Position numbers and translations under genes: made by a program. A DNA stretch of 62,167 bases, filler included. It is 4 parts of 4 records of this genome, joined end to end, with 100 filler letters (N's around TTAATTAATTAA, not from the genome) between each part and the next. Parts side by side here need not be neighbours in the genome. Positions count along the whole stretch, not along the records: positions 41,235 to 53,446 come from DRR723986_7833; 3 more parts are not named here. The stretch is one strand, 5' to 3'. Position 1 is the stretch's first letter. Each line of letters begins with the position of its first letter. The notes under the pieces were generated by a model. That model searched no databases. It was not told where the DNA came from and worked only from the letters and a program-made list of their open reading frames with translations. This document shows positions 1 to 62,167 of this stretch, piece by piece.

Positions 1-32
1 CCAGTCGAGTCGCAACCGTAACGTCGCAGTAG

Positions 33-698
33 ATGGAGAACTACACCATGCTTGATACCGTTATCCGCTTTTTCCAGGAGGGTGGTCCCTTCATGTACCC
101 GATTGCCATTGTGCTTGCACTGGGGCTGGCGATCACTCTGGAACGTTTCCTGTATCTCGGAGCGGTTCGCCGTCGAAACCGGGTGGCATTTGAGCGCGGC
201 ATTCTGCCCGCCCTGCAAAAACGTGATTACCAGCGCGCCATGAAGGCGGCGTCCAGCTCAGACAGCGCAATTGCCTCAGTGCTTGGCGCTGGCATTGCCC
301 GGTTGATCAATAACTGCCGGCGTGAAGACATCGAATACGCGATGGAAGAGGGGCTGATGGAAGTGCTGCCCCGATTGGAAAAGCGCACGCAGTATCTCGC
401 CACCCTGGCCAACATTGCGACGCTGCTAGGCTTGCTTGGCACCATCATTGGCTTGATTGCGGCATTCACCGCGGTTGCTGCCGCAGACCCCGCGCAGAAG
501 GCATCGCTGTTATCGGAAAGTATTTCCGTGGCCATGAATACCACTGCTTTTGGCCTGATGTCGGCCATTCCGCTGCTCCTGTTCCATGCGGTACTGCAGA
601 CCCGCACCAACGAGATTGTCGACAGTTTTGAAATGGCGGGGGTCAAGCTCCTTAACATGGTGTCTGAGTCCGCAAACCGGCCGGCGGCGGCCGCCTGA
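33..698 (+). CDS. MotA/TolQ/ExbB proton channel family protein (AglR-like)
   Basis: GGPFMYPI N-terminus, ATLLGLLGTIIGLI and ISVAMNTTAFGL TM motifs; followed by two ExbD-like genes. Confidence 0.9.
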   Translation: MENYTMLDTVIRFFQEGGPFMYPIAIVLALGLAITLERFLYLGAVRRRNRVAFERGILPALQKRDYQRAMKAASSSDSAIASVLGAGIARLINNCRREDIEYAMEEGLMEVLPRLEKRTQYLATLANIATLLGLLGTIIGLIAAFTAVAAADPAQKASLLSESISVAMNTTAFGLMSAIPLLLFHAVLQTRTNEIVDSFEMAGVKLLNMVSESANRPAAAA

Positions 699-738
699 TG
701 GTGCCGGCATTCCAGGATCTGATCAGGAGTAGCCGAAC

Positions 739-1269
739 ATGAGACGTCGACATCGCAGACTGACGGCCTCGGCAGACCTCGACATTACCGCCTTTCTCAA
801 TCTGATGATTGTGCTGGTGCCGGTGTTGCTTCTGGGCATGGTGTTCAGCCAGATCCGGATGATCGAGCTTAACTTTCCGGGCATGGAAGCGGGGCAGGCG
901 CCGGATGCCGAATCGTTCCGGCTGGTGGTGACGGTGCTCCCGGAGGGTATTGAGGTGGCGGACAGCGACCGCGGCCTCATTGACGTGTTGCCTGTTACCG
1001 GGCAGGGCCAGGCCTATTCACGACTGAGTGAACTGTTGCAGCGGATTAAATCCCGGATGCCCGACAAGACGGACGTGATCCTGGAAGTCGGACCAGACGT
1101 TGACTACCAGACTCTGGTGTCGGTTATGGATACGGTGCGCTCTTACCAGGCGGTGGTGGCAGCGAGCGTTGTGGAAGCAGAGCTCTTTCCGGATGTGTCT
1201 TTGATGGATGCTGGTGAGGATCGCAATCTTGCCGCGCGACCCATGGAAGGCAAAGGAGAAGGCGCGTGA
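739..1269 (+). CDS. ExbD/TolR family biopolymer transporter protein
   Basis: LDITAFLNLMIVLVPVLL TM segment; VDYQTLVSVMDTVR periplasmic motif; AGGAG RBS. Confidence 0.85.
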   Translation: MRRRHRRLTASADLDITAFLNLMIVLVPVLLLGMVFSQIRMIELNFPGMEAGQAPDAESFRLVVTVLPEGIEVADSDRGLIDVLPVTGQGQAYSRLSELLQRIKSRMPDKTDVILEVGPDVDYQTLVSVMDTVRSYQAVVAASVVEAELFPDVSLMDAGEDRNLAARPMEGKGEGA

Positions 1270-1754
1270 AGTTGTCGAGACGAGCCCGACTGCGCCAGCG
1301 ACACTATGGCCGGATGCACAAGGCGGGTGGCCTGAACCTGGTGTCACTGATGGATATCTTTACCATCCTGGTGTTCTTCCTGATGGTGAATTCCTCGGAT
1401 GTTAAGGTCATGCAGAACACTGCGGATGTTCCCCTGCCCAGTTCGACCGCCCAACAGGAAGCCGTGGAAAATCTGACGGTACAGGTGGTCGGCCAGTCCA
1501 TTCTGGTTCAGGGCCGGGAAGTGGCGCGCCTGGACGGCATAGAAGCCACGGATACTCGCATTGCCGGCTTGTCCGAAGAGTTGGCGTACCGAAGGAACCG
1601 TTGGGCTGAGGTACCGGAAAACGGTCTTGAAGTTACGATTATGGCAGCGAAAGATACCGATTACCGGTTGCTGAGAAAGATCATGCAGACCTGTGTCGAT
1701 GAGCAGTTCCGGCAGGTACGACTGGCGGTGGAGTCGGAGGTTCGTAATGGTTGA
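1266..1754 (+). CDS. ExbD/TolR family biopolymer transporter protein
   Basis: LNLVSLMDIFTILVFFL TM with conserved Asp; AAKDTDYRLLRKIM motif; GTGA overlap with the upstream gene. Confidence 0.88.
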   Translation: MKLSRRARLRQRHYGRMHKAGGLNLVSLMDIFTILVFFLMVNSSDVKVMQNTADVPLPSSTAQQEAVENLTVQVVGQSILVQGREVARLDGIEATDTRIAGLSEELAYRRNRWAEVPENGLEVTIMAAKDTDYRLLRKIMQTCVDEQFRQVRLAVESEVRNG

Positions 1755-2712
1755 TCACAGGGAGCTGTCGCAACCTTCCCGGCTGCCCTGGTCCAGGGAC
1801 AGAGCAGAGTCAGGCCGCTTCGGCCTGATAACCGGGCTGATGCTGGCGCTGTTTCTGATTCCTGCCCTCATTATTCCGGGCCTGCAGGTACCGGAACCTG
1901 AGCGTGAACAGGCGGAGCAATTGCCGCCTCGGCTGGCGAAGCTGGTACAGCCACCCAAGCCGGTTGAGCCACCCGAGCCGGTTGTGGAGCCAGAACCTGA
2001 GCAACCCAAGCCAGAGCCAGAGCCGGAACCGACGCAGGTTGAGGAGCCGCCACAGACCCGTCCTGAGCCGACTGTCGCAAAAACGGAGCCGAAGCCTGCG
2101 CCGCAGACGACCGAGCAGGCTCGTGAAACCGCCTCACGTTCCGGCCTGTTTGCCATGAAAGACCGGCTCAGTGCTCTGACGTCTGTGGACACTCCGGCAC
2201 CTGAGGTGCAGCGTGTCGCGAATGTTAATAACAGTCAGGCGGTTGGCCTGGCACCGGAAACGCCGAATGATTCGGTACTGCAAGGCAGCGGCGGTGTTGA
2301 AACCCGCGAAGGGCCAGTTCGGGAAGTCGAACTGGCAAAGCATGAAACCAGTGACGTAGCCGCTCCCCGGGAAACCGCGCCTCAGGTGGCAAGCCAGCCG
2401 GAACCCGCCCGGCCGTCAGTGGGCGAGCGTGCCATGAGTAATATCCGGCAGGTATTTGATGCCCAGAAGAGCGTGCTCTATTCCCTGTACCAGCGGGAGT
2501 TAAGGCAGGATCCAACCCTTGAGGGCAAGGTTACCCTGGAACTGGTGATTGAGCCGGATGGCAGTGTCTCAGCCTGTGACGTGGTGGGTTCTGAACTGGA
2601 TCACCCGATGCTGGAAAAGCGCATTGCACTGCGCGTACAGATGTTCAATTTTGGTGCCGCCAATGTGGAGACCCGGAAGGTTCGATTCCCCATCGATTTC
2701 CTTCCGGGGTAA
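1747..2712 (+). CDS. TonB-like protein with AgmX/PglI-type C-terminal domain (GltG-like)
   Basis: single TM, PE/PK-rich linker, C-terminal YQRELRQDPTLEGKVTLELVIEPDGSV TonB_C-like domain; ATG at 1747 overlapping the upstream stop preferred over 1693. Confidence 0.8.
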   Translation: MVDHRELSQPSRLPWSRDRAESGRFGLITGLMLALFLIPALIIPGLQVPEPEREQAEQLPPRLAKLVQPPKPVEPPEPVVEPEPEQPKPEPEPEPTQVEEPPQTRPEPTVAKTEPKPAPQTTEQARETASRSGLFAMKDRLSALTSVDTPAPEVQRVANVNNSQAVGLAPETPNDSVLQGSGGVETREGPVREVELAKHETSDVAAPRETAPQVASQPEPARPSVGERAMSNIRQVFDAQKSVLYSLYQRELRQDPTLEGKVTLELVIEPDGSVSACDVVGSELDHPMLEKRIALRVQMFNFGAANVETRKVRFPIDFLPG

Positions 2713-2725
2713 TGCCGGCCGAAAC

Positions 2726-3214
2726 TCAGCTTTCGATGGTAATTTTCGGCAAGCGGGGTTTTTGCAACGAAATCTTTTCGGTGGGGGCAATCACCTTGGC
2801 CTCGCCGGTAACCACCTGATCACCGTTCTGATTGCGCACATCGCAGCCAAAAGAGACACGGTTTTTAGGTTCCTTGCGAAGCACCGACAAGGTGACGGTC
2901 AGTGTGTCGTCCAGCTTGACCGGTCGTTTGAACGACAGGCTCTGTTCCAGGTAGATGGTGCCGGGGCCGGGCATGACCGTGGCCAGGGCGGCAGAAATCA
3001 GTGAGCCACTCCACATACCATGAGCGATGCGCTCCCGGAACATGGATTCTGCGGCAAACTCCGAATCCAGGTGCACCGGGTTTACGTCCCCGGATACCGC
3101 AGCAAACAGCACCAGCTCATCTTCGGTGAGGGTGCGTGTGAACGTGGCTGAATCGCCTTCGTTCAGTTCGTTGTAGGTAATGTTTTCCAGCGTATCCAGG
3201 GTATCGCTCATCAC
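2726..3214 (-). CDS. MaoC/PhaJ family (R)-specific enoyl-CoA hydratase
   Basis: FAAVSGDVNPVHLD and IAHGM hotdog hydratase motifs, PGPGTIYLEQSLSF. Confidence 0.88.
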   Translation of the reverse strand: MMSDTLDTLENITYNELNEGDSATFTRTLTEDELVLFAAVSGDVNPVHLDSEFAAESMFRERIAHGMWSGSLISAALATVMPGPGTIYLEQSLSFKRPVKLDDTLTVTLSVLRKEPKNRVSFGCDVRNQNGDQVVTGEAKVIAPTEKISLQKPRLPKITIES

Positions 3215-3428
3215 AGGCTCCGGTGATTCAGTGTTCGAGTACGGTTGTACCGTTTGCTGATCTGAAAACTACCTCATCGTTAACAAAACTGCTATTCTCT
3301 CCCCACTTTTTTGAGGCTGATACTTTCGTCGGGTTGATTTTCCCGAGCGATCGGTCTTGGCAAAACATTACAATCAGGGGGCTTCTGAACCCATCCGGTA
3401 GTACCCCACAGCGCCAATCAGACAGGAG

Positions 3429-5111
3429 ATGGTGATGGATTTTGAGCAGTTCTATCAAGACAAATACCCAGCTGGCATCCCCCGGGAAATCGATCTCAAT
3501 AAATACAAGAACATGGTGGATGTTTTTGAGCAGGCGGTACAGAAGTTTGCAGACAAGCCTGCGTTTACAGCAGTTGGTGTTACCCTGACTTATCGGGATC
3601 TTGATACTCAGAGCCGTAACTTCGCGGCCTGGCTGCAGAACAAAACTGACCTGAAACCGGGCGACCGCATTGCGGTACAGATGCCGAACGTAACCCAGTA
3701 TCCGGTGGTTGTGTTTGGGGCCATGCGCGCTGGCCTGATTGTGGTGAACACCAACCCCCTGTACACCACTCGTGAGATGGAACACCAGTTTAACGATTCT
3801 GGCGCAAAGGCACTGGTTGTTCTGGCCAATATGGCGGACAACGCGGAGAAGGTTTTGCCCCATACCGGCATCGAGCACGTGATCGTGACCGAGGTTGCCG
3901 ATATGCATTCTCCCATCAAGCGTACCCTGATGAATGCCGCGGTGAAGCACCTCAAGAAGATGGTTCCGGCGTTCAACATTCCGGGTGCTCATAAGCTGCC
4001 GGCGGTACTCAGCGCCGGTGCCCGTGAAAAGTTTACCCCGGTCGATATCAAGCTGGATGACCTGGCCGTGCTGCAGTACACCGGCGGTACCACTGGTGTT
4101 GCGAAGGGTGCCATGCTGACTCACGCCAACCTGGTGGCCAACCTGACGCAAGTCCGGCCGATGCTGGAAGATCAGGTGGAAGAGGGCAAGGAAGTGGTGA
4201 TTGCGCCGCTGCCCCTGTACCACATTTACTCCTTCACCCTGAACTGCGGCATTATGCTGGAAGCAGGTGCCCATAACGTTCTGATTCCGAACCCGCGTGA
4301 TATCCCCGGCTTCGTTAAAGAGCTGCAGAAGCAGAAGTTCTCTGCCTTTATTGGCCTGAATACCTTGTTTGTGGCCCTGTGCAACAACGAGGACTTCCAG
4401 GATCTGGACTTCTCTGGCCTCAAGCTGACTGCCTCTGGTGGTATGGCCCTGACCAGCGATACCGCTAAAATGTGGCAGCGTGTAACGGGTTGCGAAATCA
4501 GCGAAGGCTACGGCATGACCGAGACTTCTCCGGTGGTTACCTTCAATCCCCGCAGCGCCATCCAGATCGGCACCATTGGTCTGCCGATTCCGTCCACTGT
4601 GGTTAAAACCATTGATGACGACGGCAACGAAACACCGGTCGGCGAGCCGGGCGAACTGTGCGTGAAAGGCCCGCAGGTGATGCGCGGTTACTGGCAGCGT
4701 CCCGATGATACCCAGAAGTCGTTCACCGATGACGGTTTCCTGAAGACCGGCGATGTGGCCCTGATCCAGGAAGACGGCTATATCCGCATTGTGGATCGTA
4801 AAAAGGACATGATCATCGTGTCCGGTTTCAACGTGTTCCCGAACGAAATCGAAGATGTTGTGACTACACACCCGAAAGTGGTGGAGTGTGCCGCCGTGGG
4901 GATCCCCGATGCCAAGAGCGGCGAAGCGGTGAAGGTTTATGTAGTGCCCACCAAAGAAGGTGTAACCGCTAACGAAATCAAGGAGTTCTGTCGGGAGCGT
5001 CTGACCGCCTACAAGGTACCCAAGCACTTTGAGTTCCGTGATGAACTGCCAAAGAGCAACGTAGGCAAGATCCTGCGCCGTGAGCTGCGGGACGAGGCCA
5101 ACGCCAAGTAA
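3429..5111 (+). CDS. fadD: long-chain fatty acid-CoA ligase
   Basis: YTGGTTGVAKG AMP-binding motif, EGYGMTE, TGD, DRKKDMI, PKSNVGK. Confidence 0.93.
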   Translation: MVMDFEQFYQDKYPAGIPREIDLNKYKNMVDVFEQAVQKFADKPAFTAVGVTLTYRDLDTQSRNFAAWLQNKTDLKPGDRIAVQMPNVTQYPVVVFGAMRAGLIVVNTNPLYTTREMEHQFNDSGAKALVVLANMADNAEKVLPHTGIEHVIVTEVADMHSPIKRTLMNAAVKHLKKMVPAFNIPGAHKLPAVLSAGAREKFTPVDIKLDDLAVLQYTGGTTGVAKGAMLTHANLVANLTQVRPMLEDQVEEGKEVVIAPLPLYHIYSFTLNCGIMLEAGAHNVLIPNPRDIPGFVKELQKQKFSAFIGLNTLFVALCNNEDFQDLDFSGLKLTASGGMALTSDTAKMWQRVTGCEISEGYGMTETSPVVTFNPRSAIQIGTIGLPIPSTVVKTIDDDGNETPVGEPGELCVKGPQVMRGYWQRPDDTQKSFTDDGFLKTGDVALIQEDGYIRIVDRKKDMIIVSGFNVFPNEIEDVVTTHPKVVECAAVGIPDAKSGEAVKVYVVPTKEGVTANEIKEFCRERLTAYKVPKHFEFRDELPKSNVGKILRRELRDEANAK

Positions 5112-5134
5112 CAGGCGAGGCCCGCATACCAACC

Positions 5135-5169
5135 AAAGACCCTGCTTCGGCGGGGTCTTTGTGTTTCTT
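5135..5169 (+). terminator. Rho-independent terminator after fadD
   Basis: AAAGACCCTGC-TTCG-GCGGGGTCTTT hairpin followed by GTGTTTCTT. Confidence 0.75.
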
Positions 5170-5217
5170 GGCTCCGGTTTTCGTTAGACTGTTTCGCCCT
5201 GACGTTCCACCTATCCA

Positions 5218-8200
5218 TTGATGAGCCTGCAGCTGTTAATGACTGACAACACTCGTTCCGAAACTCCCGTTGATTCCCGGGCCGCTGTCAAAGCGATGAT
5301 GAGCCAGCTGGACGCCTGTAACCAGCAGGAGGCCGCCCGCATCATTCGTCGTGTAAGCCGTTGCAAGGGTAACCCTGGTAACAAGGACCTGGAAAAGATG
5401 GCGCAATGGCTGGATCAGGGGCTCGATAAGGTGCGTAAGCGTCAGGCATTGCACAAGCCGGCGACCTTTCCCGCAGGGTTGCCGGTCAGCGATCGCGTCG
5501 AGGACATCAGTGATGCCATCAACAACCATCAGGTGGTGATCATTGCTGGTGAGACCGGGTCCGGTAAAACCACTCAGATTCCGAAGATTTGCCTGAACCT
5601 GGGGCGGGGTATCCGCGGGCTTATTGGCCATACCCAGCCCCGGCGTATCGCCGCGCGCAGTGTTTCCAGCCGGATTGCCGAAGAACTGGGTGAGACGGTA
5701 GGCCAGCAGGTCGGGTACCAGGTGCGGTTTACCGACAACACCTCGGAATCGTCCCGGGTCAAGGTAATGACCGACGGCATCCTGCTGGCAGAAGTGCAGC
5801 ATGACCGTTTTCTGGATCGCTATGACACGCTTATTATCGATGAGGCCCACGAGCGCAGCCTGAATATTGATTTTCTGCTCGGCTATCTCAAGCAACTGTT
5901 GCCGAAGCGCCCGGATCTGAAAGTCATCATCACCTCGGCCACGATCGAGGTGGAGCGCTTCAGCGAGTTTTTTAACGAAGCGCCGGTGATCGAAGTCAGC
6001 GGTCGTACCTTTCCGGTAGATATTCGATATCGCCCCCTGGTTGGGGACGAGGACGACAGGGATCAGGGCTGGACCGATGGTGTTCTCTCGGCATTGGACG
6101 AGATTGAACAGCATGAACGGCAGGAAAAGCAGCCTCCGGGCGATGTACTGGTTTTTCTGCCAGGCGAGCGCGAGATCCGGGCCCTGAGCAAGGTGCTGCG
6201 CCACGCCGACCTGCGTCATACCGAAGTGTTGCCGTTGTATTCCCGCCTGAGCAACCAGGAACAGAACCGGGTGTTTCAGGGCCACAAGGGACGGCGGATT
6301 GTGTTGTCCACCAACGTGGCTGAGACCTCGCTGACCGTGCCCGGTATTCGCTACGTGATTGATACTGGCGTTGCGCGCATCAGCCGGTACAGTGTGCGCT
6401 CGAAAATACAGCGGCTGCCAATTGAACCGATTTCCCAGGCCAGTGCCAACCAGCGGGCAGGCCGGTGTGGCCGTGTGGCGCCGGGGATCTGTTTCCGTCT
6501 GTACGACGAAACGGACTTTTTGAACCGCCCGGAATACACCGATCCCGAAATCCTGAGAACCAACCTGGCCTCCGTTATCCTGCAAATGGCGACATCCGGA
6601 CTGGGTGAGATCCGGCATTTTCCGTTTCTTGAGGCGCCGGATCGTCGTCAGGTCAACGATGGTTACAAGCTGCTGGAAGAGCTTAGCGCCGTCGATGACA
6701 AACGGCGTGTCACCAGGCTTGGGCGCACCATGGCCCGATTGCCGCTGGATCCCCGGTTAGCCCGGATGCTGGTGACCTCAGCAGAGCAGGGCAGTCTGGC
6801 GGAAGTGTTGATTGTGATTGCCGGCCTGAGCGTTCAGGACCCCAGGGAACGCCCACAGGACAAGCAGCAGGCGGCCGACCAGGCTCATGCACCGTTCAAC
6901 GACAAGGAATCGGATTTCGCCACCCTGCTGAATATCTGGAGCTGGTTCGAAGAGCAGCGCCAGGAATTGTCCCAGAACCAGCTCAAAAAACTGTGCCAGA
7001 AAACCTTCCTGAGCTGGATGCGAATGCGTGAGTGGCGGGACATACACCGCCAGCTCACTCTGATCTGCCGGGAGCAGAAGCTGACATTGAATAGCCAGCC
7101 GGCCAACTACGACGCAGTGCATAAAGCCATTCTGGCCGGCTTGCTTGGCCAGGTGGCGGTGAAAGTGGAAAAGCGGGAGTATCTGGCCACCCGAAACCGC
7201 AAGGTAATGATTTTCCCGGGTTCCAAAGTCGGCAAGACGGCACCCAAGTGGATTGTGGCGGCCGAGATCGTCGAAACCAGCAAGGTGTTTGCCCGAATGG
7301 TGGCGGCCATTCAGCCCGAATGGGTGGAGCCGCTGGCAGGCCACGTGGTAAAGCACCACTATTTTGAGCCCCACTGGGAGCAGAAGCGTGCCCAGGTGAT
7401 GGGGTACGAGAAGGTCACACTTTATGGCCTGGATGTGGTCCCCAAGCGCCGTATTCCCTACGCCAAGGTTGACCCCGCCGAGTGCCGGAATCTGTTTATT
7501 CGCCGTGCCCTGGTTGAGGGGGATTTCCAGTCCAGGGCGCCGTTTATTGCCCGTAACCGCGAAATGCTGGATACCGTCGAGAATCTGGAGAAGAAAACCC
7601 GGCGGCGGGATCTTCTGGTGGATGATGAAGTTTTGGTGGCGTTCTACGACCAGAGACTGCCATCGGATATCGTCAGTGGCCGACATTTTGAATCCTGGTG
7701 GAAAGGATTATCTGCTGAGGAATTGAAGAAGCTGGAGCTGACAGAGGCCGACGTTCTGCAAAGGCCTCTGGATGAATCCGCGGCCCAGCAGTATCCCGAC
7801 TACCTGGAATGGGAGGGGGTGAAGTACCCTCTGAGCTACGAATTTGAGCCAACCAGTGAGCGCGACGGCGTAACCCTGAATGTGCCCCTGATGGCTCTGC
7901 GACAGATCCCCGCCCGGCGTCTGGAGTGGCTGGTGCCAGGGTTGCTTCGGGAAAAATGCATTGCCCTGGTCAAGGGATTGCCGAAAGCGTTGCGCCGGAA
8001 TTTTGTGCCGGTGCCGGACTTTGTCGACGCGGCTCTGGCCAACCTGCAGCCGGGCAACGAGCCTCTGGCGATCAAACTGGGTGAACAGCTGCGACGAATG
8101 ACCGGGGTCCAGATTGATCCGGATGCCTGGCCGGAGGAGGAACTGCCCCGCCACCTGAGGATGAACCTGAGGGTGACCGGCGATAAAGGCAAGGTCATCG

Positions 8201-9159
8201 CCGAAAGCCGAGACACCGATGAGCTCCAGGCCAGACTGGAGGGCCGGGCCGAAGAAGCGCTGGCCTCGGCGACGAGAGATGAACCCGGGAAAAAACAGGC
8301 GGGTGAATACACCGACTGGCAATTCGGCACCTTCCCGGAGCAGGTTCAAACAGAAAAAGGCGGTATGCAGGTCACGGTTTACCCGGCTCTGGAGGATCTG
8401 GGTAATAAGGTGCGGGCTTCTCGTTGTCTGGACAAGCTCACCGCAGAGGATACCCATCGTCGCGGCGTTGCGCGGCTGATTGTGAACCGGTTCGGCAATA
8501 CCCTGGCGGATCTTGAACGAAAGCTGCCCCGGTTCAAGCAGTCTGCGTTGATGTTTGCACCGATCGGCCAGGCAAAGGGACTGCTGGATGATCTGGTGTT
8601 GTCGACGGTTATGCAGCATTTTCTGGCGGATCAACTGCCCAGAACCGAACAGGCGTTCGCAGAGCTGTTCGACCGCCACCGGGGGGACTTCATTCCTGCT
8701 CTGGAAGCTGCTGACGAGCGTCTGTTTCAGGCTATGAACGGCTACCAGAAAGTCGCGAAACAGCTCAAGGGCAAGATCAATCTGGCGCTGGCGGCAAGCA
8801 TGGCCGACCTCAAATTCCAGTTGCAACATCTGGTGTACCCGGGATTCCTGGTCAATGCCCCGGCTCAGTGGCTGGAACGGTTCGGCACCTACTTTGAAGC
8901 GGCGGACATCCGGTTGGAAAAAATGGCGCGGGAAATGGGGCGTGAGCGGGAATTTCTTCACATCATTGAGCCATTATGGGCGCGGTATGCCGCGAAACTG
9001 GAGCAACAGAAGCGCCAGGGCGTGCGAGACCCGGAGCTGGAAACCTACCGCTGGATGATGGAGGAGTTCCGGGTGTCGTTTTTTGCCCAACAACTGGGCA
9101 CGGTAATGACGGTTTCGGCGAAGCGGTTGGATAAACAATGGGAAAAGACCCGTATATAA
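5218..9159 (+). CDS. hrpA: ATP-dependent RNA helicase HrpA
   Basis: GETGSGKTTQ, DEAH, SAT, QRAGRCGR motifs; C-terminal EEFRVSFFAQQLGT; the true start may be ATG 5239. Confidence 0.95.
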   Translation: MMSLQLLMTDNTRSETPVDSRAAVKAMMSQLDACNQQEAARIIRRVSRCKGNPGNKDLEKMAQWLDQGLDKVRKRQALHKPATFPAGLPVSDRVEDISDAINNHQVVIIAGETGSGKTTQIPKICLNLGRGIRGLIGHTQPRRIAARSVSSRIAEELGETVGQQVGYQVRFTDNTSESSRVKVMTDGILLAEVQHDRFLDRYDTLIIDEAHERSLNIDFLLGYLKQLLPKRPDLKVIITSATIEVERFSEFFNEAPVIEVSGRTFPVDIRYRPLVGDEDDRDQGWTDGVLSALDEIEQHERQEKQPPGDVLVFLPGEREIRALSKVLRHADLRHTEVLPLYSRLSNQEQNRVFQGHKGRRIVLSTNVAETSLTVPGIRYVIDTGVARISRYSVRSKIQRLPIEPISQASANQRAGRCGRVAPGICFRLYDETDFLNRPEYTDPEILRTNLASVILQMATSGLGEIRHFPFLEAPDRRQVNDGYKLLEELSAVDDKRRVTRLGRTMARLPLDPRLARMLVTSAEQGSLAEVLIVIAGLSVQDPRERPQDKQQAADQAHAPFNDKESDFATLLNIWSWFEEQRQELSQNQLKKLCQKTFLSWMRMREWRDIHRQLTLICREQKLTLNSQPANYDAVHKAILAGLLGQVAVKVEKREYLATRNRKVMIFPGSKVGKTAPKWIVAAEIVETSKVFARMVAAIQPEWVEPLAGHVVKHHYFEPHWEQKRAQVMGYEKVTLYGLDVVPKRRIPYAKVDPAECRNLFIRRALVEGDFQSRAPFIARNREMLDTVENLEKKTRRRDLLVDDEVLVAFYDQRLPSDIVSGRHFESWWKGLSAEELKKLELTEADVLQRPLDESAAQQYPDYLEWEGVKYPLSYEFEPTSERDGVTLNVPLMALRQIPARRLEWLVPGLLREKCIALVKGLPKALRRNFVPVPDFVDAALANLQPGNEPLAIKLGEQLRRMTGVQIDPDAWPEEELPRHLRMNLRVTGDKGKVIAESRDTDELQARLEGRAEEALASATRDEPGKKQAGEYTDWQFGTFPEQVQTEKGGMQVTVYPALEDLGNKVRASRCLDKLTAEDTHRRGVARLIVNRFGNTLADLERKLPRFKQSALMFAPIGQAKGLLDDLVLSTVMQHFLADQLPRTEQAFAELFDRHRGDFIPALEAADERLFQAMNGYQKVAKQLKGKINLALAASMADLKFQLQHLVYPGFLVNAPAQWLERFGTYFEAADIRLEKMAREMGREREFLHIIEPLWARYAAKLEQQKRQGVRDPELETYRWMMEEFRVSFFAQQLGTVMTVSAKRLDKQWEKTRI

Positions 9160-9231
9160 CGTTTTCGGATGCACTATAACGGGGCCACTGGACGATAGTC
9201 CCACGGGCAATTCTGCCGGACTGTGTTAGTA

Positions 9232-9268
9232 TTTCTGACATCGTGATGTCAGAAACCGTTTTTATAAT
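9232..9268 (+). promoter_or_regulatory. 24-bp inverted repeat (putative operator) next to a TATAAT -10 box upstream of the KAS III gene
   Basis: TTTCTGACATC-GT-GATGTCAGAAA at 9232-9255; TATAAT at 9263-9268. Confidence 0.55.
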
Positions 9269-9285
9269 TGTGACGTGGGGTTATT

Positions 9286-10407
9286 GTGATTAAAGCCGTC
9301 ATCAGCGGGACCGGCCTGTATACGCCGCCCGCCATTATCGAGAATGATGAACTGGTTGAAGCGTTCAATCAGTACGTGGAGCTGTTCAACAACGAGCATG
9401 CCGACGAAATTGCCCGTGGTGAGGTCGCTGCCCTGCAACCCTCGTCTTCTGCCTTTATTGAAAAAGCCTCCGGTATCAAGCGCCGGCATGTTATTGATCG
9501 GGATGGTATTCTTGATCCCCACCGGATGACCCCCTACATTCCGGAGCGCAGCAACGATGAACCGTCGGTACAGTGCGATATGGCTGTGGCCGCGAGCAAG
9601 GAAGCCCTGGCCCAGGCGGGTAAAACGGCGGCCGATGTCGATGCCGTCATTGTTGCCTGTTCCAACCTGCAAAGGCCGTATCCGGCCATCGCCATTGAAG
9701 TGCAGGAAGCCCTGGGTATTGAAGGCTTTGCCTATGACATGAACGTGGCGTGCAGTTCTGCCACTTTCGGCCTGCAGGCGGCAGTCAACTCGGTCGAAAA
9801 TGGTGCAGCACGTTCGGTGCTGGTGGTCAGCCCGGAAATCTGCTCCGGCCACTTGAATTTCAGGGATCGGGACAGCCACTTTATCTTCGGTGATGCCTGC
9901 ACGGCGATACTGGTTGAGCGTGAGGAAGACACTAAAGCCGGCCAGGGTTTTGAAATTCTGGGTACTCGTCTAAAAACCAAGTTTTCCAACAACATCCGGA
10001 ATAACTTCGGCTTCCTCAATCGTGCCGATGAATCCGGCATTGGCAAGGCGGACAAACTGTTTATCCAGCAAGGGCGGAAGGTGTTCAAGGAAGTCTCGCC
10101 CCTGGTGGCCGAGACCATTCAGGGCCACCTGGCATCCCTTTCCCTCAGCCCGGATAATCTCACCCGGATGTGGCTGCATCAGGCCAACCTGAATATGAAC
10201 CAGTTAATTGCGCGCAAGGTTCTGGGTCGCGATGCCAGTGTGGAAGAGGCTCCGGTGATTCTGGACGAATACGCTAACACCAGTTCCGCTGGTTCCATCA
10301 TCGCGTTCCACAAATACAAGGACGATCTGAAAGCCGGCGATCTGGGCGTGATCTGCTCATTCGGCGCCGGCTATTCCATTGGCAGCGTCGTGGTTCGCCA
10401 CCGCTGA
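9286..10407 (+). CDS. beta-ketoacyl-ACP synthase III (PA3286-like FabH family)
   Basis: DMNVACSS (Cys), LHQAN (His), YANTSSA (Asn) catalytic triad; SFGAGYS; ~373-aa long KAS III form. Confidence 0.88.
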   Translation: MIKAVISGTGLYTPPAIIENDELVEAFNQYVELFNNEHADEIARGEVAALQPSSSAFIEKASGIKRRHVIDRDGILDPHRMTPYIPERSNDEPSVQCDMAVAASKEALAQAGKTAADVDAVIVACSNLQRPYPAIAIEVQEALGIEGFAYDMNVACSSATFGLQAAVNSVENGAARSVLVVSPEICSGHLNFRDRDSHFIFGDACTAILVEREEDTKAGQGFEILGTRLKTKFSNNIRNNFGFLNRADESGIGKADKLFIQQGRKVFKEVSPLVAETIQGHLASLSLSPDNLTRMWLHQANLNMNQLIARKVLGRDASVEEAPVILDEYANTSSAGSIIAFHKYKDDLKAGDLGVICSFGAGYSIGSVVVRHR

Positions 10408-10413
10408 GCCTGT

Positions 10414-10821
10414 TTATCTCGCTGCCAGCGCCCGCAAGGTGTCTGGCAGCGGGGTGGATTTGCGTGTCGCCCGGTCCGTCCAGACGATTTTCGCATAGCC
10501 TTCCGCGTAGATATCTCCGGTATCCTTGTCTTTCAACAGGTGGTAAGTGTCCAGGCTGGTATTTCCGGCTTTGTCCGCGTAAGTTTCCACCACCACATTG
10601 GCGGGGTGAGTCAGCTCCTTCAGGAATGTGGCGCTGGTCTTTATAATGACCGGCCCGGTGGCGTCTTCGGCACCACCGAGTTCCAGTGAGGCAAGCCAGA
10701 CAATCCGGGCTTCTTCAAAGAAACGAAAGTAAACTGTGTTATTGGCGTGGCCGTATGCATCCATATCACCCCATCGCAGTGCCATGGCGAGGGAGCTGAC
10801 GGGATTTCCCGGTACTGACAT
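10414..10821 (-). CDS. acyl-CoA thioesterase (4HBT hotdog family)
   Basis: RWGDMDAYGHANNTVYFRFFEEAR motif. Confidence 0.88.
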   Translation of the reverse strand: MSVPGNPVSSLAMALRWGDMDAYGHANNTVYFRFFEEARIVWLASLELGGAEDATGPVIIKTSATFLKELTHPANVVVETYADKAGNTSLDTYHLLKDKDTGDIYAEGYAKIVWTDRATRKSTPLPDTLRALAAR

Positions 10822-10909
10822 CGGATTTCCTCCGGAAGGTTGAAAAATAATAATAAAGCGCCGGTATTGTTGACGAAACTGAACAGGTTAAACAACCCAA
10901 GAGAGCGAC

Positions 10910-11692
10910 ATGAAAGAGCGTAAGTCCCGGCGCTGGTCATCCTGGATGGTCATCGCAGTTTTCCCGGCCCTGGCGGTCTTTAATCCGGCCACGGCCCAGA
11001 ATCTCCAGGAGCCCCCGGGTGAACAGACTATGCCGGTTGAAACCGGCGATCCCTATGAAAACTGGAACCGAAAGGTCTTCGCCTTTAATGATGCTATTGA
11101 CCGGTGGTTTCTCCGGCCGGTAGCCAAGGGCTATCGCACCGTCACACCAGATCTGGTGGACCGGGGGATTACCAATTTTTTCAATAACCTGACCGAAATC
11201 CGTAACTTCACCAACAGCCTTCTGCAGCTGAAGGGTGAGTCTGCGGTTGTGGCGGTTGGCCGTTTTACCTACAACACGGTTTTCGGCCTTGGTGGTTTCT
11301 TTGATGTTGCCAACGCCTTCGAGCTGCCCGAGCGGCCAGAGGATTTCGGCCAGACCCTGGCAACCTGGGGAGTGGATTCCGGTCCTTACCTGATGCTGCC
11401 GTTGCTTGGGCCGTCCACGCCTCGGTATTTCACGGGTATGGCGGCGGACGGGTTCATGCTGCCTTCGGCGTGGGACTCGGTCGAGAACCCCGAATGGTAT
11501 TACCTGCGAATGCTCCAGATTGTGGATAAGCGGGCAGACCTGATCCCGGCGGAGAATTTCATTTCCGGGGATCGGTACACGTTTATGCGCAATGCCTTCC
11601 TGCAGCGTCGTGAATTCCTGATTAACGATGGTAAGATCACCGAAGATCCTTTCGCGAGTGATGATGACGATCTGATGCTCGACGATTTCTGA
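10910..11692 (+). CDS. mlaA: MlaA/VacJ family lipid asymmetry protein
   Basis: DPYENWNR, EDFGQTLATWG, GPYLMLPLLGPSTPR, DRYTFMRNAFLQRR motifs. Confidence 0.9.
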   Translation: MKERKSRRWSSWMVIAVFPALAVFNPATAQNLQEPPGEQTMPVETGDPYENWNRKVFAFNDAIDRWFLRPVAKGYRTVTPDLVDRGITNFFNNLTEIRNFTNSLLQLKGESAVVAVGRFTYNTVFGLGGFFDVANAFELPERPEDFGQTLATWGVDSGPYLMLPLLGPSTPRYFTGMAADGFMLPSAWDSVENPEWYYLRMLQIVDKRADLIPAENFISGDRYTFMRNAFLQRREFLINDGKITEDPFASDDDDLMLDDF

Positions 11693-11715
11693 GTGTACAA
11701 GCCGGGAGGCGACAG

Positions 11716-13203
11716 GTGATCAAGGACCCGAGAATAACCCGTTTCCGAAAAATGCTGGCGCAGGCCACGAATTATGAACAGTGGAAAGCGGCCGCACTGG
11801 AGCTGGATTTTCTTGAGGGCAATGCCGAATGGAAAGAGGATTTTGCCTCCGATCTTTACCATTACGAGCTGATCTATGATCGCCTGTCCAATCTCAAGCA
11901 GTATCGCCAACAGAATGATTTCGAGCGCCTGAAGCGCGCGCTCAGGGAAGGGTTGCATCACGACCTTGGCAACATGGGGAATCCGGCGCTGTACACCCGC
12001 TCCCGCGTCGGTACCAAACACCTGATTGAAGAATACATCACTCAGGTCTGTGAGTCGCTGGATTACCTGTGTGACCACCCGGTCCCTGGTTTCCCGGTGT
12101 ATGACAAACTGCAGTTTTTCCGCGACACCCTGACAAGCTACGGGCGGCCCACCTTACTGTTGAGTGGTGGCGCCAGTCTGGGCATGTTCCATTTTGGAGT
12201 TATCAAGGCGCTCTGGGAGAAAGGCCTTTTGCCGCAGGTGATTGCCGGCTCCAGCATCGGCGCCATTATCGCCGGCATTCTGGGGGTTCATACCGATGCT
12301 GAAATTCCTGAAATGCTGGTGCCTGAAAGCCATAACCTGAAAGCATGGAAATGGCGGGGGTTGTTAAGCGCCATGCGCGGAACCGGACTGATGGACCAGG
12401 ACACATTGCGTCGATGCCTGCGGGAGAATATTGGCGACTATACCTTTGAGGAAGCCTACCAGCGCACGGGGCGCAGTATTAATATCAGTGTGTCTCCGGT
12501 GCAGGCGCATCAGAAAGCCCGCTTGCTGTGCGGTTACACGTCACCGTACCTGTTGGTGTGGAGTGCCGCCCTGGCCAGTGCCGCTGTACCGGGTATTTTC
12601 CCGCCAGTAACGCTGATGAAAAAAGATCTTAACGGTAATTCGCTGCCCTACATGCCGCGGCTCAAGTTTGTGGACGGCTCTGTTGTGAGCGATCTGCCTA
12701 TTGAACGACTGATGCACCTTTATGATGTAAATTTCACCATTGTCAGCCAGACCAACCCTCACGTGGTGCCGTTTCTGACGGATCGTGGCCAGGATGAAAA
12801 ACTGTCGCTGACCAATCTGCCGTCCCACTTGCTGAAATCCGAGATACAGTTCCACGGGCAAGGCGTATTCGATTACCTTCGAAAACGTGTTCGGCCAGAG
12901 ATCCTGCGGCAGCTTTCCGGCCAGATGTATACCATTATGGCTCAGCGATACTCCGGCGATGTGACCATCGCACCAAACTATTCCCTGCGACATTTTCGGC
13001 GTATGCTTGCCAACCCGAGCCCTGAGTATGTTCGTGAGATGATTCTGGAAGGTGAGCGGGCGACCTGGCCCAAGATATCCATGATCCGCTCCCACGCACG
13101 GATCTCGAAAACCCTGGAGCGTTGCGTTCGCCGCCTGAAACAGCAAAACCGGCGCGCAGCGGAACTCAAACTGGTAAGCGGTGATACCCCGGCCAGGCCC
13201 TGA
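11716..13203 (+). CDS. patatin-like lipase with N-terminal DUF3336 (TGL3/4-like)
   Basis: LSGGASLG oxyanion motif, GSSIG nucleophile motif, DGS catalytic Asp, IVSQTNPH. Confidence 0.85.
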   Translation: MIKDPRITRFRKMLAQATNYEQWKAAALELDFLEGNAEWKEDFASDLYHYELIYDRLSNLKQYRQQNDFERLKRALREGLHHDLGNMGNPALYTRSRVGTKHLIEEYITQVCESLDYLCDHPVPGFPVYDKLQFFRDTLTSYGRPTLLLSGGASLGMFHFGVIKALWEKGLLPQVIAGSSIGAIIAGILGVHTDAEIPEMLVPESHNLKAWKWRGLLSAMRGTGLMDQDTLRRCLRENIGDYTFEEAYQRTGRSINISVSPVQAHQKARLLCGYTSPYLLVWSAALASAAVPGIFPPVTLMKKDLNGNSLPYMPRLKFVDGSVVSDLPIERLMHLYDVNFTIVSQTNPHVVPFLTDRGQDEKLSLTNLPSHLLKSEIQFHGQGVFDYLRKRVRPEILRQLSGQMYTIMAQRYSGDVTIAPNYSLRHFRRMLANPSPEYVREMILEGERATWPKISMIRSHARISKTLERCVRRLKQQNRRAAELKLVSGDTPARP

Positions 13204-13209
13204 GGAACC

Positions 13210-14898
13210 ATGTACTACGATTTCTTCGGCTTCCGTGAGCCGCCATTTTCAATCGCTCCCGACCCCCGATATCTCTACCTCAGCGATCGCCACAAGGAAG
13301 CACTGGCGCACCTGATGTACGGTGTGCAGGGGCAGGGCGGTTTCATTGTGATCACTGGCGAGGTGGGCACCGGTAAAACCACGGTTTGTCGCTGCTTCAT
13401 AGAAAACGCGCCGGCACATGTGGATATTGCGTTGGTCCTGAATCCGCGCCTGTCCGCCAGGGAACTGTTGTCGTCCGTTTGTGATGAACTGGAAATAGCG
13501 CATCAACCTGATGCCAGTATCAAAACCCTGGTCGACAGCATCAACCAGGATTTGTTGAAAGCCCACGCTGCGGGCCGGCACAAGGTTTTGATTATTGACG
13601 AGGCCCAGAACCTCTCCGCTGAGGTGCTCGAACAGCTGCGCCTGCTGACCAACCTGGAAACCTCGGAAAAGAAACTGCTGCAGATTGTTCTGCTTGGCCA
13701 GCCGGAATTGCAGGAGATCCTGGCTCTGCCGGAACTTCGCCAGCTTAATCAAAGGGTCACGGCACGCTACCACCTGGATGCAATAGACCGGCAGGAATTG
13801 CCTGCCTATCTGCAGTACCGGCTTAATGTTGCCGGTATGCGGGGTGATATTTTTACCCCCGGGGCGGTCCGTAGACTGTATCGGGAAAGTCAGGGCGTAC
13901 CCCGGCTTATCAATCTGATCAGCGACCGGGCACTGCTCGGCGCCTATGCGGAGGGAGATCATCTGATCTCCGTCACCCACATTCGCAAAGCGGCAAAAGA
14001 GGTCAATGGCGGGCTGGCGATGGCCCCGGCCGGCGGGACGTTCCGAAGCCGGGGCAGTCATGTATGGTTGGTTGTCGCCTCGGTCATACTGGCCATCATT
14101 GGCACCTTGTGGCTGCTTGAACTTCCTGGTTCACCCACCCCGGCACTCGCCGAGCCCAAGGCCGAACGGTCCGTTGCAGGTGTGATTGAACGGGAGGCAG
14201 AGCCTGAGCCGCAAACGGTATCAGATTCTGACCAGCCGGAAATCGTGGCACCGGAGCCAACATCGCAGGGGTTCGTGTTCAACCAGCACACCCAGTCGTT
14301 GGCTGAGGCCTTCGGCGCTTTGTTTGATCTGTGGGGCAAGAATTATGAACCGTCGGCCAACCCGATTGCCTGTGATTACGCTGCAACGGTAGGGCTGGCC
14401 TGCCTTGAACGCCAGGGCAGTCGGAGAAGTCTGGAGTTTATCAATCGGCCGGCCATCCTTCAGTTAAGGGATGAGCGCGGTCGTACCCGCCAGGTAGTTG
14501 TGGAACAGCTGGATGGTGAGCTGGCCATGATTGCGACGCCGGTGGGCAGCCAACAAGTGCCGTTTCGTGAGATTGAGGAATACTGGTACGGTGATTTCAG
14601 GGTACTTTGGCGAATTCCTGAATTCATGACCGGCGATGGTTTCTACGGCGATGACTCCGGCCAGCAACTATGGATCGGTGCCCGGATGATGGAGCTTGCA
14701 GAGCGTCTGAGCAGCGGTGGGCAGGAAGCGGCCCGGGTGAAGCGTATGGAGATGACCGACCAGGTGCGCTGGTATCAGGAAAAACGTGGGCTCACTGTGG
14801 ATGGTATTGCAGGCGCCATGACCATTATCCAGATGAACAACGATCTGGCCGAGAATATTCCACGTCTGGTTTCGTCGGTGATGGTCAGGAGCGGGTAG
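13210..14898 (+). CDS. exeA: ExeA/GspA family AAA ATPase with C-terminal peptidoglycan-binding domain
   Basis: MYYDFFG..PFSIAPDPRYLY, GEVGTGKTT, IIDEAQNL, C-terminal GLTVDGIAG. Confidence 0.9.
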   Translation: MYYDFFGFREPPFSIAPDPRYLYLSDRHKEALAHLMYGVQGQGGFIVITGEVGTGKTTVCRCFIENAPAHVDIALVLNPRLSARELLSSVCDELEIAHQPDASIKTLVDSINQDLLKAHAAGRHKVLIIDEAQNLSAEVLEQLRLLTNLETSEKKLLQIVLLGQPELQEILALPELRQLNQRVTARYHLDAIDRQELPAYLQYRLNVAGMRGDIFTPGAVRRLYRESQGVPRLINLISDRALLGAYAEGDHLISVTHIRKAAKEVNGGLAMAPAGGTFRSRGSHVWLVVASVILAIIGTLWLLELPGSPTPALAEPKAERSVAGVIEREAEPEPQTVSDSDQPEIVAPEPTSQGFVFNQHTQSLAEAFGALFDLWGKNYEPSANPIACDYAATVGLACLERQGSRRSLEFINRPAILQLRDERGRTRQVVVEQLDGELAMIATPVGSQQVPFREIEEYWYGDFRVLWRIPEFMTGDGFYGDDSGQQLWIGARMMELAERLSSGGQEAARVKRMEMTDQVRWYQEKRGLTVDGIAGAMTIIQMNNDLAENIPRLVSSVMVRSG

Positions 14899-14901
14899 CG
14901 T

Positions 14902-15666
14902 ATGTCGTATATTCTCGATGCGCTCCGAAAATCCGAAGCGGAGCGCCGACAGGGCAAAGCGCCTGATCTCGGACAACCGGTACAGATGGTATACCGCCCC
15001 AGACGTAAGCCGGTATCGGCCGTGGTGTGGGTTGCACTGGCCTTGTTAGTGAACGCGGGTGTGCTTGCCTGGTTGTTCTGGCCGGAGCGAGACGCAAAGA
15101 TCGTGACGGTGCAGGGGGCTCCTGCTGTAGCCCAGGAACAGTCCGAACCGGTACCCGATGTGCCGGCGGCTGAGCCTGAGCCTGATCCTGAGCCGCTTGC
15201 AGAGACTGAAATAGCGGATCCGGTCCGGGTTTCCGGAGGGCAGGACCTGTCTCAGGAAAAAGGTACAGGCGTGGTCACTGAGGCAGGTGATGATGCCATG
15301 TCAGATGAGCCCGGCGTCAACCAGCAGTCCTGGGACGAACCTGTCGTCATTGTTCCAAGTCGGTCCGAAAGTGAGCCGTTGCAACAATCTGCCTTGACGG
15401 AACGGGTGCCGCAGGGCAGGGTGCCTCACCTTGTGGAACTACCCCTTTCTTTTCAGAAGAGTGTCCCTGATTTGACCTTTAACAGTCACATATTTGCATC
15501 TGACCCCTCCGCCAGTCGTGTCATGATCAATGGCCATTACCTGAAGCCGGGAGACGGCTTTGGGTCGCTGTTGGTAGAACGTATTACCGAAGACGGCGTG
15601 GTGCTCAGCAAGAACGGCCAGTTTTTCCGTGTAGGTACCGTACGTGACTGGGTGAGCCCGAGATAA
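14902..15666 (+). CDS. gspB: general secretion pathway protein GspB/ExeB
   Basis: MSYILDALRKSEAER N-terminus, TM, C-terminal PDLTFNSHIFAS..RVMING; directly after exeA. Confidence 0.88.
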   Translation: MSYILDALRKSEAERRQGKAPDLGQPVQMVYRPRRKPVSAVVWVALALLVNAGVLAWLFWPERDAKIVTVQGAPAVAQEQSEPVPDVPAAEPEPDPEPLAETEIADPVRVSGGQDLSQEKGTGVVTEAGDDAMSDEPGVNQQSWDEPVVIVPSRSESEPLQQSALTERVPQGRVPHLVELPLSFQKSVPDLTFNSHIFASDPSASRVMINGHYLKPGDGFGSLLVERITEDGVVLSKNGQFFRVGTVRDWVSPR

Positions 15667-17843
15667 TGGCGCTGACAGAGGACGTTAAACAGCAAATTCA
15701 GCAAGCCTATCGGGATGTGTTGGCGGGCAAGGATATCCGCGCCCGTTACGGCCAGCGCTTGATGATTGCGGAGATTGCCCGGTACATGGGGGAAATCACC
15801 GACAACGATGGCCAGCGCACTTCCCCGCCAGCTACCTGCGTGGTGGAGGCTGGTACCGGTACAGGTAAAACGCTGGCCTACCTCATCGCCGCCATTCCGG
15901 TGGCGAAAGCCCTTGGCAAGACTCTGGTGATTTCCACCGCCACGGTGGCGCTTCAGGATCAAATCGTTCTGAAAGATCTGCCGGACCTGCGTAAACACAG
16001 CAAGCTGGATTTCAGCTGGACTCTTGCCAAAGGCCGTGGTCGTTACCTGTGTATGTCGCGACTGGAAGCGAGGCTGCACGATGAGGGCCATGGTGACAGC
16101 GATACCATGCCGTTGTTCCTGTTGGATCAGCCGGTAGACGACGAAGCCCGTAGCCGGGCCACCTTTGAAAACATGCTTGCCAGTTATGGTTCCCGGGACT
16201 GGGACGGCGACCGGGATCACTGGCCGGAACAGATTCCCGATGAAATCTGGCGTCAGGTGACGACTGATCATCGCCAGTGCACCAACCGGCACTGCGCCTA
16301 CTTTGACAGTTGTGCGTTCTTTGATGCCCGCAAGGATCTGGACGATGCCGATGTGGTGGTGGCCAATCATGACCTGGTGCTGGCGGATCTGGCCCTGGGC
16401 GGTGGCGCCATTCTTCCGGAGCCGGAGAACGCGCTGTTCATCTTCGATGAAGCCCATCACCTGCCAGACAAGGCCCTGAACCATTTCGCCGCGTCGGTGC
16501 CGTTGAACTCCACCCGGCAATGGCTGAAACAGCTTTCCCAGGCGCTGGTCAAGATGCAGCCCTGGCTTCCAGCGGGCTCCCAGGCCGCCAAAGCGGTTGA
16601 AAAGATCAGTACCGCGGGCCGGGACCTGGACCTGGCTCTCACTCGCGTGTACGAAGAGGTTGAGCAGAATACCGGCTGGGAATTCAACGAAGAGCGCCGC
16701 AGTGCCCAGTGGCGGTATCCGGATGGTGCCTTGCCCGAGAAGCTGGCCGAACTGGCTGGGGAGACACGAATCGCCACGGCAGGGCTGTGTCGGCACCTCG
16801 GAACATTGGTCGATGAACTCCAGAGCGCATTCGATGAGCGCAAGGATCCCGAGCTGGACCGGGACACAGCAGATTCCTGGTATCCGGTAGTAGGTTCCTT
16901 TCATGCAAGGGCGGAAGATCAGCTGCGGTTGTGGATTGCCTGGAGCGAAGGTGTCGCCATCGTCAGTGATGAAGAGGAGCCGGTGGTCGAAGCTCCTGCC
17001 CGTAAAGGCCCACCGGCGGCAAGGTGGGCAGTGCGCCAGCGTTGGGACCATGCTGAAGACATTACCTTGTTCAGCTCGCCGGTACTGGCCGATAACCTGC
17101 TGTATTCGAGATTGTGGTCGAGGGCTTACGGAGCGGTACTTACCAGCGCCACGCTGACGGCGCTCGGGCGCTTTGATCGCCTTCGTTCACGGGCCGGATT
17201 GCCTGAGGCCAGCCGTTATCTGGTAGTGCCCAGTTCTTTCCGGTACGCCGAAATGGCGACGGTGGAAGTGCCGGCCATGGTCGCGATGCCTACCGACGAT
17301 GGTTTCGCCGATGCCCTGGTTAAGCGTTTACCGGAGCTCTGGGCCGGAGAAAAGGCGACACTGGTCCTGTTCACGTCGCGCCGTCAGATGCAGCAGGTTC
17401 GTGATGCGCTGGCGCCTGAATACCCGGAACTGATCCTGACCCAGGACGATATGGCCAAGAATGAGGTGCTCAGGGTGCATTGCAGCCGGGTTGACGAAGG
17501 TAAGCCCAGTGTACTGTTTGGTGTGGCCAGTTTTGCAGAGGGCATTGACCTGCCGGGGCGCTATCTGCACCACGTGGTTATCACCCGATTGCCCTTTTCG
17601 GTACCGGATGACCCCATTGAAGCCAGTCTGGCCGAGTGGGTGACCCAGCGCGGAGGCAATCCCTTTATGGAAATCACGGTGCCGGATGCTTCTGTCAAAC
17701 TGGTGCAGGCCGTTGGCCGCCTGCTGCGAACGGAACAGGACACGGGGCGGGTGACCATTCTGGACCGCAGGATTGTGGCGCGACGCTACGGGCAGTTGCT
17801 ATTGGATGCACTCCCGCCGTTTCGCCGCATCATTGAACACTAG
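15666..17843 (+). CDS. dinG: ATP-dependent DNA helicase DinG
   Basis: EAGTGTGKT, KGRGRYLC, Fe-S cysteines, DEAHH, QAVGRLLR. Confidence 0.92.
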   Translation: MALTEDVKQQIQQAYRDVLAGKDIRARYGQRLMIAEIARYMGEITDNDGQRTSPPATCVVEAGTGTGKTLAYLIAAIPVAKALGKTLVISTATVALQDQIVLKDLPDLRKHSKLDFSWTLAKGRGRYLCMSRLEARLHDEGHGDSDTMPLFLLDQPVDDEARSRATFENMLASYGSRDWDGDRDHWPEQIPDEIWRQVTTDHRQCTNRHCAYFDSCAFFDARKDLDDADVVVANHDLVLADLALGGGAILPEPENALFIFDEAHHLPDKALNHFAASVPLNSTRQWLKQLSQALVKMQPWLPAGSQAAKAVEKISTAGRDLDLALTRVYEEVEQNTGWEFNEERRSAQWRYPDGALPEKLAELAGETRIATAGLCRHLGTLVDELQSAFDERKDPELDRDTADSWYPVVGSFHARAEDQLRLWIAWSEGVAIVSDEEEPVVEAPARKGPPAARWAVRQRWDHAEDITLFSSPVLADNLLYSRLWSRAYGAVLTSATLTALGRFDRLRSRAGLPEASRYLVVPSSFRYAEMATVEVPAMVAMPTDDGFADALVKRLPELWAGEKATLVLFTSRRQMQQVRDALAPEYPELILTQDDMAKNEVLRVHCSRVDEGKPSVLFGVASFAEGIDLPGRYLHHVVITRLPFSVPDDPIEASLAEWVTQRGGNPFMEITVPDASVKLVQAVGRLLRTEQDTGRVTILDRRIVARRYGQLLLDALPPFRRIIEH

Positions 17844-17872
17844 ATTTCTCTCATGCCTGTAAGTTGACCCAT

Positions 17873-17904
17873 AAAAAAAGAGCCAGCCCGCAAGGGGTGG
17901 CTCT
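17873..17904 (-). terminator. Rho-independent terminator (minus strand)
   Basis: minus strand reads AGAGCCACCCC-TTGC-GGGCTGGCTCT-TTTTTT. Confidence 0.8.
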
Positions 17905-18006
17905 CATGGAAGGGGTTCTTAACGAACCCGGGCGTCGAAACAACGCGGAACAAGAAGTCTGAAGGCCTGAATTTCAGATTTCGAGGTAAGGCGTTAACCT
18001 CACCAT
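17873..18006 (-). ncRNA. candidate small RNA downstream of the MalT-like regulator
   Basis: minus-strand TATCAT -10-like box at 18013-18018, several hairpins, C-rich CCCCTTCC before the terminator, no ORF longer than ~10 codons from the first ATG. Confidence 0.3.
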
Positions 18007-18093
18007 GGTTAAATGATAGGGCTTAAAGGGGCGTAAACGGATCGTCCAAAGGGCGTAGTGACCAGGCTTAATTGGTGTCAAATGTGATGTTTA

Positions 18094-20865
18094 TCACGTT
18101 TTTGCGACATCCTCCAGCAACCCCACCTCCCTTGCTTTCGCCAGCGCCTCGGTGCGCCGGCTCACGCCGAGCTTGCCGTACAGGTTCCTGATGTGCGCTT
18201 TCACGGTAGCCGGGGCAACGGACATGCGCTCAGCAATTTCTTTGTTGGCAAGCCCCTGGTGGATCAGCACGAGAACTTCCTGCTCACGCTGGCTCAACGG
18301 TTCTGTCAGGGCATTTACATGCTCGCCCCCCGGGCGGGCAGTATCGATGGGGTGATTGGCTTCCTGGGAGCCATTAAAAGACGCCTCGCCAGGCTGTCCG
18401 GCGGCCAGATCCCTGAGCATCCCGAGCAGTTCCCGGTTCCACCGCCCCGGGGTTCGTAGTCTGGGAAAATCCAGTAGCATGTCCCGTAGTGCAGTGCTCT
18501 CTTCCGCAAACAGGCGCAGAAAGCCTGCGTTTTCGGCCCGGTCCAGTGCTTTCTCCAGCATGGCATCGGACTCGTCATTGCGGCCCTCGTGGGCCAGCGC
18601 CTCGGCGTACACCAGTAAAATCTCTACCAGGTGTCGATTGTGCGCGTTGCGTTCTGCGGCTGGTATCAGGGCGGACAGGGTGTCCTGAGCCTGCTGATAT
18701 TCGCCCAGTGCATTCTGTACCCGGGCCAGGGCAATCTGGTTCTGCTCCCGGTTTAGCGGGTTGGTGGCTGGTTGATCCAGGGTGGGCTGCAAACAGGCGC
18801 GAGCTTTTTCGGCATGGCCGGAACTCAGGTAGCACCTTGCCAGCAACGCGGAAGCGGCTGGGGGCTCGAATACAATGTGTTCCCTCCGGCGCCGGCCGGT
18901 TGTCACGGCATCTTCCAGTGCCTCAACCGCCGTTTCCAGGTCACCCCGGGTAAAGGCGAGGTGTCCCCGTACGTACTGGATCACCACATGCTGGCCCGGT
19001 TCGGTACCCTTTCGTACATGATCGAGCAGGGGGGCCAGGTATCCGTCGGCGGTGCTGATCTGGTTTCGCTCGCGATAGATTTCTGTCAATGCACTGTTTT
19101 GCCAGCAGGAGATCAGTCTCGGCTGGCTGGGGTCCGCATAGTGTTCGTCCACCCATTGTCGTACTCGCCCCGTCGTCTCAAGAGCAAGATCGGTATCGCC
19201 ACGGTGGTATTGAATCCAGGCGAGCAGGCCGCCGGATGACAGAACGGTACTGGCTTTGCGCTCTACCTGGCCATAATGAACGGCAGACTCCAGAGCCTCC
19301 TCGGCGTCATTCAGTTCGCCCTTCCCGAAATAATCCAGGCCCAGGCCGTAATAGGTGACTGACTTCAGGGGAATGCTGATCTGATCAATGTCCTTCAGCA
19401 CCTGGCGGGTAAGATCCGAGGCGTTTTTCTCATCGTTGCGGGTGCGGGCCAGGTAGGATCTCACCAGCGAAATCTCGCTGTGCAACGCCAGGGCGCCTTC
19501 CGCGTCAGGGTGTGAATCGGCAACACGGCGGTCCAGCAGGTCCTCAACTTCCAGCAGAAGCGGGTCCAGGCTTTCCACCCGGTTTGCGAAAAACAGGCCC
19601 CAGATTCTGAGCATCTGCAGTTGCGGGCTGTCCTGAATCTTGTGGGCAGGGATAGCATCCAGCCATTCAAGTACCGGAAGGTGATAGCCGCCATGAATCA
19701 GGTTGTTGCCGTGTTCCGCCAGAACCGCCGCCAGATGGTCTGTATCGTTGCGCCGGACAATCTGGATAATCCCTTCCTGGACATGGCCATGGCGTAGTAA
19801 CCAGTCAATGGCTCGGGATTGCAGTTCCGAGGCATGGGAGGGGGCGGCACTCTGGATTCGCTGTAACAGGGCTTCCCGAAACAGGTCGTGGTAACGAAAC
19901 CACTCATTGCTGTTGTCCAGCGGGATCAGAAAGAGATTCTGGGACAGAAGGCTGGACAGCTTTTCCTGACTGTCCTGGCGCTGCCTGACGGCATTGCACA
20001 AAGGGGCGCATAAGCGCGGACAACAAGCCGTTTCCAGCAGGAAGTCCTTCAGATCTTCGGGAAGCTGCTCAAGCACTTCTGTAAGGACATAATCGGAAAT
20101 CAGTCGGCTGTCCGGTGAGCCCAGGGCCTGACCGGGCAGGACGGCTTCTTTCTTGCCGGCCAATGCTGAAAGCTGCATGGCGGCGACCCAGCCTTCGGTT
20201 TTACGGCATATCGACCGAATGTCGTCCTCTGACAGCTCCATGGCCATCGTACTGCGGAAGAATTCCTGACATTCCTCTTCGGAAAACGCCAGCAGACCGG
20301 GGTGGATGTCCTGAACCTGGCGGCGGACGCGCCAGCGGGCCAGGGGCAGCGGTGGCTCAGTTCGTGACGCCAGGGTAACCAGAATTCCGGGTGGCAGATA
20401 GTCCAGAAACCAAGCGAGCTGGCGATGGAGGGTGTCGTTACTGATAACGTGGTAGTCATCCACCACCAGAGACCAGGCATTGCCATCGGCCGCGAGAACA
20501 TTCAAAAGGCCGGTAATGGCGGGTGTGAGTTCGTCGTCGTCCTGCCTGGCCAACAGTTTCTTGCAGTCCTCCAGTCCGATCAGGCCGGCATGCTCGAAGG
20601 CGCCAATTACGTACTGCCAGAACTGCCTTGGCTTGTCGTCCTGCTCGTCCAGTGAGAGCCAGGCGGTGGGCATGCTGTTGCCGGCGCACCACTGGCTGAC
20701 CAGTGTGGTCTTGCCATAACCCGCCGGAGCAATAACCAGATTCAGTCGTTTGCCGGATTCCGGTTGCAGCAGGGTGTCCAGCCGTTGACGTTGAACGGCT
20801 CTGGAATCGGGTGTTGGCCGGAGGAATTTGGTTGTCAGCAGCATGGCTTCCCGGGATCTGGGCAC
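18094..20865 (-). CDS. MalT-like LuxR-family ATP-dependent transcriptional regulator
   Basis: LLTTKF, APAGYGKTT, VVDDYH, WFRYHDLF, TPR-like middle, C-terminal LSQREQEVL..GLANKEIA..TVKAHIRNLYGKLGV HTH. Confidence 0.92.
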   Translation of the reverse strand: MPRSREAMLLTTKFLRPTPDSRAVQRQRLDTLLQPESGKRLNLVIAPAGYGKTTLVSQWCAGNSMPTAWLSLDEQDDKPRQFWQYVIGAFEHAGLIGLEDCKKLLARQDDDELTPAITGLLNVLAADGNAWSLVVDDYHVISNDTLHRQLAWFLDYLPPGILVTLASRTEPPLPLARWRVRRQVQDIHPGLLAFSEEECQEFFRSTMAMELSEDDIRSICRKTEGWVAAMQLSALAGKKEAVLPGQALGSPDSRLISDYVLTEVLEQLPEDLKDFLLETACCPRLCAPLCNAVRQRQDSQEKLSSLLSQNLFLIPLDNSNEWFRYHDLFREALLQRIQSAAPSHASELQSRAIDWLLRHGHVQEGIIQIVRRNDTDHLAAVLAEHGNNLIHGGYHLPVLEWLDAIPAHKIQDSPQLQMLRIWGLFFANRVESLDPLLLEVEDLLDRRVADSHPDAEGALALHSEISLVRSYLARTRNDEKNASDLTRQVLKDIDQISIPLKSVTYYGLGLDYFGKGELNDAEEALESAVHYGQVERKASTVLSSGGLLAWIQYHRGDTDLALETTGRVRQWVDEHYADPSQPRLISCWQNSALTEIYRERNQISTADGYLAPLLDHVRKGTEPGQHVVIQYVRGHLAFTRGDLETAVEALEDAVTTGRRRREHIVFEPPAASALLARCYLSSGHAEKARACLQPTLDQPATNPLNREQNQIALARVQNALGEYQQAQDTLSALIPAAERNAHNRHLVEILLVYAEALAHEGRNDESDAMLEKALDRAENAGFLRLFAEESTALRDMLLDFPRLRTPGRWNRELLGMLRDLAAGQPGEASFNGSQEANHPIDTARPGGEHVNALTEPLSQREQEVLVLIHQGLANKEIAERMSVAPATVKAHIRNLYGKLGVSRRTEALAKAREVGLLEDVAKT

Positions 20866-21062
20866 GTTTGATTAGCGATTGTGTGCTTTGTCACACACAA
20901 GTCAAGGGCTGTGTTGACGCAAGGTGTTGTCGGGCCAGCGAAACCAGGGATTTGGTCTACACTGAATACAGATTGCCTTGTATACCAAAAAAGAATGAAA
21001 AATTGATCCTTTATGCGTATTATCCGGTTATGAATCCACCAGCGTTCACGAGTTGAGCCTGA

Positions 21063-22082
<1,020 letters not shown>

Positions 22083-22096
22083 GGTTGGGGCCAATG

Positions 22097-22134
22097 AAAA
22101 GCCCGCGGGCCGTTAAGGCGACGCGGGCTTTTTT
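22097..22134. terminator. bidirectional terminator between convergent cysB and cysH
   Basis: AAAAGCCCGCG...CGCGGGCTTTTTT. Confidence 0.8.
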
Positions 22135-22155
22135 GTGGGCACAGCTTCGGGCTGT

Positions 22156-22887
22156 TCAGCCAGACTTGCCGATCAGGTTGCCGGCATGCAGACCACATTC
22201 CTTGTGTGTGGCTTCTTCCCACCACCAGCGTCCTTCGCGCTCGTGCTGTCCAGGGAGTACCGGGCGGGTGCAAGGCTGGCAACCAATACTGACGAAGCCC
22301 TGCTCGTGTAGACGGTTATAGGGCGCCTCAGACATGCGGATGTAATCCCAGACTTCTTTGGAACTCCAGTTTGCCAGCGGGTTAAATTTTATCAGTGGCT
22401 TTGCATCAGTTGAGAAGGCGGTGTCCAGCTGGACCACCGGCACCTCATTCCGGGTACCGGGGCTCTGGTCCCGACGCTGGCCTGTGATCCAGGCATCCAG
22501 CGTGGCAAGCTTACGGCGCAGCAGGTTAACCTTGCGGATACCACAGCATTCCGAATGACCCTCTTCGTAAAAACTGAACAGGCCTTTGCGGTTGACCATG
22601 TCCTGAACTTCTTCGGCATCCGGGAACAAGACTTCAATATTGATGCCGTAGTGTTTGCGCACCCGATCGACAAACTCGTAGGTTTCCGGGTGCAGTCGGC
22701 CGGTATCCAGGGTAAACACCCTGAGATTGTCGGTCAGTTTGTGAGCCATTTCGATCAGCACGACGTCCTCGGCGCCACTGAACGAAATGGCAATGTTGCC
22801 ATAGTGGGCGAGGGCGGCTTTCAGGATCGCCCTGGGGCTTTGACCATCCAGTTCGGCCCGGAGAGAGTCGATATCAGTCATAATCAT
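22156..22887 (-). CDS. cysH: adenosine phosphosulfate (APS/PAPS) reductase
   Basis: SFSGAED, LDTGRLH, CC..CQPC Fe-S motif (APS reductase type), ECGLH C-terminus. Confidence 0.92.
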
Positions 22888-23087
22888 CCAGTCTGTACCA
22901 ATAACTTGTGTGGCTAGCTTAGCAGTAAACCTTTAATGCCCTGAAGGAATGAGGATCTATATATTTATGCCATCAAAGATGGGCAACACCGGATACACGA
23001 TGCATTTGGCCGCGCTTTTTCATATCATACGCCCATCAACCGGGGCGCAGGTGCCTCATCTTTTTATTTATCGTTCAGGAGACCGTT

Positions 23088-23702
23088 GTGGAACTCGCAT
23101 GTCTTGACCTTGAGGGCGTACTCATCCCGGAAATCTGGATCGCCTTTGCAGAAAAAACCGGCATTGAAGAACTCAAGGCAACCACCCGGGATATCCCTGA
23201 TTACGATGTCTTGATGAAGCAGCGCCTGCGTATTCTGGACCAGCACGGCTATGGGCTGCCGGAAATCCAGGAAGTCATCGGTACTCTGGACCCGCTGCCG
23301 GGCGCCCGGGAATTCCTCGACTGGCTGCGTGAGCGTTTCCAGGTGGTGATTCTGTCGGATACCTTTTACGAGTTCGCCATGCCGCTGATGAAGAAGCTCG
23401 GTTATCCGGCGTTGTTGTGCCACAAACTGGAAGTGGCGGAGAGTGGTCAGATCACCAATTACCTGCTGCGTCAGCGGGATCCGAAACGCCAGTCTGTGCG
23501 TGCATTCCAGTTGTTGAACTACCGGGTGATTGCCGCTGGTGACTCGTACAACGATACCACCATGCTCGGCCAGGCAGAGGCGGGCATTCTGTTCCACGCG
23601 CCTCAGAACGTTATTGATGAGTTCCCGCAGTTCCCGGCGGTGCACAATTTTGACGATCTGAAACAGGAATTTTTGAAGGCGAGCGCGATTCACAGCGCCT
23701 GA
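23088..23702 (+). CDS. thrH: phosphoserine phosphatase/homoserine phosphotransferase ThrH
   Basis: ACLDLEGVLIPEIW, ILSDTFYEF, AAGDSYNDT HAD motifs. Confidence 0.93.
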   Translation: MELACLDLEGVLIPEIWIAFAEKTGIEELKATTRDIPDYDVLMKQRLRILDQHGYGLPEIQEVIGTLDPLPGAREFLDWLRERFQVVILSDTFYEFAMPLMKKLGYPALLCHKLEVAESGQITNYLLRQRDPKRQSVRAFQLLNYRVIAAGDSYNDTTMLGQAEAGILFHAPQNVIDEFPQFPAVHNFDDLKQEFLKASAIHSA

Positions 23703-23750
23703 TCTTTCGAATCGCTGATCTGTGCCGCGGCTGTGCGGCTGTGGTGCAGA

Positions 23751-25100
23751 TCAGAGCTTCAGCTTTTCCAGAAAGTCCATCAGTGGTTTGACCTTGGTGA
23801 GTGTCTCCTGATACTCGGCCTCCGGGTCAGAATCCGCCACAATGCCTCCGCCCCCCCAACAACGAATCGTACCGTTGGACTCGCACAGCAGGGTTCGTAT
23901 TGCGATGTTGCTGTCCAGCCGGCCATCAAGTCCGTAATAGAAGACAGAACCACAATAGGGCCCTCGCCAGTGAGGTTCCAGTTCGCGAATAATTTCCATC
24001 GCCCGGATTTTCGGAGCGCCGGTGATGGAGCCGCCAGGAAAGGCATCAAACAACGCCTGAAGCGGGCTGATTCCCGGTTTTAAACTGGCCTTGATATGGC
24101 TGACCAGGTGGTGGACATTGGCGTAGGATTCAAGGGCAAACAGCTGCTCAACCTGCACGCTTCCGGCCTCAGCGTGGAGGCTGAGATCATTCCGCAACAG
24201 GTCCACAATCATCAGGTTCTCGGCCCGATCTTTCTCGGATGCCTGAAGTTCATTTGCCAATTTGATATCGGATTCCGGCGAAGAGCCCCGGGGGCGTGTA
24301 CCTTTGATGGGGCTGGTCTCGACTACGCCCTGGTCTATTTTCAGAAACCGCTCTGGCGATATGGAAAGAATCGAGTCGTCTCCGGCTCTCAGGAAGGCGC
24401 TGTAGGGCGTCGGGTTGGCTTCCGTGAGCTTTTCGAAGGCGAGCCATGGATGGCCGCAGAATTTGCCAGAGAATGCCTGGGACAGGTTGGCCTGATAACA
24501 ATCGCCAGCTTCTATGTAGCGCTTGATGGCTTCGACGCCCGATTTGAATTCTTCTCGCGTTTGCGCCGGAGCGAACGGGGCTTCCATGTGCCAGTACATC
24601 TGGTGGTTTGCCGGAGCCGCCAGCCATTGTTCAATCTGATCCTGAATCGAAGCAGGGCATGCGGGGTGAATCCAGAGCCAGTAGCGACCGCTATTTCGGT
24701 TAAAACTTGCGGTCCAGAGATAGAGACCGGCTTGCATTAACGGAACGGTGGAGGTGTCGTGCAGTTGAGCCAGCCGCCGTTCGCGGGCGTAGCCCAGCTC
24801 GTACCCCAGATAGCCGATCCAGCCGCCAGAGAGATGACTCAGGCTGGTATCAAACTCTACCTGAAATGGTGCGGCAAGCTCTTCCATTTCCCGAGCGAGA
24901 CTGGCGGTATCAATGGGGGGCGAACTGGCACCCGTCAGTTCCTGCGAGCACACGGCCATGGCCGAGAAGCCACATAAGGTGCCGCGACGGGGGCTATCGC
25001 CTGTGCTACCAAGAAAAACGAAATCGGATGCCCGGCAGGCACGCATCATAAGCTGGTGGTAGGTCGCCCGGGTAAGTTCCCGCGTTGTTGCCCGGCCCAA
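23751..25100 (-). CDS. pabB: aminodeoxychorismate synthase component I
   Basis: GDCYQANL, SPIKGTRPR, KDRAENLMIVDLLRND, FPGGSITGAPK; TTG start at 25100 with GGAGG RBS preferred over 25262. Confidence 0.88.
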   Translation of the reverse strand: MGRATTRELTRATYHQLMMRACRASDFVFLGSTGDSPRRGTLCGFSAMAVCSQELTGASSPPIDTASLAREMEELAAPFQVEFDTSLSHLSGGWIGYLGYELGYARERRLAQLHDTSTVPLMQAGLYLWTASFNRNSGRYWLWIHPACPASIQDQIEQWLAAPANHQMYWHMEAPFAPAQTREEFKSGVEAIKRYIEAGDCYQANLSQAFSGKFCGHPWLAFEKLTEANPTPYSAFLRAGDDSILSISPERFLKIDQGVVETSPIKGTRPRGSSPESDIKLANELQASEKDRAENLMIVDLLRNDLSLHAEAGSVQVEQLFALESYANVHHLVSHIKASLKPGISPLQALFDAFPGGSITGAPKIRAMEIIRELEPHWRGPYCGSVFYYGLDGRLDSNIAIRTLLCESNGTIRCWGGGGIVADSDPEAEYQETLTKVKPLMDFLEKLKL

Positions 25101-25316
25101 GGGTCCTCCGGAATCTTGCTGAAATGATAAACAGGCCACAAAAACAGCGTTGTAGCATTTGCGGCGGCACTGATCTAATGAAATAGCGTCCTGTTCGGAC
25201 AGGGAGAAAAAGCCGGTGGCTATTCTAACCGAGATAGCAGGGCACCCCCAGCATAAAAACAATGTGAAAGCCGTGCGCTCCTGTTGTGCGAGCTTTTTGA
25301 GGAAAGTGGAGTAGGT

Positions 25317-25865
25317 ATGACACAGCTAAAATCCCGTTTGATAGCCTTTCTGATGTTGCTGGTTCCATTGCTGATGGCACCCGGATACGCGGCTGCCCAA
25401 CAGCCTTCTGAAGTCGAGATCAAGAAGATGATCCAGGCACAGTTTGAGCGGATGTACCAGAAGGGGGTCGATGACCTTGAAAGCCGGATCGTGGTGACGG
25501 GTGGGGTAAAGCCGTTCGCCGTGGTAACCGACACGGGAGACAAGACCAAAACCATTCGGATCAAGCAGATTGAGGAAATGCCGGCGGATGTTGCCCTTGA
25601 GGTACTCCGGCGTTCGCTCGTTGCACTGGTAAAGAAAGGCAAGATCGGCGCGACGGCAGTGTTCTACACAACCGCCAATCCCAATAAAGAGTCGGAGGCG
25701 GACCGGGTACTGGTGGTCGAGATGGAGCATATCTTCGGACCAACGCTGGCCCAACTGGTGCCTTTCACCATTGATGAAGGTAAAGCGTTTTTTGGCGAGC
25801 AGGTCGTTGTGGAGATGGAAAACAAGATCTTCAATATCAATGTGGATGAGAAGCCGGCTGAATAG
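25317..25865 (+). CDS. hypothetical exported protein
   Basis: signal-peptide-like N-terminus (..APGYAAA-QQ), GGAG RBS, coding-like codon usage. Confidence 0.7.
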   Translation: MTQLKSRLIAFLMLLVPLLMAPGYAAAQQPSEVEIKKMIQAQFERMYQKGVDDLESRIVVTGGVKPFAVVTDTGDKTKTIRIKQIEEMPADVALEVLRRSLVALVKKGKIGATAVFYTTANPNKESEADRVLVVEMEHIFGPTLAQLVPFTIDEGKAFFGEQVVVEMENKIFNINVDEKPAE

Positions 25866-26023
25866 TGTCTTGTGTCCGACAATCCAAGTATCGATTACGT
25901 GAAGGTGGTCACGGAACATTCAGTTACCTCTGCAGTACTCTGTATCCGTGCAGATACAAAAGTACACCAAACAGTCTGCATGACATGGAAATAACAACAA
26001 ACTGTTCCAATTAGGAGAACGTT

Positions 26024-26842
26024 ATGAAAGGCCTGAAAAAAATTGCACTGGCAACAGCCGTTGCTGCAGCTCCTTTTGCCGCTCAAGCCGACCTGAAGGC
26101 GCTTGACGACACCACTATGGGCAACGTTACCGGTCAGGCTGGTGTGACCATCGAGTTGGAAACCGAAGTTTCCATCGGTGAGTTCCGCTACACTGACGAA
26201 GGTTACCTGGCAGTTAACGACATCTCCATCGGTGGCGGTTCCGTTGAGCGTGATGCCAACGGCGCTGTGACTGGCGTATCCGGCATGCTGGATGACCTGG
26301 TTATCGACATCGACGTAGAAGCCGACGGTGACGCGTTCATCGACGTTCACAGCATCTCTGGCGCTCCGATTGACTTCGCCATGGCCGTTGGCTCTGCCTC
26401 TCTGAACGCCACTGACGGCAGCGGCGACTCTACTCTGCTGGCCAGCAACATCGGTATCGAGGGTAACCTCGGCCTGCTGAACATCCGTGTGGATACCGCC
26501 ACTGACAACCTGATCATGAACGTTGGCTTCAACGTGACTGATATGGATATGGACGTGGACTTCCTGGGTGTCAACGTACGTGACCTGACCGTTTACGGTG
26601 CTACTTACTTCGAGAACGGCGGACCAGTTGATGCAGCAAGCATGTTCGCCCAGGCGCAGATCACTGTTGGCAAGGGCACCTCTGCCGCCACCGGTGGCGA
26701 CGCTCTGGAGATCACCATTCCTCAGTTCGTAGCTGACATCGGTGTTGGCGCGGTTGAGATCGGCGGTGAGTCTATCGGTTCTTTCCGTGTAGACAACCTG
26801 GCTGTGACCAACACCACTATGAAGGTTTATGGTCACCAGTAA
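26024..26842 (+). CDS. DUF6160 family (FilA-like) secreted protein
   Basis: signal peptide then ADLKALDDTTMGNVTGQAG family motif; ends GH-x; highly-expressed-type codon bias; AGGAG RBS. Confidence 0.8.
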   Translation: MKGLKKIALATAVAAAPFAAQADLKALDDTTMGNVTGQAGVTIELETEVSIGEFRYTDEGYLAVNDISIGGGSVERDANGAVTGVSGMLDDLVIDIDVEADGDAFIDVHSISGAPIDFAMAVGSASLNATDGSGDSTLLASNIGIEGNLGLLNIRVDTATDNLIMNVGFNVTDMDMDVDFLGVNVRDLTVYGATYFENGGPVDAASMFAQAQITVGKGTSAATGGDALEITIPQFVADIGVGAVEIGGESIGSFRVDNLAVTNTTMKVYGHQ

Positions 26843-26870
26843 GTTGACCTGACACCTTAAAGTGGTGATA

Positions 26871-26897
26871 GCGCCCCGCACTGCGGGGCGTTTTTTT
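26871..26897 (+). terminator. Rho-independent terminator after the DUF6160 gene
   Basis: GCGCCCCGCA-C-TGCGGGGCG-TTTTTTT. Confidence 0.85.
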
Positions 26898-26917
26898 GTC
26901 TGACCGAATCAGCAGAC

Positions 26918-26951
26918 AAAAAAAGCGGCGACCGTTCTGGTCGTCGCTTTT
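26918..26951 (-). terminator. Rho-independent terminator for the convergent gene
   Basis: AAAAAAAGCGGCGACC-GTTCT-GGTCGTCGCTTTT. Confidence 0.8.
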
Positions 26952-26970
26952 CGTTTCAGGGGTGGGGCAA

Positions 26971-27645
26971 TTACTGATCGGGCACCTGAATGGAAAGATC
27001 AAACCCGCCGCCTGGTCGCGGCGTCAGCGTAACAGGGCCTTCGTTTATCGCTTCCGGGATCTGGATTTGATCAATGCCCGGCGGATTGCCGATACTGAAA
27101 TTCAGATTCTGGCCATCGAAGCCAATGCCCAACTGATCATTCAGGAAAGTCTGGGTGAAGGGGTCATCCGGAATTTCCGGTTGCTGACCAAAGATAATGG
27201 GCAGTGTTCTCGGGGTGAAGTCCGCAGGTGGCTGCGCTCTGGCCAGTTCGTCGACCGGAAGCAGCAGGGCTCTGCGCAGAAACTCCTCCTCGGCATCGGA
27301 CAGCGCATCTTTCTTGCCCTCATCAAGATAGCGCTGAAGGGCTTCCCGATACGCTTCCTCTTCCGCTTCGCTCAGAACGGGCTCGCCCGGCGAGATGGTG
27401 AGGGCGCGGATGATCTTTTCCCGATCCGCCTCTGACTTCTGTTGTTGGCGCGGGACAACAATAACGGCGGAATCCTCCACGTAGGTTTCTACCATCTCGT
27501 CTGAGGTCATGGTTTGTACGCCGGCCCAGGCCGGTGTGAGAGTGGCGGCCGTGATTGCGGCTGCAAGCAGTTTGCGACGCATTTGGGATTGCCTCATGCT
27601 GAATCGGTTCAAAAGAGGCGCTGCTGAGTGTACTGCTTCAGTCAA
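26971..27645 (-). CDS. hypothetical exported protein (start more likely 27582 or 27597)
   Basis: MRRKLLAAAITAATLTPAWA signal peptide followed by GVQTMTSDEMVETYV; has its own terminator. Confidence 0.7.
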   Translation of the reverse strand: MTEAVHSAAPLLNRFSMRQSQMRRKLLAAAITAATLTPAWAGVQTMTSDEMVETYVEDSAVIVVPRQQQKSEADREKIIRALTISPGEPVLSEAEEEAYREALQRYLDEGKKDALSDAEEEFLRRALLLPVDELARAQPPADFTPRTLPIIFGQQPEIPDDPFTQTFLNDQLGIGFDGQNLNFSIGNPPGIDQIQIPEAINEGPVTLTPRPGGGFDLSIQVPDQ

Positions 27646-27836
27646 TACGCTTCATACTATTACTTTTGAGTATTCGGTTTGTCCGACAGTTTTTCAACCG
27701 TAAAGTGCCTGGTGTGTGATCAGAATCCGGTGCCCAGGGGTAAATATTTAAGGAACCATGACTTTTATGGTTTTATGTCAGAGTTACTTGAAGCCACATT
27801 CCGTGAACTTACAGGCCTGAATCCAGTCGCAGGAGC

Positions 27837-28859
27837 ATGATGCGAAACTCTTTAAACACCCGTTGGCGACGATGGATCAATCGTCGCATTCCGAGAGCCG
27901 ACAGCCAGATTCTCAGCCAGAAGAACATTTTTATTCTGCCCACGGGGGCTGGTGTGGTGTATGGCTTCTTGCTGTTGATCATGCTGATTACCGGGATCAA
28001 CTACCAGAACAGTCTTATCTATCTGCTCACGTTTCTTCTCGGCGCCCTGTTTGTGGGGGCCATGCACCAGACCCACAGAAATCTTTCCGGTCTTGCCGTT
28101 GCGCTGGTCCGGCCCGGTGAGGGCCGGGCGGGCGACGAAGTTCCGTTTTTACTGCGAGTCACCGCAGGTAAGGATGCCGGCCTCGGTCTTGTCCTGTCGG
28201 TCGAGGATTCATCGGTTGAGGGCGTGCACGTTTCCCCCGGTGAATCCCGGGATGTGGTACTGCCGGTGCCGTCAGCTTATCGCGGCTATCTTCGCCCGGA
28301 CCGGATCCGTGTCGAAACCCGTTTTCCGTTCGGGCTGTTAAAGGCCTGGTCCTGGTTGCGTCCGGCGTCTTCCGGAGTAGCGTTTCCCAGGCCCTTACCC
28401 GCACCGGATACCGCCGGAACTGTTCACGAGGGTAGCGAAGCCGCTTCGTCTGCACCCCTGTCCGGCCAGGACAATGCCGATCTTCGTCCCTGGCGTGAAG
28501 GCGATATGAGCCAGCGGGTGATGTGGAAACGCTTTGCACGCACGGGCCAGATGATTGTGGCCGACTGGCAGGGTGAGCAGGGCAGTCCGCACTGGCTGGA
28601 TTTTCATGCGTTTCCGGGTGTTGATACCGAGTTGCGGCTGAGTTATCTGGCCTGGATGGTGGCAGACCGGGTTCAGAAAAACGCAAGGTTTGGTCTCAGT
28701 TTGCCCGGCGATACCATTGAGCCGGACAGTGGTTCACTGCATGGAGAACGCTGTCTGCGCGCGCTTGCGGTGTGGGGCGAGCAACCGCCGAGGGATCCTG
28801 ACGGTCAGCCTTTTGGTACCCGTCAGGCCGAGAATGGGAAAGCGGGAGTGTCTGCATGA
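27837..28859 (+). CDS. DUF58 domain-containing protein
   Basis: IFILPTGAG, GINYQNSLIY, TRFPFGLLKAWS, LRPWREGD..RVMWKRFAR. Confidence 0.88.
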   Translation: MMRNSLNTRWRRWINRRIPRADSQILSQKNIFILPTGAGVVYGFLLLIMLITGINYQNSLIYLLTFLLGALFVGAMHQTHRNLSGLAVALVRPGEGRAGDEVPFLLRVTAGKDAGLGLVLSVEDSSVEGVHVSPGESRDVVLPVPSAYRGYLRPDRIRVETRFPFGLLKAWSWLRPASSGVAFPRPLPAPDTAGTVHEGSEAASSAPLSGQDNADLRPWREGDMSQRVMWKRFARTGQMIVADWQGEQGSPHWLDFHAFPGVDTELRLSYLAWMVADRVQKNARFGLSLPGDTIEPDSGSLHGERCLRALAVWGEQPPRDPDGQPFGTRQAENGKAGVSA

Positions 28860-29545
28860 GAGCGATCATGGCCAGAGTTTTCGCCGCAAAACCGACAGAT
28901 CTGACACCAATTGAAGCCATTCCTACCAATGCACTCTTGTGGTTGATTGCCAGTTTTGTGCTGCTTCTGGTTCCACAGTGGGACCGGCTACCCTGGTGGC
29001 TGATCGCAGCTTGTGTCGTGTTCGCTGGCTGGCGTTGGTTTTCGCAAAAGGGGCGGTTAAAGATGCCGGGACGTATGCTTCGTGCCGGGGTTATGACTGC
29101 TTTGATCGGGCTATACCTGGCAACGGTTCAGGGACGGTTCACAGTTGATACCGCAGCTTCGTTCTTCGTGTTAGCCGTTGGGCTGAAGTGGCTGGAAACC
29201 CGATCCGCCCGGGATTTTTATGTACTCTTTTTTATTCAGGTTTATCTGGCGGCCGTGAACTTTCTGTTCAAACAGGATATTGCCTGGGCATTGCTAACCT
29301 TTGCCGCCATTGGCTGTCTGATGGTGGGTCTGCAGATTCTCAATGCGCCGGATCTACCCGGTGGTCTGAGGGCTGGCTGGAAACGCCTGGGTTTACTGCT
29401 ATTGAAAACCCTGCCGGTGGTTGTCCTGCTGTTTGTGTTTTTTCCACGCATGGCGCCGCTCTGGAGTGTTCCTTTAGTGTCGGGTCAGGCTCGCAGCGGC
29501 ATTTCCGATACCATGCGCCCGGGCGATATTTCCAATCTGGCTCAA
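28856..29545 (+). CDS. tgpA: transglutaminase TgpA family protein (DUF3488 N-terminus), truncated by contig end
   Basis: multi-TM, LKWLETRSARD, LFVFFPR.APLWSVP, SGISDTMRPGDISNL; ATGA-coupled to DUF58. Confidence 0.82.
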
Positions 29546-29645
29546 NNNNNNNNNNNNNNNNNNNNNNNNNNNNNNNNNNNNNNNNNNNNTTAATTAATTA
29601 ANNNNNNNNNNNNNNNNNNNNNNNNNNNNNNNNNNNNNNNNNNNN
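29546..29645. other. artificial contig-joining linker
   Basis: 44 N + TTAATTAATTAA (stops in all six frames) + 44 N. Confidence 0.98.
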
Positions 29646-29758
29646 GTATCCGGGCTTAGATGCTAACTTGCTGAGTTCGTTGCCGGCTGCATGAGGAACT
29701 TGACCTCGGCACAGTCCGCGAACGCCTCCAATATTACCAACTCCGGGACAGGTGAAAC

Positions 29759-30214
29759 ATGCACGTACGCGCCGCCCTCAGACAGGACCTCGAATCGATC
29801 GTTGCCATGCTGGCCGACGACGCGCTGGGCGCACAGCGCGAAGAACCTCATTTGCCGCTGCCGGAGGCCTATCTGCGCGCCTTTGAGCGCATAAATGCCA
29901 ACCCCGAACATCAGCTTCTGGTAGTTGAGAATTCCGGTGGCGAAGTTGTTGGCTGTATGCAGCTGAGCCTGCTGCAATACCTGACCTATCGCGGCGGCCT
30001 ACGCGCGCAGATAGAATCCGTGCGCACCCGCGCAGACATGCGCGGGCAGGGAATAGGAGAGTTGCTGATTAAACATGCGATTGCCGAAGCCCGCGCGCAG
30101 GGCGCGCACGTCATCCAGTTAACAAGCGATAAACAACGGCCTGCGGCGCTGCATTTTTACGAGAAGCTGGGCTTCCGCTCCACACATGCCGGCATGAAGC
30201 TGCATCTGAGCTAA
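29759..30214 (+). CDS. GNAT family N-acetyltransferase
   Basis: IVAMLADDALG, AQIESVR..MRGQGIG motif A, QLTSDKQR..A.HFYEKLGF. Confidence 0.88.
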   Translation: MHVRAALRQDLESIVAMLADDALGAQREEPHLPLPEAYLRAFERINANPEHQLLVVENSGGEVVGCMQLSLLQYLTYRGGLRAQIESVRTRADMRGQGIGELLIKHAIAEARAQGAHVIQLTSDKQRPAALHFYEKLGFRSTHAGMKLHLS

Positions 30215-30320
30215 ATTTGACGTTTTTATTGGCTGTTGGAATTGAAACTGATCGGGTTAACATTCGCAGACGGACTTGAGTTCTGTGGCCGGTAACACAT
30301 AGCTGCGGCGCAGCGCTCCT

Positions 30321-30373
30321 AACAAAAAAACTCAAAAAGCACCACCGTAGGTGAGGGCTGCTCAAGCCTGAAA
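30321..30373 (+). repeat. partial/interrupted copy of the contig 2-3 dispersed repeat
   Basis: AACAAAAAAACTCAAAAAGC then ~23 extra nt then AAGCCTGAAAGTG; compare 40127-40160. Confidence 0.6.
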
Positions 30374-30406
30374 GTGATAAAACACCGACACTGAAAATGT
30401 TAAGAA

Positions 30407-30862
30407 TTACGCAAGGCTCTGAATGTAAAAACGTTCGCCGCAATTGTCCAGAAACAGGCGGCCATCGTCGCTGCTGCCCAGGCGTAAACCAAGCTCTATG
30501 TGGCAACTTTGACGAAATCGCGCGATTAAACCATTGCGAACCGCAACCATGAGAATGCCGCCGGCGTCGGTGTAGGGAACGTGCGCCTGATCCAGCTCCA
30601 GTTCAGTGCCGTCGTTTAACAAAAAGGCGAGGCAATTGGCGTTGCGCTCAATGATATTGTTAACAAAGTAGGGCGTGTCGTCCACGCTGACGGGTACGCG
30701 CTCAGCGGGAGTGATGATCTGATGCACGCCGTCGCGATAGAATAAATACTGATAAAAAAGGCGCACCAGGCCGGAACGATCAATTTTATTCCGGCCGTAA
30801 AACCAGGTACCTTCGCGGTCGATGCGAATAGTTTCGCCGCTGTAGTCGGCAAGGTTTAACAT
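30407..30862 (-). CDS. DUF1285-like protein
   Basis: IRIDREGTWFY..IDRSGLVRLF, TPAERVPVSVDDTPYFV, VRNGLIARF; ATG at 30862 just after the pyrE-like stop. Confidence 0.78.
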   Translation of the reverse strand: MLNLADYSGETIRIDREGTWFYGRNKIDRSGLVRLFYQYLFYRDGVHQIITPAERVPVSVDDTPYFVNNIIERNANCLAFLLNDGTELELDQAHVPYTDAGGILMVAVRNGLIARFRQSCHIELGLRLGSSDDGRLFLDNCGERFYIQSLA

Positions 30863-30869
30863 GCTGACG

Positions 30870-31553
30870 TCACCATTTGAGAGCCTGTTCGCCGTACTGG
30901 TTGTAGTAGTTTTCCAGGTCGGTGATGCGTGCGTCATTAATCATACCGCGTGTACGCATCGTCGGCAGGAGGTCCAGCGCATTACTCATGGCATGGTAGT
31001 CAATTCCCAGCTCGGCAGTTGCCTCGGCCACTGATTTTCCGTCGTCGCGTTTTTCATTGCGATTTGTTAATCCGATGGCGGCCACGATATTAACGCCCAT
31101 GTCCTGCAGCGCTTTGGCGGCTGTTAACATACTGCCGCCGGTCGTTGTTGTATCTTCCAGCAGCACGACGCGGCCCTGCGGCGCACCCACAAAAAAGCGG
31201 TCGGCAGCATCGCCATGTTCCTTGGGTTTGGCGCGTCCCATCGGCATGGTATAGGTTCCCGGCCCGTAGTCGGCGCGGCGGCGGGCCCACTTAAACTGCG
31301 TGATGACACCGAGCTTGGTGGCACCTTCGGGCACGCCATAAAAACAGTCAAATTCCAACTCCTGTTTGGCTACGAACTGCAGGACGTAATCGGTTAAGTT
31401 GTCGAGCAGGTAGACGTCGTTGGAGAGCGTGCGCCAGTTGACGTAGTGCGGCGATTTACGCCCGGATTTGAGCGTTAGGTCCTGATCGCGCACACCAATG
31501 ATATGTTCGTCGATCACAAATTCGTTAAACTCGGCCGATTGGAATTCTTGCAT
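30870..31553 (-). CDS. pyrE: orotate phosphoribosyltransferase-like type I PRTase
   Basis: TLKSGRKSPHYVN, KPKEHG flexible loop, VVLLEDTTTTGGS PRPP-binding motif. Confidence 0.75.
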   Translation of the reverse strand: MQEFQSAEFNEFVIDEHIIGVRDQDLTLKSGRKSPHYVNWRTLSNDVYLLDNLTDYVLQFVAKQELEFDCFYGVPEGATKLGVITQFKWARRRADYGPGTYTMPMGRAKPKEHGDAADRFFVGAPQGRVVLLEDTTTTGGSMLTAAKALQDMGVNIVAAIGLTNRNEKRDDGKSVAEATAELGIDYHAMSNALDLLPTMRTRGMINDARITDLENYYNQYGEQALKW

Positions 31554-31756
31554 GCTAGTTTGCCTCGTAACGCTGAATGTGTTAGCCTGAAATGAGCTAT
31601 GGAATCAGCCAGAAGAGTTGAGCTTTAAACAATTGCTGCGGCAAAAATAGGCAAAGCGGCGATAGTCCGCACGGAAAAACAGCCGCATGCCTGCGAATAT
31701 TTTAACTTTTGAGATTTGGAGGGCCTGCGGAAGCAACTGATTGGCACTTGCGCAGA

Positions 31757-33064
31757 TCAGGGCGTCAGCAAAATCGATGAGCTGTCGGCCAGCAGCCCGG
31801 CGACACTGCCTGTCAGCAGGCAGGCGAGGTTGGCGGCAATCAGCGCGCGGAAGCCGACGGCAGCCAGATCACTGCGGCGTTCCGGCGCCAGGGCCGCAGC
31901 CCCGCCGATAAAGATTGCGAGTGAAGCCACATGCGCAAATCCGCAGAGCGCGTAGGAGACTATGACGGCCGATCTTCCGCTGATTTGTCCGGCGTCCATC
32001 ATCACAGCCAGATCCTGATAGGCGACCAGTTCGGTGACGATCACACGTTCGCCGATCAGTTTGGCGGCCGCGCCGGCTTCCGCCGGATCAACACCCAGAA
32101 TCAGCGTAAAGGGATAAGCCAGCCACGCCAGCATAGCTGTGAGCGACCAGTCCATTTCCGTGCCGAAAAGATTGCCACAAATGTTGCCGACACCGCCGAT
32201 CAGCAGATCCAACAATGCTACCAAACCGAGCACCGCCACGAGCAGGGCGGCAATTCCAACTATCAGGCGCGCGCCCGACATTGAGCTGTTGATGATGGCT
32301 TCAAAGAGGCTACCTTCGCGTTCATAATGCGGTGGCGTGTCGATTCCGAGTGTGACCGGAACGCCGTCCTCCGGCACAATTAACTTGGCCATCATGATTG
32401 CGGCCGGAGCAGACATAATTGAAGCCGAAACCAGGTGGCCGGCAATTGCCGGAAATTCGGCCTGCAGCGAAAATGTGTAAACGGCGAGGACATTGCTGGC
32501 GACGGTCGCCATTCCGGCCGTGAGGACAACACACAGTTCCGAGCGCGTCATTTTGCTCAGATAGGGTTTGACTGTGATGGTCGATTCGACACCCACAAAA
32601 ATGTTGCTCGAAGCGCAGAGCGCTTCAGCGCCGGAGAGGCGCATCAGGCGCGAGAATACGCGCGCAAAAGCTGCGATAATAAAGGGCATGATGCGCAGGT
32701 AGTACAGAATTCCTACCAGCGCGGCAAAAAATATGATGGTCGGGAAGGCCTGGAAGGCGAGCACAAAACCGAGTGATTGTTCGCCTGCGGCGGTTGTGGA
32801 TCCCGGCGGTGCGGCCAGGCGTCCGAACAGAAACTGCGCGCCTGCGGCGGCTGAGTTCATCAGCTCAACAACAAAACCGTTGACGGCCAGGAAGACTTCG
32901 CGGCCGGCCGGCAGCACAAACACAAAGACGGCAAACAGAATTTGCAGGCCCAGACCCCAGGCGACCACGCGCAGGTTAACCGAGCGCCGGTTTGTGGAGA
33001 GCAGCCAGGCTATACCCGGAAATACGAGCAGGCCCAGCAAACCCAGATAATGACCGTCTGCCAT
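31757..33064 (-). CDS. NupC/CNT family nucleoside transporter
   Basis: FPTIIFFAALV.ILYY, NIFVG, GMATVAS, SIMSAPAA, YALCGFA motifs. Confidence 0.9.
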   Translation of the reverse strand: MADGHYLGLLGLLVFPGIAWLLSTNRRSVNLRVVAWGLGLQILFAVFVFVLPAGREVFLAVNGFVVELMNSAAAGAQFLFGRLAAPPGSTTAAGEQSLGFVLAFQAFPTIIFFAALVGILYYLRIMPFIIAAFARVFSRLMRLSGAEALCASSNIFVGVESTITVKPYLSKMTRSELCVVLTAGMATVASNVLAVYTFSLQAEFPAIAGHLVSASIMSAPAAIMMAKLIVPEDGVPVTLGIDTPPHYEREGSLFEAIINSSMSGARLIVGIAALLVAVLGLVALLDLLIGGVGNICGNLFGTEMDWSLTAMLAWLAYPFTLILGVDPAEAGAAAKLIGERVIVTELVAYQDLAVMMDAGQISGRSAVIVSYALCGFAHVASLAIFIGGAAALAPERRSDLAAVGFRALIAANLACLLTGSVAGLLADSSSILLTP

Positions 33065-35532
33065 TAGTTTAGCTCCGCTGCTGCACTGGTTGCCGGCTCA
33101 CCTTGTTCTTTAACTTGAATCGCCAGAATCGTGATGTCGTCATGCTGGCGGGCATTGCCGACGAACTGGTTAACACTTTCAATGATTCCGGCGACGATAT
33201 CGGCGGCGTTGTTTTTGGCGCGGCTGATACTGCTGATTAAGCGTTTTTCGGTGAACTCTTCGCGCGTATTCTGCATCGCTTCGGTCACGCCGTCGGTATA
33301 AAAGACAACGACATCATCGATTTCGAGCTGGACACTTTGTGAGACGACGGCGCGGTCGAAGACTTTGCCGCTGTCGAGGCCGATGGCCATGCCGCGCGAA
33401 TCAATTGTTTCTACCTCGCCGGTTTTGCCCTGGCGGCGCAACATGGGGTTGTGGCCCGCATTGGCGAATTCAAGCACGCGTGTGCGCGTATCGTACACAG
33501 CGTAAATCATAGAGATAAAACGGCCGCGTTCCATCACACCATAGAGCAGGCTGTTTACACGATGCAGGACATCGGCGGCGCTGCCGGACTGACGGATCTG
33601 TGAAACGATGACACCTTTGGCGAGCGTGATGTAAAATGCCGCAGTCATGCCTTTGCCGGAGACATCACCAATCAGCAGGCCCAGGCGGTGTTCATCGAGT
33701 GTAAAGAAGTCGTAGTAGTCGCCGCCGACTTCAAAGGCGGGGACACAACTGGCTGCGACGTTGACGGCCGGGAAGTTCGGCAGTTTATCGGGCAGCAGGC
33801 GCTGCTGCACGGTCTTGGCGGCTTCGATCTCGCGCTGAATGCGTTTTTCCTCTTCCATGCGGTAGAGGAAGCTGGGTTTATAGTCTTCTTCGGAGACGGC
33901 TTCCGGCGGGCGCATGTACGCTACAAATCCCATGATCGCGATACCCGCAACTATTACCATGATGATGGGCGCAAGCACCGGCTGCATTTCAAAGGCAAAC
34001 AGGAAGGAGGGGATCGAGCCCGCCACGTTAAAAGCTATGACGCTGAGTATGTCATGGCGCAGCAACAGAAAGACGGAACACAGCCCGGAGAGGATGCCGA
34101 AGGTGAAACCGAGATAAATATCGGTTCCCAGGAGGGTTGTGGCCAGAATCGAGGCCAACATCGCACCTGCAATCGCCAGCGGTTGGCGCAGTGCCTTGGG
34201 CGCAAAGCGGTATGCCAAAACCGGAAAGAGGAGAATCGCTGCCGTGCTGATCAGCGGCGCATAAACCATCATGGCCAGGATTATCGCCGGATATGAAAAC
34301 ATTGACAGAAGAACAATTTGATCGCTAAAAAGCAGGCCATAGAAAAAACCATCATTGCCGATGCCGGCCATCCACTCCATGACCAGGGGAATACATGCCG
34401 AATAGATGAAACCCATTGACAGGCCAATCACGATACTGCGGCCGGTGAAATATGAGTTCCAGGGTTTGTTAATCAGGCGCAGCAGCGTGTAAAACTTGGA
34501 AGGGAAAATTTCGCGTGCCAGCGAAAAAATCCCGCTAATTGGCAGGGCGTACATTAACATTCCCAGCAGCACCACCTGAACCATAAATACCAGGATCAGG
34601 AAGGCCCAATGGATCTGCAGTATATCGATTGACGCCAGAAAATAATAGGAGCCGGCTACGATCGCAATGCTCAGCATGATGGGCAGGTTGACGGAGCGCT
34701 TGACCAGGCGGACAACACCAACGGCCAACAGGCCCAGGACAATCAGGATAATCAGAATCGATAGGACGAGCTTGGTAACACTCGATGCTCCGCGGACATC
34801 GGAAGGCTGGGACATCATTGGGTCGGCATCAAGACGCCATTCAACCAGTGGCGAGCGGTCACCGCGAATGCGTGCAAGCAGGGTTAGGGTTTTGCTGGCA
34901 ATTCCATCCTGCTCAAGTGTTGCCATGTACTTGATATCGCGGTTTTCGGTTTCAATGAGTTCCCATTGAAGGTTGTCGTTCTGCATTTCCTGCGGCAGGA
35001 AACTATACAAGGTAGACAGGGCATTGACGGAGTCCAGGCGCGAATCCCGGCTGATTAGAATTTCTTGTGCGCCGACGATTTGGCCATCCGCATCACACCA
35101 GATATTTGTGATCAGGTTTGAGCTTTCGGCTGCGGTTTCAGCGGAACGTGAAGAGACATTCCCAGAGTTCACGCTAAAGTTGAAACTGGCATCTTTGGTA
35201 ACGCGCATCCGGATGGAGAACTGATGCTGGTAGACATCGTTCGCCAGAAAGTAGTCGGCCGCAGCCAAAACCCCGAGAGAGTCACTCACACTCTGAATCA
35301 ACTCACTGTCGGTGCTGAGGCCTTTGAACACCGTGACGGTGTCCGGACTGATATTGCGTGCCACCAGAATGCTGTCCACAATTTGATCGGCTTTATCAAT
35401 AAAGCCGCGCGGCGTAAAGTTGCGCGCCTCTGATCCATAGAAGTGGTTTAAAACGAACAGAGAGACGACCGCCATGGCGACGAGTATCCATTCGGCATGA
35501 TGGCGTTTACGCTCAAAGTGTGCGAGTTTCAT
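33064..35532 (-). CDS. membrane-bound PP2C/SpoIIE (RsbU-like) phosphatase
   Basis: N-terminal TM, extracytoplasmic region, multi-TM block, then VGGDYYDF, IGDVSGKG, NAGH, YTDGVTEA, HDDIT. Confidence 0.87.
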   Translation of the reverse strand: MKLAHFERKRHHAEWILVAMAVVSLFVLNHFYGSEARNFTPRGFIDKADQIVDSILVARNISPDTVTVFKGLSTDSELIQSVSDSLGVLAAADYFLANDVYQHQFSIRMRVTKDASFNFSVNSGNVSSRSAETAAESSNLITNIWCDADGQIVGAQEILISRDSRLDSVNALSTLYSFLPQEMQNDNLQWELIETENRDIKYMATLEQDGIASKTLTLLARIRGDRSPLVEWRLDADPMMSQPSDVRGASSVTKLVLSILIILIVLGLLAVGVVRLVKRSVNLPIMLSIAIVAGSYYFLASIDILQIHWAFLILVFMVQVVLLGMLMYALPISGIFSLAREIFPSKFYTLLRLINKPWNSYFTGRSIVIGLSMGFIYSACIPLVMEWMAGIGNDGFFYGLLFSDQIVLLSMFSYPAIILAMMVYAPLISTAAILLFPVLAYRFAPKALRQPLAIAGAMLASILATTLLGTDIYLGFTFGILSGLCSVFLLLRHDILSVIAFNVAGSIPSFLFAFEMQPVLAPIIMVIVAGIAIMGFVAYMRPPEAVSEEDYKPSFLYRMEEEKRIQREIEAAKTVQQRLLPDKLPNFPAVNVAASCVPAFEVGGDYYDFFTLDEHRLGLLIGDVSGKGMTAAFYITLAKGVIVSQIRQSGSAADVLHRVNSLLYGVMERGRFISMIYAVYDTRTRVLEFANAGHNPMLRRQGKTGEVETIDSRGMAIGLDSGKVFDRAVVSQSVQLEIDDVVVFYTDGVTEAMQNTREEFTEKRLISSISRAKNNAADIVAGIIESVNQFVGNARQHDDITILAIQVKEQGEPATSAAAELN

Positions 35533-35667
35533 ACAGGCTGATTTACCCCGGCTTTGTCGGAAGGAAGCGCGTTGAGCGGTAATCTACGCAAAAGCCGTCA
35601 GAATTGAACTCGCCGTTTTTCGCGGGCAGGATGCAGGCTGTTTAGATTTGGATGTGGATCATCTGGA

Positions 35668-37734
35668 TCAGAATACAAATTCTGCACCGGCACGGATAGT
35701 GCGGCCGGCGCCGGGAATGCCGAGCTGGGAAAAACTGACGGCATCGCCAATATTGTTAACCCGCAGGAAAAAGTTCGTGATGAAGCCCTGGCTGAACAGG
35801 TAACGCCAGCCCAGACGCGCATGCAGCATGTTAAAGGCGTCGAGCTGCTCAAATTGATCTGTTGTAGCGTTGGCGCCAAACTGCGCGCCGACGGACTCAA
35901 GTTCAAGCATCAATTCCAGGTCGGCGGGCAGGTGCAGCATCGCCTGGATTCCAGCCAGGTATTCGGGGCGGTATTCCAGCTCCTGGTCAAAACTGTCGCC
36001 AGTTTTGCCGCGCGCATGCATGATTGTTCCGTTGGCATTCAGGTCCAGCCAGTCCAGCGGCCGGTACATGACGGCCAGCTCCACGCCGGCTACGAGGGTT
36101 TCATCGAGGTTAACACGTTGTTCTCTACCGTCTTCAAGCGTTTCCTTGGCGATACCGTCGGCGTAGAGATTGTAGAAGACGGCGCCCACAATTGTCAAGT
36201 CATTGATGCGCAGGTCACCGCCAAGCTCGGTCAGCAGGCCACTTTCAGGCCCCAGCTCTGGATTGATTTTAAATTTTCCGAGCGCGGCTGAGAACTGCTC
36301 GCGTGGCGTGGGGAAACGCGTGCGGCGTGCCACATTGCCAAAAACGCTCACATTTTGGCTAAGCTCATAACGCCCGCCGATTGAAGCACCAAAGTCGGTC
36401 TGTGCGTCGGGCGCCTCAAAGACTCCGGCCTCGGGGTTGGCCGCCGCGTCAAATGAGAGGCCGGCCGTCAGGCTCCAGCCATCCTGCAGCAGCAGGTATT
36501 CAGCGCCGATACTGCCCAGCTGCTGGCGATATTGATTCATCACGCGGCTGTCTTCGATATCCAGGATTTGGCCGTTGCTCAGTATTGTGTCGCGATAGCC
36601 GACAACTTCTTCATCGTGGCTTGAGTCAAAACCAAAGAGCGCAAATGTTAAAGTCTGCTGCTTGTCGATGTCCCAGCCAAAAGTCACACGGCCGCCAAGT
36701 GTCACGTCGTCACCCAGCTCGGATTCTTCGACGGAGTTGAAATTCTCGTCGCGGTAGGAGTCGATTTCCTGGTTAAACAGATCGAGCCAGAGTGAGGCGC
36801 GCAGCTGCATCGTACCGCGCGCATTCAGGAAGTGGCGCCCGTTCAGCGTAATCATCGAACGCTGCCAGACGGGGTAACGCCAGAAGCGTGCGCGCTCCGC
36901 GCGATGTGTTTCGGCGGCGATGCCTTTTTCTGCGTCGATGTGACTGAAGGAGAGGCCCAGCGTTGTGGCGTCGCCAAAGGCATATTCACCACGCGTAAAA
37001 AACAGGCTGCGCTCAAATCCGGTGTTTGTGCGCCGCCGGCTCTGCAGATTCTGGTTGCCCAGCTCGGAGTCGGCCAGTTCGGACGGCAAGAGATAACCGT
37101 CACTGCTCGTATAACCACCGAAAGTAATAAAGATAAACGCGCCGCTGCGCCCGTCAAACAAAATTGAATACGAGTCTTCAGTTTCGCCGGTATTAGTGCG
37201 CACAACACCGCCGTAGCCGTCGTATTGACGCTCCAGCGTAGAAATGTTAACTACACCGCCCAGGATATTGGGACCGTAGAGGAGCGAGCCCGCACCCTTG
37301 GCAATCGTCATTTGTCCAACCAGGTCGCTGGGAATCAGCGAAAGGTCAACACGATTATCCCAGGGAATGTTAAGCAGCGCGCCGTCCAGAAAAAGCGCCG
37401 TTTGGCGCTCACCGGCACCGCGCAGGAAGAGGAGTGATTCACCGCGTGAATTAGTCTGCACGCGTGCTGCGGGCACGAGTGGCGCCAGCTCACTTACCGA
37501 AAGCGCGTCGCGCCGCTGAATGTCGCGCGCCTGCACTCGCTGGAAGCTGGCGCTTTCAACGCGCGCGCCTTTGTCGCGTGCGCGGCTGGTCGTCACAACT
37601 TCGCCGAGTTCGTAGACGCGCAGGCTGTCGGAATTATGGGTGGAATCGGCCTGCGCCTGCAGCGTCGGGCTGCCAAAAATGAACAGACATACCGTGAGTA
37701 TGCTGGAGAGGAAACTGGATGTATAGTTTGGCAT
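35668..37734 (-). CDS. TonB-dependent outer-membrane receptor
   Basis: signal peptide, EVVTTS TonB box, KGAGSLLYG..LGGVVNI plug end, NPELGPE, GRTIRAGAEFVF C-terminus. Confidence 0.9.
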   Translation of the reverse strand: MPNYTSSFLSSILTVCLFIFGSPTLQAQADSTHNSDSLRVYELGEVVTTSRARDKGARVESASFQRVQARDIQRRDALSVSELAPLVPAARVQTNSRGESLLFLRGAGERQTALFLDGALLNIPWDNRVDLSLIPSDLVGQMTIAKGAGSLLYGPNILGGVVNISTLERQYDGYGGVVRTNTGETEDSYSILFDGRSGAFIFITFGGYTSSDGYLLPSELADSELGNQNLQSRRRTNTGFERSLFFTRGEYAFGDATTLGLSFSHIDAEKGIAAETHRAERARFWRYPVWQRSMITLNGRHFLNARGTMQLRASLWLDLFNQEIDSYRDENFNSVEESELGDDVTLGGRVTFGWDIDKQQTLTFALFGFDSSHDEEVVGYRDTILSNGQILDIEDSRVMNQYRQQLGSIGAEYLLLQDGWSLTAGLSFDAAANPEAGVFEAPDAQTDFGASIGGRYELSQNVSVFGNVARRTRFPTPREQFSAALGKFKINPELGPESGLLTELGGDLRINDLTIVGAVFYNLYADGIAKETLEDGREQRVNLDETLVAGVELAVMYRPLDWLDLNANGTIMHARGKTGDSFDQELEYRPEYLAGIQAMLHLPADLELMLELESVGAQFGANATTDQFEQLDAFNMLHARLGWRYLFSQGFITNFFLRVNNIGDAVSFSQLGIPGAGRTIRAGAEFVF

Positions 37735-37831
37735 TGTATTGCGTCTGCTTTCGGAAGTAAAGTTCACCCGGGCCGGGAAGGCACCGTACGCTGCGTGTTT
37801 GCGTCATTCGTGACCCGCAGTGCTCAAGCGT

Positions 37832-38563
37832 TTAGCGGCCGCCGCCGAGCGCATGTGCGCCAATCGTCCATAATATTTTGATGCCGGCTTTGATTGTGCC
37901 CTGAATTGTGCCGGTCACCTTGGAAACGCCGATGCGTTTGCGGTATGACACTCCAACTTCATCGCAGCGCAGTTTGGCTTTGGCGGCTTTGATTTGCATC
38001 TCGACCGTCCAGCCATAATTGCGGTCGCGCATGTTCAGGTCTTGCAGCGAGGACCAACGAATCGAGCGGAATGGTCCCAGGTCGGTGAACTTAACGCCCC
38101 AGAACAGCTGGATTAGCCGCGTGGAGAGCCAGTTGCCGAAACGGGCCTGCGGCAGGAGTGCGCCGTCCTCATGATTGCCGCGCACGCGTGAGCCGATGAC
38201 CATGTCGGCACGGTCCTGCAGGATCGGTTCGAGCAGCAGCGGCATCTCTTCGGGGTAGTCGCTGTAGTCGCCATCAAGAAACACGACAATATCGGGATCG
38301 TGGCGTGCGGCTTCCTGCATGGCGCGCAAACAGGCGGCGCCATAGCCGCGCTCTGGCTCCTGGACTACTATTGCCCCGGCGGCGTGTGCCACTTCCATTG
38401 AGCGATCCTCGGATCCGTTGTCGCCAACGACGACCGTCACATTTAAATGTGACGGGATATCGGCGATGACGTGGCCAATCGAATCTTCTTCGTTAAGAAC
38501 CGGAATAATGACCGCGATGCGAGCGGCCGGAGCCTGCTGCTGCGCACTGGAATCGTATGGCAT
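37832..38563 (-). CDS. glycosyltransferase family 2 (DPM1-like)
   Basis: VIIPVLNEE, GDNGSED, FLDGDYSD, TDLGPFR motifs. Confidence 0.88.
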   Translation of the reverse strand: MPYDSSAQQQAPAARIAVIIPVLNEEDSIGHVIADIPSHLNVTVVVGDNGSEDRSMEVAHAAGAIVVQEPERGYGAACLRAMQEAARHDPDIVVFLDGDYSDYPEEMPLLLEPILQDRADMVIGSRVRGNHEDGALLPQARFGNWLSTRLIQLFWGVKFTDLGPFRSIRWSSLQDLNMRDRNYGWTVEMQIKAAKAKLRCDEVGVSYRKRIGVSKVTGTIQGTIKAGIKILWTIGAHALGGGR

Positions 38564-38620
38564 GCGGGAGAATCGTAACTTGCGCCAAATGCGCGTTTGC
38601 AAAACAATGTGATACGACTA

Positions 38621-40036
38621 ATGCCTCGTTTCTATTTTATCGGAATCGGCGGAACAGCTATGGGCGCCGTGGCAATTGCTCTGGCGCGTTCCGGTGCCGA
38701 AGTCTGTGGCTCCGACCACTGTGTTTATCCGCCGATGAGCGACGCACTGCGCGCCGCCGGCATCGAATGGTTTGATGGTTTTGACGCTGCCAATCTCAGC
38801 GCAAGCCAGCCTGATATTATCGTGGCCGGCAACGCCGTCAGCCGCGGCAACCCCGAAGTGGAGTGGGCGCTGGACCAGCGGCGACGCATGACCTCGCTGC
38901 CCGAACTCGTACGCGAACACCTAATCGGCTCCGGGAGTTCGGTCGTCGTCAGCGGCACACATGGCAAAACGACCACCACGTCAATGACGGCGTGGCTGCT
39001 GGAACACGCGGGAAAACATCCTGGTTTCATGATCGGCGCCGTTCCTGCAAATTTTGACGGCGGCTGCCGCGCCCCGCAGCAAAACAATGCGCCTTTTGTG
39101 GTGGAAGGTGATGAATACGACAGCGCCTTTTTTGACAAACGTTCCAAATTTGTGCATTACCGCCCGGACATCGCAATTGTTAACGCCCTGGAATTTGACC
39201 ATGCCGATATCTTTGATTCGCTGGAAGACATCCAGCGCAGTTTCCGGCATATGCTGCGCCTGGTGCCGCGCGGCGGTTTGATTCTGGCGCGTGCGGCCGA
39301 CAGCAAGATTGACGCGGTCTTAAACGAGGCATATTGCCCGGTGGAGCGCTTTGGATTTGAGGCCGGTGCCGACTGGCGGATTAACATTCTCAGGAGCGGC
39401 ACCGGATTTGCAGAGTTCAGCTTAACATATCAGGGCGCGCTGTTTGGTGAATTTCACCTGCCGATGGCCGGTGAACACAATGTGGCGAATGCTACAGCCG
39501 CAATCGCTGCAGCACATCGGTTGGGGCTGAGCGCCGCACAGACCGCGGCGGCACTGCGTGAGTTTAAGCCGCCCAAGCGTCGCCTTGAATTGCTGGGCAC
39601 CTGGCGCGGCATGCGTGTGATTGACGACTTTGCGCATCATCCAACGGCAATCCGCGCAACACTTAACACTTTGGCGGCGAGTAGTTCCGGCCGCATTCTC
39701 GCAGTCTTTGAGCCGCGCTCGAATACAACGACACGCAATATTTTCCAGGCGGAACTGGCAAGGGCGTTTGACAAGGCCGATCTTGTCATTATCGCGCCGC
39801 TGAACCGTCCGGAACGGTATGCCGACGATGAGCGCCTTAATCTTAAACAACTACAAACTGAAATCGAGGCGCGCGGTCCCAAAGTATGCCTGATTCCAGC
39901 CGCGGCGGCACCGGACTGGGGCGCAGCAGCCCGCGACCTGCTGGCACAACATGCACGAGCGGGAGACCTGGTAGCCATTCTCAGTAATGGAGCCGTTGGC
40001 GGCCTGCGCAAATTGTTAACAGATGAAATGACCTGA
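38621..40036 (+). CDS. mpl: UDP-MurNAc:L-Ala-gamma-D-Glu-meso-DAP ligase (murein peptide ligase)
   Basis: GIGGTAMG, GTHGKTTTT, EGDEYDSAFFDKRSKF, EFDHADIF, DDFAHHPTAI, FEPRSNT. Confidence 0.9.
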   Translation: MPRFYFIGIGGTAMGAVAIALARSGAEVCGSDHCVYPPMSDALRAAGIEWFDGFDAANLSASQPDIIVAGNAVSRGNPEVEWALDQRRRMTSLPELVREHLIGSGSSVVVSGTHGKTTTTSMTAWLLEHAGKHPGFMIGAVPANFDGGCRAPQQNNAPFVVEGDEYDSAFFDKRSKFVHYRPDIAIVNALEFDHADIFDSLEDIQRSFRHMLRLVPRGGLILARAADSKIDAVLNEAYCPVERFGFEAGADWRINILRSGTGFAEFSLTYQGALFGEFHLPMAGEHNVANATAAIAAAHRLGLSAAQTAAALREFKPPKRRLELLGTWRGMRVIDDFAHHPTAIRATLNTLAASSSGRILAVFEPRSNTTTRNIFQAELARAFDKADLVIIAPLNRPERYADDERLNLKQLQTEIEARGPKVCLIPAAAAPDWGAAARDLLAQHARAGDLVAILSNGAVGGLRKLLTDEMT

Positions 40037-40126
40037 GGCCGGCAGTCTGTGAACTGTTTAAGCTGACAGCTAAACGAATGTTTTATATTGTTGCGGGGTC
40101 AATTGTTGGCGGCTTGTGGATACGCG

Positions 40127-40180
40127 ACAAACAAAAAACTCAAAAAGCAAGCCTGAAGTGGAACGCCGGGCGCTGCAATC
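40127..40180 (-). repeat. bipartite dispersed repeat, copy C
   Basis: minus strand: GATTGCAGCGCC-N15-GGCTTGCTTTTTGAGTTTTTTGTTTGT. Confidence 0.8.
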
Positions 40181-40316
40181 AGAACACGTTTGCCTGAGGA
40201 TTTGCGCAAAATGGTGTGTCTTGTTGTAAATTCAATATTTTGTACTACCGGCGCAATAGTCGGGTAGCCAGTCAATTGGCGGCCCGGATCACACTATGTA
40301 GCACTGAGAAAAGCAC

Positions 40317-41048
40317 ATGAAGTTGTTAACATATCGCGAAACTACAAATCTTTTGGACTGCCTGCTAATTTTTTGCCTGCTGTCGCTTAGCGCCCTTAAT
40401 GCGCAGACGCAGGAAATAGTTGCCGTTCCATCTGGCACCCTGGTTGAAATCGAGGGTCGGGACTATTATTTGGAGTTTAAGAACAGCTTTGAGTATGCGG
40501 GTGTTGAAATGGTGTTTGGTGATATTGTCCTTAAACATGGCGGCACTGAACATCGTGTGAAAATTGCAAAATGGGAACCCTGGCAACTTGATGTGCGCGG
40601 TACAAACAGCAGCGTGGAACAGGATGATCTGCGTAAATATAGCCGCTCCGAAACCTTCACAATTCCCGAGGGTGGTCCTGCCGAACTGCAATTTTATCGG
40701 CGTATGGGAATGTGGGCTCCATGCAGCGCCAACCCGCCCGGGTCCTACGACCCTTTAGGTTCGCATGTTGAATTAACACCCTGGGATGTCAGCGATAAAA
40801 CCGAATGGTCGGTGCAGTTGTGTGATGCCACAAGCGGTGAAATGTTAATGGACTTAAACACGGCAGGCATTGATGCGCATAACGATCCGGCGTCAGCGCC
40901 TTTTTATGGTGACGCGCCCAGAATTGTTAAACACAGTGTTAAAATTCCAGCTGCATTTGCGGGCAGGCAAGTGTACGTTCAGGTTGTAACGCGCCGCTGG
41001 GGTGGCCCGCACAATGGCCTGAAATTGTCGCGCCGCGCAATTCCCTGA
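40317..41048 (+). CDS. hypothetical exported protein
   Basis: signal-peptide-like LLIFCLLSLSALNA-Q; no recognised domain; flanked by inverted repeat copies. Confidence 0.65.
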   Translation: MKLLTYRETTNLLDCLLIFCLLSLSALNAQTQEIVAVPSGTLVEIEGRDYYLEFKNSFEYAGVEMVFGDIVLKHGGTEHRVKIAKWEPWQLDVRGTNSSVEQDDLRKYSRSETFTIPEGGPAELQFYRRMGMWAPCSANPPGSYDPLGSHVELTPWDVSDKTEWSVQLCDATSGEMLMDLNTAGIDAHNDPASAPFYGDAPRIVKHSVKIPAAFAGRQVYVQVVTRRWGGPHNGLKLSRRAIP

Positions 41049-41076
41049 AGATGGTGGATCCCGTTTGATACGCGCT

Positions 41077-41134
41077 GATTGCAGCGCCGCTCCTAAAAAT
41101 CCGCGGCTTGCCTTTTGAGGGTTTTGTTTGTTGT
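41077..41134 (+). repeat. bipartite dispersed repeat, copy A (at contig end)
   Basis: GATTGCAGCGCC-N16-GGCTTGCCTTTTGAGGGTTTTGTTTGTTGT. Confidence 0.8.
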
Positions 41135-41234
41135 NNNNNNNNNNNNNNNNNNNNNNNNNNNNNNNNNNNNNNNNNNNNTTAATTAATTAANNNNNNNNNN
41201 NNNNNNNNNNNNNNNNNNNNNNNNNNNNNNNNNN
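41135..41234. other. artificial contig-joining linker
   Basis: 44 N + TTAATTAATTAA + 44 N. Confidence 0.98.
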
Positions 41235-41459
41235 ATTCCGGCTATCTTTCAATTACTCAATTAACCGCGTTACCCACTCGGGACTCAAATGTGCGATTCT
41301 ACCATCTACACTCAGCGACAAAAGTACATGAGACTCTACGACTCCAATACTTCTCGATCAGTGACTAACAAGATGGCCTTTAAACTGCCCACGTAGTGAG
41401 GCAGCCGCGCCGCAAAAAAACTATCAACTATTTAACAAGCCGCAGGTTAAACAAGGCAC

Positions 41460-41495
41460 AAAAAAACCGCTGGAAGAACAAGTCCTCCAGCGGTT
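41460..41495 (-). terminator. Rho-independent terminator after the giant gene
   Basis: AACCGCTGGA-N11-TCCAGCGGTT with an A-run on its left (U-tail on the minus strand), ~50 nt after the stop. Confidence 0.75.
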
Positions 41496-41544
41496 AAGAA
41501 TACAACATCTACAAGAGATGTTTAATTCGTATTACCAGCGACGA

Positions 41545-44500
41545 TCATTCACATCCCGGCTCAGGTTGGCTGATCTTGTTTAATGCGATTCGGATGTTTC
41601 GCATGCGCAAGAGCGGCAGATTTGAGCTGGTCAACTCGGAGAAGACGGCGATGTCAAAGGCAAAGAAACCATCCTGAACGGCTGGTTGGTTCTGCTCGAA
41701 CCAACTGGACGTAGCGCAGGAAAGTTCATGTGCCGTATTCGAGTTTAAGTTAAACGGCTCGCGCAGGAATACTGGCAGGAGCGTCACAATGCCGTCCTGT
41801 TCACATACATCCTCAGTTTGCGTTTGGCCGTGGAAGATCGTAAAACCATACAGAGCTCCAACACGCATGCGTGCCGTGGAATCCGCCCCAAAAAGAAGGT
41901 TAAACAGATTCTGCAGATACGGCGCCAGCGTGTCCCAATCGGGATCAACACCAGGTAGCGCGGCCAGATCGATACACTCCTCAGTATCCGTTAATGGCGA
42001 AGCAACGTTAACAAAACGTACCAGCGGCGTTTGGTACACAAAGTTAGGATTAACGTCAAAGAACTCACCCGTACTCGGATTAAAGGAGAGCTGACGGTTG
42101 CGCTCCAGGCGAATGCCGGACCAGGCGTTCTCATATTCCAGGATGTTAAGTTTATCCATGACGAACATACGCACCAACTCCGTCGCATCCGCTTCGGCCT
42201 GCGCACTCATGCCACGCGGCGCAACACTTAAACGCGTATTTGCCGGTGTACATGCAGGCTGCTCAACAAGTTCACCACCCGGACCGTAAACACGCGTTTC
42301 GGGTTTGCCTTCAACTTCGTGTTGGTCAAACTTAAACCAGAGGCCGTCACGCGGTTCCAGAATTGAAGGCCAGAAGCCCGTAGCTTGCTGGATACGCTCA
42401 ACGCGAATGGCGCCGGACTCGTCAGGGTGTGAAACCTCAAAACGATCCGTGCCACCTTCAGCGCTAATGCGTTGGTTGGCGCTGTTATTGCCCGTCACCC
42501 AGGCTTTCCAGGAGTTGGCTGCACCCTGAACGAGCTCAGCAAATGCGCTGAGTGCGTTCGATGCGGCTTCACCTGGGTTATCGCCCGAGAGTTCGTTCAA
42601 CAGCGGCTGCAGAACCGGATATTCACGTGAGAATCGCGCCAACCAGTGTGAGAGTGGAATCGTGACGGCCATCTTGGCCATAGCCGCGAAATTGTCCGGC
42701 GCAAGGTTGTACTCGATCTCTGTGATAATCGAATCCTGCTCGACGTCATCATGCTCATAAGAGTACAAATAGTACCAGCTGCGCGCTCTATCGAGCACAC
42801 TTCCACTGCCCTCGTATTCACCTGAGCAAGGGTTCTGGCTAACCAGCGTCGGCGGCGTTGGGTACTCGCGCAGCGGCAGTGGCACATTCGCAATTCCCAT
42901 ATCCACGACTGTGTTGGGCGTCAGGAATGTTAACCACGAAGATGAGCGGTACTCGCGCGCGCCATCCGGTGCGGCTCTAAAGTCATGCTCTAAATGCGAA
43001 AGTGCATATTCGAGCGGTAACTCCAGGGCCCTGCGGCCGGCAGCCACGTTGGAATCCAGTGTAAATGTTAAGCGCGAATTCGGACTTCCGCTCGAACCAG
43101 CATCCGGTGAGACGCGAATCTTAGCCGTTGAAAGCGTGCTGTTGTCAGTTGCATCGTCCAGTACAGGTTCTTCGCTCAGTCCAGGCCTGCGCACCGAACC
43201 AAACAGACGCGGTGCATCCTGGCCACTGAACTCCGATTTAACTCCTACCGGATATTGCAGGACGGCCTGCAGCGTATACGCCTGCGTTAACTGGATCAGA
43301 AGCTGCTGACGCAAGGTTTCCTTGGCAGCAATCAGATTATCGCCACCGGCACGGCCGGCGTCAACGTCCAGAATGAATGTTAATCCTTCGACAATACTAT
43401 CGGCCAGCAATTGTTTGCTGCTCAATATCGTATCGAAGGCTTCCGGATTTAACTGGCGCGCATTAACGGCACTTTCGGGCCCAAGGACAATGTCCACGGC
43501 TTCCAGGAAGGCCTGTGCGGTGTCGTCCAGATCCAACCCACTGATTTGCTCCGGCGTGGCAATAATTTGCCCATTGCCATCGCGTAGTGGCCAGCCATTG
43601 TCGTCGTACTGCACAATTCCAACCGTTCCCTGCCAGAGCGTGCGTGAAAGCGGCTTGGGCGCGTAGTAAATTGGATTGTTCAGAATGTTAACATCAATAC
43701 CCTGCGTATCCGCATCAGCCGCCGAACTGGAGACCAGATCAAGACGCACAGACCAAAGATTTGCAGTGCCAATGTCATCCACGCCGCTCGCGGCTTTGAG
43801 TTCGGTGAAAGCCGCCTCAAATTCACGCGCAAAGAATTCAAGTGAATTATTTGTGTCGGCAGGATTTTGATCCAGGCCATCACCCACCTGCGTCATGGGC
43901 GCAATGCTTGTGACAGCCGTCTTGACTGTAGGCATGCGTTCTACTGCCTGAGCGTCAAGATTGTCGCTACGCTCAATCGTCAGGTTAACAAGGATTTCAG
44001 CAATGTCGCTGCTCTGCTTGTCGCGATCTGCGCGGTCGATGGTCAATGTCAGGCGTGTTTCGATCGGGCTGTCATCTACGGCAACACCATTTGTGATGTC
44101 ATCCAGGAACTTGTAGATATTCTCTACAAACTCGCAGAGTGCCGTCCGAATCTCTTCACTATCGGGAGCGCCGGAATATTCCGGTGCCAATGTCGTGGCC
44201 ACGTCGAAGCTCGTACCTGCGTCAGCCAATTGATAAAAGATGCGTCGATACTGCGCTTTGGTCTGCAGGATATCTTCAGCGTCCAGCGTGCCTTCAACAA
44301 AACTCTCTTTGTTAAACACAAATGCGATCGTCAGATCACCGGTACCGCTCTGGCCTTCTTTTTGCGTCACGAGGAACCAGCTATCGATGCTTGGCCACTG
44401 ATTCGGTGGAATCAGTTCATCAAAGTACCGCACGGGAATGTTAAGTACACCGGATGAACTGTCAAGGCGGTTGCCAAACAGATCTACGAAGTTGTACTGC

Positions 44501-47500
44501 ATGCCGGCGGTATTACCAACACCTGCATAGGGCGATGTTCCTGTGATTATATCACTCGTGTAAGCCGGCGGAACCGGATCCTTAAAGAAGGACGCGATGG
44601 CCAGAGCCTGACGGTAACGCCACTCGGCTTCATCGACGGCTTCCTGAACAACATCTTCGTCCTGCTCAGTTGGTCCAACGGGCAGACCCTGCGTACTGCG
44701 CTTAAAGCCGCCGTCATCTTTGAGGAAGAACTCAAGCAAACTGTAAAGGTTGTTTAAGTCGCTCTCAGTTAACTGATCATCATCCAGTGCGGCTTTGAAT
44801 TCAGCTGAATTCGGCGCAATTCCGGCGGCGCGCAGCGCATCAACAACTTCAAACTGGTTGAGTTTGGTACGACGCTTGGCATTTGGCGCAACACTTGCCG
44901 GCAGATCAAATACGGCCGTTGGGTTGCTGCGTTCAATGCGGAATGCGGCCGTACCCGGCGAAAGCACCGCGTGATATGTAGTTTCATCAACAGCATCAGC
45001 AAAGAATACAGCACCATTTGCCGAGGACTCGGGCGTTGGCGCAGTGCGATCCAGCTGGATAGTGTTAATGTATTCGGCCACATTCTGTCCGGCGGGCTGT
45101 TGCTCTGTTTGCAGCACAACCATCAGTGTCAACTCAATCTGGTTGCCATCCTCAAACAGGTAATCCGGCAGAGCATTGCCTGCGGAGTTTTTGTAGAAGA
45201 GGTAGTAACCACCAGAGTTAACAATACTGAGCTCGTCAATCAGGCGCAGGAATGAGTTGGTATCGGCCATGGTCGCCGAAAATTCGGGATCGGGCTGATA
45301 GGCTGCATCCAGTGCCATTTTCGCCATTGGCGAGGTGTTCGGATTGCTTTCAGTTGAGAGATTCGTTTTAACCAGCAGGATTTCGCTCGGGTCCAGAACG
45401 TCGGAAATCGCGCCCTGGCCACCGGAGTCGTCACCCTGGCCGGCGTACAGAATCTTAATCGATTCGATTGCGGGGCCGTCGAGCAGCAGGCGTTCGAGGA
45501 TATCGCGATCTGACTCACTGGTGCCACCCAGCTGATACACATTGGACAGCGTGGCGCCGGCCTGACGTGCATCGGGAATCTGCTGAGCAGTGATTGTTAA
45601 CTGCGTTGTGAGGCGATATGTGACGCTGATAGGATCACCGCCGACGGACTCATAGACTTCGCCGGTACTGCCCTCTTTCCAGGCCAGTTTAAGTGGATTG
45701 TTGCTGACCAGTTTCTGGCGCAGACTATCCGTAAATGGATAGAGCGAACGCGCGGTACCCGAATCATCCCAGGCAGTCACAGTTTGCAGTGCAAAGGTGA
45801 CGTCGGCTGGTTCGCTGAACTCTTCAAGCGCAGCGCGGACGTCGCCCGGATCAATGCTTGAGTGCTCAAGTCGTTCAATCTCGGCGCGGCCTTCGTCGTC
45901 GATTTCAACCTTAACGACACCATTCATGCTGTACCAATCTGCGTCGGTATTTTCATAGAATATGGTGTATTCGGGCTGCTCTTCTTCACTCACAGGTTGC
46001 AGGTTAAGTGCAAACTGCTGTCCGGTTTGTTCGTAGAGCGCTTTAGTCTCGATTTCCGGCCACACATCACGATCGGATGGGAATTCTCCACCGTTCGGAT
46101 TCGGGACGCGCAGACCGTGATTCATAAAACGCGAAGCCATACCGGAGACCTGGCCGAACTGATTACTGCTGTACATGTCGTCAAGCAGATCGCTGACCGT
46201 AATGGCCGACGCTTCCGAGTCGGTTAACATCTGCTGCGCAAGCTGCACAGCGGACTTCATGACGAGAGCGAAGTAATCCTGGAAGACGATGGTCGGCATG
46301 GAGACGCCGTCGACAGCCATCATCTTGCGCGCCATCTCGTCCAGATCACTCAGAATGTCGTCACTCACAGAAAGCAGACGGAAGTATTCTGCCAGATCCT
46401 GCTCGAACTGACGTGTGCGCAGGTTAACATCTGCAAAATCAACGTTAATCGGATCACCAGCCTGATTCTCGGTACGAACAAGCGATTGCGGGATGATTGG
46501 GAATGTCGTCGCATTTCCGTCTTCGGGATTTGCTTCCGGCAAACCAACTATCATCGTGAAGTTTAGCTTGATGAAGTCTGTAAGCGTTGCGTAGTCAAGC
46601 GGCGTTGAGCCGTCAACCGATGTTGCCAAAGTCGGTGGCAAGTCAAGCATTTCCATCAGTGAAGTCAAAGACTCCTGGCTGACGGTATGGTCGAGGATAT
46701 TGTCGGAGTCAGGCACCGAATCATGCAGTTTAATCGACCAGGACAGCATCGTAGCTGCCAGGCGATTAAATGCCGTGTCACGCCACGAACCTTCAGTCGG
46801 CGGCGTTTCATTCGATGGGCTTTCAACCAGCAAGGATGTCACCGCCTGCGCGGCCAGCTTGCCGTTCGAGTCGATAACGGTCGTTTGCGGTGAGAACCAA
46901 ACCGGAAGATCCAGCGGGGCGTCATTAAACACTTTGGACGGCGTCCAGGAAATAACCGGCGCGGCCGCAAGCCTAAATGCTGACGGCGTGGCCAGTTTGT
47001 TCGCGCTGGTTTTCTTACCGTCGTCAATGAGCCACTCTTCGCGGAAGGTCGCTTTGAATTTGAACGAAACTTTGATCTGGATTTTAATTCCAAAGACCTT
47101 AACGCCAATCTTGGCCCAGGCTTTGACTTCAACTTTGGCTTCAAACCAGATCAGGAAAGGCTCGTCATTCTGCCAACGCGCACCGATCGCCACGGAGACT
47201 TTGAGTGAGATACCAGCTTTAACAATTCCGAAGTCGGCTTCACCGCTGATGTTCCCCACCAATGCGAGCTGACCTTGTAGCAGCCAGGCATCCGGCACGG
47301 AGAAGATCGTGCTTTTGCCGCCCTCCAGAATCCAGCCCGCCGCACCTTCGATTGAACCATTAACTGTTAATGACAGTTTGGCCTTAAATGGACCAGATTT
47401 CAGTTCTTTGCCGAGTCCAACACTTAAGGCAATCCCCATTTCTAGTACTGGATCGAGGATTGCGCCGGAAGGCACGCTGAGCGTGCTGGACGTGATTCCG

Positions 47501-50500
47501 TTCAGGTAACCAAAGTAGAGTCCACCTTTACCCTGGAAGACTATAATCGTGACGCCGAACGAATTTGAGAAATCGGTGATATCGGCCGGATAACCGATGT
47601 CAATCCGGAAGTTCCCATTCGTAAATATCTGCACGCCAATGCTTGGCAGGAAGATCGTAAACTTCTTGAAATCCAGCTTGCGCAGCGAATCCGGCAGAGT
47701 CAGGTTGGCAGCGTACACACCGATGTCGTCGGTAATTTTTTTGTACATGATCTGGAATTCGAAGTTCTCGAATTTGCCTTTCTGCACAACTTTAACAAGC
47801 AGGCCATACAAGACCGGATCGTTAAACACACCACCAAGTGTTACAGCTTCAAACAGCGTAAACTGCGCACCGATTAACCAGTTGCGGTCAGAGTGATAAA
47901 AAGCTCGCAATGCCGTCATCAACTCAGCGCGATCCATGCTGGAGCTGGGTAACTCCTCCATCATATATTTGAGCACTTCGCTGACGCTGCGGAACTTGTT
48001 CGGATCGGATGTATCCGGTCCAACGCGCTGGCCTAATCCCAGATATGCAACGCTGAGCCAGGCTTTGTCATCATCCTTCGGCGGGTCGTCTTCATTATTA
48101 TTGCCGTTTTGTGGATCGTCTTCCTTAAGCGCCAGTTTGGCACGGCGAGATTTAGCTGCACCTGGATTGCCTTCTTCCGGCTCGCCGGGCTCATCCGGGT
48201 TCTTCGGTGGCAGCGCAATTGCATCCGCCGTATTTGAGTAACCGAAGTACCAACCCAAATTGGTCGTGGAGCCGTTGGAGGTATTGTTTGGATCAGCGAA
48301 CAGCATCAGATCCATTCTCATGGAAACTGTGATGTCGATCTTGTTAAACATCTTCAGCTGGAAACCACCGAGCATCAGGACAAAAACGATGTCTTCATTT
48401 TCGTCGGGGAAAAACTCCAGGCGGATCAGCTCAAATGTTAACTGCAGGATGCCCATCAGGTCGAACTCCTGCTTGCCGCCGGCAATACTCGGGAGTTTGA
48501 TCCACATGTTCCATTGGCTTCCATCCCAGCCGAGCAAGACCTGCGCACTCAGTCCCTGACCGAATGATACGAGCGCGCCGAGCGTCCCCAGGTCCAGTTC
48601 AGCGAAGAATGAATAGCGCGGAGCCTGCAAACCAACCGGTTCATCGGTCGGAATGTCAATCGTAAAGAAGCCGTCGTCAGCCGGTTTGAAGGTTTTGCCG
48701 GGCTTACAGTCCGCCATATCTTCAATGTAGTTGTCGGGCGAGGGGCCCATGCGCAGCGACGAGAGTTTGATCGGGAAACCTTTGAGAAGGCTGTTGTCGC
48801 GCAGTTTAGAGTTGGCCGCCTTCGGGTTGAGAATCGCCGAACGCGGATCAAATGCGAAGAGCAGCGGCGGCTCCGGCGTGACATTAATCTCGTTCTGCAT
48901 CAGAATGCCAACGCCGCTGACCGCCAGGCTCTCATAGGAGAAGATGTCAGCATTTTTAGTGCCGGATTCACCCGTCGCCAGATTGCGAAAACGCATTGAG
49001 CCCCAAATGCTAAACAAGGAAGTGATCGTCATCGGGTCGTCGTAGTCTACAGCCTCCAGCGGGTCTGTGTAAACTGTCGAGAATTCAATCTGACTGATTT
49101 GCATTCCGGAGACGATCGACTCCGTGTCAACGGTGTCAAACTCAAAAGCTCCAAGCGTTACGAAGCTGTAGTGTGACTGCCCGTCGGCATCCACGTAACC
49201 GCCGTTGATAGTGATGATGTTATCATCAACCCCCTTCTGGCTGACTGCCTCATCCCACAGAGTGTTAATCGCCACTTTTACCCTGCAGGCAAAGTCGCGA
49301 ATCTGTGTATTGGTGAACAGGACACGCAGCAATTCAACGTGGAAGTCATAACAGGTTGTTGCCGGTGTGAAGTCCGGCTCGCTGTAGTCAATCAATGCAA
49401 AGAGTGAACTCTGCTGCAGTTCCGGCCCCTGGGCGCCGCTGCGGATCAGGTTAACATCAATGCCGAAGTAGGCTGCCTTAAACTGGCTCAGATCCATGCC
49501 GGCGGTTATCCCGCGAATCTCGTTCGGCAGTCCCGACGGCGGCACGGGCACGTTAAACACGAGCACCCCGCTCCAGCGCGGATTAACGGCGGCTTCAGCC
49601 AGTGCGCGCCAATTCGGATCGGTGGCATTTTCAATTGCCCTGGTGAGTGTTGCCTTGATGGTGGAATGCACCAGCGGCAAGTCTTCCGGATTGTTAAATG
49701 CTGTGGGTGTGCTCCAGAGCTCAACGCAGTCAATCAAGGTCTCCAGCGCAATTCCATCGTAGAACTTCATCAACATGATTGTTGATTCAGCGCCACGCGG
49801 CTCCAGGTCAAACTCCCAGCCCGTAATCGGAATTGTGCCGCTCGTATCGCGCGAGCCGGTAAAACGGCCAAGTGAACCTTGTTTGCTGGCTACGATAAAA
49901 GAGTTGTCGGCCTGCAGTGCATTCTGCAGATCCTCGGTCACTTCGTTGATTTGAACTGTAACGACGTTACCATTTTCTTCAGTCGTCTGCGCCAGTTTAA
50001 TTGTTTTCCAGCGCGAGGCGTCCACGTCAACATCGGCCACAACACCCTGGTTGGTCGTTGCGGCAATTGGTGTGCCGCTGCTGCCGCTCGGCGGAATTGG
50101 CGTGATTTTTTTGCGCCGGTCGGGTGCGACGGCGCGGTCGAGCAACTTTTTAACATCAGAAACTGAGTAGTATCCGTTGTTAAGGTCGATGCGCCCCAAT
50201 GGCGTCACCGGAAACGATTTGCCGTCGAGCGTCAATGCACCGGAGTTTAACTCCAGAAACCCGAGCACGTCGGACTTCGAGAACTCACCGGTTTGTGCAA
50301 AGAGCGCCGAAGAAATCGGCTGGGCGTAGTAGTCACTGGGCGCATCACCATCGGCGGCGGCGTTTGCACCATTACCGTTGGTCGGCGCCGGAGGCCCCAT
50401 TTCAATCCAGGCAGTCGTGACTTCACCTGTAAGCAGTGAAGGATTCTCGAGTGCTTCAAAGTCGGTGGTACACTGGTCGCGCAGGGCTTTGGGCGCAAAA

Positions 50501-51540
50501 GCCGGCTTGTTGGGCACAAAACGCACAGTTGCGCCGGCAGCTTCGTTAAAGGCCACGTATTCGGAGCCGGAGCCGCCGGGCATCATGCGCGTTACGCCAC
50601 CGCTGCCACTGGCTTTGACGTTAAAGTCACCACAAGGAGTGACGTAGAAAAAACTCTGATCGCCAATGAAGTCCGGACTGATTTGCAGTACCAAACGCGC
50701 ACCGTCACCGGGCTGAATTGAGACCGGGTGCCCCAGGTTAGTACGGAAGTAACTGCCGACGCGTTCCTGGCTGCTAAACGCAAAGTAGGTCCGGTTTTCG
50801 CTCAGGCGATTGGCCGGATCGTAGACCATCGTAAATGGAATGGCCGCGCCGTTTTCAAAGTTAAACACGCTGAAACGGATCGGCAGAATTTCTTCGTCGT
50901 CATTCGGCATAAAATAGCTGCACGAAGTGCGCATGCCGTCCAGATTTTCTTCGCTAAACTCCAGCGCACCGCACAGTTGGCCGGCGCTGCTTTGCCCCAG
51001 CGAAATCACGAGCGGGTCAGCGATATTAACCGTTCGTGCCGGAGTCGAAAGTCCACCGGTAATGACGGAATTAGGAAATTCCGGCTGTGGCGTGAGTTCA
51101 AAGCTCAATCCATCCTGTGTTAACACAAGCTGGTTGCCCTTACTTACACGTACGATATTCGGCTCAAAGCGGAAGTCCATGCGCTCGTCGGTAACGGCCG
51201 CGTCCGGAGCACCACTAACCTGCAGGCTGTTAAGCACCAGGCTGGGGCCGGAGGCATCCCAGCTAACAACCCAAGCAAAGCGGGTTGTGCGGTCGATTTC
51301 CTGCTGCGCGCGGAATGCCTTAACGAATTCCGTTAAGTCTTCCGGTTCGGTGGCTGCAAAGACGTAACTGCCGTTCGCATCGGCCCAGGCCTCCGCAGCT
51401 GTTAACTCCGGCGGCGCGTTATTGCTTGTGCGCAGTACAAAGGCAAACCAGGAGCCCACAGCTCCCTCGCCTTCAGCATACACCGGAAGGTAGACTCCCG
51501 GCTGCGCGTCCATCTGTTTAAAGTTCATTATTGTATTCAC
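41545..51540 (-). CDS. giant uncharacterised protein (3331 aa)
   Basis: uninterrupted ~10-kb ORF with protein-like composition and a downstream terminator; function not recognised; start could be GTG 51540 or a nearby ATG. Confidence 0.9.
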   Translation of the reverse strand: MNTIMNFKQMDAQPGVYLPVYAEGEGAVGSWFAFVLRTSNNAPPELTAAEAWADANGSYVFAATEPEDLTEFVKAFRAQQEIDRTTRFAWVVSWDASGPSLVLNSLQVSGAPDAAVTDERMDFRFEPNIVRVSKGNQLVLTQDGLSFELTPQPEFPNSVITGGLSTPARTVNIADPLVISLGQSSAGQLCGALEFSEENLDGMRTSCSYFMPNDDEEILPIRFSVFNFENGAAIPFTMVYDPANRLSENRTYFAFSSQERVGSYFRTNLGHPVSIQPGDGARLVLQISPDFIGDQSFFYVTPCGDFNVKASGSGGVTRMMPGGSGSEYVAFNEAAGATVRFVPNKPAFAPKALRDQCTTDFEALENPSLLTGEVTTAWIEMGPPAPTNGNGANAAADGDAPSDYYAQPISSALFAQTGEFSKSDVLGFLELNSGALTLDGKSFPVTPLGRIDLNNGYYSVSDVKKLLDRAVAPDRRKKITPIPPSGSSGTPIAATTNQGVVADVDVDASRWKTIKLAQTTEENGNVVTVQINEVTEDLQNALQADNSFIVASKQGSLGRFTGSRDTSGTIPITGWEFDLEPRGAESTIMLMKFYDGIALETLIDCVELWSTPTAFNNPEDLPLVHSTIKATLTRAIENATDPNWRALAEAAVNPRWSGVLVFNVPVPPSGLPNEIRGITAGMDLSQFKAAYFGIDVNLIRSGAQGPELQQSSLFALIDYSEPDFTPATTCYDFHVELLRVLFTNTQIRDFACRVKVAINTLWDEAVSQKGVDDNIITINGGYVDADGQSHYSFVTLGAFEFDTVDTESIVSGMQISQIEFSTVYTDPLEAVDYDDPMTITSLFSIWGSMRFRNLATGESGTKNADIFSYESLAVSGVGILMQNEINVTPEPPLLFAFDPRSAILNPKAANSKLRDNSLLKGFPIKLSSLRMGPSPDNYIEDMADCKPGKTFKPADDGFFTIDIPTDEPVGLQAPRYSFFAELDLGTLGALVSFGQGLSAQVLLGWDGSQWNMWIKLPSIAGGKQEFDLMGILQLTFELIRLEFFPDENEDIVFVLMLGGFQLKMFNKIDITVSMRMDLMLFADPNNTSNGSTTNLGWYFGYSNTADAIALPPKNPDEPGEPEEGNPGAAKSRRAKLALKEDDPQNGNNNEDDPPKDDDKAWLSVAYLGLGQRVGPDTSDPNKFRSVSEVLKYMMEELPSSSMDRAELMTALRAFYHSDRNWLIGAQFTLFEAVTLGGVFNDPVLYGLLVKVVQKGKFENFEFQIMYKKITDDIGVYAANLTLPDSLRKLDFKKFTIFLPSIGVQIFTNGNFRIDIGYPADITDFSNSFGVTIIVFQGKGGLYFGYLNGITSSTLSVPSGAILDPVLEMGIALSVGLGKELKSGPFKAKLSLTVNGSIEGAAGWILEGGKSTIFSVPDAWLLQGQLALVGNISGEADFGIVKAGISLKVSVAIGARWQNDEPFLIWFEAKVEVKAWAKIGVKVFGIKIQIKVSFKFKATFREEWLIDDGKKTSANKLATPSAFRLAAAPVISWTPSKVFNDAPLDLPVWFSPQTTVIDSNGKLAAQAVTSLLVESPSNETPPTEGSWRDTAFNRLAATMLSWSIKLHDSVPDSDNILDHTVSQESLTSLMEMLDLPPTLATSVDGSTPLDYATLTDFIKLNFTMIVGLPEANPEDGNATTFPIIPQSLVRTENQAGDPINVDFADVNLRTRQFEQDLAEYFRLLSVSDDILSDLDEMARKMMAVDGVSMPTIVFQDYFALVMKSAVQLAQQMLTDSEASAITVSDLLDDMYSSNQFGQVSGMASRFMNHGLRVPNPNGGEFPSDRDVWPEIETKALYEQTGQQFALNLQPVSEEEQPEYTIFYENTDADWYSMNGVVKVEIDDEGRAEIERLEHSSIDPGDVRAALEEFSEPADVTFALQTVTAWDDSGTARSLYPFTDSLRQKLVSNNPLKLAWKEGSTGEVYESVGGDPISVTYRLTTQLTITAQQIPDARQAGATLSNVYQLGGTSESDRDILERLLLDGPAIESIKILYAGQGDDSGGQGAISDVLDPSEILLVKTNLSTESNPNTSPMAKMALDAAYQPDPEFSATMADTNSFLRLIDELSIVNSGGYYLFYKNSAGNALPDYLFEDGNQIELTLMVVLQTEQQPAGQNVAEYINTIQLDRTAPTPESSANGAVFFADAVDETTYHAVLSPGTAAFRIERSNPTAVFDLPASVAPNAKRRTKLNQFEVVDALRAAGIAPNSAEFKAALDDDQLTESDLNNLYSLLEFFLKDDGGFKRSTQGLPVGPTEQDEDVVQEAVDEAEWRYRQALAIASFFKDPVPPAYTSDIITGTSPYAGVGNTAGMQYNFVDLFGNRLDSSSGVLNIPVRYFDELIPPNQWPSIDSWFLVTQKEGQSGTGDLTIAFVFNKESFVEGTLDAEDILQTKAQYRRIFYQLADAGTSFDVATTLAPEYSGAPDSEEIRTALCEFVENIYKFLDDITNGVAVDDSPIETRLTLTIDRADRDKQSSDIAEILVNLTIERSDNLDAQAVERMPTVKTAVTSIAPMTQVGDGLDQNPADTNNSLEFFAREFEAAFTELKAASGVDDIGTANLWSVRLDLVSSSAADADTQGIDVNILNNPIYYAPKPLSRTLWQGTVGIVQYDDNGWPLRDGNGQIIATPEQISGLDLDDTAQAFLEAVDIVLGPESAVNARQLNPEAFDTILSSKQLLADSIVEGLTFILDVDAGRAGGDNLIAAKETLRQQLLIQLTQAYTLQAVLQYPVGVKSEFSGQDAPRLFGSVRRPGLSEEPVLDDATDNSTLSTAKIRVSPDAGSSGSPNSRLTFTLDSNVAAGRRALELPLEYALSHLEHDFRAAPDGAREYRSSSWLTFLTPNTVVDMGIANVPLPLREYPTPPTLVSQNPCSGEYEGSGSVLDRARSWYYLYSYEHDDVEQDSIITEIEYNLAPDNFAAMAKMAVTIPLSHWLARFSREYPVLQPLLNELSGDNPGEAASNALSAFAELVQGAANSWKAWVTGNNSANQRISAEGGTDRFEVSHPDESGAIRVERIQQATGFWPSILEPRDGLWFKFDQHEVEGKPETRVYGPGGELVEQPACTPANTRLSVAPRGMSAQAEADATELVRMFVMDKLNILEYENAWSGIRLERNRQLSFNPSTGEFFDVNPNFVYQTPLVRFVNVASPLTDTEECIDLAALPGVDPDWDTLAPYLQNLFNLLFGADSTARMRVGALYGFTIFHGQTQTEDVCEQDGIVTLLPVFLREPFNLNSNTAHELSCATSSWFEQNQPAVQDGFFAFDIAVFSELTSSNLPLLRMRNIRIALNKISQPEPGCE

Positions 51541-51683
51541 TCAAGTGGGTGGATAAACATTTTTGCCAACTCTGGACGCCGAATTCGCAGGAACAGTGAA
51601 ACTGGCTGCAGATTCGGCGCATTTGAGCTGTGGTCATCAAGGACATCGACAATCAGCGGCCTGGGCATTGGAACCCGGCGACT

Positions 51684-51717
51684 TAACAAAAAGAAAAAGT
51701 AAGCCACCGCGTGTCAA
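51684..51717 (-). promoter_or_regulatory. possible promoter region of the giant gene
   Basis: minus-strand TTGACA at 51712-51717 followed by GGCTTACTTTTTCTTTTTGTTA, loosely like the dispersed repeat; no convincing -10 box at 17 bp. Confidence 0.25.
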
Positions 51718-51822
51718 CAGAGGGGGCGAAGCGCTCATGCAGAATCCGATCCGGACAAGTAATCATTGCCAAAACAGATTTGCGTTTGCTGTGCCCACTA
51801 TGCTCCCTGTTATCACTGGAGT

Positions 51823-53115
51823 TTAATCACCAGGGTTGGGCCAGCTAATGTCAATCATATCTCCGCGCACAACCGGAAGGTCAAAAGCATCCAGGCCAAG
51901 CATATTCGGCGCTGGAACATTTTTAACAAAGTTAACGGGATAGTACTTGCGGTTAAAATTGCGCCACACGTTAAAGTCAGGCCCAAGGCGGAACGGCAGC
52001 CAGTTCCAGTACGAATCGAGCAAGTTACGCACGGTAGTTCCCATGGAAACCAAATCGGTCTGTCCCTGCAAATTAACCAGAGTGCGCGGCAGAATAATAT
52101 CGCGGCCGCGGAAGATGCTACACTGGATGGAGCGCAGATTATTGGCAAGGTCATCACTGCTCGCGCAAGTTCCGCTGTTAATATATGCCTCGGTGGCCTT
52201 GGCCATATCTTCGAGTGAATCCGTTCCAATGATTGTGACGTTATTGGCGATATCACTCACACCGGCACCACTGCTGACGAACTGTGGCGGATAAAACAAG
52301 CGCAGGTAGTAACGTGCATTGCCTTTGGCTACCAGGTCGATAATTCCACCCGCAATAATTATCGGGCCATCACCAGTTCCCGATCCGGCTTGAATTTCGG
52401 GCGGACGAATGGCGCCCAGGAAACCGTCAAATGTTAAGCGTTTATCGGAGCTGCGTTCCACAACCATATAGTCGGACGTGCCCACGCCTACAAAACCGTT
52501 AAGTGCCTGACCGGACTGGCCGCTGCCCGCATACTGGTAGGATGCGGTATCGATCCGGATATTGGTTCCGGCCTGCAAATCCACATATGCTTCCGAATTG
52601 TTAAGTCCATTGTAGAAGAACAGGGACTCTTCAATTGATAGCGGCAGATTTTCGGCCACCTGCTGTGTTAATATTGAAAGCGACCCCTGCACGAGGCAGC
52701 CATTGCGTTCCATTGTTTCAATTTGCTGACGAAAAATGTCAAATGCCTGTTTCAGTTCCGCTCGGTCAGCCGTTTTATTGGTCCACACGGCGCCGGGCTG
52801 CACGGTAATCAGCGCGTTAAGTGGTTTAACAGTTGACTCGCGTTTAAGCGAAAAGATATTATTGCCCGACGGTGGGGTTTCGCCTGCGGTAATCACGCAG
52901 CCACCCGGCCCATCGGTAGTTACAAAAACATCCGGCACCACAAAACAAAATGGCTCACGTTTTTGCTGCGTAGTAAAGTTCGCCAGCGGCGGCGGAATAA
53001 TATAGGGCTGATTCGCATCGGAATTATCGTTCGGCCCACTGAACGCATTAGTAACAGATATTACCGACGCCCATTCGCTTACAGGTACCGGGTTGCAAAC
53101 TGAATCACTGGCCAT
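51823..53115 (-). CDS. hypothetical protein (~430 aa) with possible C-terminal beta-grasp (ThiS/SLBB-like) domain
   Basis: AGGAG RBS 6 nt before ATG 53115; C-terminus LVNLQGQ..VSMGTTVRNLL...DLPVVRGDMIDI. Confidence 0.8.
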   Translation of the reverse strand: MASDSVCNPVPVSEWASVISVTNAFSGPNDNSDANQPYIIPPPLANFTTQQKREPFCFVVPDVFVTTDGPGGCVITAGETPPSGNNIFSLKRESTVKPLNALITVQPGAVWTNKTADRAELKQAFDIFRQQIETMERNGCLVQGSLSILTQQVAENLPLSIEESLFFYNGLNNSEAYVDLQAGTNIRIDTASYQYAGSGQSGQALNGFVGVGTSDYMVVERSSDKRLTFDGFLGAIRPPEIQAGSGTGDGPIIIAGGIIDLVAKGNARYYLRLFYPPQFVSSGAGVSDIANNVTIIGTDSLEDMAKATEAYINSGTCASSDDLANNLRSIQCSIFRGRDIILPRTLVNLQGQTDLVSMGTTVRNLLDSYWNWLPFRLGPDFNVWRNFNRKYYPVNFVKNVPAPNMLGLDAFDLPVVRGDMIDISWPNPGD

Positions 53116-53381
53116 GGAGTACTCCTGCGGCATGCCGCAAAGTTTGAGGTGTTACGTAAAACAGGTGCTGTCACACCAGCGGCGGCTCTCAGTGAAGGCG
53201 GTTGAGGCAGCGTATTGGCGTGAGTCGCTCGGAGATTTCAGGTTATTCCCCATCGCAACCGTGCACAGTGGATCTTCCAAGAAGAACTGGAAAGCGATAA
53301 GTCCCGGAAATTGGCAATTTCCCGAGAATCACCCAAACAAATCTGCATTCGGTGGAAAAGTTTTGCTCGCAATGTGTGGCA

Positions 53382-53446
53382 GATTGCAGCGCCTGCGGCG
53401 GCTTAGGCCTTGCCCAGGCTTGCTTTTTGAGGGTTTTGTTTGTTAT
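53382..53446 (+). repeat. bipartite dispersed repeat, copy B (at contig end)
   Basis: GATTGCAGCGCC-N23-GGCTTGCTTTTTGAGGGTTTTGTTTGTTAT. Confidence 0.8.
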
Positions 53447-53546
53447 NNNNNNNNNNNNNNNNNNNNNNNNNNNNNNNNNNNNNNNNNNNNTTAATTAATT
53501 AANNNNNNNNNNNNNNNNNNNNNNNNNNNNNNNNNNNNNNNNNNNN
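53447..53546. other. artificial contig-joining linker
   Basis: 44 N + TTAATTAATTAA + 44 N. Confidence 0.98.
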
Positions 53547-53547
53547 G

Positions 53548-53718
53548 ATCCAGGAGAACATCAAGAAGCCGCTCGCCGAGGAACTGCTCTTCGGCAAGTT
53601 GACCAAGGGCGGCGTCGTCAAGGTCGCCGTCAAGGATGGCGAACTGGTGCTGAACCTCGAGGGGCCGGACCACCCGCGCCTGAGCTCCAAGAAACCGCCG
53701 CTGCTGACGGCGGACTGA
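53548..53718 (+). CDS. clpA: ATP-dependent Clp protease ATP-binding subunit ClpA, C-terminal fragment (not in the ORF track)
   Basis: translates IQENIKKPLAEELLFGKLTKGGVVKVAVKDGEL...KKPPLLTAD*, a typical alphaproteobacterial ClpA end. Confidence 0.85.
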   Translation: MQENIKKPLAEELLFGKLTKGGVVKVAVKDGELVLNLEGPDHPRLSSKKPPLLTAD

Positions 53719-53735
53719 CAGACCGATCAGGGATT

Positions 53736-53764
53736 GGGGCGCCTTCCGGGGCGCCCCTTTTTCT
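53736..53764 (+). terminator. Rho-independent terminator after clpA
   Basis: GGGGCGCC-TTCCGG-GGCGCCCC-TTTTT. Confidence 0.85.
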
Positions 53765-53929
53765 TGCGATATCGGGCCAGCCTACCGAGGGCCGCGTGTT
53801 GCGGTGAACCCTCCGGGGGCCATCCGTGACACGGTCCGCCCCGGCGACGGGCCAGCACAGGGCAACCGCCGGCCACCGGATGGGTCGTGGCGACCGACGC
53901 GCCCGCAAACGCGCGACAACAGCGTCAGC

Positions 53930-55075
53930 TCACGCTTTCACCCGGCCAGTCAGCCGGAACTTCACGCCCTCGGGCCGGAAATCCAGATGCGCGTCGCCGT
54001 CGAAATAGGACGCCACGATCTGTTCGATCAATCTGGACCCGAACCCGCGCCGGGCCGGTTCCTCGACAGTCGGCCCCCCGGCCTCGATCCACTCGAAGAA
54101 GAACCCGCTCTCACAGGCCCCCCAGGCAATCGAGACGCGGCCGGTGGCATTCGACAAGGCCCCGTATTTGGCCGCGTTCGTTGCCAGTTCATGGACGGCC
54201 AGCGACAGGCCAAGCGCCTGCTGCGAGTCGAGCGGCATCCGAGGACCGGCAAAGGTCAGACGCTCCCCCGCAACGCGATGCGGGGCGAGGGCCGCTTCGA
54301 TGATGGGATGAATGTCCGTCGTTTCGAAATTGGCCCCCGCAAGGATATCCTGAGCGCGGGACAACGCCCCGAGCCTTGCGGCGATCGCGGCACGCCCCTC
54401 TTCGAGGCTTTGCACCTGCCGGAGCGTCTGGGTGGCGATGGCCTGAACGATCGCGAAGATGTTCTTCATGCGATGCGCGAGTTCGTCGTTCAGCAGCCTC
54501 TGAAGCTCTTCGGCATTCTTGCGGTCGCTGACGTCCGAGGCGGCCCCCATCCAGCTTGTGATCTCTCCGCCTTCGCCGAAAAGCGGCACCGCGCGGGACA
54601 TGGCCCAGCCCACCGAACCGTCGACGCGGTTCACCTTGTGTTCGAGGTTGTAGGTGTCCCTCTCTGCGATGGCGCGCCGGATTTCCTCGCGCACGAGATC
54701 GCGGTGCTCTTCCGGGATATACTCTTCCAGCCAGTTCGCATTGCTCGCAGCGGTATCGGGGATGAACCCGCCACCGGACAGTTGCGCAAGTTCGCTCCAA
54801 TCCGCATTCAGCCGATAGCGGACCTCCGACGAGGACCGGATCAGCGCATCGAGTTGCGCGACAAGCTCTGCGCGATCCTGCCGGGCCTGGGTGGCGTCGC
54901 GATCCGCCGCCCCGCGGATGGCGTCGGCCTCTGCCGCCTCGGCCCGGGTCTTGGTGCGCTCGGCGCGCAGCGCGGCAATCTCGGCCCTGAGGGCTGCATT
55001 CTCGGCGCGCAGGTCCGCATCGACATCGAGGATCTTGTCGTCGGCTTGCGGATTCGGTCGTTCGGAGAGGGTCAC
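53930..55075 (-). CDS. PAS-domain HWE-family sensor histidine kinase
   Basis: PAS/PAC (WAMSRAVP..WMGAASDVSDRK), ELAHRMKN H-box, HELATNAAKYGALS, WIEAGGP; GTG 55075 with AGGA RBS preferred over 55336. Confidence 0.88.
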   Translation of the reverse strand: MTLSERPNPQADDKILDVDADLRAENAALRAEIAALRAERTKTRAEAAEADAIRGAADRDATQARQDRAELVAQLDALIRSSSEVRYRLNADWSELAQLSGGGFIPDTAASNANWLEEYIPEEHRDLVREEIRRAIAERDTYNLEHKVNRVDGSVGWAMSRAVPLFGEGGEITSWMGAASDVSDRKNAEELQRLLNDELAHRMKNIFAIVQAIATQTLRQVQSLEEGRAAIAARLGALSRAQDILAGANFETTDIHPIIEAALAPHRVAGERLTFAGPRMPLDSQQALGLSLAVHELATNAAKYGALSNATGRVSIAWGACESGFFFEWIEAGGPTVEEPARRGFGSRLIEQIVASYFDGDAHLDFRPEGVKFRLTGRVKA

Positions 55076-55293
55076 GTCAATGGTTCCTGCTGGCCATATG
55101 TTTCGAAGCAATACCCCAGTTTGCCGCATCCTGTCGAACGCCGATCGGGCACCGGCCGAGGAACGCCGGGGAACTGCGCCCGGAACCGGCGAAATTGCAC
55201 CACAATTGGCCCGGCGCGGGCGTGCGGGGCGCCCCTTTCCCTTTGCCCGCGCCTCTGTCACGCTGTCCCCGCCCCCAGATGCCGGAGCCCGCG

Positions 55294-56247
55294 ATGCGCA
55301 TAGCCCCCCTGTTCCTGCTCGCCGCCCTGCCCGCACAGGCGCAGGACCTGACGCTGGCCTTCCCGCTCGACTGCACCCTCGGGACGGATTGCTACATCGA
55401 GGATTACGTCGATCAGGACGCCGAACCCGGGCGGCAGCGCGACTTTGCCTGTGGCTTCAACGCCCGCGACGACCATCGGGGCACGGATTTCGCGCTTTTG
55501 TCCTTCGACGCCATCGAGACCGGCGTGACCATACGCGCGGCGGCGCCGGGGCGCGTGCTGCGCACCCGGGACGAGATGCCGGACGACCGGCTTATGCGCG
55601 GCGTGACGGAGCAGACCGCCTGCGGCAACGCAGTGCTGATCGACCACGGGGCCGGCTGGCAGACGATGTATTGCCACATGCGGCGCGGTTCCGTCGCCGT
55701 GGCGCCCGGGGACCGGGTCGAGACGGGCACGGCGCTTGGTCTCGTGGGTCTGTCGGGACAGACCAATCACCCGCATCTGCATCTGACGGTCACGAAAGAC
55801 GGGCAGGTCGTCGACCCCTTCCGCCCCGATGCCCAGCCCGGCACTTGTGGCGAGCCGGGCGCGACGCTTTGGCAGGACCCGCCCGCTTATGTGAAGACCG
55901 GCCTTGTGACGGCAGGCTTCTCCACCGGCGTTCCCGAATTCGACGCCATCCGCGACGGCTCTGCCCGCGCGGAATACGGCGCGCCGTCCCTGCCGCTGGT
56001 GGTCTACGGGCTGATGGGTTTCGCCCGGAAGGGTGACGTTCTGGAGCTGTCCGCAACCGGTCCCGAAGGCGAGATCTTTCGCCATTCGGTGCTGATGAAG
56101 ACGACGCAGAACAGCGCCTTTCAGGCTTTCGGCAAGAAGGCCCCGCCCGGCGGCTGGCCCTTGGGCGAATACCTCGGAAAGGCGCTTCTGACGCGGCAGG
56201 GCACGGTGATCGCGCATCGGTTCGCGCATATCGAGGTCCGGCCCTAG
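55294..56247 (+). CDS. M23 family metallopeptidase
   Basis: signal peptide, HRGTDF (HxxxD), YCHM, HPHLH (HxH); GGAG RBS. Confidence 0.9.
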   Translation: MRIAPLFLLAALPAQAQDLTLAFPLDCTLGTDCYIEDYVDQDAEPGRQRDFACGFNARDDHRGTDFALLSFDAIETGVTIRAAAPGRVLRTRDEMPDDRLMRGVTEQTACGNAVLIDHGAGWQTMYCHMRRGSVAVAPGDRVETGTALGLVGLSGQTNHPHLHLTVTKDGQVVDPFRPDAQPGTCGEPGATLWQDPPAYVKTGLVTAGFSTGVPEFDAIRDGSARAEYGAPSLPLVVYGLMGFARKGDVLELSATGPEGEIFRHSVLMKTTQNSAFQAFGKKAPPGGWPLGEYLGKALLTRQGTVIAHRFAHIEVRP

Positions 56248-56266
56248 GGGCGCCCCCGCGCGCGGA

Positions 56267-59128
56267 TCAGCGCTCCGTCAGCTTGAGTTCGATCCGGCGG
56301 TTCTGGGCGCGGGCCTCGGCGCTGCTGCCCTCGGCCACCGGCTGCCATTGGCCAAAGCCATTCGCCGCCAGCCGGCGCGGGTCGATGCCGTAGCTGTCGA
56401 TCATGTCCCGCACCACGGACAGGGCGCGCGCCTGCGAAAGCTCCCAGTTGTCCTCGAAATCCCCGCCCGGGCGCAGCGGCACGTCGTCGGTATGGCCGTC
56501 GACGCGGATCACCCAGTCGATGCCGTCGGGGATCTCGGAGGCGATGGCCCGCAGGATGTCGGCGACCTTCGCGATCTCGCTCCGGCCCGCCTGCGACAGG
56601 TCGGCAGAGCCCTGCTCGAACAGCACCTCGGACGAAAAGACGAAACGGTCGCCTTGAATCTGCAGGCCTTCGCGGTCGCCCACGACGTCGCGCAGCCGCC
56701 CGAAGAATTCCGAGCGGTAGCGTTCGAGGTCGCGCTTCTCCTCTTCGAGCCGCCGGGCGCGCTCTTCTTCCAGCTGGCGGCGGCGGCGCTCTTCCTGAGC
56801 CACGCGCGCAATCGCCGCGTTCAATTCGGACCCGAGGTTTTCCAGCCGCACCTTCGTAGCGGCGTCCCGCTCCTGCGCGTCGTCCAGAAGGGCCTGCAAC
56901 TGGCCCAGCTGTCGGCGCAACTCGGCGACGTTCTGGTTCAGCGCCTCGACCTGCAGTTCCGCCTTGGTCGCCCGCTCCGAGGATTGCGCCAGCCGTTCGC
57001 GCGCTTCGGCCAGCAGGACCTGCCGCTCTTCGGCGCGCTCCAGCCGGTCCTCGGCAGCCCCTTCGGCGGCCTTCTGAGCGGCCAGCGCCGCCGTCAGGTC
57101 ATCACGGACCTGCGCGGCGTCCGTTTCCGCGGCAAGCCGCGCGGCGAGGGCCGCGGCGAGTTGCTCTTCGAGCGAACGGGTGTCGTCCGCCGTGGCAGAG
57201 GCGCGGGCCTCGGCTTCGGCCAGACGCTGCCGCAGATCGGCGACCAGCGCGTCGCGTTGGGTGTCCCGGCTGCGCAACCCGTCAAGCTCGCCCTGCAGTT
57301 CCGCCAGCCGGTCGCGCGAGGCGTCCAGAGCGGCCTTCACCGCCTCCTGCTCTGCCTCGGCGCCCCCCATCCGGGCGAGATCCGCCGACAGGGCGGCGTT
57401 CTGCGCCTGCAGCCGTTCGATCCGTTCGCCCCGGTCGTCGGCGCGCTTTTGCGTGGCGTCCAGCTGCGCGCGCAGTCGCGCGGCCTCGCCCCGCAGGGCC
57501 TCTATGCGGTCGCTCTGCGCGCCCTCGCGGTCGTCACCGGCGGCAAGCCGAGCGGTCAGGGCGGCGATCTGCTCCTGCGCGGTCGTGGCCTCGGCACGGG
57601 CCTCGGACAGCGCGCCCTGAACGGTGGACAGCGTGCGATCCAGCCGGTCCCGCTCTGCCCGCAGGTCGTCCAGTTGCGCGGCGCGGTCTGCAGCCTGTCC
57701 CTCGGCCCCCGAGAGCCGGGTGACCAAGGCGGCGTTGCGGGTGCGCATCGCCTCCAGTTCGGTTTCCAGCGCCTCGGCCTCGGCGATGCGGGCAAGCGCC
57801 TGCGCCAGTTGCGCCGAAAGATCGGTCAGCCGCGTCTCGCGAGAGGTCGCATCCGCCCGAAGCGCCGCAAGCTCGCGGTCCGATGCCTCGCGGGCGCGGG
57901 TCTGGGCGGCCAGCTCCGCCTCGGCCGCACGCTGGTCGGCGCGGGCCGCTTCGAGGTCCGAGCGCAGCGCAGAGAGCCGTTCGTCGGCCACCGCGCCTTC
58001 GGAGCGGGCATCGGCGAGCGTCGCCTCGAGGGTCACGATCCGGGCCGTCGCGCCGTCCAGCTGCGCCTGAAGGTCCTGCGCCTCGGCCTCTCCATCCTCG
58101 AGTGCAGAAGCAAGGCGGGCGTTGGCCTCCGCCTCGGCCCGGCGCGATTGCGCCAGTTCCGCCTCCAACGCGTCGATGCGCGATTGCAGGGCAGAGCCCT
58201 CCTGCTGCCCCGCCAGAAGCGCGGCGGCCAGCCGGGCGTTCAGGTCGTCCTCGGCGTCTCGGGCGGCGGCGAGAAGGGTCAGCGTCTCTTCGGCCTTCGC
58301 GCGCTCTTCTTCCAGCGCCATGGTCATGGCGGTCAGTTCGGCGCTGGCGTTTTCCAGCCGGGCGCGCAGGGCCTTGGCCGCCTCGGCCTCGGCCAGCCGC
58401 TGCGCCTCTTCCTCGGACAGGTCGGCTTCGAGGTCGGCGACCTCGGTGGTCAGCGCGCCGATGCGCGCCTCGCGGTCGGCATTCTGCGCGCGCAGATCCG
58501 CGACCAGCGCATCCAGCGCCTTGCGGCGGGCGGCGGCCAGCGCGGCGGCCTCTTCCTGCGCGTCGATCTCGCCCTGCGCCTGCGCCAGCGCGGCGGTCAG
58601 GGCGTCACGCTCGGTGGCCAGAGTGTCCCGGGCGGCGGTCAGGGCGTCCCGTTCTGCTGTCAGCGCGTCCCGCGCGGCAGAGGCATCGGCAAGATCCGCC
58701 CGCGCCGTATCGCGCTCCACCAACAGGGCGGCCACGCGGGCTTCGAAATCGTCGATCCGGGCCGAGGCCGCGTCCAGATCCGCCGCCTGCCGGTCGCGCG
58801 TCGCGGTCAGCGAGGCGATCAGGCTTTCCGCCTCCGTCAGCCGCGTGTCACGGTCGTCCAGCGTCGACTGCAGGTTGCCCAGTTCCGAGGTCAGCGCGGT
58901 GTTGCGGCGTTCCTGCACGCCCAGCGCCTCGGACAGCGCGGCCAGTTCGTCGGACAGAGTGTTCAGCTCCGTCTCCTGCCCGGTGATCGTCTCGTTCAGG
59001 ACGAACTGGATCACCATGAAGATCGACAGCACGAAGGTCAGCACCAGCAGCAGCCCGGTCATCGCGTCGACGAAGCCCGGCCAGATGTTGGCCTGAAAGC
59101 GCGCGCCGGTGCGTCGGGACAGGGCCAT
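56267..59128 (-). CDS. MotB/OmpA-like peptidoglycan-binding protein with very long coiled coil
   Basis: WPGFVDAMTGLL TM with Asp, ~750-aa Ala/Glu/Leu/Arg coiled coil, VDGHTD, NWELSQARA, NRRIE. Confidence 0.88.
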   Translation of the reverse strand: MALSRRTGARFQANIWPGFVDAMTGLLLVLTFVLSIFMVIQFVLNETITGQETELNTLSDELAALSEALGVQERRNTALTSELGNLQSTLDDRDTRLTEAESLIASLTATRDRQAADLDAASARIDDFEARVAALLVERDTARADLADASAARDALTAERDALTAARDTLATERDALTAALAQAQGEIDAQEEAAALAAARRKALDALVADLRAQNADREARIGALTTEVADLEADLSEEEAQRLAEAEAAKALRARLENASAELTAMTMALEEERAKAEETLTLLAAARDAEDDLNARLAAALLAGQQEGSALQSRIDALEAELAQSRRAEAEANARLASALEDGEAEAQDLQAQLDGATARIVTLEATLADARSEGAVADERLSALRSDLEAARADQRAAEAELAAQTRAREASDRELAALRADATSRETRLTDLSAQLAQALARIAEAEALETELEAMRTRNAALVTRLSGAEGQAADRAAQLDDLRAERDRLDRTLSTVQGALSEARAEATTAQEQIAALTARLAAGDDREGAQSDRIEALRGEAARLRAQLDATQKRADDRGERIERLQAQNAALSADLARMGGAEAEQEAVKAALDASRDRLAELQGELDGLRSRDTQRDALVADLRQRLAEAEARASATADDTRSLEEQLAAALAARLAAETDAAQVRDDLTAALAAQKAAEGAAEDRLERAEERQVLLAEARERLAQSSERATKAELQVEALNQNVAELRRQLGQLQALLDDAQERDAATKVRLENLGSELNAAIARVAQEERRRRQLEEERARRLEEEKRDLERYRSEFFGRLRDVVGDREGLQIQGDRFVFSSEVLFEQGSADLSQAGRSEIAKVADILRAIASEIPDGIDWVIRVDGHTDDVPLRPGGDFEDNWELSQARALSVVRDMIDSYGIDPRRLAANGFGQWQPVAEGSSAEARAQNRRIELKLTER

Positions 59129-59131
59129 GGC

Positions 59132-60307
59132 CTACCCCTCTCCGCGGGGACGCGCGTTCCGGGTGATCCCCAGCGAGCGCGTCAGCGCCGCGATGTCGGT
59201 GCGCAACTCGGCCATGCTTTCCTGCCGGCCGGCGCTGATTTCCTCTAGGATGCGCAGCATCTGCACGTCGATCGACCGCAGGCGCATCCGGCTTTCGGCA
59301 TCCAGCCCCTCGTTCGATTCCTTGGACCGGATGGCGTCGGCAAGGTTCTCCTGCCCGTCGGCGATCCGCGCCAGAGAGGCGGCAGAGGGCGCCGTGGCCT
59401 CGATCCGCTCCGTCAGACGCTCGACGCTGTCGGCAAGCTGGGCAAGACGTTCGTCCACCTCGGCGCGGCCCTGCTGGCTTTCGACGAAGAGGTTCTGCAG
59501 CCGCTCCATCTGCTCTGCCATCTGGTCCAGCACGACACCGGCGGCGCCAAGGTCCGGCCCGTCGGTGTCCGAGGAAAAGCCCAGCTTGGTGATCGAGGAC
59601 AGCCATTCCTCGAGCTCGCGGTAAAAGCGGTTCTGCCCGTGACCGGCGAACAGCTCCAGCAGGCCCACGACCAGCGAGCAGGCAAGCCCCAGCAGCGAAG
59701 AGGCGAAGGCCACGCCCATGCCGCCAAGCTGCGCCTCCAGCCCGGTCATCAGGCGGCCAAAGACGGCGACGCCGCTTTCCCCTTCGGAGGGCGCCAGCGA
59801 CTGGATGGTCTGCACCAGCGCCGGCACGGTCGTCGCAAGGCCGTAGAAGGTGCCCAGAAGGCCAAGGAAGATCAGCAGCGAGACGATGTAGCGCGTCACG
59901 TCGCGCGCCTCGTCGATGCGGGTGGCGACGGAATCGAGGATAGAGCGCGTCGAGGTTGTGTTGATCTGCATCCGCTTGTCGCGGCGCCGCCCCAGCAGGG
60001 CGGCCAGCGGGGCCAGCATCGTGGGCGCATCGGCGCGCACGCCCTGATCGCCCTTGGCGGTGAAGCGTTCGATCCAGCGGACCGAGTAGATCAGCTGCAC
60101 CACCTGCCAGAAGCAGGCCAGCACGCCGAGGACGAAGACGAAGGCGATGAAGCCGTTCAGATAGGGGTTCGACTGAAAGACCGGCAGCACGCTCGGCAGG
60201 GCTAGGAAGGCGCCGAACGCGGACAGGACGATCACGGCCAGCATCAGGACGACCTGGCGGACGGGTTGGCTGAAATGCGGCGCGGCCTCGCGGTCGGGCA
60301 GGTCCAT
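59132..60307 (-). CDS. MotA/TolQ/ExbB-like membrane protein with C-terminal coiled coil
   Basis: LIFLGLLGTFYGL, GMGVAFASSLLGL; directly upstream of the MotB-like gene. Confidence 0.87.
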   Translation of the reverse strand: MDLPDREAAPHFSQPVRQVVLMLAVIVLSAFGAFLALPSVLPVFQSNPYLNGFIAFVFVLGVLACFWQVVQLIYSVRWIERFTAKGDQGVRADAPTMLAPLAALLGRRRDKRMQINTTSTRSILDSVATRIDEARDVTRYIVSLLIFLGLLGTFYGLATTVPALVQTIQSLAPSEGESGVAVFGRLMTGLEAQLGGMGVAFASSLLGLACSLVVGLLELFAGHGQNRFYRELEEWLSSITKLGFSSDTDGPDLGAAGVVLDQMAEQMERLQNLFVESQQGRAEVDERLAQLADSVERLTERIEATAPSAASLARIADGQENLADAIRSKESNEGLDAESRMRLRSIDVQMLRILEEISAGRQESMAELRTDIAALTRSLGITRNARPRGEG

Positions 60308-60432
60308 CGCGTCCCTTGGCTTTGGTTTCACTGTCTCATCCCTACGGGTTTATCACTGCGCCGCCAAGCCGTTGTAAGGGTTTCCGCCCGCCGGCCGGGC
60401 AGATGCCGCGAAATTGATACAAAGGCCCGCGC

Positions 60433-60963
60433 TCAACCGGCGGTCAGCGCGCGCACCTCCCGCACCAGCCAGCGCAGGTCGGCATCGGGCACGCCCATCT
60501 GCTCCAGATGCGCGGCGGTGTTGTAGAGGTATTCGGTGTTCGGCCCCCGCCCCCCATGCGCGCGGGCGATCAGCCGGGCCTGTTCCTCCAGCGGCAGATC
60601 ACAGTATTGGACGTGGTCGGGGTCGATGACATAGGCCACCGCCTCGACCCGCCGCTTGTCGGTCAGCGCCAGTTCCACGGTCTGCTCGAGGTAGGCCGAA
60701 GAGATCAGCTCGCGCTCGCGCAGATAGGCCAGAGCGGCGGCCTCGGTGCCCTCGGCGGCCCGCAGCGCCAGCCCGTCGCAATGCTCGCCCTCGTGGCGAT
60801 CGAGCGCCAGCACGAGACCCGGCTGCGCCTCGGTGCCCCGGTGGTGGATCGAGTACATACAAAAGCTGCGACGATAGCCAGAGAGCCGCGCGGGCACGGT
60901 CTCGGCCACGTCGAAGCCGGGGTTCCACAAGAGAGAGGCGTATCCGAACACCCAAAGCGTCAT
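60433..60963 (-). CDS. chaC: ChaC-family gamma-glutamylcyclotransferase
   Basis: WVFGYASLLW, HRGT..QPGLVLAL, YLRERE, GPNTEYL. Confidence 0.9.
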   Translation of the reverse strand: MTLWVFGYASLLWNPGFDVAETVPARLSGYRRSFCMYSIHHRGTEAQPGLVLALDRHEGEHCDGLALRAAEGTEAAALAYLRERELISSAYLEQTVELALTDKRRVEAVAYVIDPDHVQYCDLPLEEQARLIARAHGGRGPNTEYLYNTAAHLEQMGVPDADLRWLVREVRALTAG

Positions 60964-61030
60964 GGCTGGTCCTTTCAGAGTGGCGCCTGTAAACACCAGA
61001 CGCGCAGTCTGCGAAAGGGGAGAGCACGGC

Positions 61031-61993
61031 ATGAAACGGCTGATCGGCGTGATCCTTCTGGCCTTCGCGGGCTGGGCAGGCTTCTGGTTCTGGCAGGCCT
61101 CGGCGATCCGCGCGGACCTGCGCGGCTGGTTCCAAGAACGCGCCGACGCGGGCTGGACCGCCGACTATGCCGCGATCCGTGTCAGCGGCTTTCCCAGCCG
61201 CCTCGACGTGACCATCGAAGAGCCGCGGCTTGCGGACCCCGAAAGCGGCTTCGGCTGGCAGGCGCCCTTCCTGCAGATCCTCGGGCTGACCTACCAGCCC
61301 GGCCACCACATCCTCGCCTTCGCGAACGAGCAGGTCTGGCAGACGGCGGACGGCCCGCTGCGCGTCACCTCGGACGGGCTGCGCGCCTCGGTGGTCCACG
61401 ACGAAGGCGCGCTCCTGCGGGTCAACGCCGAGGCCGAAGTGCTGAACATCGCCGGCCCGGACACGGCGCTGGCCCTCGCCGGGGTGACGGCGGGCCTGCA
61501 CCGGGCAGAGGACCCCCGGGACCAGCGCCTCGCCATCCGGGCCGAAAGCATCGCGGGCCGCGACGGCCCCCTCACCGATGGCCGGGTCGAGGCGCTGGCG
61601 GTGCAGGCCGTGCTGACCTTCGCCGAGCCGCTGATTCTGGACAGCCTGAGCGCCCCCGACACGATGCCCACAGAGATCGACCTCGCCCGGGCCGAGTACC
61701 GGGTTGAGGGCCTCGAACTCCACGCCGCCGGACGAGTGACGGTGGACGATGCGGGCCGCCTCGACGGGGACATGACGCTGCGCGCGGTAAACTGGCGGGA
61801 ACTCATCGACCGCGCCCGCGCGGCGGGCCTGCTGCCCGACCTCTTCACCGACGCGCTCGAAGACGCCCTGTCGATCGCCGCCGGCCTCGGGGGCCGCCCG
61901 GACACGCTCGACATCCCGCTCACCATCGACCGGGGACAAATGCGCTTCGGCATGATCCCCCTCGGCCCCGCCCCCCGTCTGCGCCGCGACTGA
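61031..61993 (+). CDS. DUF2125 domain-containing protein
   Basis: N-terminal anchor WAGFWFW, SGFPSRLDVT, C-terminal FGMIPLGPAPRL; divergent from chaC as is usual in Rhodobacteraceae. Confidence 0.82.
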   Translation: MKRLIGVILLAFAGWAGFWFWQASAIRADLRGWFQERADAGWTADYAAIRVSGFPSRLDVTIEEPRLADPESGFGWQAPFLQILGLTYQPGHHILAFANEQVWQTADGPLRVTSDGLRASVVHDEGALLRVNAEAEVLNIAGPDTALALAGVTAGLHRAEDPRDQRLAIRAESIAGRDGPLTDGRVEALAVQAVLTFAEPLILDSLSAPDTMPTEIDLARAEYRVEGLELHAAGRVTVDDAGRLDGDMTLRAVNWRELIDRARAAGLLPDLFTDALEDALSIAAGLGGRPDTLDIPLTIDRGQMRFGMIPLGPAPRLRRD

Positions 61994-62070
61994 CCGCCCC
62001 GCCCGCCAAGCAGACCCCGGGGCCAACGGCTCGGTGCCCGCCCCTTGGCGCGGCGAGCGAAGGCTCCCTG

Positions 62071-62145
62071 CTTCTCTGGTCCAAAAATGCCTCGGGGGTC
62101 CGGGGGCGTCATGTCGGAGTCATGTCTCTGGCATGACGCCCCCGG
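62071..62145. repeat. REP-like palindromic intergenic element
   Basis: CTTCTCTGGTCCAAAAATGCCTCGGGGGT then CCGGGGGCGTCATG-N18-CATGACGCCCCCGG hairpin; lies at the contig end. Confidence 0.6.
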
Positions 62146-62167
62146 CCGGTCGCCCCGCGCCAGCGGG

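Follow-up and report, generated by a model that had tools for sequence, protein, structure and literature searches.

The locus and its two genes

The window (the whole stretch of DNA analysed, 62,167 nucleotides) is split by runs of N into four contigs, the third of which spans 41235-53446. ORF calling on this contig returned two long co-oriented genes, as stated in the preliminary description, both on the minus strand: a giant gene, P0001, and a smaller partner, P0002, upstream of it (Table 1). The contig extends only ~300 bp past each gene. The 10-kb giant ORF is intact, and its full-length homologue P0003 (locus L001) is 72% identical without frame breaks; since this homologue aligns from residue 5, the ATG listed in Table 1 is likely to be the true start. 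A hairpin and T-run located just 3' of the giant's stop agree with the terminator proposed to close the operon. The spacer between the two genes holds a ~55-nt element of which the related genome G002 has many copies: at least 12 short matches (73-89% identity to the contig 3 query at ~10438-10523) are scattered over its contigs, and a similar element in contig 2 (about 40125-40182) is recurrent in G002 as well. No enzyme gene, LysM, immunity, lysis or secretion gene is visible on contig 3, and none of six related loci has a conserved gene downstream of the giant.

Table 1. Features of the locus on contig 3 (positions in the window; residues refer to the encoded protein)
Feature	Position	Strand	Remarks
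Terminator-like hairpin	41465..41495	-	13-bp stem, 7 GC pairs, then T-run
Giant gene P0001	41545..51540	-	3331 aa from GTG; probable true start ATG 51528
Conserved C-terminal region, residues 2340-3331	41548..44523	-	FVDLFGN, IFYQL, PLPLREYPTPP, FVYQTPLVRF
Post-barrel region, residues 1507-2339	44524..47022	-	mixed alpha/beta domains (AF2 secondary structure)
Family-defining core, residues ~1160-1506	47023..48063	-	predicted 16-18-strand antiparallel beta-barrel
Linker at fusion joint, residues 1106-1159	48064..48225	-	Pro 16.7%, Asp+Glu 27.8%
N-module, residues 1-~1105	48226..51540	-	separate 1164-1277-aa gene in ten related loci
Spacer between partner and giant	51541..51822	-	282 bp; ~55-nt element inside, about 51685-51737
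Partner gene P0002	51823..53133	-	436 aa, ATG; no family match
Beta-grasp-like tail of partner, residues ~349-436	51826..52089	-	weak VIA-align matches

We searched both proteins against sequence and profile collections. For the giant, Pfam, NCBIfam, PHROGs and PADLOC returned nothing at E<=1, the partner gave sub-threshold profile matches only (PHROGs included) and none in PADLOC, and neither matched a PDB sequence, either as a single sequence or as a profile. The earlier statement that neither protein belongs by sequence to a characterised family is thus borne out in these collections. Its description of the locus as an orphan was wrong, given that the family of the giant comprises 1247 representative clusters at E<=1e-3 and 853 at E<=1e-30. 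Of the 26 homologues found, 20 have PF01476, so that the LysM-domain giants named in the preliminary description do exist, with the LysM insertion located in the post-barrel region (residues 1776-1841 of P0010, 2186-2221 of P0007). P0001 itself carries no LysM, being free of any Pfam family at E<=1; it is a member of the wider family of the LysM giants that lacks this module. 'Hemagglutinin-related', the other annotation named there, is given to no relative by any source.

The modular build ascribed to the giant is recovered, with a low-complexity linker followed by a beta-rich block. Its N-terminal third is acidic as claimed (Asp+Glu 12.3% versus Lys+Arg 6.7%) and is not proline-rich (6.3% versus 6.0% overall). 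All five motifs quoted earlier are present, FVDLFGN at 44470-44490 as given, and the family alignments place invariant residues within the quoted motifs (G2111, Q2437, P2887/P2894/P2897 and D2353/G2356/N2357). The C-terminal region from residue 2340 onward has colinear BLAST matches to nearly all relatives.

No signal peptide or lipobox was found in the giant, in its three full-length relatives without LysM (P0003-P0005) or in the partners, in agreement with the preliminary description, and these proteins have neither a hydrophobic stretch at the N-terminus nor a segment resembling a membrane helix. In relatives, among them P0004, P0005 and the LysM giants, the only hydrophobic stretches flagged are internal. 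A short N-terminus (MNFKQ / MITFQ / MIEFK) is common to homologues at only 25% identity.

The predicted barrel core

The most conserved block of the family is the core at residues ~1160-1506, which retains 31-36% identity to distant relatives and holds 27 of the 59 invariant columns of alignment A2. An AF2 model of residues 1140-2339 has a mean pLDDT of 79.8, with most of the barrel block at 80-92 and values below 50 for model residues 1-19, in the linker region; DSSP assigns about 17 strands to the modelled barrel. Foldseek returned no PDB match at E<=1e-3. In two VIA searches with the barrel part of the model, membrane barrels made up all 50 of the 50 rows listed in each (Z 8.6-13.2 and 10.5-13.2), among them CymA (Z 13.2), OccAB1 (13.0-13.2), maltoporin (12.9) and PgaA (12.4). 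The resemblance of the modelled barrel to these proteins is a similarity at the level of the fold and says nothing about function. DUF6603 (PF20248) was considered as the family of the core and rejected: its protein-atlas score was only 0.79 (rank 28), the PF20248 model hit no giant in five carrier genomes at E<=1, and hhalign of a true DUF6603 protein against alignment A4 gave a probability of 0.6%.

The barrel strands are dyad-amphipathic, with a hydrophobic face that spans up to 11 alternate positions and is longer than needed for a membrane belt. This face consists of 67% Leu/Ile/Val/Phe and only 6% Tyr/Trp. Its conservation exceeds that of the polar face (entropy 1.34 versus 1.86 bits, p=8e-6), where Gly, Ser, Glu, Thr and Lys are abundant. 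Such a pattern fits a lipid-facing surface no better than it fits a buried core or a hydrophobic lumen.

Components and distribution of the system

We compared the locus with related loci in other genomes. The N-module is fused to the giant in the window and in L001, L004 and L008, and it is a gene of its own in G003, G056, G040, G274, L009, two G617 loci and L029-L032; both split and fused forms thus exist, as the preliminary description had envisaged. The separate N-module gene adjoins the giant gene with ends overlapping or abutting (overlaps in L009, G040, G617 and the IMG/VR loci L029-L032), and its alignment A5 has 50 invariant columns; Pfam returned no match for the module. Since the N-module is a separate gene in related loci, the giant of the window is a fusion of two obligate partners, and the universal pair is N-module plus barrel giant rather than an isolated two-gene orphan.

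The 436-residue partner is an accessory of one subclade. It has 18 homologues at 28-72% identity with 35 invariant columns. In all six partner loci with at least 1 kb of downstream sequence, the next gene downstream is a giant or N-module gene, a positive answer to the check on consistent pairing suggested earlier. Of the 16 loci examined, 9 have the partner next to the giant and 7 lack it; searches at E<=1 did not find it in two genomes with three giant loci, nor did it turn up in the four IMG/VR loci. The AF2 model of P0002 (pLDDT 77, pTM 0.81) has no Foldseek match at E<=1e-3 in the PDB or BFVD. For the beta-grasp tail proposed earlier, VIA-align points weakly to GfcC (3p42, Z 5.3, rmsd 4.0, 62 residues aligned) and ThiS (3cwi, Z 5.3), with 59-65 residues aligned for these two folds, followed by WzaB (9n9a, 4.9) and Wza (4.7); such scores fall below the tool's level for a specific match, as Z <8 can reflect a common arrangement, and Foldseek gave E 0.08 or worse for the tail.

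Split operons usually have a hydrolase gene between N-module and giant. This slot is filled by an endonuclease/exonuclease/phosphatase (EEP) enzyme in five loci (G003, L009, G056 and both G617 loci) and by a metallo-beta-lactamase-fold protein at the same position in G040. With a PF03372 cut-off of 24.5 bits, the EEP proteins of G003 (29.9), L009 (25.9) and G617a (39.7) score above and that of G056 (19.3) below; the WN, E, H, GDFN and SDH motifs are intact and aligned in all five, and the proteins have the catalytic WNI motif at their very start. Phospholipid phosphodiesterases, such as neutral sphingomyelinase and NAPE-PLD, are found in the two superfamilies represented in the slot.

Of 301 Acidobacteriota genomes 4 carry the system, as do 2 of the 201 genomes from the order of G002, which makes ~1% of the genomes sampled, and G617 has two copies. 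In G040 the genes just upstream encode a Hint-domain protein and an FN3/Ig protein whose last domain is partner-like. Four loci of N-module and giant fall within IMG/VR predicted viral contigs of 68-99 kb, with a DNA invertase (phrog_125, E 1.5e-49), a transposase fragment and a tail-fibre-like ORF (phrog_16641, E 4.7e-15) as neighbours. Patchy occurrence, the two G617 copies, the IMG/VR loci and the G040 neighbours together suggest that the system behaves as an accessory, mobile and conflict-like element. No link to eCIS or T6SS, as contemplated in the preliminary description, or to known defence systems appeared for the giant or partner (PADLOC, PHROGs) or in the flanks examined.

Possible roles and comparison with known systems

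The locus is a compact, fused version of a widespread, uncharacterised multi-protein system. Toxin delivery, a surface scaffold and a lipid conduit had been suggested for it; the structural models narrow these to an assembly based on a predicted porin-like barrel and do not choose among them. Our best guess, a tentative one, is a Sec-independent complex that attacks the envelopes of other cells. All components would be cytoplasmic products free of Sec and Tat signals, leave by lysis or another route, and act on the envelope of another cell. The LysM modules, which are found in most relatives and not in the window, would bind wall glycan, the barrel would serve as a membrane-inserting conduit, and in split operons the phosphodiesterase-type enzyme of the slot may be the delivered or co-acting activity. 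In the window version, which has neither LysM nor enzyme, the barrel giant and partner might act alone, for example as a pore-former. That the giants form a new Sec-independent class, carrying their own porin-like barrel of 16-18 strands, inserting from outside into a foreign membrane with the help of N-module and LysM, and opening a conduit or delivering the phosphodiesterase, is a more doubtful proposal.

In another reading the complex would belong to the producer's own envelope, with an outer-membrane barrel, LysM as a tether to peptidoglycan and a periplasmic partner of the Wza/GfcC type serving polymer export or surface anchoring. Exporters are among the best barrel matches (PgaA 4y25, Z 12.4; PelBC 9h80, 12.2; BcsC 9b8h, 12.2; AlgE 4xnk, 11.5; Wzi 2ynk, 10.9), the partner tail matches GfcC, WzaB and Wza, LysM is present in the majority of relatives, and a sample of 301 Chloroflexota genomes did not yield the core, so that no case in a single-membrane lineage came to light. 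The exporter theme is nevertheless unspecific, because general porins score as high as exporters and ThiS as high as GfcC. The giant, P0003-P0005 and the partners have no signal peptide, lipobox or membrane helix, and their short N-terminus is conserved at 25% identity, which argues against such a location; a rare and patchy system, duplicated once and found near mobile-element genes, is also unlike envelope housekeeping, and we consider this role unlikely. A carrier or conduit for lipids or other hydrophobic ligands, cytoplasmic or associated with a membrane, its barrel lined by the hydrophobic face and the slot phosphodiesterase acting on lipid head groups, would account for the continuous aliphatic face along strands of at least 20 residues, for its conservation relative to the polar face, for the lack of an export signal in any component and for the enzyme superfamilies in the slot. 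These superfamilies also contain nucleases, however, and no enzyme is encoded at the window's own locus; the LysM modules of most relatives suggest a target in wall glycan, outside the cytoplasm, and the structural matches listed are all closed membrane barrels, with no lipid-transfer protein (TamB, VPS13/ATG2, LolA, BPI) among them. We find a carrier quite unlikely.

The IMG/VR loci and their invertase, transposase and tail-fibre-like neighbours raise a further possibility, that the giant is cargo or a structural part of a phage or mobile element, for instance an envelope-penetrating protein associated with a virion or particle and freed by lysis. Virion proteins likewise have no signal peptides and can carry LysM. 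This reading we judge very unlikely: all four loci are at the very end of the predicted viral regions, one of which begins inside the N-module gene, and three of the four are near-identical to each other. PHROGs gave no match for the giant and sub-threshold ones only for the partner, the partner model has no BFVD match at the cut-off given above, and the flanking genes in other genomes are ordinary (polyphosphate kinase, M61 and S9 peptidases, an ATP synthase subunit).

Porin-type beta-barrels are normally built into outer membranes via Sec and BAM. Here a porin-shaped, well-conserved predicted barrel is found mid-chain in proteins of 3000-4400 residues that have no export signal and form more than 1000 diverged clusters without annotation. 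Insertion of this barrel into a membrane would imply that barrels can get there by a new route, and might mean a new type of weapon between cells. With the hydrophobic face turned inward, the barrel would have a hydrophobic lumen, be of unusual size and perhaps act as a new kind of lipid carrier. The split or fused N-module, the phosphodiesterase slot and the clade-specific partner with its putative beta-grasp tail define a multi-component system open to study, and bench work would be feasible if the four IMG/VR loci stem, as the form of their record names suggests, from sequenced isolate genomes.

Among known proteins, the OprD/Occ and AlgE 18-strand channels (5dl5, 3sy7, 3rbh, 4xnk) superpose on the modelled core over 227-251 residues with Z 11.5-13.2 and rmsd 5.1-5.6. 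The giant differs from them in sharing only 6-12% identity, in having no Pfam porin match, in the mid-chain position of its barrel within 3331 residues, in the lack of the Sec signal peptide that takes porin and exporter barrels to the outer membrane, and in a hydrophobic face that is longer and more aliphatic than expected of a membrane belt. Inverse autotransporters (intimin/invasin, type Ve) resemble the family as a whole in that a single chain combines LysM, a beta-barrel, here a predicted one, and a non-barrel region of great length. In contrast to them, the giant has no N-terminal Sec signal peptide and no IAT_beta or Big-domain match, its barrel resembles 14-18-strand porins rather than a 12-strand barrel, and LysM, absent from the giant, follows the barrel in relatives instead of preceding it. 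AsmA/TamB-like bridge-type lipid-transfer proteins share giant size, long amphipathic strands and one continuous aliphatic face; unlike these, the giant has no AsmA or DUF490 match and no N-terminal anchor helix, and neither search lists an open beta-groove protein in its 50 rows.

Composite OPX/beta-barrel polysaccharide translocons are known in the GfcC/GfcD type and in Myxococcus WzaB. Here too a protein with a putative beta-grasp tail is encoded beside a large protein with a predicted barrel, and GfcC (3p42) and WzaB (9n9a) are among the partner's best rows; the comparison is set back by partner scores of only Z 4.9-5.3, tied with ThiS and ubiquitin-like folds, by the lack of signal peptides and by the absence of the partner from 7 of 16 loci. 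Tc/ABC toxin complexes are multi-subunit giant toxins made without signal peptides. The giant differs from their components in having no VRP1, TcA/TcB, SpvB or RHS/YD match (Pfam, NCBIfam) and no PDB sequence match, and the candidate conduit here is a beta-barrel, with no cocoon-like shell. Both systems encode several very large subunits together, none of them with a Sec signal, associate an enzyme with a giant scaffold, and have a patchy, mobile spread.

The giant protein and its family

The window consists of four contigs separated by runs of N, and the locus on contig 3 (positions 41235-53446) comprises a giant gene (P0001) and a partner gene (P0002). As the preliminary description had reported, two long genes are co-oriented and a terminator-like hairpin lies past the giant; both genes are on the minus strand, with a 282-bp spacer between them. 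The ATG at position 51528 is likely the start of the giant, because the alignment with a 72%-identical homologue begins at giant residue 5. An element of about 55 nt, resembling REP- or MITE-type sequences, is found between the two genes and again on contig 2, although a repeat search within the window left these copies unpaired. Each has at least 12 counterparts scattered in G002 (73-89% identity).

Features of the contig 3 locus and of related loci
Feature	Source	Coordinates	Strand	Description
Partner gene	window	51823-53133	minus	436-aa ORF
Giant gene	window	41545-51540	minus	3331-aa ORF
Hairpin	window	41495-41465	minus	13-bp stem and T-run
Intergenic element	window, contig 3	~51685-51737		~55 nt
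Intergenic element, second copy	window, contig 2	~40125-40182		~55 nt
Contig 4	window	53547-62167		GC 67-72%
Tandem paralogues	L001	515-9495		three proteins, 757-789 aa, DUF11 + DUF7619
Regulator	L002 (G003)	3162-5999		945 aa, Trans_reg_C + nSTAND1 NTPase + HEAT
Two partner paralogues	L009	1928-4567		one 879-aa frame, no stop between
FN3/Ig-repeat protein	L018 (G040)	12187-19460		1831 aa, partner-like domain at residues 1497-1751; the coordinates also take in the 592-aa Hint-domain protein
Barrel giant	L031 (IMG/VR, GC 45%)	7919-17655		two overlapping ORFs, 1614 + 1639 aa

The comparison genome G002, labelled as an uncultured Hyphomicrobiales MAG, matches contigs 2 and 3 at 70-76% nucleotide identity, with contig 2 being colinear with one G002 contig in five stretches. 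G001, the 'nearest' genome, shares 44% of the window's words, yet a single 149-nt stretch of contig 2 and no part of contig 3 matched it, and neither the partner nor the core of the giant was found when it was searched for them. GC content is higher in contig 4 (70%, with a span of 67-72%) than in contigs 1-3 (53-58%, with a span of 47-60%). This contrast and the poor match of G001 to contigs 2 and 3 suggest that the window may mix contigs of different organisms, for example by a binning error.

We compared the giant to annotated families: Pfam, NCBIfam, PHROGs and PADLOC yielded no hit at E<=1, and PDB sequences gave nothing usable, whether searched by phmmer with the single giant sequence or with a profile built from 12 sequences. 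A word-based search returned 26 relatives. Four are full-length, one of them at 72% identity and three at about 25%, and the others are proteins of 2262-4212 aa. LysM is present in 20 of the 26. BLAST aligns the relatives colinearly with the giant between about residue 1140 and the C terminus, block 1150-1510 being best conserved (31-36% identity). An exhaustive phmmer search of 1.84 billion representatives with residues 1140-2339 produced 1247 proteins at E<=1e-3, of which 853 reach E<=1e-30; almost all have lengths of 2000-4400 aa, and the earlier term 'orphan' is thus wrong: the giant belongs to a large, uncharacterized family. Motifs picked out in the preliminary description are indeed present and hold residues invariant across the family. 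Its reading as an undescribed system also stands. The family lacks annotation, and no description was found in the literature outside subscription journals; the relevant passages of PMC12419801 and PMC3482391 deal with other proteins. DUF6603, a weak protein-atlas lead, failed when tested as the giant's family, and an atlas query with P0060 gave nothing usable. The initial observation was largely sound apart from the orphan label, and the system is larger and composed differently than could be seen at that stage.

The predicted barrel core

An AlphaFold2 model of giant residues 1140-2339, calculated from a 37-sequence alignment, has a mean pLDDT of 79.8. In this model, residues ~21-380 (~1160-1520 of the giant) fold into about 17 antiparallel strands, whose length increases from 8 to over 20 residues, and the other 800 residues form mixed alpha/beta domains. 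Structure searches covered model residues ~20-380. In an exhaustive comparison with 48,161 PDB representatives, the best 50 matches listed are all membrane beta-barrels, among them CymA (Z 13.2, rmsd 5.7, 240 residues aligned), OccAB1 (Z 13.0), maltoporin (Z 12.9), PgaA (Z 12.4), PelBC and BcsC (both Z 12.2) and AlgE (Z 11.5), with rank 50 at Z 8.6. Foldseek reported no PDB match at E<=1e-3 for the segment model; a re-comparison of its top candidates agrees with the exhaustive search, with 18-strand OprD/Occ porins and AlgE leading. The family core is thus confidently predicted to be a porin-like barrel, whose hydrophobic face may point inward or outward. The barrel strands are strongly dyad-amphipathic: one face has a mean Kyte-Doolittle value of +3 to +4 across as many as 11 alternate positions. 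This face consists of 67% Leu/Ile/Val/Phe and 6% Tyr/Trp, and its conservation exceeds that of the polar face (entropy 1.34 versus 1.86 bits, Mann-Whitney p=8e-6). Charge is balanced in the barrel alone, the giant being otherwise acidic.

Split operons, the enzyme slot and the partner

Residues 1-~1105 of the giant lie ahead of an acidic, Pro-rich linker and form a module (N-module) that other loci encode as a separate gene of 1164-1277 aa directly upstream of the barrel giant. The separate gene is found in G003, G056, G040, G274, L009, two loci of G617 and four IMG/VR loci, and the fusion in the window, L001, L004 and L008, so that both the split and the fused forms envisaged earlier exist. 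Fused or separate, the N-module is present in every locus whose visible sequence extends upstream of the barrel giant. These loci show that the giant has an obligate second module, split or fused: the true core pair is the N-module and the barrel giant, and the giant of the window is a fusion. A word-based search for stand-alone N-modules found none; they were recovered through their loci instead. Overlaps of 1-54 nt between gene ends are frequent (L009, G040, G617, IMG/VR loci), which suggests translational coupling. In L031, the giant occupies two ORFs, perhaps through a frameshift or a sequencing error, perhaps as a natural split.

In split operons, N-module and giant are usually separated by a further gene, of 297-477 aa. 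This slot encodes an endonuclease/exonuclease/phosphatase (EEP)-superfamily enzyme in G003, L009 and the first G617 locus (above the Pfam cut-off) and in G056 (below it), and the slot protein of the second G617 locus is 52% identical to that of the first. The catalytic motifs WN, E, H, GDFN and SDH are kept in all five EEP proteins, none of which has a signal peptide. Judged by sequence, a putative phosphodiesterase-type enzyme is thus shown to occupy the slot often. In G040, it is filled by a metallo-beta-lactamase-fold protein, and no slot gene is present in G274, the IMG/VR loci or any fused form, including the window. PDB sequence searches with the EEP and metallo-beta-lactamase proteins found nothing. 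One slot protein compared with the partner proved not to be a diverged form of it (hhalign probability 0.1%).

The partner itself has at most sub-threshold matches in Pfam, NCBIfam, PHROGs and PADLOC, and 18 homologues. In all 6 partner loci whose downstream sequence extends for 1 kb or more, it is directly followed by an N-module or giant gene; three other partner loci stop at contig edges. Among 301 Acidobacteriota genomes sampled, the partner profile matches four (one weakly) and the barrel core four; three genomes have both, adjoining each other. The pairing proposed in the preliminary description holds from the side of the partner but not from that of the giant, as the partner occurs in 9 of the 16 giant loci examined: its profile has no match at E<=1 in G274 or in G617 (two giant loci), and it is missing from the four IMG/VR loci. 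The partner is a clade-specific, optional accessory. Its AlphaFold2 model (pLDDT 77, pTM 0.81) has no Foldseek match at E<=1e-3 in PDB or BFVD. For the beta-grasp tail noted earlier, the model gives a weak resemblance, confined to the last ~88 residues, to GfcC and ThiS (Z 5.3). Four loci contain two tandem partner copies, and the long frame of L009 represents either a natural fusion of such copies or a read-through of two genes. In G040, a 592-aa Hint-domain (intein or pretoxin-like) protein precedes the FN3/Ig-repeat protein, which ends in the partner-like domain; this pair immediately precedes the N-module gene. The L002 regulator is encoded upstream of the partner genes, on the opposite strand and at a distance of about 3.8 kb. 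The L001 paralogues are located just upstream of the partner gene, and one of them bears, in addition, a type IX secretion sorting tail (Por_Secre_tail). The L001 genome is labelled Hyphomicrobiales, and a similar gene lies near a giant locus in G617, a genome of that order; type IX cargo would be unexpected in Alphaproteobacteria.

Distribution and possible roles

The core is rare and patchy: beside the four Acidobacteriota genomes, it occurs in 2/201 genomes of G002's order, one with two copies, and in none of 301 Chloroflexota genomes. No conserved gene follows the giant across six loci. The absence of Sec/Tat signals reported previously extends to the whole system: signal peptides and membrane helices are lacking in every component. 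Among full-length, LysM-free relatives, the N termini are conserved in form.

LysM without export signals, together with the accessory and mobile-DNA behavior with a variable enzyme, leads us to favor, tentatively, a complex that would attack the envelope of other cells. It would leave its producer by lysis or an unknown route, most relatives would bind wall glycan through LysM, and the barrel might serve as a membrane conduit. The long, conserved aliphatic face of the barrel counts against a simple membrane belt, and it keeps alive a different reading, a carrier of lipid or another hydrophobic ligand, which we nevertheless regard as quite improbable. An exporter or tether in the producer's own envelope seems unlikely. 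Predicted viral contigs contain four of the loci, all at contig ends, with an invertase, a transposase fragment and a tail-fibre-like ORF nearby; in other genomes the neighbors are ordinary genes. We consider a phage or mobile-element component very doubtful.

Compared with known systems, the giant locus fails the defining tests of inverse autotransporters, Tc toxins, eCIS/T6SS and known defence systems, and the domains and N-terminal anchor helix of AsmA-like proteins were looked for in it and not found. With outer-membrane porins and exporters, it would have a single feature in common, the predicted fold.
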